Assembly: GCA_002269645.1 (NCBI GenBank) | Contig: NIVC01000135.1 | Span: 248,001 to 312,000, forward strand | Direction of reading: 5' to 3' | Origin: Macrostomum lignano | Taxonomy: Eukaryota | Length of the DNA stretch: 64,000 nucleotides | Shown: positions 1 to 64,000 of the stretch, one piece after another | Layout: every line of letters starts with the position of its first letter | Numbering within the stretch: position 1 is the stretch's first letter | Translations under genes and position numbers: made by a program | The notes under the pieces: generated by a model | What the model was told of the DNA's origin: nothing | What the model saw: only the letters and a program-made list of their open reading frames with translations | Database searches by the model: none

Positions 1-1955
1 CCGTCATCCCGGCCGACCTGTGCAGCAAGCGGGGCAGCCCCAACTGGCTGCGGGTGTCGCAGTCCAGAGTGCAGCTGCTCAGTCAGTTCGCAACGGCCAA
101 CTGCTCAGCAGAGCCCGTGCTGAGAATCGACGATCACACCAGCAAGTTCGGCAGCGCTCAGCCAATCAGAAACGGCAGCGAGCTGCCCAGCCTGGGCTTC
201 CGGGCGTCCTGCAGGTCGCCAGACGGCACGAAGCACAGCTCCGTGTACTACGGGACCAGGAGACTGCGGGACTCCCAGCTGCCCCCACTGCGGCCAGGCG
301 ACGTCAAGCGAGACAACATCATCATTCTCGGACTGGACTCGCTCTCCCGACTCGAGAGTCTGAGGTCTCTCGTCAATGCGAGCCGTCTGCTGAGAACACA
401 GCTGGGAGCGCTCAGCCTCCTGCAGTACAACATCCTGGGAGACGGCACGCCGGCCGCTCTGGTGCCGATCCTCACCGGGACGAGGGAGTCCGACATGCCC
501 GAAGCTCGCCGGGGCTTCAAGGGAGCTCGGCATCTGGATGAGGTGATGCAGTTCATCTTCCACAAGCTAAAGGAGCTGGGCTACCTCACTCTGTATGGAG
601 AGGAGGGCAGCAGCTTTGGTGAGGCTGTCTAACAAGTTTGCGATTGTGAGTACACTGTCGTTCTTGGATGTCGCAAGTCATCCCGGATCTCCCGTAATTC
701 TCGACTTTCAGGGACCTTCCAGCTGAGATTCCTGGGCTTCAAGAACGAGCCCGCCGACTTCTACCTGAGACCGGTGCTGCAGAAACAGGAGGCCCTCCAG
801 TCTCATCACATCTGCATCGGAAACGAGATGGCGCCTGCCAGAATGCTCACCGCCATCAAGGACATGTTCTCGATGTACCCTGACCGACCGAAGTTCGCCT
901 TCAGCTTCTTCAGCTCGCTGTCTCACGAGAGCAAAGACCTCACTCCGATGGACGCTGAGCTGACCGACTTCCTGAAGTGGTTCGTCAGCGAGAACCTCAT
1001 CAGCAACACGACTCTCATCCTGATGTCGGACCACGGACAGAGACTCGGGCCGCTGAGGAACTCGATGCAGGGCAAGCTGGAGGAGTCGCTGCCGCTCATG
1101 ACAGTCGCGCTGAGTCGGCAGCTCGAGGCTCGGCTTCCTCGAGCTCGGCAGACTCTGGCGACCAACCGGAACCGACTGACGATTCCCACGGACATTCACC
1201 GGACTCTGCTGAGCATCGCTGGATCCGATGCGACCGCTGCTGCTGCTGCTGCGGACAAGTTCAGGTCGTACTCGTTGATCGATGAGGAAGTTCCCGAGAC
1301 CAGAGGCTGCTCAGAGGCGGGCATCCCGGCTCACTGGTGCTCGTGTCTGAGCTCTGAGAAGATGCAACATCCGGAGAGTGAGCAGCTGCCCGTGAGAGCT
1401 GCTCAGTTCGCTGTGGCGCAGATGAACCTCGCCACGGCCGGCTTCCGGAACGCGTGCGCCGAGCTGCGGCTCGACAGCATCGGCGAAGCGGACGTGACGC
1501 GGGTGAGTTGGGCCTTTGAGTGCAGACCGTTTGGATTTTTTACGCATTTTCGTTGTTTTTATACGTCAAGGGATTTATTGTTTAAACAGAAATTCTATTA
1601 CAGAAGTCATTGAATCCAGTTGAAGACTAAGAATTGCATCGTTCTCTATTAGGCCAGCAACGACCTGGCTCAGAGGAAGCGCGGAATCGAGGGCCGTTTT
1701 GCGCTCACCACCACAGACCTGTCGGTTCGAGCCTCCGGTTACGTCACCAGCCGTTTCAGGACTTCGCCTAACGAAGGGCAGTACGAAGCCACAGTGCAGT
1801 TCACGCTGACCAGAAAAGGCTCAGAATTTCACCTGAATTTCGAGCAGCTGGGCGAGTCATCGAGGATCAATAAGTACGGAAGCCAGGCCGATTGTATCGT
1901 TACTCGAGCGCCTCACCTGAGGAAGTTTTGCTATTGCTTAACTAATCAGCTGTGA
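1..1955 (+). CDS. DUF229 family protein (alkaline-phosphatase/sulfatase-like), 5'-truncated by the window; exons <1-618, 712-1502, 1653-1955
   Basis: Motifs NIIILGLDSLSR, YNILGDGTPAAL, LILMSDHGQR, GKLEESLP and C-terminal SRINKYGSQADC..HLRKFCYC. GT-AG introns 619-711 and 1503-1652 keep the frame; stop TGA at 1953-1955. Confidence 0.88.
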
Positions 1956-2237
1956 CCTGACCTGACCTGTGAGCTGTGACTTTCTTATGAGTCTAACTTG
2001 AGTTTAGATGCTTGAGACATTTAGAAATTTTGATCCTGTGAAAGCATCTCGCTAGGCCTAATTTAGGTATAGTGGAATTCTTTTTGGCAATAATTTTATC
2101 GCGCTTGTGCCAATCAATATACATTGCTATAGTATCATACTCAAGTTCAATTTGAGTCAATTTCACTTACAAGTCAGTTGCTTATGCATTTACTCATTGA
2201 GGTTTGGTGAGGTGGGGTTAAATGTAAACTGAGTCAG

Positions 2238-2610
2238 TCAGTCAGTCAGTCAGTCAGTCAGTCAGTCAGTCATCCACTCACTCAAGTCAGTCAGAGTGGG
2301 TGAGTGAATGAATGAACGAGTGAGTCACTGAGTGAATGAATGAGTCAGTAAATGAAGGAGTGAATGAGTGAGTGAGTGAATCAATGCATGAATGAGTGAG
2401 TGAATGAGTGAATGAGTGAGTGAACGAGGAGCGAGTAAGTGGGTGAGTGGGTGAGTAAATGACTGAGTGAGAATGAGTGAAAGAAAGAATGATTGAATGA
2501 GTGAGTGAGCGAGCGAATGAATGAGTGAGTCAGTAATTGAGGTAATGAATGATTGAATGAGCCAGTGGGTGAGTGAATGAGCAAGTGAGTGAATTAGTCA
2601 GTAAAGTGAG
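2238..2610. repeat. (GTCA)n / (GAGT,GAAT)n microsatellite
   Basis: Tetranucleotide runs are directly visible. Confidence 0.9.
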
Positions 2611-3085
2611 TCAAATAAATTTCAACAGACAGCATGGTTTATATAAAGCTGAGCAGACAAAGCCGCACAGCATCATAGGTATCTATTTAAAGAAGCATAA
2701 ATGCTACCGGAGACGCCACTCAGTCAGTCAGTAACAATGAACCGCAAGTACAAGCAGTCCAAAGTACATCAAAGTAACAAAAAGTGAATGAGATGCGTCG
2801 GTTCGCGGGGCGATTCGCGGGGGGGGGATAAAAAACAAATACAATTTATTTTGAATCAAAGCACGGTGTAAAACCGACTGCCGCATTTAATAATTTTAGC
2901 AATAAAGAACGATCAGAATATAAAACATTGAACAAAAGTACATTATATTAGCAAATAGCAGATTATGCAGTTAGTTAAACAAGAGACAAATCAGCACCTT
3001 ACACATTAAACGACAGGAGCTGCTTTGGCTAACGGGTGAATGAGTAGGAACCACTTCTTATGACTAGCTCAACCTCTCCACATGC

Positions 3086-3545
3086 AGACTGGAGGGGTCA
3101 CTGCAGCAGATTGGAAGGGGTCACTGCAGCAGATTGGAGGGGGTCACTGCAGCAGATCGGAGGGGGTCACTGCAGCAGATTGGAGGGGGTCACTGCAGCA
3201 GATCGGAGGGGGTCACTGCAGCAGATCGGAGGGGTCACTGAAGCAGATTGGAGGGGGTCACTGCAGCAGATTAGAAAGGGGTCACTGCAGCAGATTGGAG
3301 GGGGTCACTGCAGCAGATTAGAAAGGGGTCACTGCAGCAGATTGGAGGGGGTCACTGCAGCAGATTGGAAGGGGTCACTGAAGCAGATTGGAGGGGGTCA
3401 CTGCAGCAGATTAGAAAGGGGTCACTGCAGCAGATTGGAGGGGGTCACTGCAGCAGATCGGAGGGGGTCACTGCAGCAGATTAGAAAGGGGTCACTGCAG
3501 CAGATTGGAGGGGGTCACTGCAGCAGATCGGAGGGGGTCACTGCA
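3086..3545. repeat. 23-bp tandem array (GGAGGGGGTCACTGCAGCAGATT), about 20 copies, at the HIRA stop/3' UTR
   Basis: The unit recurs every 23 nt (3121, 3144...). It explains the spurious ORFs 3060-3686 and 3082-3321. Confidence 0.95.
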
Positions 3546-4235
3546 TCAGAGGATGCATTTGCACACCGCCAGCCTCGCCAGCAAACAAGTCGAGTCGTTG
3601 CCGGACCTCCTGGAAGAGCCGCTGCAAGCCGAGGTTCAGCGCGAAGGCAGGCAGCACGAGGTCGCACAGGAGGCTCCGCTTGCTGAGCCCCAGCACACTG
3701 CTGGCGGAAGCGGCGGCGGTCGAACCGGCAGCCGAAGGCAGGACGGCGCCGCAGCCCAGCAGGAGGTCCTCGCACAGGGCCCGCAGGCGGGTCTCCAGGC
3801 CGCTGGCAGCCAGGTGCCGAGCGTACAGCCCCAGCCAGTGCCGCAGCTCCGCGGGCGACTCCAGAGCGCGGGCAGCAGCCACCTGACGTTCGAGGAAGGC
3901 CGCCACAGAGGCTGCAGCAGCCGCCGGGGTCAGCTGGCTGGGACCGGGTACCGCGGGGGCTGCGGCGGCTGCTGATGAAGCTGCCGATTGCAGAAGCTGG
4001 AGAACTCCGCCATTGCCGTTGCCGCCGCCGCCGAGTGCAGCGGTGCGGGCGTGGCTGCGGAACCAAATGACAGCTCCGGGGTCTTCGGGGTCCTGCAGTG
4101 GGGTATGGACAGTGGCTATAGATAGATAGATAGACAGACAGAGAGGCAGACAGACAGACAGAAAGAAAGAGACAGACAGACAGACACAGACACACAGACA
4201 GACAGACAGAAAGACAGACAGACACAGACACACAC

Positions 4236-4274
<39 letters not shown>

Positions 4275-4538
4275 CAGACACACAGACAGACACAGACACA
4301 CAGACACAGACAGACAGACACAGACACACAGACACAGACAGACAGAAAGACAGACACAGACAGACAGACAGACACAGACAAACAAGACACAGACAGACAG
4401 ACAGACACAGACACACAGACACAGACAGACAGAGACAGACAGACAGACACAGACACACAGACACAGACAGACAGACACAGACAGACAGACACAGACACAC
4501 AGACAGACAGACAGACAGACACAGACACAGACACACAC

Positions 4539-4581
<43 letters not shown>

Positions 4582-4803
4582 CAGACACACAGACAGACAC
4601 AGACACACAGACACAGACACACAGACACAGACAGACAGAAAGACAGACACAGACAGACAGACAGACACAGACAAACAAGACACAGACAGACAGACAGACA
4701 CAGACAGACAGACACAGACACACAGACACAGACAGACAGACACAGACAGACAGACAGACACAGACACACAGACACAGACAGACAGAAAGACAGACAGACA
4801 GAC

Positions 4804-4838
<35 letters not shown>

Positions 4839-5373
4839 GGCAGACAGGCAGACAGACAGACAGACAGACACCCACCAGAATGTCCAGCCAGGCGCCCTGA
4901 GCAGCGCAGTAGCAGACTGCGTGGCCGCTAGCCAAGGCCAGCAGGAGGCCGCCGGCCCCGTGCAGGCTGACAGAGACGATTCGCACAGGCGCGCCGGTAA
5001 GGCGTGGCGCGCGTTCCTGCAGTTGGCGCCGAATCGGCGCTGTCGAGTTGAAGCAGCCGGTCGGCGGCGCCGCAGGCGAGGCCAGCAGCTGCCAGACGCA
5101 GAGCCGGCCGGAGCAGGTCACCGCGGCCACCCGGCCGTCGTCGCTGGCTGTCAGGGCGGCCGGCGGCCCGGCGGAGTCGGGCAGCAGCAGCGGCGGCGCC
5201 AGCCGGGAGCCGTCGTGGCCGAACAGGTGGAGGCGGCCGCCCGAGTCGCCCACAGCGATAACCCGGCCGCCGGCGGCCAGACATGTGGGTGGGCGGGACA
5301 GCGGGATCTAAAAGGAGTGGGAGGAATGCGGGTAACATAACTGCTACTGCGATTACTACTACTGCTACTACCG

Positions 5374-5457
<84 letters not shown>

Positions 5458-8400
5458 ATATTACTACTGCTACTACTGCTACTACTACTTCTATTCGTTA
5501 GGTCGTATCTCATACGAGTCATTATTCCATTGTCATCAGGCTAAACGCATTACAATGCATTGGGTCGATTTTCTACTCTATAAAGGTCACTCAGTGCTGA
5601 AATGCCAACCCACCGTCCATAGCGCCGTCTCGCCCAAGCACAGGCTCAGCCAATAGACGTAGGCGCCGCTGCTAGGGCGCCGTTCAATCCGCGCCAGGCG
5701 GCCGTTAGCCAACGGAGCGGTCGCGGCAGCAACACCGCCTGTAGCAGAAGCGCCCGAAGCAGAGGCGGCAGAGTGGAAGCTCAGCTTACAAGGAAGAAAG
5801 GGCGGCCTGTCTCGCAACTCGCCAGCGTCCAGCTGCTCCGAGTCGCTGGAACTCGCCGACGAGTCGCCGGCATCGCCCGAGGCTGAAGCCGACTCAGACG
5901 ATGCCGATGAAGAAGAGATTCTGGACCGGCGCTGTCGGTTCTGTTGCTGCTGTTTCTTCTGCGAATTTTTCTGCTTTAAATGCTGCTTCTTCTGCAACAG
6001 TTTCTGCTGCTTTGCTGGCGGCTTATTGTTCGTGTCGGGCTCGTTGAAGTCCCGGCTGTCATGGGCATCGACTGAGGACATCGACACGAGCCGGGGAGGA
6101 CGGCCTCGCTTCTGGCTTTGCTTCTGCTGCTCCTGCTTGCTTGGAGAGGCCGACGGCGAGGAGTGGACAGGCTGGGGCGGAGGGGGCGGAGGCGGCGGTG
6201 GTGGTGGAGGAGGGGGCGGAGGAGGGGGCGGAAGAACCGGTCCGTCAAGAACTGGCGGCTGCGGGCTGGGGCCGCTGGTCGCCTCTGAGCTGGCGAGGGC
6301 GGTGGGCACGGAGGCTGGGACCTGCTGCTCAGCCACCTGAGGCTGAGGCTCGTACAGGTGGCCGAGAAACTTGGGCGTGATGCGCCGTTTGCCGTCTTTG
6401 CCGCGGCTCTCCAGCTGCTCTGACGGCTCCGCTGGCAGAGGCGCCGGCCGCTGGGGCTGCTGCTGCTGCTGAGCGGCTGCAGATGAAGCCGCTTTGGCCA
6501 CGGAGGCCTGCTGGAGTCTGCAGCGAATTAATAATAGTTACAGTATATGCGTGACTGTACAGCATGACGTGAATCACCCACTAGAGTATGGCGTGAATCA
6601 CTCTCTAGATCATGGGGTGAATCACTCACTAGATCATGGGGTGAATCACTCACTAGATCATGGGATGAATCACTCACTAGATCATGGGGTGAATCACTCA
6701 CTAGATCATGGGGTGAATCACTCACTAGGTCATGGGGTGAATCACTCACTAGATCATGGGGTGAATCACTCACTAGATCATGGGGTGAATCACTCACTAG
6801 ATCATGGGGTGAATCACTCACTAGATTATGGGGTGAATCACTCAATAGGTTATGACGTAAATCACTCACTAGATTATGGCATGAATCACTCACTAGATCA
6901 TGGCGTGAATCACTCACTAGATTATGGGGTGAATCACTCACTAGATTATGGGGTGAATCACTCACTAGATTATGGCATGAATCACTCACTAGATCATGGC
7001 GTGAATCACACAATAGATTATTAGGTGAATCACTCACTAGAGTATGGCGTGAATCACACACTAGATTATGGGGTGAATCACTCACTAGATTATGGGGTGA
7101 ATCACTCACTAGATTATGGCATGAATCACTTACTAGATCATGGCGTGAATCACACAATAGATTATTAGGTGAATCACTCACTAGAGTATGGCGTGAATCA
7201 CACACTAGATTATGGGGTGAATCACTCACTAGATTATGGGGTGAATCACTCACTAGATTATGGGGTGAATCACACACTAGATTATGGGGTGAATCACTCA
7301 CTAGATTATGGGGTGAATCACTCACTAGATTATGGGGTGAATCACACACTAGACATGGCGTGAACAGCAACAAATAAGCGTAATCACCCGGTCACCAACC
7401 TACCTGAGCAGTTGCGGGTCGCTGACAGGCAGCGGCCGGTTGCAGCCGGGGGCGCTGCCGCACTCAGTCAGCAGTGCGGAGTTGCCGTACCGCTGCCGGT
7501 GAATCCTGGCCAGGTCCCGCCGGCTGACCGGCTTGCCCAGTTCATCGGGGCCGAAGTGAAGCAGCGCCACGGTGCCGTCGTGAGACGCCGCAGCCAGCAC
7601 GAGACCGTCCGATGACCAGGCGAGATCGCAGACGCTGCCAGCGAACAGGTCGTGCAGGGCGAGCACAGGACGGCGCATTGAAGTCAGCCAGATGGACACG
7701 CTGCGGTCCTGGTGGGTTTAAGGGGCGATTCTCAGGTAGGTTTATGGGGCGATTCTCAGAATCTCAGGTAGGTTTACTGGCCGATTCTCAGGTAGGTTTA
7801 TGGGGCGATTCTTTAATCCTCACCTTAGATCCCAATGCCATGCAAGCGGCATGCACCTCCTCTTCCTCCTTTTCAGCATTCAGATCGCTTCCACCATTTC
7901 TCAGGCCAGCTCCAGGCCCACTCAGCAAGCAGGGACTGACTGAGCAGCAGGTGACAGCCTTGATGTGGCCCACCAGGTCCATGTCTGAAGCCCATTTGTC
8001 GCGGTGGATCAGCGGGGCCGTGGGGAAGCCGGAGTTCACGGCATTGGCGGCCAGAATGAAGCTGCCGTCCGGTGACCAGGAGGGCCGCAGGAACGGCGTG
8101 GACTGCGGCGCGCCTTTGAATGGCGCCGTGATTCGCGCCTCCTGACGCCACGTGTCGGTGCGCCACACGCACAGGCTGCCGTCGTCGCTCTGCGTTGTTT
8201 TGTTGGGTCAAACAGGGGGCGAGTTTTGAGTTGCCGATTTGTGGGTCAGGCGTATTGGTCGGTGATCCGTAACTTGTGGAAAAAGACAATAAATAGGTAA
8301 ACTCTCGGGGGTCAGTGGACACGTGGGTCAACTGTAATGCTCGATTAGTGGGTCAATGGTATGGGTCAATTAGTTGATCAATTAGTAGGTCAACTGTTTA

Positions 8401-9330
8401 GGTCAATTAGTGGGTCAATGGTATAGATCAATTAGTGGGTCAACTGTTTGGGTCCATTAGTGGGTAATTAATAGGTCAACAATTGGGTCAATTAGTGGGT
8501 CAATTAATAGGTCAACTGTTTGGGTCAATTAGTGGGTCAATGGTTTGGGTCAATTAGTGGGTCAAATTTTTGGGTCAATTATTCGGTCAATCGTATGGCT
8601 CGATTAGTGGGCCAACGGTATGGGTCAGTGAAATAAGTGGGTCAACCGTATGAATCAGTTGGATGAGTCAAAAACCGGGTTAAGATAAGTAAAGTCTAAG
8701 TACGCCGATCAAGATGCAAAACCGCACCTGACTAGCCAAGTAGCGACCCACAGGGTCCCAGGTGACGCCCTTAACCAGTCCGCCATCGCCTTTGAGTGTA
8801 GCCAACCGCTTGTGCTGACCAGCTGGCCAGGCCTGCCACACGGTCACCGTGTTGTCAACCGAGGCCGAGGCCAGCTTGTCCCCCAGCGGTGACCACTGCA
8901 AATCCAACACGTCGCCGTCGTGTCCGCGCAGGGTGGCTGCGCAGCGCCAGTGCTCCAGGCCGCCGCCGAACAGCGGGTTGCTGGCGGCCTCGAAGTCTCC
9001 GCTGCCACCGCCGCCGCCCATGTGGCACCAGAGCATGACCAGGCCATCAACAGCGCCTGAGGCCAGCCATCGCTTATTGTTACTGCTATTAGTAGTGATT
9101 GGCGCAAATCTGACGGCATTGACGCAGCTGGCGTGGCTGGTGAGGCGGCACAGCTGCCGCGGGCGCCGGCTAGAGGGGTCCAGAGCGGGCTCCAGGTGCC
9201 ACAGCACAACCAGGCCGCAGCCGTCGCCTTGGCCGCCTGTGGCGATCCTCTCGCAGCCGGCGTCGATATCAACAGAGAAGATTGGAGCGCCGCCGTCTAA
9301 TTGGATCCATTGAGGCTTCACCACCTTCAT
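3538..9330 (-). CDS. HIRA: HIRA histone H3.3 chaperone; exons 9330-8728, 8189-7824, 7708-7404, ~6517-5614, 5307-4876, 4092-~3538
   Basis: N-terminus [24 protein letters not shown]40 repeats ([31 protein letters not shown]|[20 protein letters not shown]), ASF1-binding B-domain KDGKRRITP and C-terminal [17 protein letters not shown]. Canonical GT-AG junctions. The exon 4 acceptor and the exact 3' end are less certain. Confidence 0.93.
4118..4870. repeat. (GACA/GACACA)n microsatellite filling HIRA intron 5
   Basis: Directly visible; source of the SVCL-rich pseudo-ORFs. Confidence 0.97.
5340..5490. repeat. (CTA)n microsatellite in HIRA intron 4
   Basis: Directly visible. Confidence 0.97.
6566..7362. 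repeat. 24-bp tandem array (GTGAATCACTCACTAGATYATGGG), about 33 copies, filling HIRA intron 3
   Basis: Periodic unit; it translates as VNHSLDHG in the spurious ORFs. Confidence 0.96.
8320..8660. repeat. Degenerate ~12-bp array (GGGTCAATTAGT) in HIRA intron 1
   Basis: GGGTCAA recurs throughout. Confidence 0.85.
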
Positions 9331-9587
9331 GGCATAGCGGCTGGAGTAATGGTCAAATGGAATAATTAAGTCAGGGCCAATGTACACCCGGTGAGAGCCT
9401 GTGTATAAGTGCGCGCCTGTGTACAGTATTGGCGGGCTTGCCTATGCTCAGCAGTCAGCAACCTGTTTATACATAAAAGTACTTCCACAGGGTTTACAGC
9501 GGCCCGGACTTTCTCGCTCAGCGTCAGGGTTAGGGGGGAGAGGAGGGTTATCGCAAACCCTAATTTCTATATTTCTAGAACCCTGTT

Positions 9588-9887
9588 TTTTATTAGAAGC
9601 AGGGGGGTTGTGTGCACCCTGGCGCACTTTAAGCGACATAGGCACACAACCGGCGAGAACACAGGCACACACTCACACAGGAGTGTACAGCGGCCCTAAC
9701 TTTATATTATCGTTAGGCATGTACACTTCACTGCGCCTCGGGGGGTTGGCTCTCAAGGCCGTTAATTGCACGAGCAGAGCCAAGCCGAGATTCCAATTCA
9801 GCCCCAAATTAATGTGACTGCACTTGGAATCGAACCTGGGTCGCTGGCACACCAGAGCAGCTGCGCTACCGCTGGGCTACGGCCCCC
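9588..9887 (-). mobile_element. tRNA-derived SINE, copy 1
   Basis: Minus-strand head GGGGGCCGTAGCCCAGCGGTAGCG...CCAGGTTCGATTCC (A and B boxes), AATAAAA tail and 12-bp TSD TAGAACCCTGTT (9576-9587, 9890-9901). A near-identical copy lies at 22060-22423. Confidence 0.88.
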
Positions 9888-10214
9888 CTTTAGAACCCTG
9901 TTACTTCCATCTATTAAGAAGCCCATCTATTAGTGTGTTACTATCAATACATCTGCGAATGCTCCGCATTTACTCAAAACAGCTACCATCCTGACTTTCT
10001 TGACTCTTCGAACGGGACCGCGGCTCGACGGACGCCGGAACCACCGGATCTCCCAGCGCCCGCAGCACCAGCTGCCCGTGGTCACCACAGTTTAAGGGGA
10101 ATGAACGTCATATTCATAAAAAAAGAAAAAAATTTCCATAAATCTCTTGTTTTTTAATCTTCAAATCATGGGTCGGTCCGTTAAAACTTCACAATAGCAA
10201 TCCGGCCCGTTCAA

Positions 10215-10505
10215 TGTTTATATCTCTTCTCAGCGCTCTTCTCTCTCATCTCCTCTCTACTCTCTTCTCTACCCTCTCTCTTTTCTCTTTTTTCTTCTCT
10301 ATCATCTTCTCTTCTCTTCTCTCTCATCTCATATCCTCCTTTCCCATCTTCTCTCGTCTTTCTCTCTTCGCCTCTCTTCTCTTTCTCTCCTATCCTTCTT
10401 TCCTCTTCTATCTCCTCTCTACTCCACTCCTTTTCTACTATATTCTCTCGCCTCTTCTTTCTCTTATCTCCATTCTCTCTTCTTTATCCTCTCTCCTCTC
10501 CCTTC
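10215..10505. repeat. CT-rich low-complexity tract
   Basis: Polypyrimidine (CT/CTT) tract between the DDX39B 3' end and the HIRA 5' end. Confidence 0.85.
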
Positions 10506-11164
10506 CTCCGGCCAGCAGACATGCTCTAGATTCTCTATTTGGCTCTTAAGGTAAAACAAGTTTGCCGAACCCTGCTCAAGTTCCTACCCTATTCCCTACC
10601 TCCGTGGGGCCTTCAAAAAGTTTTCTAACAAACATTCAAGAGTTGACAAGATTTGCAGCGCCTTAAGCCTACATCTATTAGCTGGGGAATATCAATTAGA
10701 AAATAAATTTAAAATGATTCATTGTTTTGCACTAACCAATGCCAGCGACCAGTAATATCGTTATTAGTCATATTTACCATTGTATTTCATAGTTATTAGA
10801 TTTAATTATTAAACACGAGTTTTAACCGGATGGTTATTAAAGCGACGGGTGCACTTAGCGAATATTGTTGATCAATAAGGTGTCAATTAAGGTGATAACA
10901 GTAATTACAAGGAATAGTTATTAGCATTACTACTGAATAAACACCAGAGTTGCTTTTCAACGTCACTGAATAATAATATTTTAAATAATTATTGAATTGT
11001 AAGAAAAAATGAAGGTATTTTGATCCAATGAGAGTTACAGACAGACAGAGACTTCAGCACAAATGCGAACAGCTGCTACGGACAACACCCAATTAAAAAA
11101 TTGAACAGCGATTCAGGTCCACAAAATCATAAGCAGAACGAGAGCAACACACCCAGTCGGCGGC

Positions 11165-23033: not shown

Positions 23034-23225
23034 CCGCTCTGTTGGCAGTATCGGGCGCCCCAGCGTCGCACAGCAGGCAGTCCACGTATCGACGGGTTCG
23101 GGCCTGACCCCGCCTGAACGGGCCCTGCAAGGTGAGCAGCAGGACGTCCTGAACAGGTTGGGGGCAGTAGCCCTCGGCCCGGATCACGTGGCCCGCCAGT
23201 TGACGTTGGCTCGCGTTGCTACCAG
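23034..23225 (-). mobile_element. 3' fragment of an RTE-like LINE (related copies at 24833-25085, 30232-30487, 32878-32970)
   Basis: Encodes RQLAGHVIRAEGYCPQPVQDVLLLTLQGPFRRGQARTRRYVDCLL, shared with the other copies. Two of the copies end in a (TTG)n-like tail. Confidence 0.65.
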
Positions 23226-23972
23226 AGGTGGTGCGACACTCTCTGGAGAGTATACAGTGGTTACAGTATAAGTAAGAGTAAAATATAGTATCCAAACTGT
23301 AGCAAGCTTCCCAGAAGAGCAAGAATAACTCAAAACAGGCGGCTTACTGCAGTGGACGAGTAACGGACGCTTCTTACATGTATGTTAAAACTCAAGTAAA
23401 AATCGCTCGCAGAACTCAATTCGGTGATTATTGGCTAATATGTCCTGACTATATAATAGTCGACGTCTAGAGTCTGTCCTCTGACCCGCTCTCGGGGTTT
23501 TCTTCTCTGCTGCATACTTACTCAAACCTGAATCTAAGAATCGCTATGACCGATGTGAGGCGTGCGAGCTTCACGAAAATGGCGGAAGCAGGAGGCACAG
23601 CGCGATAGAAAAAGGGGGCATGATAATAAAAAGCAAATTCAGGCCTGAAGGGGGTTCCACTGGCTTATAGCTGACCACCGGCTAAACAGAAACCACGCAC
23701 TGGCCAGCCAATCAAAACCCCGCCTGGGGGGGGGGGAAGAGTGAAAGCCCGCACCAAAGCCAGCCCGGCCGCAGCCAACCAACGCAGAGCAGGGGCAGCA
23801 CGCACGGCTGGGGAGCTAGCCAGACCTTGTCCCGAAGTGCATCGCGTCCTTGCCAAAAAGACAAGGGCACCTGCACTACACTAACAAAGTACCAAGATAC
23901 GAGCAAAACAACAACAAAATACGATGTCAGACAGTCAAGCGAGTCATGAGAAGCAAAGAAAGCGTCACAGGT

Positions 23973-24831
23973 AGGGATTCCAAAATCCCGACATTTTACA
24001 ATCCCGGGATTGAATAGTCCCGAAATCCCGATGCTGTTGAAATCCCGGGATTCAAATCCCGGATTTTTGGCCCCAATCCCGGGATCCCGGGATCCCGGGA
24101 TTGGAATCCTAAGACGGACTGTGCGGCGTGCCGCGTGCAGTAGTCATGGTCTCGCGACTCTCAGAGTCTCAGGGCCTTTTCATATTACCAATTCCAGAAC
24201 CAGAATCGGTTCGGAATTCCAAGAAAAAACAGCAGTATAACTATTAAACTCTGTTAATATTTGACTGCCTTAACGGCCTCACTTTGCACGATTTTTCACT
24301 TTCTTTTTGGCGACTGTCATTCAATGATAAAAACTTTATAGCACGTATCTCCCTCTAGTTATGGAGACAAAAAGTTATACTTCACAAATTGGTTCTGGTT
24401 CTGGAGCCAGAGCAAGCAATATGAGAAGGCCCTCAGTCTCGTCTCGTGGTAGAAAACGAAAAAAGGTTAAAATTATCTATCATTTACAGTTCACATTAAC
24501 AATTTTTGGCTCAATTAGGACAGGAGCTTTGCAAATGTTTAACGTTTCATTGAGAAACAGCAAAAACAAATAAATGTTTTATTATTCAAAAAAACGTTTA
24601 GATTATAAATTATCTAATTTAGGCATTGAAAGGTTGTTCTAATCCCGGACCAATCCCGGGATTAAGGCCTTGAAATCCCGGGATCCCGATCCCGGACTTT
24701 TGCAATCCCGGGATTAGAAATCCCGGGATTCGATTCCCAAAAAAATCCCGGGATTCAAATCCCGGATTTTTGGCCCCAATCCCGGGATCCCGGGATCCCG
24801 GGATCCCGGGATCCCGGGATTGGAATCCCTA
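23973..24831. mobile_element. Nested or adjacent MITEs built on ATCCCGGGAT palindromes, plus an inner element with AGGGCCTTYTCATATT inverted repeats
   Basis: TAGGGATTCC at 23973 versus GGAATCCTAA (about 24110) and GGAATCCCTA (about 24830). Inner inverted repeat at about 24172 and about 24420. Confidence 0.6.
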
Positions 24832-24832
24832 G

Positions 24833-25085
24833 TCACAGGGCGCGTTTTTGGGCCTGGGCACGAACGTAGGTCGCACCGCAGCCAGCCAGAATCAGCCAGC
24901 AAGCAGTCAACGAAACGCTGAGTGCGCGCCTGTTCTTGACAGTAGGGTGCTTGCAGCGTCAGCAGCAGCACCTCCTGCTCCGGCTGTAAGGAGTATGACT
25001 CGGCGCAGATGATGTGGCCTGCCACTGGAGTCGCAACAGCTAGTTTGCTGGGACGAGCCATGTCAGTGCGGCGATAAAGTGCCCA
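24833..25085 (-). mobile_element. RTE-like LINE 3' fragment
   Basis: Encodes AGHIICAESYSLQPEQEVLLLTLQAPYCQEQARTQRFVDCLLAD. Confidence 0.65.
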
Positions 25086-25826
25086 ATTGGTGACGTGCTC
25101 GAAGCCGATCTTGAAGGCGGCGCGCATCGACCTGCTATTCGCGCGAATCCGTCAGCATCCAGGTCTCGTCTTTGTGCAACAGGGATGGTCTCGATCTCCG
25201 CCTGAAACAGCGCCGTTTTTTGGCAGTCAAGCAGGACCTCGGACTGCAGGACAGCCCTCACGGAACGAACACCAGTACGAGTACCACGGTGATAGAATAC
25301 ATACGTGTCAAGAGTGCAGAAGTGCAGCCTCTAAAACAGCACAGAGAAGGTGGACTCCGAATCTCACGATAGAAAAAATTATAAGATTAGTAAGTATTTT
25401 TATGTATACGTATTTATAAAAATTTTTCTCTTTGATCAGCAAGTTCAGCGAAGCAAGTAAGATGCAGCTCGGATTGCGAAATGCGTAGAAAACCTAAATT
25501 CGTTAGTTACCTGAATATGTTTTCTAATCGGAGACTCAATGACACAATGCTGTCCTTACAGCGACATAAACTTTACCAAAGTATGCTGATCATTTGGTAA
25601 GTTGAAGAAAATTTCAATTGGATCCAACCACGTAAGCCCTTTGTAGCTGATTCAGCCAATTATAATACAGTCACGCAAACAAGCAGCTGCTGTGCACATT
25701 TTCATCCAATAAAACGGCAAGGAGACCTCGAATTCAGATGCTTTGACAGCCGGTCGAAGTTGGAATAGCAGACAAAATTATAACGATTTTTTTTTATTTT
25801 GCCTTACAGTATAGCTGAAGTCCAGA

Positions 25827-27670
25827 ATGAAACTTCTGATTCTGACGTTCCTGAGTCTGGTGGCTCTGTCCTCCGCCTCCGACTGCCAGCAGCCGTCGCT
25901 CAAGCTCACGAGGTTCCCCGGCTGCCCAGCCGACCCCGGCTCCGGGTGGCGGTCTCTGCAGCCGGTCACCAAGCAGCAGTGCGCGATGCTCTGCGCCAAG
26001 CAGTCCTGGTGCGCAGCTTTGACCCTGGATGCTGCCAGCACCGCTGATGGCATCGGGCAGCTCGGTGAGTGCCGACTGTTCACTGCGGAGACCGCGCTGC
26101 TCGGCTGGAATTCGTCCTGTGGCGGACAGTCCGGTCTGGCGTCCAGCGACAGGCTGAGCAGCTTCCGGACTGGTGAGACCGGAGTTCTGTTTTCAATTTT
26201 TGCAGGACTCGTATTGATCAAACTCACTTTGGCCTTTGCAGAGTACCTTGCGGCTCGAAACGTGACTCACAAGCGGGTCCACATTCCTAACAACTCGGTG
26301 AAGATCTTCGCCACATTCCTTCAGCACCAGCCGGCTTTCTCATCGCTCATTGGCTGCGTTGCCAAGTGCAGCGAGTTGCCGGCCTGTCGCGGGATTGTGT
26401 TCAACTCCAGCAACTGCTCTCTGCTCACCGACTACCCGCTGTGCCGCTGGTTCGAGCAGCCTCCGAGCAGCTCTAAGCTGGCCGTCTATGTGAGTGTTGG
26501 GAAAGCAGTGCTGGATCGGTGACATCATTTAGGCACTTTTATGGATAGCCGATCTAACAAACCGTTTGAATTTCCAACTCAGGAGTTCCACACTGTGGGC
26601 ACTCAGCAGTGCTTCGAGACCGTCAACCTGCGAGTGTCGGACGGGCTGAGCTTCGACCGGCTCTGGGCCGAGTACAAGACCGGCTTCGGCACTTATCACG
26701 GCAACTACTTTGTTGGTGAGTTACAAGGGGCTCCTTTTACTGTAGATTCTGGTCGCATACGCACTGTGTTGTTCATAAAAATATTACATAGTTCGTACCT
26801 AATCGATCTCAATGGTAAACATTTGAATAAGGCCGAAATTAATGTAGACATGTATGGTGTGTGTCTTGAATCTAAACAATAATTTTTGTTCGAAAGTATA
26901 CTTTTAACACCGAATTTTATGAAAAAATAAGATACCGTTTAGATTTTTTCCCATCAAAGTTAACATTAAAAACTCCAATTAGCAGATAGAGAAGATACAA
27001 GCGGTGACAATGAAATATTTTCTTTTGTCAAAAACCAAATGCCTTGCGCAGCTCAAGTAGCCGCGTGTAAAATCTTCCGGCAGTTTAGATGAGATAAATG
27101 CACGGAGACACTGTATATATACATAGAAACGAGACGAATTACATTTGAAGTGCCTCAATCAAACAAGCGATGCTTATGAATTCTGGTAAGAAAGCAAGCC
27201 ATGTAAAATTTTCTCACAAACAGGCCTGGAGTGGCTGCACGCCCGGACCAGCGCTCAGCCCAGCAACAACCGGTTCCGCGTCGACCTGCTGTACTGGAAC
27301 GACACCTTCATCTACGCCTACTACCTGAACGTGCTCATTCTGGCCGAGAGCACCAACTACACGCTGTCTGAATTCACGTTTGAGCCTGCTGGAGGACTTC
27401 ACCAGAACTTCACCAAAGTTTCAGACTGGAGATCGTGGCTTGAGTACCTGCGTCTATGGACTGAACTGTGCCCAAATGTTCCAGCCCCAGTGGCACACAT
27501 GCTGCCATGCCTCAGGTCCGTTCGGCAAGTACTTCAACTACCCGACAGCGCTGAATGTGCCAGCTGCAGACCGAGCCAAGGGCATCGTTTGGGCTTCAAA
27601 TGCTCCAACAAACATCACTGACGGATTCTTCTACAGCTTCAAGCAGCTGGAGATTCTCATGCTGACCTGA
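25827..27670 (+). CDS. Secreted protein: signal peptide + two PAN/apple-like domains + fibrinogen C-terminal domain; exons 25827-26172, 26242-26489, 26583-26715, 27224-27670; one frameshift near 27380
   Basis: Signal peptide MKLLILTFLSLVALSSA; CxxxC..C..C motifs (CAMLCAKQSWC, CVAKCSELPAC); FReD motifs FDRLWAEYKTGFG, GLEWLH, KFQTGDR, W..CCHASGPFGKY, GIVW. Introns are GT-AG and phase-compatible. Confidence 0.8.
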
Positions 27671-28123
27671 GTTTTGTATTGGGTTCAATTGCTGATCGTA
27701 GGGTTCTCTGACTTCAAATCTTATTGAACGAGAGTGAACTCAAAGAACCAGTATGGAAGGTGGTGCACAAATAGGTTTCAATGGCAATTTTTGCAGTGTC
27801 AGCAGCGGTCCTGGCTTTTTACTCGTAAATTGAGCTGCTCATCGATTCCTTGCAATGTAAATAATTTTCCAGACTTTTCAGTCGCAAACAAGTTTTTTGG
27901 TTTACCTGAATCAAAAAGGATATCTGATAGCTTTCTGCTGTTTGTCCCCACGCTGCAACTGTACCAAGCTTTTCTTTAACTCGTCATGTTTTAAGTCGTA
28001 CTTTTAAGTCGTCAGTTTGCACTCAAACAATGATTCATGCACTGCAAATTTGCGGCAGAATGACGCTAAAAACATGATAAAAGCGATCGATCTTTTGTTC
28101 TTTAAAAGAGTTTTCCTTCTAGA

Positions 28124-29400
28124 ACCTGAAGCATGGAACCTCATTTGGGTTGCGGACGCTCACCCTGAAGCATGGAAACTCTTTTGGATTGCGGACGCTC
28201 ACCCTGAAGCATGGAAACTCATTTGGATTGCGGACGCTCACCCTGAAGCATGGAAATTCTTTTGGATTGCGGACGCTCACCCTGAAGCATGGAAATTCTT
28301 TTGGGTTGCGGACGCTCACCCTGAAGCATGGAAACTCTTTTGGATTGCGGACGCTCACCCTGAAGCATGGAAACTCATTTGGATTGCGGACGCTCACCCT
28401 GAAGCATGGAAACTCATTTGGATTGCGGACGCTCACCCTGAAGCATGGAAACTCTTTTGGATTGCGGACGCTCACCCTGAAGCATGGAAACTCATTTGGA
28501 TTGCGGACGCTCACCCTGAAGCATGGAAACTCATTTGGATTGCGGACGCTCACCCTGAAGCATGGAAACTCATTTGGATTGCGGACGCTCACCCTGAAGC
28601 ATGGAAACTCATTTGGGTTGCGGACGCTCACCCTGAAGCATGGAAATTCTTTTGGATTGCGGACGCTCACCCTGAAGCATGGAAACTCATTTGGATTGCG
28701 GACGCTCACCCTGAAGCATGGAAATTCTTTTGGATTGCGGACGCTCACCCTGAAGCATGGAAACTCTTTTGGATTGCGGACGCTCACCCTGAAGCATGGA
28801 AACTCATTTGGATTGCGGACGCTCACCCTGAAGCATGGAACCTCATTTGGGTTGCGGACGCTCACCCTGAAGCATGGAAACTCTTTTGGATTGCGGACGC
28901 TCACCCTGAAGCATGGAAACTCATTTGGATTGCGGACGCTCACCCTGAAGCATGGAAACTCATTTGGATTGCGGACGCTCACCCTGAAGCATGGAAATTC
29001 TTTTGGATTGCGGACGCTCACCCTGAAGCATGGAAATTCTTTTGGATTGCGGACGCTCACCCTGAAGCATGGAAATTCTTTTGGATTGCGGACGCTCACC
29101 CTGAAGCATGGAAACTCATTTGGATTGCGGACGCTCACCCTGAAGCATGGAAACTCATTTGGATTGCGGACGCTCACCCTGAAGCATGGAAATTCTTTTG
29201 GATTGCGGACGCTCACCCTGAAGCATGGAAATTCTTTTGGATTGCGGACGCTCACCCTGAAGCATGGAAACTCATTTGGATTGCGGACGCTCACCCTGAA
29301 GCATGGAAACTCATTTGGATTGCGGACGCTCACCCTGAAGTACGAGGTATGGAGACTCATTTGGGTTTCGGAAACTCACCCTGAATCACGGACACTCATT
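28124..29400. repeat. 39-bp minisatellite, about 32 copies (CCTGAAGCATGGAAACTCATTTGGATTGCGGACGCTCAC)
   Basis: Head-to-tail units with no spacers; variation is confined to a few positions. Confidence 0.97.
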
Positions 29401-30231
29401 TGGATTGAGGACACTCACCGTGAAGCATGGAGACTCGATCATTTCGGTTGAGGACACTCGACTTCATCGCATATTCCTCTCTGTCCAAACCCACCTGTGG
29501 CCTTTTTTACCAGTGATTCTGGTGTAGAAAGATGGTATAGCTCGATGAACGCTTCACAGATTAGATGTTCAACTGAGGTACACGTACAAAGGGGGATTAT
29601 ATCGGAGAGGTTGCTCCACCTTTAACTGCTGCGTGATCACGCACAAAACAGAACTGTAGAAATTGTTGAAAAAGTAATGTAAATTGTATCTATGCTAATT
29701 ATAGTAACTCTCGTTAGATTCCCCAAATCTTAAACTTTCTAGAACGATACTGTATAAGTAACTTTTGATAATTTATAAGTATGCGCGCACGGTTCTACTT
29801 GTAAGTAGTGTAGCTAACCTCTTTTCGGTAGAGGGGCGCGGGTGTAAAGTCGTCTTCTGCTGTTATTACAGGCTTCTAATTCGCGTTAGGATTGCGTTAG
29901 AAATAATATTCAAAGCTATTTTTATTAATTTGGTCTTATATTTTTCTAATTTTTTATTGTATTTTTTTCTATTACGTTACAACTTTGGTTATCTATTTTC
30001 ATAAATATGTCTGATTCAAATTTGGTTTCTTGTTTAGTTCTTTTGCCGTCTGCCCGCGCGCGCTGAGTGTTAGCTTCTCTCGTAGCCGTCGTAGGCTTGG
30101 CGTCAACCTTAGTACGAGCTACTAGTCTCAGATTGTGTCTCTGGGCTTGCGCAACTATTAGAATTGCTATACTTCGACTGTCTATAACACATTATTAAGA
30201 TTAGTAAAAATATTGTCATTAGCTTTGGATT

Positions 30232-30487
30232 AACAACAGCAACAACAACAGAATACGCGTTCAGCGTCACAGGGCGCGCCTCAAGGCCAGGTCGCGAATG
30301 AACGCCACGCCGCCGGCCGAATCCGGGGCGCCGGCGTCAGCCAGCAGGCAGTCGACGAAACGCCGAGTGCGCGCCTGTCCCCGCCGGTAGACGACTCGGC
30401 GCGGATGATGTGGCCTGCCAGCTGGAGTTGCCGACGGCGCAACAGATCGCTTCGATGGACCAGGCCGGCGCGGCGATACAAAGCCGA
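30232..30487 (-). mobile_element. RTE-like LINE 3' fragment with (TTG)n tail
   Basis: Encodes RRRQLQLAGHIIRAES; the tail reads CAACAACAACAGAATA on the plus strand. Confidence 0.7.
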
Positions 30488-30619
30488 GAATGCAGTGGAA
30501 GATAGGCGTTGTGGAGTCTGTCGTAGTTGGTCGTGGTGGTGCTGTTCGGTCGGCCGTGGTCCGAGTGTCGAAGGATAGGGGCTCTCGAGGAGCCGAGCGC
30601 TTCAGACGGCGAGTTCAGG

Positions 30620-32470
30620 CTCTAATCCCTCTGGAATTCACTGCCTCTTCTATTTGAGCTCGATTTCTTTGCTCCTCTTGGTTTCCACTTTCAAACGAGT
30701 ATATTTATTTCCTAGGCAAACCCGATATTTGTATTCAGTGCCCAGGATTACTCATTTTGTTATGTCAGCCTGCAGGCTTATATATTGCAGATACTACTTA
30801 CAAGTAGCAGATAGATATATATATACGAGTTGCAGGCTTATATATATTTCCGGATTTGCCGCCCGATAAGTGTGTGACGAAATGAATACGATATTTACTT
30901 CGTAAAAAACTATTGCCGTGTTGATGCGCGTGCTGAGCGTCAAATCCGTTAGACCTGGACGCTGACGGAGTTGCTCGAGCAACAAGTTGACGCGGCGTAT
31001 GCTGGCCTGCTGCGCGCCGACTTCAAGCTCTCCGTGGATCAGAACGACGTCTCTGACCTTTGCAACTGTTCTCCCTCTGCAAATAAAGCGCCTTTTCATG
31101 CATCCTAAGACGTCCAACACTCTTCTCAGATGCTTCAGACGAACCGGCAATGGAAGAAAGTTTTCACCATTTTCGAATATTCGGATCTAAGCGGCTCCTG
31201 CGTCAATCAGAAAGTTCTAATCAGAAAGTGAGTCGGTGTCAACACGTCGTTGATCTCATCCGCCGACACGTAGACCAGCGGTCTGCTGTTTACAATGGAC
31301 TCGATTTCGATAACCGAAGTGGATAGTTCATCGAATGTTAGTAAAGCTTTGCCAATGCTCTTTCACAGGCCGTATTTACCATACCGACGAGCCTTTCCCA
31401 GAATCCTCCCCATCAGGGAGCTTTTTCAAGAATGAACGCCCACGAGATTCTCTTGTTGGCACAGAACGATTGAAGTTCGTGACTGGTACTTGCTACTAGA
31501 ATCCTTACAGAATTGAATGCCTTTGCGTTATCGCTGATTATGGAAGGTATTCCTCTCCGACTGACAAATCGTCGTAAGCCGTTCAAGAACTGAGCTGTAG
31601 TCATATCTGAAAGTAGTTCTAGATAAATGGCGCGAGTGGAGGAGCACTTAAACAGTAGTATATACGCTTTTTTCAGTTTCACTACCATCCTCCCCGTCCG
31701 ATAGAATATCGGGCCATCTTAATCTATACCGACGGACTAAAAAGGTCGAATATCGGCAAGCAAAAGTCCGGTAACTGAGAAATCTGAGGCACTGAGTAGG
31801 AGCGTCCTTGAATATTTTTACACACGACGCACTTCGACAATTCTTTCTTTGTTCGCTGGCGGCCCTTTACGATCCAGTATTTTTCACGGACCTTACATAG
31901 TGTTGACGTGACTCCTCCGTGAGCAACTGCCTGATTAGCGTTTCAAATTATGAGCTGCTCTAACGGACTGTGCCGAGGAACTAAGATCGGATTGTTTACA
32001 CCGAAGGACATAACCGAAATCCAACCGCGCGAACACAACAGGCCAAGCTAAGTCGTCCAGCCAAAGATTCAAATCTCTATTTAGTGGTGTGGCCGCCAAA
32101 CCATTCTGATGGTGACTAATTTCTTTTGATAATACTTGTCGCTGAGCTGACTGCAGCATTGAGCTCGTGTGCTGTCAGTGCTACTGATCTGTCTAGTTGT
32201 CTGACCGACTCGACGACTTTGAAGGTTGCTGATATCCTTATCCAAGCTAGGACGCGTACTAAACGGAAATAGTTCCAGGATGACAGTTAAAGAAACTTTC
32301 TGCTGCGTCTTCCTGACGTTCACAGATTCCCAATGTTTCAAGCCGCCATAAGGAGAGGTCGTCTACTGGATCACTGCAGCACAGAGTCTGGGCAGCGCTA
32401 CAATCAGCTTGATCGGCGGAGATGGTCTGTTGATCTTTCGCTGACTCCTCGACAGCCAACAGACCACACA
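30620..32470 (-). mobile_element. Degraded BEL/Pao LTR retrotransposon pol 3' part (integrase + DUF5641-like region)
   Basis: KAYILLFKCSSTRAIYLEL..RRFVSRRGIPSIISDNAKAF..ILEKAP, then [25 protein letters not shown] and VRDVVLIH; frameshifted. Confidence 0.85.
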
Positions 32471-32994
32471 AAAGAAACTATAGCGTCGAAGAAATGGCGA
32501 CCGGCCTGGCATTCCCGCGATCACACTGTCGCCTACAATTTCAAAATATTGATTTGAGCCAACAAGGATTGAGACTAGACTGTTGGTCTTGTGGAATGCC
32601 GGGTCAATAATTCCCTTGCAGGTGCCTGTTTGATTCCCTTGCAGATATCCGTTTAATTCCCCGGCATGTGCCTGTTTGATTCCCTTGCACATATCTGTTT
32701 AATTCCCCCGCAGGTGCCTGTTCGAGACATTTTGTCCATCATACTAATTTATCCAAATTGTTCATCACAAATTTTGAAGACAATCTGTTGATACAGTGCA
32801 ACCTTTACTCATCAGTTGAGATTGTACTTCAAGCATGCATAGATGAGTAGTGCGACAGACATTCTCACGCCAGAGACAAAAACAACAACAGAATAAGCGT
32901 TCAGTGTCGCAGAGCGCGCCTCAGGGCCAAGTCGCGAATGAACGCCACGCCGGCGCGATGATACAAAGCCGCGTTGATCACTCGCTCGTAGCTG

Positions 32995-33612
32995 ATACTC
33001 ATACTTGATGTCCTCGGACTCCAGCTGCTACTCATGCTTGATGTCCTCGGCCTCCAGCTGATACTCATTCTTGATGTCCTCGGCCTCCAGCTGATACTCA
33101 TGCTTGATGTCCTCAGCCTCCAGCTGCTACTCATGCTTGATGTCCTCGGCCTCCAGCTGATACTCATGCTTGATGTCCTCAGCCTCCAGCTGCTACTCAT
33201 GCTTGTTGTCCTCGGCCTCCAGCCGATACTCATGCTTGATGTCCTCGGCCTCCAGCTGCTACTCATGCTTGATGTCCTCAGCCTCCAGCTGCTACTCATG
33301 CTTGATGTCCTCGGCCTCCAGCTGATACTCATGCTTGTTGTCCTCGGCCTCCAGCTGCTACTCATGCTTGATGTCCTCGGCCTCCAGCCGATACTCATGC
33401 TTGATGTCCTCGGCCTCCAGCTGCTACTCATGCTTGATGTCCTCGGCCTCCAGCTGCTACTCATGCTTGATGTCCTTAGCCTCCAGCTGCTACTCATGCT
33501 TGATGTCCTCAGCCTCCAGTTGCTACTCATGCTTGATGTCCTCATCCTCCAGCTGCTACTCATGCTTGATGTCCTCGGCCTCCAGCTAATACTCATGCTT
33601 GATGTCCTCGGC
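32995..33612. repeat. 33-bp minisatellite, about 19 copies (ATGCTTGATGTCCTCGGCCTCCAGCTGCTACTC)
   Basis: Periodic units; source of the MLDVLGLQLLL and RPRTSSMSSSW pseudo-ORFs. Confidence 0.95.
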
Positions 33613-34277
33613 TTCTGGGCCTCTGCTATTGACCAGAAACCAGCCACGCTAGCAGGCAGTTTTGTCAAATTCGCCATGGCCTACCGTGCGGCACAGCAGG
33701 TTTAAAAATATTTTATAAAACAAAAGGGACTCGTAAGGCCTGTGTTTCCTCCGTGCAACTTGGGCGTCCACAAGTGACCCTTCGACTTCAAGTATTGTAT
33801 GCACCCGCCTCAGAAATTTTGTTCCGCATTTATCCCAAAAAAATACATATTGGAAGCGGCTTCAGTCTGTCTTATTCGTTACGACCGCCAGCTGCTGCGT
33901 TTTGACTCGGGGGAATTGAGCGCTGCAGTAAAATTAAAAATTCATTTTCTGACGCAAACACACCTGCGCAGCCGAAAATAGATCTCGGTGACGGCTCATG
34001 CGGCTGTGAGCAGCTGCTGAAGTCTCGATATATGACAGTCACAGAAAGCAAATCGAGGCTCACATTGATCACACAGCTCACCGATTCTGAATAATCGCAC
34101 AGAGTTATCGCTTGGAGCTGATGGATTTCAATCCCACTCATGCCGCTCTGACAGAGCTCTGTTTACCGAGAGTCTCCATGGCAACGCATCAATAAGGCTG
34201 CTGTTATTTAGCCTCTCTCTCGCACACAGATTCGGCAATCTTCTGCTTAATGCCGCACTGACAAACCCAGCCTGTCC

Positions 34278-35109
34278 ATGCCTCTCTGCAGGATCCTCTG
34301 CGCTGCTCCGATCCTGAGCTGCCTTATCTGCGCCGCTGTCTGCCGCCAGTTTCGGACCACAGACGTCGGCTGCTTCTTTGAATACACGAATGGCACGAGA
34401 GACGTCCGTGACATGAAGAACGTTGGCCTCACCCGGATCGGTAGCTCCGAGATATCTCCGATATACGAATCCGGTAACGCTTTAGTCGGCAGCAGCCAGA
34501 TGACTCACGAGCTGTGCAGCAGCGTCTGAGCTCTGGGCGGCTTCCGATTCGCGGCACTGCAGGCGGCATTCTGGTGCTACTGCGGCAACTCCTACGGATC
34601 GCTGGGCGCTGCTCCTTACTGGGAGTGCGGCCATGTCTGCGGCGGAAACTGGGGGCAAAACTGCGGAGGCGACTTCCGAAACCGGGTGCTTCAGCTGAGC
34701 TACGCCAACGGTGAGTTGCTGCTGAAGGTGGCCACTTGCTCAATATTTCTTGTTCATAACGTTGCTAGATTACATTTTGGCGACAGTCACAGTTTGATGC
34801 AGTATCTTAAACGCATTTTAGTCGCGAAATGTTAAACTTCAAATTATTTCATTGCGAATCGAAGGTAACGACTTCTTTGTTCGCGGCAACCGGACCTTCG
34901 TCGAACTCAACATCCCTGATGCGCCAAACTTTACGACTGTGAGCGCTCCGAGTCGGATCCAGTGCGTGTCTCTGTGCTCCAGTAAAAGTTCCGGTTGCCA
35001 GGCGGTGATCTTCAGCCAGCAGCAGCGCCTGTGCCACCTGCTGGAGTTCGCTGCGGTCCCGGCCGCCTTCGGCAGCGAAAGCAGCGGCGACTTCTTTGTC
35101 CGTGGCTGA
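34278..35109 (+). CDS. Secreted WSC-domain + PAN/apple-domain protein with in-frame TGA at codon 84; exons 34278-34710, 34865-35109
   Basis: VGCFFE..MTHELCSSV[TGA]ALGGFRFAALQAAFWCYCGNSYG..ECGHVCGGNWGQNCGGDFRNRV is the WSC cysteine pattern. GTGAGT..AAG intron. Exon 2 has CVSLCSSKSSGCQAVIF..LCHL (PAN). Confidence 0.8.
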
Positions 35110-36104
35110 GTGCGGATGAAGCAGGTGCTGGTGCGGTTGAGCAGGGCAGAGAAACTGTAAGAACTGAAATTTAGAGGCAGATCAAGCCGAACAACTTCAA
35201 CTAGCAAGCATGCCTCAGCCTACTCAAAGTCTCTAAGCACAAACCAGCTGTAGATGAGTGCCTCTTAGATCAACTGGCCGAAATTGAGCGCAAAACTATT
35301 TTTGCTTCTCGTCCCGAAATTCAAAACTTTTTCAATCTGTTTTTGTTTCAATGTACTTTCTTTCGTAGTCATTGCGAATGCTCTTCCGTGTGTGAGACGT
35401 TCGATTTCCTCTTTTGTTCTGTTAATTGTCGTTGATTAGAAAAGAGTCCTTGTTCTGTGTGCAATCAGATATTTTTTGTCATAATTCATAACCAGAAAAA
35501 ATTGCCGCGAGACAATTATTTATTGCCATTTTGTTGCCTCTCGTAATCTTTTGAAGACTCAACTTTCATGCTGCTCGGATATACACTGTAAGCTGCTGGT
35601 CGCCGCGGATTCTGCGTACCTTCAGCTAGTTCAGGACACAATGATTTTTAATTGTTTGTTGAAGCCCGATACTTACGAGTACTCACCTTTCCATGTACCT
35701 TATAATTTAATTATAATTAAATTTAATCACTTGGTTCCGACCAGTGAAATTTATTTAGCCAAGACAGATTTGAGAATTTAATCTTTTTGTTCTCTTATAC
35801 GCTGGCACTCAACTTGCTATGCAATGTTTTGAAGTACCTTCAATATATAATATAATTCCTCACTTCATACAGCTATGATGCTTTTAGTCCTCAATCCTAT
35901 TGTTTTCTGACACTGGAAGGTGATATTTTAATATAATCACTAATCAGCTATCACTAAACTAAATCTACTTCTTCTGCAAGCTTTGCAAGCGCTGTTACTA
36001 TACGATCTAGAGGTACCTTCAAAGAGACAAAGAGGCTGAGACTGGGTGCCACATGCGTCATGGCGATGAAAGTAACAAAAATACTCGACAGTGAGTCACG
36101 GACT

Positions 36105-36357
36105 AGAGTAGCCGTTCGCTAGAGTAACCGTTCACTGGAGTAGCCGTTCGCTAGAGAAACCGTTCGCTTGAGTAGCCGTTCACTGGAGTATCCGTTCGCT
36201 AGAGTAGCCGTTCGATAGAGTAGCCGTTCGCTAGAGTAGCCAGTCGCTAGAGTAGCCATTCGCTAGAGTAGCCGTTCACTGGAGTAGCCGTTCGCTAGAG
36301 TAGCCGTTCGCTAGAGTAGCCATTCACTGGAGTAGCCGTTCGCCAGAGTAGCCGTTC
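36105..36357. repeat. 16-bp tandem array (GCTAGAGTAGCCGTTC)
   Basis: Directly visible. Confidence 0.9.
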
Positions 36358-36361
36358 TACT

Positions 36362-36686
<325 letters not shown>

Positions 36687-37038
36687 GCCGAGTGATTGTA
36701 GTTAGAAGTAGAAAAGGAAGGACACGTGAAACTCTCCACGCGCGGTGTTATATTTATTTATATTGATTCACTGACTCATTCACAGACAGAGATTAGGGGT
36801 GGGTGACTGAACAACACAGAGAGAGAGAGAGAGTGAGTAAATAACCAACTCCAAACCCCCCCCCCCGACACTGGGGTGGCAAAAGTGCACTAGAACTAAA
36901 AAATAAACAAATAATAATAACTAACTGAGAGACCTAGCCAAGCCATACACATAACTAACTATCTGACATCTCCCCCCTAAAGTTCGAAACATCCCCTAGC
37001 AAAGTTCGTTCGAAGTCAGAGTCAGTTCAAATTCAGGA

Positions 37039-38175
37039 TCAAAGTTGCAGGCGTTCAGGTGGCTGCCTCCGACGCTGCGGATAGCGCCTCGCCGGACTGC
37101 TCGGCCGGTCAGCGGCGGCGGTGGCCGCGTCATCCTGCGGCGCGTCATTGCCGCCGTCGACTTCGCTTTGCTCGGTAGGCGGCGAATGCGGTTCATCGGA
37201 GACAGCGGCCGGCGTCACCGGGTCGGCCTCTGGCAGCGAGCTCGTCAGCAGCTGGTCCGTGTGCCGCCGATGGAGAGCGCCGCCGACCTCAACGTCACAG
37301 TTGCGGGATCCAGCGGACACGACGCTGCCCTCCGCCCAGCGGGTGCCGCCGCCAGCCTTTTCGTTGGGGCTGAAGTCACGCAGTAGAACTCGGTCGCCAA
37401 CTTGAAACTCGCGCGCATGCGGATGCTGCTCGACCTGCCGCTCTTGGCGCTGCTCCATGCTGTTCGTCAGCGATGGCATCAGCAGGTCCAGCCGACTGCG
37501 CAGTTTGCGGCCGATGAGCAGCTGGCTGAGAGCTTCGCCGGTGATCGAGTGCGGCGTGTTGCGATAGGACAGCAGCATCCGCTGCAGTGCCGCCGTCGAG
37601 TGCCCGCTCTTGAGCAGATGTCGCTTGAGCACCTGAACGAATCTCTCCGCTTGGCCGTTCGTTGCCGGATGGAACGGCGCCGAGAAAACATGCCGAATGC
37701 CGTTGCGCCTTGTGAACTCGCCGAACTCCGCGGAGGTGAACTGCGTGCCGTTGTCGGAGACCAACACCCGGGGAATGCCCAGTCTGGCGAAGACCTCGCG
37801 GAGTCGCTCGATGGTGGCAGCAGACGTAACGCTGTCCGGTCACCGCGTTGACTTGACCGAGGATCGTCGACCAGTCCAGTCTCAGCTCTGTGAGCCAGTC
37901 GCGACCGAGTACTGCGACGTCGCCTTGCTCGACCACAAGCAGCGTCAACCACCGGTCTTGGCCGTTGTGCTGAACCGCGACCTCTGCCTGTCCGATGGGT
38001 CGAAAGCTCTCGCCCGTGTAGGTGCGCAGCACCGTGGATGTCGGCGACAGACGGAGACCCGGCAAAACATCCTCTTGGAGACTCTTCGGGATGACGGTGA
38101 GGGCGGAGCCGGTATCCACCTCGAAGCGACATGGCTTGCCTTGGAGCAGCAGCTCGACCGCCAGACCCTTGCTCG
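37039..38175 (-). pseudogene. pol: Truncated pol: aspartic protease joined to integrase C-half
   Basis: FEVDTGSALTVI..VLGRDWL, then a junction near 37835-37845 into SVTSAATIERLREVFARLGIPRVLVSDNG. Confidence 0.88.
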
Positions 38176-38490
38176 ATCCGCTCTGCCTAATGCTGAAGAG
38201 GGGCTCCTGCGCCGGGGCTGTTGCCCCCAGGACCCCGGGTCCTGCACGTAATGGCGTGGTGAACTATCTGTGCAGTATGAGACTGGTATGGCCTTTATCC
38301 CAGCCAGCGATGCTCACACCTGCCTCCCCTGGCGGGCTGATAGCTCTAGAGACTCTGTCTCCTGATTTTCACCTTGCAAGGCGCACTTCGAAGGGTACTC
38401 GTCCCGTGGGTGTTAAGGCAGGCCCCCTTGGGCCCTGCCGAGCTGATTCGTTGGCGCCGGGTCCTGGTGTGACCATAAACGCACCCTCTA

Positions 38491-40206
38491 ATGTCCCAGT
38501 GTAACTCCGTGCTGATGGACGCTTGGCCAGGGAGTAGTCTGGTTGCTAACGGTTCCCCTTGCGCTTTTGGGTCCCCCGCAGGGTGGTATTTTGCTTTTTG
38601 GGGGCCTGCCGCTTGGTTTGGGGTTGCGGCCTTGCGGCTCTTTGCCTGTGTTCTGCAGGAAGTCCCACCTTTTTACTTCCAGCCAATGGCTTCTAACCGA
38701 AGTAACAAACCGGCTGTGGATGACACAGTGCCTCCGGCCTCGGCTGGGGCCGTGGACTCCTCGGCCATACCACCTGCTACCATCGGGGACGCCTCGGCGA
38801 GACCCGTGGAGCCAACTCTGAGCGGTGCCTCCGAGAAGACACCTGCTACTCCAGCTGCTAAGAAACGCAGCACCACCTCTGGAGCTGCCCGCCGTCGACT
38901 TAACAAGGCGAGGCGGGCCAAGGAGGGCGGAAGCCAAACCGGTGCCAGGGGCCAACGGCCCGCGGCAGCGGAAGCTTCCCAGTCTAGGGCGGTGGCGGAA
39001 GAGGGCCTCGAGCCCACGGAAGCCCCTGCCCAGGATAGGGAGGCCGATGCAGCCGGGAGGGTGGACAGCCCACCTGAAGAAAGCTCCACTGACCCCCGGG
39101 CCTCCTACGCTGATGCGGCAAAGAGGCAACCGGCGGTTGTCATCCTGGGAAAGGACGCGCGCCTGTCTCCCGATCAGCTGAAGCAGGTGAGAAGTGCCGT
39201 TGATGGCCTCCTGTGGAAGCAAACTCTGAAGGGCACGCCTCTGAACATTCATTCGAATGCGACGAGGGACTCGTGCCTTCTCATTTGGCCCAGTGATGCT
39301 GACTCGGGTCGGCGGCTCCTTGAGCTGCTGCCCGAGCAGAGCTGGGACCTCAACCTAGCCTTCTGCAGAGAGGACGAGCGCCCCCGGACCAAGAGGCATC
39401 GAATCTGGGTCCCGGCCAGGAGCGTTGTTACCTCTGCTGACGAGCTCCGGAAAGGACTGCTAGCAGTCAACCGGGAGCTTCCCGCCGCGGGCCTAGTGGT
39501 GCATGACACCCTTAAGCGCACCGACGGCACTGGCTTCACAGCCATCCTGGGGCTGTCGGACGCCTGGATGAGGCGTTATCCACACGGCAGCTTCATCAAC
39601 GTCGGCCTTTGGAAGCTGCGCATCCGCTCCTACGAGGCCGACCCTCCCCGTGGCAGTGAGCAGGGCGGGCGGGATGCGGAGGCGGCCGGGGCCGAGGCGC
39701 AAGCCTCTGCTCAGACTGCCAAAGCAAACCGCCCTGCCCGGCAGCACGGCCGCGCGGGCAAAGCTGAGCGCGCTGCTGAGGGCGGAGGCGACCGACGCCC
39801 GGCGCGCAGCACCAAGCGGCGCGGCCTGTACCAGCGTGCAGCTGAGGCAGTCCGTACCGCCAAAATCTCCCAGCTGAGGCGAGAGGTCGCCGGGACGCCT
39901 AGGCGCACCAGTTCGTCCAGGGAGGGTGGGGACGTCCCAGCTGGGCCCAACCCCTCGGGGCAGGGCCGACTGGAGACGGACCCGCCTGCCCAGGCGGCTG
40001 GCTGCTCCAGGGCATTGGGCCAATCTGAGGCGGAGGACCCCATGGATGGTGGGCAAAGGGCGGCGAACGCTGCCTACTGCCTTCCGGCCAATCGGGGGCC
40101 TTTTGCTGAAGAAGAGCCCATGGACACCGGCGACCCCGACCCGAAGCCGGTGAGCGCCGAGGAGGAGGAGGAACTCCTGGCGGCTGCAACATCCGATCTG
40201 CAATGA
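38491..40206 (+). CDS. LINE ORF1 (571 aa)
   Basis: Long ORF directly upstream of ORF2; it has low-complexity ends and a central globular region. Confidence 0.8.
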   Translation: MSQCNSVLMDAWPGSSLVANGSPCAFGSPAGWYFAFWGPAAWFGVAALRLFACVLQEVPPFYFQPMASNRSNKPAVDDTVPPASAGAVDSSAIPPATIGDASARPVEPTLSGASEKTPATPAAKKRSTTSGAARRRLNKARRAKEGGSQTGARGQRPAAAEASQSRAVAEEGLEPTEAPAQDREADAAGRVDSPPEESSTDPRASYADAAKRQPAVVILGKDARLSPDQLKQVRSAVDGLLWKQTLKGTPLNIHSNATRDSCLLIWPSDADSGRRLLELLPEQSWDLNLAFCREDERPRTKRHRIWVPARSVVTSADELRKGLLAVNRELPAAGLVVHDTLKRTDGTGFTAILGLSDAWMRRYPHGSFINVGLWKLRIRSYEADPPRGSEQGGRDAEAAGAEAQASAQTAKANRPARQHGRAGKAERAAEGGGDRRPARSTKRRGLYQRAAEAVRTAKISQLRREVAGTPRRTSSSREGGDVPAGPNPSGQGRLETDPPAQAAGCSRALGQSEAEDPMDGGQRAANAAYCLPANRGPFAEEEPMDTGDPDPKPVSAEEEEELLAAATSDLQ

Positions 40207-43200
40207 TGCCAGCGACTACCTGGTGTCTGCAGATCAACACCCAGCACTGCGTGGCGGCGTCGGTCAACCTGATGCGCACGGCAGAGCAACAGCTTCCGGG
40301 CCTGGTCTTCGTACAGGAGCCCTGGATGACTAAAGGTAAGCCAAATAATGTGCCATCTGGCTACCACTGTTTTTGCATGGCGGGCTCTCAGCCTCGCCCA
40401 AGATCTCTGGTCTTTGCTGCAAAAGCTTTTGAGGCATGGATGAGACCTGATCTCTCGACTGGGGACATCTGTGTTGTTCAAATCAATAACCTCATTCCCA
40501 ATAAACCTGTGCTGGTAGCTTCTGCCTATTTCCCGGGCGATGCCCCAGTTGTCTGCGACGCGTTAGTCAACCTTACTGACTATGCTGCGTCCCATCGGTT
40601 CGAGCTGCTCATTGCAGGGGATGTGAACGCACACCACCTGCATTGGGGCAGCAAGAACATCAATAGCAGAGGCGAGGAGCTGCTGGCCTATGTCAGCAGC
40701 ACTAACCTCAACTTCTGTAACGTGGGCAATGCACCAACGTTCAATAATGGGCGGTGGGCCGAAGTCATCGACACCACCATCGCCTCACCCGGACTGCTTT
40801 CCGCAGTTACGGGCTGGCGAGTGTGGGACGAGGACTCGCTCTCGGATCACCGCTTTATCCGCTTTTGCATTGGGCCGACCAAGCAAAAGCCTAAGGTCAC
40901 TTGGAGTCGGAACGTCAGAAACACCGATTGGGCCGCCTTTGGCTCGAAGCTGAGCCGCGGCCTTCGGGATCTTGACCCCCCCCCAGTGACCTCTCTGACT
41001 GCCAGGTGGTGGACGATCTCGCCTCCTCCCTGGGCGGGGCGATTACCACTGCCTTTGAAGCAGCCTGCCCCCTAAAGGCCTATAAAGGCAAGAAATCTGC
41101 TCCCTGGTGGAACCCAGAGCTCGGGGCCCTTCGGCGCCGAGCCAGGACCCTCCAAAGGCGAGCGCTCAAAACCAAAGACCCATCTGACAGAGAGGCCTAT
41201 ACCCGTGCGATCCACGAGTTTAAGGGCCAAGTAAGAAGGGCCAAGACGGCCAAGTGGCGCCAATATTGCGAAGGGCTTGAGGGCTCTCGCCCCGTAGCCC
41301 GCGTGGTTAAGGCACTCACTAATGACCGTTTTTCTAAACTCTCTGTTGTGAAGAGACCTGACGGCTCGGTCACAGAGAGTTCGGAAGAGACTCTAGAGCT
41401 CATGCTCAACAGTTTTTTCCCTAAATCTCCGACTCAGCAGGGCCCGCCCGACCACACAGTGGGAGGGCAAGGCCTAGCTAAGTCTATGATCACCAAAGAC
41501 CGCATTATTAGAGCGGCAAGGTCCTTTAACCCGTTCAAGGCGCCTGGGCCCGACGGCATCTACCCAGCGTTCTTGCACGAGGCGGTGAAAAACCACCGCT
41601 TTCTGGACCTGCTCTGTCGTCTCCTCCGAGCTTGTGTGGAGCTGGGCTATGTACCAGTTGCGTGGAGAGAGGCCCGGGTGGTCTTTATCCCCAAGCCTGG
41701 AAAGAGCGACTACCAATCGGTGAAGGCCTTCAGGCCTATCAGCCTCACTTCTTTCTGCCTCAAGCTCCTCGAGAGACTGGTGCTTTGGCGCCTACTTTCG
41801 GTCGAGCTGAAGCGCTTCCCACTCTCGCAGAACCAGCACGCCTTCCGCGCGGGCAGGTCAACCGAGAGTGCTCTCCATGTCATTGTTGACTTCCTGGAGA
41901 GGGCCGTTCTTGGCAGCGGCTTTGCCCTCTCGCTTTTCCTGGACATTGAGGGGGCCTTCGACAACGTCATCTTCGAGGCCTTTTGCAGAGCCCTGGAATC
42001 CAGGGCCACGCACCCTCACCTTGTCCGGTGGATCATGTTCATGATCCGAAACCGCACTGTTGTGGCCCACCTGAGCGGCAGCTCTCTTTCGGTGCCTGTC
42101 CTGAAAGGGGGCCCCCAGGGCGGCGTTCTCACCCCCGTTCTCTGGAACATGGTCATGGATGAGTTGCTTTGCAGTGATCTCCACGACCCCATTCTCAAGG
42201 TGGGCTATGCCGATGATGTGACCGCGATATGCGCGGGCCCCTCGGTTGATACCATCAGAGACCTTCTGCAGGGCTTTCTGGGACGAGCGGAGCGTTGGGC
42301 AGACCAATGTGGCCTTAGACTCTCAGAGTCGAAAACCACAGCAGTCATGTTTACCAACAAACTGCTCTGGACCATTAAGCCCCTCACCCTCTATGGAAAG
42401 AATATTTCCATGGAGAAGCAGGTCCGCTGCCTGGGCCTCACTCTGGACCACAGGCTTAACTGGACTCCGCACATTCAAACTAAAGCCAAAAAAGCCCTGG
42501 CTGTACTGGCTCAGATCAGGCGCGCCGTGGGCACCACCTGGGGGCTCACCCCCAGGAAGCTGTGGTGGATTTACACTGCCATCATCCGCCCCTCGATCAG
42601 TTACGCCAGCCTCGTGTGGGCTAGCGGCCTGAGCGTCAAGAGCAACCTCGACGCTCTCTACAAAATCCAGGGCAGAGCCTGCCGCATGACTATGGGCGCT
42701 CCACCCTCTACTCCTTTTGAAGGCATGAATGCCTTCCTCTGTGCCCCTCCTTTGGATATTTATATCAAAGGAGAGGCGGCGAAGAGCACCCGGCGTCTTC
42801 TGGATGCTGGGGTGGCCTTCAAGAAAGTGCGGGCCTTTAAGAAGCGGTCGCTTATCCCGCACTCTGACCTCTGCCTCAAGGCTCTCGAGGAGTGTGGCGG
42901 GCTCAACATCCTCACGGACTCGATCCCAGCCACCCTTCTCCTGAGCCAAAGGTATAAGGTCACCATTCAGCCTCGACACGAGGCGAGTGACAGCTGGAGC
43001 GACTCTGAAGTCCACTGTTACACTGACGGCTCTATGAGGCATGGTCTTTCAGGCTTCGGAGCTTGCGTCTTCTTCAAGGGAGAAGTGGTGTGGAGCTACT
43101 CCCAGCACACTGGGCTCAACTCCAGTGTTTTTCAGAGCGAGGTGCTTGCCATCAGCTCCTGCGCGGCAGAGCTGCGCCGAAGGCAGCTTAGCGGCCGGAA

Positions 43201-43840
43201 ATTTATTTTTCACTCTGACAGCCAAGCAGCCCTTCGGGCCCTCTGCCGCAGCACCGCCAGCTCCAGGTCCGTCCTGGACTGCAACACCCAGCTCAACGGG
43301 CTTGCGCTAGGCAACCAGGTGGAGCTCAGATGGATCCCGGGCCACGCCGGCTTCCTCGGCAACGAGCGCGCTGACCTGCTGGCCAAGGCTGGCTCCGCCG
43401 GCGCGCTATTGGGGCCGGGCCCGGGTGCCCCCATCCCCGCCTCGGTGATCAATTCCCGCGTTAAGCGCTGGGCTGACTCCGAGCATCTCCGCAGGTGGCA
43501 CGACACCCGGAATTGTAGGCAATCCCGTGCTGCCGTCCCCTGTCCCTCTCCTCTCCTGCGTAGAGCCCTCCTCAGGCTCAACCGCAGAGACCTCAGAGCA
43601 GTTAGCATGGCCCTCTCCAGGCATGGCTGCTTCTCTCGCCACCGCTTCCTTCAGGGCCAAGTACCCGAGGAGCGGTGCCCCTTCTGCCGCTCAGGCAGTG
43701 AAAACGCCGAGCATTTTATCTGCCACTGCCCGGTTTTCACCAGGGCCAGGCTTACTCACCTCGGGCCAAACCCGGTTCTCTCCGACGTTTGCAGGCCCGA
43801 CAGCATCCCGCTGTTCGCCCGGTACCTCAGGGACACCTGA
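40203..43840 (+). CDS. LINE ORF2: AP endonuclease, reverse transcriptase, RNase H, CCHC finger; 1-nt frameshift at the C9 run 40976-40984
   Basis: LQINTQH, VQEP, AGDVNAHH, SDH; FRPISL, LDIEGAFD, GPQGGVL, YADD; YTDGS, HSDSQAA, GNERAD; CPFC..HFICHC. Confidence 0.93.
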
Positions 43841-43984
43841 CGAGCTGATTTCTTCCCCACCGTCGGTGAGGAGGACCGCGCTGCAGGCGAGACCGACGGG
43901 TCCCCCTGAGCGACACCACTTCAACGGAAGTCGTTGGTCGCCAGGGGCTAGCGGAATGGGCGGTCTCCTCCGCCTCCCCGCTGC

Positions 43985-44865
43985 ATCCGCCGGACGCCCC
44001 CTGCAGCTAAGTCAAGTAAGTCAAGGGGCTCCTGCAGCTCAGCCGGCTCTGGGTCCAGCTTGTGCAGCTTTGAAGACCTGCACACCTTGTGGATGTGCCC
44101 GACTTTGCCGCAGTTGTGGCACTTGGCCTCACGAAGCTTGCACTGCTGCCGACTGTGGGCGCCGCCGCAGCTTGCACACGCGCCTGAGGCAGCAGCTGCC
44201 CGCATAGCGTCGGCTTGAGCTCCGGGTGACTGACGGGGAGCCTGCTTGTTGAGCTCTTCGGGCGCAGTGGGCTTCTTGTGGAGGCGCAGGTGGGCGACTG
44301 CTTCAGCACGGTGCGCCATCTCCGACGACGATTTCTCCGCTGCCTCCAATGCGTCGACTCTGGCCACGAGCGTCTTGAAGTCGGGCTGTTCGATCTCCAG
44401 CAGCTTTGCACGGTGCACGTCACTGCGGAGACCGAAGACAAACTGGTCGCGCAGTCTCTCGTCCAGAGTGCTGATGCAGTGGGATCCGTCTGACCCGTCC
44501 AGAGTGAACTCAAATTTGCAATGCTCCGAGGCAGCCTTTAGGCCAGCAATAAAGTCCGCGAGACTCTCGCCGGGCTTCTGCACGCGCTGTTGAAAGCGGA
44601 ATCTGGCGGATAACATTGACGTCTTGGGAGAGTAATGTGCCCTCAAGACAGCAGCTAAGTCTGAGTATGACTTGGAGGTCACCGTTTCCGGCAGGCACAG
44701 ATTCCGAAGAACCTTGTAAGCGTCTTCTCCGATGGCGGTCACCAGCGTGGCGACCTTCGCCTCGTCTCGGACTTCTTTACAGATGAAATATTGTTCGAGC
44801 CTCTCTAGGTATACCTCAATGTAAGAGTTTGCAGAGAGTTCTGGAATTCTACCAGTTGTAGCCAT
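43985..44865 (-). CDS. gag: Gag of the Mag-like element
   Basis: YLERLEQYF, RFRFQQRVQKPGES, LRDQFVFG, CASCGGAH, CHNCGKVGHIHKVC. Confidence 0.9.
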
Positions 44866-46106
44866 TTTCTCGTCGCCAATGTGAAGTTATGAGCCGAGTG
44901 ATTGTAGTTAGAAGTATAAAAGGAAGGACACGTGAAACTCTCCACGCGCGGTGTTATATTTATTTATATTGATTCACTGACTCATTCACAGACAGAGATT
45001 AGGGGTGGGTGACTGAACAACACAGAGAGAGAGAGAGAGTGAGTAAATAACCAACTCCAAACCCCCCCCCGACACTGGGGTGGCAAAAGTGCACTAGAAC
45101 TAAAAAATCTTAATACTAAAGTTGGTGCAATGTTTGTCTGTCTGTATGTTGCAATTTTTCTCCTAGACTACTTGCAACTCAGCGTTGAAACTTATATGGG
45201 TAAACTACAAATTTTCTGGGTTGGGTTTATAGCTATTTTAATCTTTCATTTTCACATTTTAAGATCCCTAAAAAAGCAGAAATAATATAACAATAGGGAA
45301 TATGATACACCTTGCGCAACTCTTAGTGATTGCGCCACAACAGCTGGCCTATCTGTGTAGTGTATTCTTTTAGCTGAAGGGGTGTAACCGGGCCAGTTGG
45401 CATCAATTTTTAGTGATTACACCATAACTTTCTCCTATCTCTGCAGTGTATTTTCTCTCCAGTGGGTGGCGCTCGCATTCTAAGTGGCTGCGTGTGTACA
45501 ATCGGACCCTGGCTCAGTCGCGGACTATATATACAATTGCACAATGATATGGCTACTGATAAGTTTTCCTGTCTCTCAATGGGCAGCCCTGTGTATTTGT
45601 TGGACATTGAAATTCAATGCATCAATTTGCAAGCAGGCAGTGAACGTACACTTGATACTTCAATTCTATAAATCAGACAGTTTCAAACGCTAACTGCTCT
45701 TCGAGTTCTAAACTTTAAGAGAAGAGACTTATACTGCTGAATAGATCTTGCAACACTGAGTTGGAGGATATAAATTGTTTGCTTTAAATAGAAAGACTAA
45801 AAGCACAGCATCAAAAAAACTATTTCCAGACTTTTAGCTTTCTGCAAAGATTGTACTCATTTTGGGGTTCTATGGGCGTTCGACCGACCCCCCAACAGTT
45901 GGGGGTTCAATTTCTAACTGCTACTGCGTATTGAAAAGGGGTCGGTCGCTGTGTACTGGAGGGTTGATTTAGATTGCGCAATATTTTTGTTAACTTTAAC
46001 TGAGACTGATACTGACTGACTGAGAAATCGGTTGCGCAATCAATTGATTCAATTGGTTAAAAAATCAAATCAATTTTTTATTTGAACACGCAGCTGTGTT
46101 TAGGTC

Positions 46107-46142
46107 TAACCCTAACCCTAACCCTAACCCTAACCCCTAACC
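46107..46142. repeat. Interstitial (CCCTAA)n telomere-type repeat
   Basis: CTAACCCTAACCCTAACCCTAACCCTAACCCCTAACC. Confidence 0.8.
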
Positions 46143-47614
46143 ACTGAATCCTGAGAGTTGATTCTTTTTGACGGAGAAAATTTTGATTGAGTCCATTTTT
46201 ATAGAGAGAATTTCTGTTTTGCGGAGATGATTTTGATGGATGTCAGTTTCACGCAGAGGATTTCCATGGAGTCCAGTTTCACGGAAAGGATTTCTGTTTC
46301 GCGGAGAGGATTTCGAAAGGTGTCCAGTTTCACGGAGAAGATTTCTGTTTCGCGGAGAGGATTTCTGTTTCGCGGAGAGGTGTTTGATCGAGTTCTCTTT
46401 TACGGAGAGGATTTCAATTCAGTTTCGCGGAGAGGATGATAGGATTCAGCTGATACATTTCAGAGAATGGAGTTCCGGTGATGGGAATTCTTTCCCTTTC
46501 TCCTCCATCGGAGGAGTTGGCCTCGTCTAATATATCTAAAGTAGCAACCCCCCCTCCACCGGCCCTGTCTGTCTGTGGGTATGTAACAGGTTATCTCCCA
46601 AAAGGCTCAACCGATTATCTCCGTTTCTTCGCCAAAAGATGTCAAATGTGCCCGGGACGGTACATGTAATTTTATTAAGCTCTAGCTCAATGCTAAGGGG
46701 ATTAAATATTCGAAAAACTGTTTTAAATGGCCTTTTTAGTGTATTTTTTTATCAGCCTGCGCGCAGCGAGAAACTTCACAGCCAATTTTAATGATTGCGC
46801 CAGAGCCAACTGATAAGAAAATTCACTTTGCCCCACTGCCCAGATAATTACTCTATTTAACTTGCGTAACCAATTAAGGGGGGGTATAATAAAAATTCTG
46901 GATGCTTCCAATATACTAAAAATCAAAACTATGTACCTATAGGAACCTTTGCTTAACTTGACTCTACATAGTCGGAATTTCGTGGGGTTTTCTGCATTCG
47001 ATGCGTATCGATGGTGCGCTGGTACACAAAATTTTGCTAAGAAATTGCTTCATTTTTTCGGGCTTAAATATTCGAAAAACTCGATTTTCTCCCTGTTTTT
47101 TTAAAGTTCAAACAGTTCTTTCCGATTGAGAAGCAGTCTGACTGCCGATGGAATTGTATTGCATCATAACTCAGTGCCAACTATAGCATTGGTTCTCCAC
47201 ACTCGCGTGGAGAGCTACAAGCGTTGAAAGGTTGCGCAACACATTTTAATTGAGGGGCGGGTGTCGCTATTCAATTACCATGGGCTGGCTTGGTTGTTAA
47301 TTTCAATGCATCAACTTGCAGGCCTCTCACTGTAGCTAGCGCTGAATGTACACCTTATGAATTTGAATGCTTTATAGCAGGAATGTTCAATCGTTGTTTG
47401 TGCTTCGAGTTTTTTACTTTCAGAAGAGAGCCTTGTTTGCTAGAAAGAGCTTGAAACGCTGAGTTCGGGAATATAATTTTTTGCTTAGATTCGAGAAATT
47501 AAAAGCACATCATTAAAAAGAAGATTCCTATGAACTTTACTTCTAAATATACTAAATTATATACTCATTGTACGCTCTCCAATATCGCAAACCCCTACTT
47601 TATCGCAACTCCAC

Positions 47615-47757
47615 AATTCAAGCCAGCGCCATTGAATTTAGATTTAGATTGCGTAACCATATTGGTGACTTTATTTGAAACTGATACATTCAAGCCAGCG
47701 CCATTGAATTTAGATTTAGATTGCGTAACCATACTGGTGACTTTATTTGAAACTGAT
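47615..47757. repeat. 72-bp direct duplication
   Basis: ATTCAAGCCAGCGCCATTGAATTTAG... occurs twice. Confidence 0.85.
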
Positions 47758-48059
47758 AGACTGGCTGAGAAATTATGTCATAACTGCTTCGCGTGATTTA
47801 CTCTGTGCGTGGAGTTTTGAAAGTTTTGAATTATATAAGTGCGACGATTTATGTTATCAAAACGATGAGAGCTAGCCTAGAGGTAAACAGACTGACCTGC
47901 TAATGCAGCGACGTGGGTTCGAATTTTTAATTTGTAAAAGCTTTTTTATTAAAAAAATTAATTTTAAACTTTTTAGCTAAAGAAAACTAAAAAAACGTCA
48001 GGTAAATCAGATAGAAGAGAAGCTACGAGTATTCATGTAGTCCATATTCAAAAATTTTT

Positions 48060-48890
48060 ATTAAACTGAGATGCCAAGGCTGAGAGGGAATTGCTGAAAT
48101 ATCAAGACGTGAGGGGAATTGCTGAGATGTCAAGACTTACTGGGGGAATTACTGAGATATAAGGGCTTACTGAGATAATTACTGAGATGCCAAGGCTTAA
48201 GAGTGAATTGCTGAGATGTCAAGGCTTGGAGGGAATTTCTGAGGTGTCAAGGCTTGGTGGGAATTGCTGAGATGTTAAGTCTTGGGGGGGAATTCTATGG
48301 ATTGGGGAATCTTTGAACGAGAGATGCTTCTAATGGATATCTCGAGGAGATGAGGGGATTCTTTGGCCAAGAATTCTATTAATGGGCGGATTATTTGGAT
48401 GGGAGATTCTTTGGATTCCTTGAATGGGGGATTCTGTTGATTGGGATTATTTGGACGTGAATTTTTTGAACGGGTTTTTTAGATGAAGGTATTCTTTGGC
48501 CAGTTATTCTTTTGATGGGAGAATCAATGGATAATGTGGATGGAGATTCTGTGGATGGGGATTATTTGGACGTGGATTATTTGCATGGGGATTCTTTGGA
48601 GGGAGATTCTTTAGTTAGGAATGGATGGGGGATTCTTTGGATATGGATGGGTGGAGGATTCTTTCGATGGGAATTCTGTGAATGAGAGATTCTTTAAATA
48701 AAGATTCTTTTGAATGGGATTCTTTGCATGTGAGATGTTATGAATGGGCAATGCATTGGATGGGAAATTCTTCAGATAGGAGAAGTCCTTGAATGGGAAA
48801 TTCTTTGGATCCGGGATTCTATTGATAGGGGTTCTTTGGATGGGGGATTTTTCTATATGGATGGAGGTCGGGGATTTTTTGGATAGGGAT
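48060..48890. repeat. Degenerate satellite (GCTGAGATGTCAAGGCTT / GGATTCTTTGGATGG); continues at 58597-59790 in the same orientation
   Basis: The same motif families occur on both sides of the TIR element, so the array was split by its insertion. Confidence 0.8.
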
Positions 48891-50503
48891 ACTACTAAGG
48901 GCCGGCAGATCCGCCCTTTTTGGAGGTGGGGTGGGTGTCAACCCTCCTCGCCTCTCATTGGCGGGCGCGCGCGCCGCAGGCGCGTGGCGCCAAGCGCCAA
49001 TTAGGCGCCCATGCCGCAGGCGCACCCTCCCGATATGTGCACCCTCCCGAGCCGCAGGCGCACCTACCGACATGTACCGACATGCCCACCCTCCCGATAT
49101 GTACCCCGATATGTATGCCCACCCTCCCGATATGTATGCCGCAGGCGCACCCTCCCTCCAGAGCAGCAGGCGCCCATGCCGCAGGCGCCCCATGCTGCAA
49201 GCACCCCGAGTGTACACTCTCCCAAGCCGCAGGCACCCGAGTGTACACTCTCCCATGCCGCAGGAACCCCGAGTGTACACTCTCCCACTCTCCCCAGTAC
49301 ACTCTCCCGATATGTATGCATACACAGATATCTAGTCAGCGATATTAGGCTAGTGAAAACTACTTATAGTAGATGAAATTGCGTATATTTACATAAAAAG
49401 TAGATAAAACATATTGGTAGGTGTGAATAATGACACATAATGCATATTAAAATGTACATATTGGAGCATATGAGCAGCAAAATGCACACAATGTAGGCGC
49501 ATATTTGACAGAAATAGACAAAGCAGGTACTGTAGGCGCTACATAGGTGGAAATACACACAGTATAATGCAGGTGCGTACACACTGTAGGTGCAAATTGA
49601 GTATAATACACTAAAATTATAATACATAGCATATAATGTAGGCGCATTTTAAACAATACATTTTTGCATAATAACCCGCAGGTACAAATTTCAGTGCATA
49701 GGCTAAAATACACACTCTGCAAATTGAGTATAATGCAGGAAAATTGTGACATATACAACATATGTATGCAAATTAAGCATATAATGTAGGTGTAAAGTAA
49801 AATACAAGCCACCGGCCCCTAGTAAACAGACACGCCCCCAGAGCCAGGGCCGGGGGATCCCAAGTACAGTGCGGTCAGAGAGGAGTAACATAGAGAAATT
49901 CCTCCCCAAGCCCTAAATAAGGTTTTTTCAAGGGGATCCCAAGTACAGTGCATGCAGAGACTGCACACAAGCAGAGAACATTGACTATTTTCCTCTTGAA
50001 GTTTCATGCAAGGGACCCCTAGTACAGTGCATGCAGAGAGCTATTTTCCTCCCCAATGGGGGTTATCAAGGACCCCTCACCAAGTACGGTGCGGGCAGAG
50101 TAACCGCATACAAATAGGGGTTTTAGCGGATCCCAAGTACAGTGCGCTCCCGGGTGTCAAATGATGCCCCAATGTACAGTGGAGGTAGAGTAACAGACCG
50201 CATACAAAGAGAATTCCAGTCAAACTTTACAGCAGCTCCCACCCCAAATGAGGGTTTTAGTGGATCCCCAGGGGGTAGCTCTCCAAGTTGAGGGATCCCC
50301 CAGTGTGTTGCGAGGCCCAAGTACAGTGCAGGCAGAGAGTAATAGAGACCGCCCCATGTACTGTGCGCTCCCGGGTGTCAAATGATGAAGGACCCCTAAC
50401 TACAGTGCGGGCGTAAAACCATTTTCATCCCCACGAGTCAAGGGATCCCAAGTGGGCACATAGGGGAATCCCAGGCGTAAAAAGACAGATCCTTATCTTT
50501 CAC

Positions 50504-53500
50504 TCACTCCCGAAAGCCATACGGGCGGCTAGCGGCCCCATACACCCTCTTAGTCATTACGCGCTGGAAAGTCTTGTCCATCTCCAGGGTCCGGATTGTA
50601 CAGCTAGCCTTATCGCGCCTGAACTGGGCCTGGGGCAGGCGTACAGTCCCGCCGTGACGCAGAATTTCCTGCAGCTCGTCCTCGCGCTCGGAAATCTCGG
50701 GGGTGACTCTGATGCCCTTGCACTTGAGTACCGAGTACAGCGACCTGTCGGGCTTCTCCACCACGTACCGGTAGAGCTTGGGGCCTCCCGTGGTGAACTG
50801 TACCATGCGGCAGCCAGCAGGTACCTCGTCAGTCCACTGCCCCAAACTCGAACCGCCCGGAGGCTCGTACTCGCCCGGGGAGCAGCGGTATACGACCCTG
50901 GGAGGAGGAGAAGGATAAAAAGTGTTAAGGGGAGAAAGAGAGACAGAGACAGTGAAAAAATTACTTACGAATCGGTATCGGCGTAAATGACGCGGGTTCC
51001 TAGACCCTCCAGAGCCTCGTAGAGTCGCAGCCGGGCGTGGGAGGTGGTGAAAACGCCAATAGGTACATTAGCGTACTTGAACGCCCGCTCGCCAGCGCCG
51101 CCAAATCGGGGCTTGTACTCGAGCATCATGAAGCTCTCCCCAATTGGCTCGCACGACTTGACCTTGATCGAGGGGTCTGTCAGGCGCTGCAGCCACGCCT
51201 CGTAGCTGTCCACAATCTCTGTGGAGGTCAGGTCGTCGCGCTGGCAGAATTTGCCCCAGAGCCTGCAGGGGAAAAATAAATTTTATGTAAGTAGAAAAAC
51301 ACGGTCCCCACTGCAAGTAGAAAAAACTTACGAGTTTAGAAAAATCTTGGCCACAAAGCGCAGGCCGGGATTTTCATCCACCTTTTCCAGCCGGACGCCT
51401 TCGCGCTCGAAAAAGCTGGCCATGTAGGCAGCCTTGGCGTCCTCAGCCATCCCCGGCGAACCGCTAGACTCTGCTTTGAGCTTCAAAAAAGTGTTTACAT
51501 AATCTGCAAACAGGCCCGTGCGAGTCTCGGTCCAATAGGCCAGGGCATGAACTGACTGCAGCTTGTAACCCAACTGCAGGGCTTTGTGGAGCTCTGGGGT
51601 CGACCACGTGCCGCGGAGCATTCTCTCAGCGTCGGTGTGTGTACACTCGCTGCTGCACTGGGTCTCCATGCAGACGCGGCAGAGGCCGAAAACCAGCTTC
51701 TTGCTAATCTTGGCTGGCAGTAGCGGAATGTGGAGATTGGTTGGCGGCAGAATTGACACCTCGGCGATGCCAAAATACCGGGCCAGCTGCTGCTCATCCA
51801 GTAGATGAGGCTCGGGGTGGTGAACCGGGTGCCCGACAGGGTACTTGTCAAACTTGTTGACAGTCGGGTAGAGCGACACCTAGGGGATAAGAGGATAAGA
51901 TAAACTCAAACCCATGTCAACTGTGTGTGTGTACAAGTGTACAAACTTACCACATCCCGATAGCGCAGCTCTACAGTCTCGGTGGCCTCGGCGTGCGGGA
52001 CAAAAGCCTCGGTACGGCCGCCAAACAGGGCATCCTCCAGGCGAATAGGCTGCTGGACTGGCGCTCCCTCGTCCTGATAGTCGTGCTCCCACAGAACACG
52101 CACATTGTATGCAGTGGAGAGCAGCCGGGTGAAGCGCTCAGTCTCCTCATAAATCGCCCGCATTGGCTGGTTCTTGAGCGGGTGCAGCACGTCGCCGTTG
52201 GGGAAGCACTTGGGACAGCCATGGAAGAAGCAGCCATGAAACTGCAGCACTGTCCTGGTCTCTGGGCCGAAGCCGTCGACCTTACGGCCCATGGCGAAAG
52301 CCTCGCCGCCCGAGTCCGCTGTCCGCAACCGGCCGCCAAACTCGGTTGCATTTAAATGTGCCAGCCAGCACCGCGCCTTGTGCGACTGTACATCCGATCG
52401 GCGGGAAATCACCCCAAGAGTGTTGGGCTCCATAAACTTGGTGGTGAATACCGACATGGCCAAGCCCGCAATGGTGTTGGATTGAACAAATGCGTCCAGT
52501 CCGCAAATGTCCTTAATCAGGCGGGCATATTTCAGGCAGCCTTCCCGCAAAATTAGCGTGTCCTGCAGGCAATAGTCCAGATACTCCTTATTAAAATTAA
52601 ACACTTTGCCCTCCTGCTTGGCCAGCCAGTCGGCGATGGAGTCATGCTGCTTGTTTTTCTTTCCTCCGTACATATCAATTGAGCAGTAGGGACCGACGTA
52701 CCCCCAGTTTTCCGGCTGGTTAAACACGTGCGGGAAATCTCCTTTGGTCAGTTGGGTGCCCAAACCAAGCGCCTTTGGGAATTGCGCCAGACCAATAGGG
52801 ATGAAATTGAGGCTGTCCTTGAAGGTGATCTTGTCGCACTTCATGTACATTAGGCGGCTGTTCTGGAAGATCACCTGCGGCTTCTTCTTGGCCAGTCCGT
52901 TGAGTAGGGCGCCGAGCAGGAGGAATGCGTCATACGCAGAGCCATTGTGCGCAATAGCAATTGCCCCCTGCTTGAACACACTAGTCAGCCAGCAGTAAAA
53001 GGCATCGATAGAGTGTGGCCCGACAGATACAAACTCTCGCATCCCACAGGCGCAGTCATTGTGCGAGACACAGCTCGTGAAATCGAGTGCCAAATCGCGT
53101 CCCGCAATGCAATTGGCTGAGCTGTGTAGTCCCCCGCACGCGCTGCAGCGGGGCCTGGGGAAGAGTTTGGGACACGCCTCGCAGGAGGTGGCAGCCGTAA
53201 CCAAGTGTACCCGGTGCTGCTTGCCAGAGTCCACGTACGTCTCGAAATCATAGTAAACATACGGGGCGCTAGACTCTTTGGCTTTGGGCGGGGTGACAAA
53301 GCACTCGTGGGTGGCAGTTTCGTCGTACTGCTTGCAGACTGGACACTTGGCGTAACCGCACTGATGCTCAGGGGGCTGGCCTACTTTTAGTTCTTCTAGA
53401 TAGCCACACGTGCCGCAAACGTGGACCGAATCACAGCGAGATCTGCCCGCCTTATTCTTGCGCTTGTGATTTTCTAGGCACTGAGCATTATAGCAATTTA

Positions 53501-55472
53501 GCCCGCAATCATGGCATCTTACATATGCGCGGTTTGCCTTACAGTTGGAGCCCGGAGTCTTGCATGTACTGCAGGCATCAGCGCACTTGTGCTTCTCATA
53601 ATTGCAATCATAGGCCATCTCGCACTTGGGGCAGTAGTGATCGGAGCCGAAAAACGCAGGCAGCTTGGTAACCACATTAAAGTGCTGCTCGACCAGGTGC
53701 AGGTGCAGAATCTCGGTGCCAGGCAGGTTGAAGATGCACCTGTTGGCCTCCTCTGCGCGGTACACGCGTACACCAAAATCGTGCCCGGGACGCAGCCGGT
53801 TCAGGGCTCGGATCGCTTCGGGCAGTGCATCCACCCCGAAAGGACCGGCCTGCGAGACGGTTTGAAGAGTCTGTGTAGGGGGTAAAATATTTCTTTTAGT
53901 ATTCCCTGATACTGTGTAAAATTCTTTTAGTATTCCATGATACTGCGTAAAAATTCTTATCAGAAAATATATCTTTTAGTATTCCACGATACTGTGTAAA
54001 AATTATTATCAGAAAATTTTAGTATTCCTTATCGTAAAAATTCTTATCGGAAAAATACTAGAAACTTACCGAGTAGAGACCCGCTTCGATTTGTAGCTCA
54101 GTCGCAAGCTTAGTCTGGGCGGGCGAATTGGCCTTGATTGTACGCCACACCTGCATGGTGATGGACTTGGCCACGAATTGCAGGTAGGCGCAGGCCACGA
54201 CCAGAGCGCGCAGCAGGCATCTCTTGTCCGAGTTGGTGATGCGGACATAGTGCTTTGAAAAAGCGTGCCTCTCTTCTAGATGCTTGTTCTCGAGAGCACA
54301 TCCACCTCGAGGCACCCAGGCCTTTAGCAGACGGACAGAAAAGTTGCCTGACAATACAGTGGCATCCGACTGCACAATCTTGTCAATGTGCTTAAACAAC
54401 AATTCAGCCGTCATGCGGGCTGCACGCACCGGGGGAGTATGGGCCGCTTTGAGCATATTGTCGCTCTCGAATTTCGCGGCCATAAAGTCATCACCAGCCA
54501 AATCTTGCTTGAAAACTTCGAGCATGTCGGCAAACACCTCCCGCAAATCTTCGGTGTTGGTAATACGCACCACATACTCGACACCCTTTGCCCTAAACTT
54601 GGGCAGGTCACGCTGATTATCCAGCCGGGCCGTAAAACCTGCATGGGTGGAATGGGGGAGTGTGAGTCAGCCCGGTTCTGTGTGGGAAATGGGGGGTGGG
54701 ATAACTCACCCGGTCCGGTAACAGATTCCGGCTGTGTTGGCGGGACAAACGCGTCTGAAAAAACACAAGGAGATAAAAAACCAGAAGAATCTGTCATTTT
54801 CCTGGCCCCAGCGTGTTTCCCCGCCCTAGCCCAGCAATTTCTTAACAGAGTTTACTCTGCTGTCCCCGCAGCAACTCTCTGCAATTTCTTATCTGCACCC
54901 CCGCTGCAGCCTGTCGCAGCAGTCTTTGTTTACTCACCCCTGCAACTCTCTGTCGCAGCAATTTGCACCTAGCTGCAGCCTGTCTGGGTAGCGCCCTATC
55001 TGCAGCCCCAGTCTGTCCCAGCAACTCTCTGCCCCCACCTGGCTGAACTTGTCTAGCCTGCCCCAACGATTCTGCAGCAATTTCTTATCTGACGCAGCAC
55101 CCTAGCAACTGTCTGTTTTTGCAGCAATTTCTTATCAGCACACCCCTCCTTGTCTAGACAACACCCCCCTAGCAGCAATTTCTTATCAGCACACACCCGG
55201 CTGAAACTTGTCTAGCCCTCCCCTGCAACTCTCTGTTACAGACCCTGCCGCAGCACCCCACCCTAGCAACTCCAGTCTAGACCCCTGCAGCTGTCGCAGC
55301 AGTCTTTGTTGTTTACTCTGCGGTCCCACAGACCCTGCAGCTGCTGCTGCTGCTCAGCCCCTACCCCCACCCTAGCAACTACAGTCTAGACAGAAATTAA
55401 TTAAAACTTACCATAAAGACGTTGCCTCTTGTCAGCCAGGAAAGCAGTTGCGGTGGCGCTGCGTTTAGCCAT
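50504..55472 (-). CDS. polB: Protein-primed family B DNA polymerase, 7 exons, about 1276 aa; exons 55472-55412, 54754-54710, 54638-54070, 53870-51951, 51879-51332, 51262-50969, 50897-50504
   Basis: Exo I YDFETY, Exo II AHNGSAYD, Exo III YCLQD; Vsr-like insert QFHGCFFHGCPKC; Pol motifs DV|VSLYP, KIFLNS|LWGKF, YADTDS|V, KCKG. All donors are GTAAGT/GTGAGT. Exon lengths sum to 3831 nt, and I saw no internal stop. Exons 1-2 are the least certain. Confidence 0.9.
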
Positions 55473-55717
55473 TTTGCAAACAGAGAGTGTGAGAGAGCGA
55501 GCGGAGAGAAGGATTATCTCTCTACCCTGGCTCTGGGGGTCTGTATATATACTAAAAAATCTGCTCAGCTCGCCTGTTATTGGATAAATCGCCAAAAACC
55601 AACCAAAATCATCAAAAATCACCCCCAAAATCACCACCCACCCCACCTCCATCCGGGGTATATAAGGCGCTGCACGGCTGTCAGAGAGCTCTCTGCTGCT
55701 GCCGCTGCTGCTAAATC
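55473..55717. promoter_or_regulatory. Putative bidirectional promoter between polB and the PC4-like gene
   Basis: 245 bp separate the divergent ATGs; TATATATA near 55545 and TATATAAG near 55659. Confidence 0.5.
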
Positions 55718-56251
55718 ATGTCTTCTATCTCTCTATACGAAAACTTTGTGGCGCGGAAGCCCACATTTGAAACTGAACACAACTTGATTGAAATTCGGCG
55801 TCTCTACACCAACGAGGCTGGAGTGTGGAAGGACGGCTTCCCTGCAATCTACTTGAGCGAGCCAGAGTGGAAGAAGCTCGAAGCTGCGCGCCCTGACCTG
55901 GAGGCTGCTGCCCGCCTTCACGTGAACAAGCGGGTCCTGTTGGGCAATTTCAAGGCAGTTGAAGCTTCGCGAGGGAGGATCCGTTTGCTGCGCAATTGGC
56001 TCAATCGGGACCCAAAGTTTAATTGGCGCTACACGATCGAATTCACGCCTGAACTGTGGCGCAGGCTGTTTGCCGCCCGTTTGGACAAGCTCTTCAAGCC
56101 GGCACCTGAGGCACCCCCTCCAGCCAAGCGAGTCAAGACAGACACGCCTCCGGTAGCCGGGACTGAGGTGGATGTTCTTCAGCTCATGGGTCTCAAACCC
56201 TACCAATCTCCGCCCTGGGAAAATCTGTTTAACGAGGGTTGGGACTGCTAG
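55718..56251 (+). CDS. 177-aa protein with PC4/Sub1-like ssDNA-binding motif(s)
   Basis: IEIRRLY..GVWKDGFPAIYLSEPEWKKL resembles the PC4 consensus DIREYY..G..P.KKGISL..EQW..L; a second similar block reads RLLRNW..YTIEFTPELWRRL. Confidence 0.6.
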   Translation: MSSISLYENFVARKPTFETEHNLIEIRRLYTNEAGVWKDGFPAIYLSEPEWKKLEAARPDLEAAARLHVNKRVLLGNFKAVEASRGRIRLLRNWLNRDPKFNWRYTIEFTPELWRRLFAARLDKLFKPAPEAPPPAKRVKTDTPPVAGTEVDVLQLMGLKPYQSPPWENLFNEGWDC

Positions 56252-56367
56252 TTTCCTATTGGTTCGCACCGCCTCACTCGATCCGTCTATATAATTAGTG
56301 TTTCCCCCCTCTCCAGAGAGTCAAACCCTATCTCAGCTCTAATACTTTACTCTCTGTTGATTCTAGC

Positions 56368-57382
56368 ATGTCCCGCCGAGCTCTATCCAACCTCTGGGAT
56401 AATAATCGCCCGACTGAAGAGTTAACCAGCCTCGACGGGGATATCCCTGAACACATAGTTCCCCTAGGCACTGAAAACAACGGAAGTGATAATTGGGAGG
56501 CTGATCAATATCTAGCTTGGGCTATGTCCTATGATAGCGACACCGAGTCTGAAGTTTTTGACCTCCCGCTGCTGGCTATCGGCGGGGTTGTGAACGGTGC
56601 CCCTGCTGCTACTGCCTCCGATTTGACTACCGCCTCAGCCGCCCTCTTTGACGTCTCTGTTGAGGAGCTGACCACAACCGGCCCTGCCTCTGCTGCGCCC
56701 GTCTCTGCTGCTGCCGCCTCTACTACGCCCGTCTCTGCTGCTGCTTCAACTACCTCCCACCGGGCCTCAATATCATCAGCCGCTACGCTCCTTCTCTTCG
56801 ACGACGAGGACGAGGATATGTCTGAGGAGATCGCCGTGGTTCGTGAGCGCTTTCCTCGCATTGTGGCCTCATTTTTCCGCGGGGACATTGACTGGCTGAG
56901 GTCTCGGCATCCTGGCGGGCTGCCCTCCCAAGCTACCTTTGTCAGAGCCTTTAATCGGGTTCTTGATACTTTGGTTGCGAGGGGTGCCGGCCTACGGGAG
57001 GTGTTGGAGGCTGAGACTCTGCACCAGGACTGGTTGATGGGGCGCAATTCGTATGCCCCCGACTCTGAGGCGTACCTGGCCGGTCCGGGAGCGCGGCCAA
57101 CTGCGTGGGATGAGCCCGTCGCATGGCCCTCCAACTGGGAGGAGCACCTTTCGTTGGTGCGCTATACAGCGTCTCTACGTCTGTGGCGGCTGGAGGACGA
57201 TTTAGATTTGGTAAGATATTACATTATATACACAACTCATCTAATCATATACCTTGCATATATTCTATCTACATTGACTGTTATAATTTCCACATTGCCA
57301 GTCATCCGACTACTGCTTCGAGAGCGTGGAGGAAGAGGCCGCGTACGAGACAGCCCTGAGGGAGCGTATGGAGATTGACTGA
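56368..57382 (+). CDS. Orphan acidic protein of the TIR element, probably spliced (56368-57210, 57302-57382; about 307 aa)
   Basis: Long ORF. The AT-rich 91-bp GTAAGA..CCAG segment behaves as a phase-0 intron, giving the tail SSDYCFESVEEEAAYETALRERMEID*. Confidence 0.65.

Positions 57383-64000: not shown

Follow-up and report, generated by a model that had tools for sequence, protein, structure and literature searches.

Six spliceosomal introns in the protein-primed polymerase gene of a probable Polinton-derived element of the flatworm Macrostomum lignano

The window analysed here, a stretch of 64,000 nucleotides of contig NIVC01000135.1 from Macrostomum lignano, contains a polymerase gene (polB) split by six spliceosomal introns, whose product is predicted from its sequence to be a protein-primed DNA polymerase of the Polinton type (pPolB, about 1280 aa). 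Such introns had been claimed in a preliminary description of the window, and the claim has been confirmed by intron-skipping joints in RNA-type contigs and by splice sites kept among copies. The gene belongs to an element of 9.7 kb that is bounded by terminal inverted repeats (TIRs) and has the ends ACTACT..AGTAGT. This is probably a multi-copy, Polinton-derived element free of capsid and integrase genes which, since it has neither, is likely to copy itself and to borrow its integration enzyme from other elements, most plausibly the resident Polintons.

Gene model and intron structure

The seven exons of polB sum to 3831 nt and form the single open frame that had been proposed, interrupted by a stop in no exon. 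The proposed intron coordinates and lengths (657, 71, 199, 71, 69 and 71 nt, bordered by GT(A/G)AGT..YAG) were reproduced as well:

55412..55472, minus strand: polB exon 1, ATG at 55472
54755..55411, minus strand: polB intron 1, 657 nt, phase 1; skipped and also covered in RNA-type contigs
54710..54754, minus strand: polB exon 2, 45 nt
54639..54709, minus strand: polB intron 2, 71 nt, phase 1
54070..54638, minus strand: polB exon 3, putative terminal-protein/vOTU region; Cys at vOTU position
53871..54069, minus strand: polB intron 3, 199 nt, phase 0, AT-rich; 119-320 nt among copies
51951..53870, minus strand: polB exon 4, PF03175, E 1.5e-17
51880..51950, minus strand: polB intron 4, 71 nt, phase 0, within motif A
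51332..51879, minus strand: polB exon 5, PF03175, E 2.9e-13
51263..51331, minus strand: polB intron 5, 69 nt, phase 2, in Ser codon of motif B
50969..51262, minus strand: polB exon 6, motif B second half to YADTD
50898..50968, minus strand: polB intron 6, 71 nt, phase 2, in Ser codon of motif C
50504..50897, minus strand: polB exon 7, KxY and KCKG motifs, stop

All six introns are GT..AG and stops are present in introns; the phases are 1,1,0,0,2,2, and none of the split codons is a possible stop. The introns have the GTRAGT donor, pyrimidine tract and YAG acceptor of the U2 type, with pyrimidines making up 60-95% of the last 20 nt on the acceptor side and a branch-like motif in three of the six. 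In a reading-frame check, retention of any single intron led to a stop or a frameshift. This supports the earlier claim that the polymerase depends on nuclear splicing, and also the claim that ORF-based screens would miss such elements, as they see fragments only.

The catalytic motifs can be read exon by exon, and exon 4 contains what we take to be the vOTU His, a Cys-rich region, ExoI-III, a VSR-like insert, YxGG and the motif A Asp. The putative terminal-protein/vOTU identity of exon 3 is drawn from bioRxiv 2024.03.18.585575. In an exon-4 tree (45 rows, no outgroup), the family of this element (family A) and a sister family (family B) form one clade with support 1.0 among Polinton-type pPolBs, and the nearest proteins outside the host are about 26-41% identical to the polB product. 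The sister group in this tree (a Caenorhabditis brenneri protein, then fish) was left unused on account of long branches.

Splicing in transcript-type contigs

Assembled contigs of four runs, of 24 listed, were compared. No listed run is on record as RNA; X1, X2 and X8 are RNA by guess, and X18, whose kind is not recorded, is probably DNA. The junction check proposed in the preliminary description gave a positive answer: all six polB introns are skipped in contigs of the presumed-RNA runs, intron 6 in one contig. The joints end CT..AC on the plus strand, as for the GT..AG introns of a minus-strand gene. The joints of introns 2 and 5 were found in X1, X2 and X8, that of intron 4 in X1 and X2, and that of intron 1 in X1 and X8. 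The intron 3 joint is exact in X2 and shows a 2-nt offset in X1 and X8, and intron 6 is represented, among the joints listed, by a bridged gap in one X2 contig only. None of the six polB joints is among those listed for X18.

Intron 1 is covered as well as skipped, its coverage extending to X1, X2 and X8, while no intron 1 joint is among those listed for X2; contigs cannot quantify such retention. Together with the loss of frame when any intron is retained, this could be read in the sense of the preliminary description, which saw splicing as a possible control point: the introns would be kept as a regulatory switch that confines polymerase production to sites of complete splicing, e.g., the germ line or stem cells. 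However, pre-mRNA, DNA carry-over or damaged copies would give the same picture, contig depth cannot rank isoforms, and the position of introns in catalytic motifs is left unexplained; we regard a switch as unlikely.

Conservation of the introns among copies

A comparison of intron positions across copies had also been proposed, and it showed the splice sites to be kept: GT..AG is retained by introns 1-3 in 19/19 copies, by introns 4-5 in 20/20, and by intron 6 in all 19 copies long enough to include it. Indels are far commoner in introns than in exons when element copies are compared, and polB is under purifying selection (pN/pS = 0.15 among copies). Frameshifts or stops are found in 15 of 20 polB copies, some of which may be assembly errors. 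The preliminary description would have fallen had homologs shown the introns to be coding sequence; at junctions 4-6, none of 40 full-length homologs has extra residues. At the intron 5 junction, exact matches in the host genome are intron-bearing in 36 cases and intron-free in none. The five short introns, compared pairwise, were no better than shuffles at the 1% level in nine of ten pairs (best pair, 3/300 shuffles in 10 tests). Judged by their sequences, they do not appear to be the similar copies that mark introners.

Element ends and mobility

The borders of the element are as follows:

48885..48890, plus strand: left target-site duplication (TSD), 6 bp, AGGGAT
48891..49562, plus strand: left TIR, starts ACTACT
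57931..58596, minus strand: right TIR, ends AGTAGT
58597..58602, plus strand: right TSD, 6 bp, AGGGAT

In this copy the left TIR, which combines two TIR subtypes, is 80% alike to the right one. All 21 of 21 family A copies have ACTACT..AGTAGT ends and their own 6-bp TSD, with 21 different TSDs; in family B, whose ends are ACTACG, 5 of 10 copies inspected within 20-kb stretches have a clear TSD. The genome contains 93 exact TIR-motif matches and dozens of dispersed copies; there are 95 candidates, and the 40 of them that were scored show 96-100% identity. This identity and the pN/pS value indicate that the spread of family A is recent. From the host-like introns and from the gene models of these loci in UniRef it might be argued that polB is a host gene by domestication, or that its introns are misread coding sequence. 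Against this stand the dozens of copies scattered through the genome with TIRs and with TSDs of their own, stops inside introns, and homologs without residues at junctions 4-6; the intron joints, TSDs and homolog alignment refute the idea, which retains a negligible probability.

The two TIRs are at least 97% alike within 12 of 21 copies, and TIR subtypes vary between copies. Two rearranged copies (C1158 and C1090) have long inverted arms and retain their TSDs. Strand-displacement or panhandle replication is expected to yield inverted-arm copies. The TIR homogeneity and the inverted arms are indirect signs, consistent with protein-primed replication of a linear intermediate; together with the catalytic motifs of polB they speak, indirectly, for self-replication.

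Gene content and the missing modules

The element carries three genes only, polB and two on the opposite strand:

55718..56251, plus strand: ORF2, 177 aa, PC4-like fold, likely single-stranded-DNA-binding protein
56368..57382, plus strand: ORF3, an orphan gene of two exons, 91-nt intron at 57211-57301

A PC4 fold is predicted for ORF2 by structure modelling (pLDDT 88). In Foldseek, PC4/Sub1 takes the first seven places (prob 1.0, rmsd 1.7-2.6), with a best E of 3.5e-3 and none at E<=0.001, and the Pfam PC4 match (E 0.02) is below the cut-off. ORF2 is 31-32% identical to an ORF of a resident intronless Polinton family (M3), its nearest relative outside families A and B. ORF3, whose intron is also spliced out in run contigs, has a pN/pS of 0.15 and is matched in 14/21 copies; Pfam, Atlas and outside-homolog searches yielded nothing useful for it, and its UniRef names were disregarded as mutually contradictory.

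Six family A and six family B elements were compared with profiles built from 44 integrase, 23 ATPase, 31 capsid and 5 protease sequences, minor capsid being outside the profile set, and the best E was >3. Searches by tblastn gave no match in any of the 21 A and 10 B elements. No space is left in the 9.7-kb element for an integrase in cis. The A and B elements examined thus appear to have neither the integrase in cis nor the capsid module of Polintons, and the present one, without integrase, ATPase, protease or capsid matches and with reversed end motifs, is not a complete Polinton.

In the mechanism that we propose, the host spliceosome would make polB mRNA in the nucleus, and the N-terminal terminal-protein domain would prime DNA synthesis from the ACT-ACT end, with ORF2 coating the displaced strand. 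The element would thus be copied as linear DNA by its own polymerase and the PC4-like protein, and a Polinton-type integrase acting in trans would allow its re-entry into chromosomes.

The distinct ACTAC ends, the precise 6-bp TSD and the lack of an integrase in cis would also suit a virus or element divided in two, of which this would be one segment and a same-ended partner would carry integrase and capsid; bipartite bidnaviruses provide a precedent of matching ends on both segments (PMC8502044). However, a genome-wide search with the family A ends found no second segment through the TIR motif. Most of the 93 matches form pairs 7.6-9.7 kb apart, on contigs where polB is also matched; 11 of 14 atypical loci have polB pieces, one (C1157) is a right arm only, and two (one duplicated locus) are a single TIR beside satellite. 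A bipartite element is therefore improbable.

Possible helpers

The M. lignano genome also contains intronless Polintons with integrases (families M1-M5), and these are the likely helpers. All 17 resident elements with readable ends start with AGTAG and not ACTAC, so that integration in trans requires an integrase tolerant of the changed end, or one undetected here. No helper with ACTAC ends was found among the inspected loci, in which M5 and several M3/M4 ends were not reached; of 2640 integrase candidates, 115 were scored and 10 inspected. A Pox_A32 family search of the genome was set aside as insensitive, since it gave 0 matches and yet such ATPases occur in inspected elements.

The lack of an ACTAC-ended integrase family among these loci, and the damage in 15 of 20 copies, would be expected if the copies were deletion derivatives of a complete ACTAC-ended parent, lost or unassembled, and the family were now largely stranded. 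A complete fish Maverick with an AC-starting end motif offers a precedent (PMC8097293). On the contrary, the integrase/capsid module is absent from both families, about 62% identical to each other, which indicates that the reduced form is old, and the identity of the copies and their pN/pS point to recent spread. We consider this origin quite unlikely, and borrowing from resident Polintons remains the preferred reading.

Age of the introns

Family B has all six intron positions. In nearly all of the 8 family B copies inspected, introns 3-6 match those of family A in codon and phase; introns 1-2 were read by eye in one copy. Between the two families, intron sequences resemble each other no better than shuffled ones do (46-59 of 300). 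Positions common to families so divergent, with intron sequences that no longer align, indicate that the polB introns are old. In two complete relatives (L175 and L176), polB is a single frame of 1250 and 1408 aa. The introns would have been gained after the lineage had settled in the host lineage and before the A/B split.

Placement at catalytic motifs

The preliminary description placed three introns in or right after motifs A, B and C. The location of introns 4-6 at these motifs stands, with the refinement that those of motifs B and C lie inside a Ser codon. Introns 4-6 are at the 94th-99th conservation percentile and introns 1-3 at the 5th-7th. In a blind test, the six introns together were not enriched at conserved sites (sum P=0.47), and two of six were in the top 5% of conservation (P=0.034); the motif-window enrichment figure of 1e-4 to 1.5e-3 was computed post hoc.

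A screen of 82 outside loci gave 17 candidate breaks, spread over 10 of the loci; nine, in three loci, were kept as predicted polB introns, at other positions and also biased to conserved motifs. Their mean conservation percentile is 0.85, with 6/9 in the top 20% (binomial P=0.003), and six of the nine come from one locus. A second gap in L275 was dropped for want of a frame-consistent GT..AG pair, the L239 break as ambiguous, and single breaks in L259, L263, L268, L291, L292 and L311 as coding inserts or frameshifts. Separately, 11 of 55 truncated homologs stop at most 3 profile positions past the anchor residue of motif A, B or C, a lead only, from proteins alone; one of these 11 (P0177) has an uninterrupted cluster mate (P0199).

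The motif positions may reflect chance, or a general bias of insertion or detection without special meaning. The blind test over six introns and the post hoc nature of the motif-window figure agree with this, and breaks are easier to spot where flanks align well; the conservation of the nine outside introns argues against it. We see chance or bias as a possibility of some weight, although doubtful. Another explanation is camouflage, by which intron-bearing transcripts escape host silencing of intron-poor foreign genes. HUSH represses long intronless transgenes in human cells, an effect counteracted by introns (PMC8770142), and ERI-6/7 siRNAs of Caenorhabditis elegans target intron-poor, possibly viral genes (PMC11414722). 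The splicing of ORF3 fits this too. Nevertheless, Polinton families without introns do well in this genome and the intron position is not predicted, which leaves camouflage rather unlikely.

Selection at the DNA level is favoured over regulation: an insertion in a catalytic motif survives only if exactly spliced, and imprecise loss is then barred. As a tentative and at present improbable extension, animal Polintons might repeatedly and independently gain pPolB motif introns through cuts by homing-type nucleases, the flatworm element being a capsid- and integrase-free end point. VSR or EndoVII domains embedded in pPolBs would cut the catalytic motifs, exactly spliced repair insertions would survive and make polB immune to cutting, and the spliced nuclear replicon of the flatworm would hitch-hike on the integrases of other Polintons.

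Comparison with known systems

A literature search, with subscription journals, Repbase and supplements outside its scope, found no description of spliceosomal introns in animal Polinton pPolBs or of families A and B, and for Macrostomum and Polintons together only Tc1/mariner elements. Polinton surveys demand pPolB and integrase in long ORFs, or at least five core proteins (PMC11414722, PMC10748475), and interruptions in Polinton genes have been treated as decay (PMC8097293). With a spliced polB and no integrase, this class of element is doubly invisible to such surveys.

The element shares with animal Polintons/Mavericks (adintoviruses) the PF03175 pPolB, some 1280 aa long and carrying a VSR-like insert (for the domain, see PMC10748475), as well as TIRs of several hundred bp, trinucleotide-repeat ends and a 6-bp TSD. 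It differs in size (8.7-10.5 kb in families A and B vs 12.7-24.6 kb) and in its ends: (ACT)2//(AGT)2 in family A is the reverse of the common Polinton (AGT)2//(ACT)2, and the 5'-AG end motif is absent (ACTACT in family A, ACTACG in family B). It also has six polB introns, whereas Polinton core genes are intronless, as reported for nematodes (bioRxiv 2022.07.12.499685) and, in PMC8097293, for intact vertebrate elements. Yeast pGKL-type cytoplasmic linear plasmids are Polinton-derived, having lost the capsid module and kept TP-vOTU-Exo-Pol (bioRxiv 2024.03.18.585575). The flatworm element is likewise capsid-free with the polymerase kept, but it is nuclear, TSD-integrated, spliced and known from integrated copies. 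Polinton-like viruses of entomopoxvirus infections are integrated without detectable integrase, for which supply in trans has been proposed, and encode divergent capsids (PMC11296320), whereas the flatworm element has no capsid match and a spliced pPolB. Dinoflagellate Polinton-like elements contain spliceosomal introns that are introners, young transposon copies (bioRxiv 2025.03.18.643946), in contrast to the old flatworm introns, fixed in position across two families.

The element is a clear-cut example of a viral gene that gained introns in an animal, at an age bracketed by two families. It also shows a virus-to-transposon transition that keeps the replicase instead of the integrase, and its host is likely lab-tractable. 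In family B polymerases, motifs A, B and C are also occupied by inteins and group I introns. The flatworm introns resemble them in lying at the most conserved motifs and differ in being plain GT-AG introns with neither a nuclease nor a self-splicing structure seen, at exact sites that vary by host. Recurrent placement at conserved motifs in other hosts would make directly testable how and where spliceosomal introns arise.

Structure of the element and its copies

The element forms, together with its copies, family A of the Macrostomum lignano genome, and shares the window with the following features:

48891-58596, the element, 9706 bp, with TIRs of ~670 bp, ends ACTACT..AGTAGT and the target duplication (TSD) AGGGAT
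40110-43840, plus strand, LINE with endonuclease, RT and RNase H, within 37000-44900
633-1613 and 5590-9441, host genes (a DUF229 protein; HIRA-like exons)

The LINE sits between the gag and protease/integrase frames of a minus-strand LTR element (37000-44900), and a degenerate satellite of two alternating short-unit blocks (48050-48890 and 58597-59790) encloses the element. The TIR motif was counted 93 times in the genome, and the 20 copies fetched, picked from 40 scored among 95 candidates, all have the same ends, a 6-bp duplication of their own and lengths of 8.7-10.5 kb. Two size classes exist, one of ~9.4-9.7 kb with ORF3 and one of ~8.7-9.1 kb lacking ORF3 and with a longer TIR. The TIRs of the window element (48891-49562 and 57931-58596) are just 80% alike, with the TSD intact; such hybrid pairs, present in 4 of 21 copies, suggest recombination between copies prior to insertion.

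Beyond polB, the element carries two genes. ORF2 has a predicted PC4-like fold, with moderate support (best E 3.5e-3), and shares 31-32% identity with an ORF in a resident complete-type Polinton family; ORF3, matched in 14/21 copies, is an orphan that evolves under purifying selection. Integrase, ATPase, capsid and protease were searched for in the element copies and none was found. The nearest proteins, 90-100% identical, are UniRef-labelled Macrostomum lignano. Synonymous divergence within the family is unequal (polB 0.084, ORF3 0.037, ORF2 0.021), a hint of mosaicism.

Splicing of polB

The six introns proposed for polB in the preliminary description have been recovered at their positions, with GT(A/G)AGT donors, YAG acceptors and phases 1, 1, 0, 0, 2 and 2 from intron 1 to 6, and the seven exons, stop-free when translated singly, sum to the single open frame of 3831 nt. 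PF03175 matches exons 4 and 5; exonuclease, polymerase and putative vOTU residues were found exon by exon. GC3 reaches 0.65-0.77 in long exons, and the GC of four introns is 27-41%. In 40/40 full-length homologs the number of residues across junctions 4-6 is exactly as expected, a test limited to these junctions because 1-3 lie in poorly aligned sequence; the homologs thus give no sign that introns 4-6 are coding.

Expression was examined in the contigs of 4 of 24 listed sequencing runs, none of the listed runs being recorded as RNA; X1, X2 and X8, which come from three studies, were guessed to be RNA, and the kind of X18 was not given. All six introns are skipped in contigs of the RNA-type runs. 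For each of introns 1-5 a CT..AC joint is seen in one or more such runs, that of intron 3 being exact in X2 and two letters off in X1 and X8, and a single 1679-nt X2 contig bridges introns 6, 5 and 4 jointly. The intron of ORF3, the seventh of the element, is skipped in X1, X2 and X8. Coverage of intron 1 itself is likewise seen in X1, X2 and X8, at a contig level blind to regulated retention. The X18 contigs hold none of the polB joints and cover the introns, so this run behaves as DNA. A processed DNA copy could also yield intron-less joints; this source was judged unlikely because an exact-pattern search of the genome for intron 5 returned 0 intron-free versus 36 intron-bearing sites.

Conservation and age of the introns

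Splice sites are retained in 19/19, 20/20 or 19/19 family A copies, depending on the intron, and indel events per kb are 0-1.8 in exons versus 10-31 in introns. Pairwise pN/pS of polB is 0.152 over 20 sequences (one truncated copy excluded), and polB is lesion-free in 5/20 copies. In the sister family B, ~62% identical to A in exon 4 and with ends ACTACG, polB is interrupted at the same codons. The comparison across copies called for earlier bears this out for introns 3-6, read in eight family B copies (intron 6 being unplaced in one and shifted at the edge of the alignment in another); for introns 1-2 the reading is from visual inspection of a single copy. Intron sequences of B resemble those of A no more than shuffles do. 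This indicates that the introns and the reduced gene set are older than the A/B split. In the pPolB phylogeny, A and B form one clade (support 1.0) with a long stem. A PC4-like gene was seen in only 2/10 family B copies (L053-L070); in most of them no gene could be recognised in the right arm, which measures ~3.5 kb.

Introns and catalytic motifs

The proposed placement of three introns at catalytic motifs holds: introns 4-6 (motifs A, B and C) lie at the 94th, 99th and 95th conservation percentiles, and introns 1-3 at the 5th-7th. The six together are not enriched for conservation (P=0.47), two of them fall in the top 5% (P=0.034), and the motif-window chance, a post hoc figure, is 1e-4 to 1.5e-3. 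As an independent test, 82 related outside loci (80 metagenomic, 2 viral) were scanned. Intron-split pPolB was observed on three metagenome contigs (L255, L275 and L290), with nine frame-restoring GT..AG introns in total, including sites at ExoII, ExoIII, the YxGG motif and motif A and none at flatworm positions. Their mean conservation percentile is 0.85, with 6/9 in the top 20% (P=0.003), these being predictions from DNA, six from one locus, with detection favouring conserved flanks. Introns are not limited to reduced elements, because an ATPase was matched in L255 and a protease in L290. For the motif positions a DNA-level filter is favoured, nuclease immunity being its bold form.

Possible helpers and proposed mechanism

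At least five integrase-bearing Polinton families (M1-M5) and 73 double-jelly-roll capsid matches were found in the genome, capsid matches being displayed for M1, M2 and M4. Uninterrupted pPolB frames of 1125-1478 aa occur in M3-M5, the fetched M1 and M2 copies being frameshifted; the polymerases of these families are distant from those of A/B (best E 0.002). The start AGTAG was read in 17/17 resident elements with readable ends. Since a single base, the middle one of the triplet, sets this end type apart from ACTAC, cross-mobilisation of A/B by resident integrases is plausible. No partner segment was found via the TIR motif in the genome or among the atypical loci fetched. In M1 (L079-L080, L099-L100, G000:C2232) a D5-like primase-helicase adjoins pPolB, and the integrase has a weak phospholipase-A2-like N-terminal match; an M4 ORF upstream of pPolB (L141 6604-7608, G000:C506) weakly matches adenovirus protein X (mu) (E 1.4e-4, below cut-off).

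Host transcription and splicing would yield a single pPolB mRNA, as seen at contig level. Polinton polymerases are described as carrying a terminal-protein and vOTU N-terminus (bioRxiv 2024.03.18.585575), and with such an N-terminus the polymerase may prime at the ACT repeats; ORF2 could coat the displaced strand, and insertion of the product would fall to a resident integrase, as the 6-bp TSD suggests. This strand-displacement route fits TIR pairs alike within and unlike between copies, as well as inverted-arm copies with intact TSDs. Multi-kb inverted arms were observed in families A and M3 (L121-L122, G000:C1090; L041-L042, C1158; L215-L218, C3189 and C2301); they look like panhandle-derived defective genomes, and TSDs are intact in both family A cases.

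Comparison with known elements

Intact vertebrate Mavericks are described as intronless, of 12.7-24.6 kb, with ends (AGT)2//(ACT)2, (AG)3 or (AC)3A (PMC8097293), and introns as present in cargo genes and absent from core genes (bioRxiv 2022.07.12.499685). Introners have been reported in dinoflagellate elements (bioRxiv 2025.03.18.643946), group I introns in PLVs (PMC12220804), and an integrated PLV lacking integrase (PMC11296320). Integrase-less pPolB-plus-TIR loci of C. elegans are regarded as remnants (PMC11414722); pPolB classes are described in PMC10748475 and PMC8502044, and a term search of PMC12801592 gave no mention of Polinton or Maverick. A spliced-polB element is well supported, and it probably works like a Polinton replicon. 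A Polinton, as defined in PMC5499653, encodes pPolB and integrase. Because the element is replicon-like yet lacks integrase and capsid genes, differs in its end motif and has introns in its genes, it is filed as a spliced, integrase-free, capsid-free Polinton derivative.
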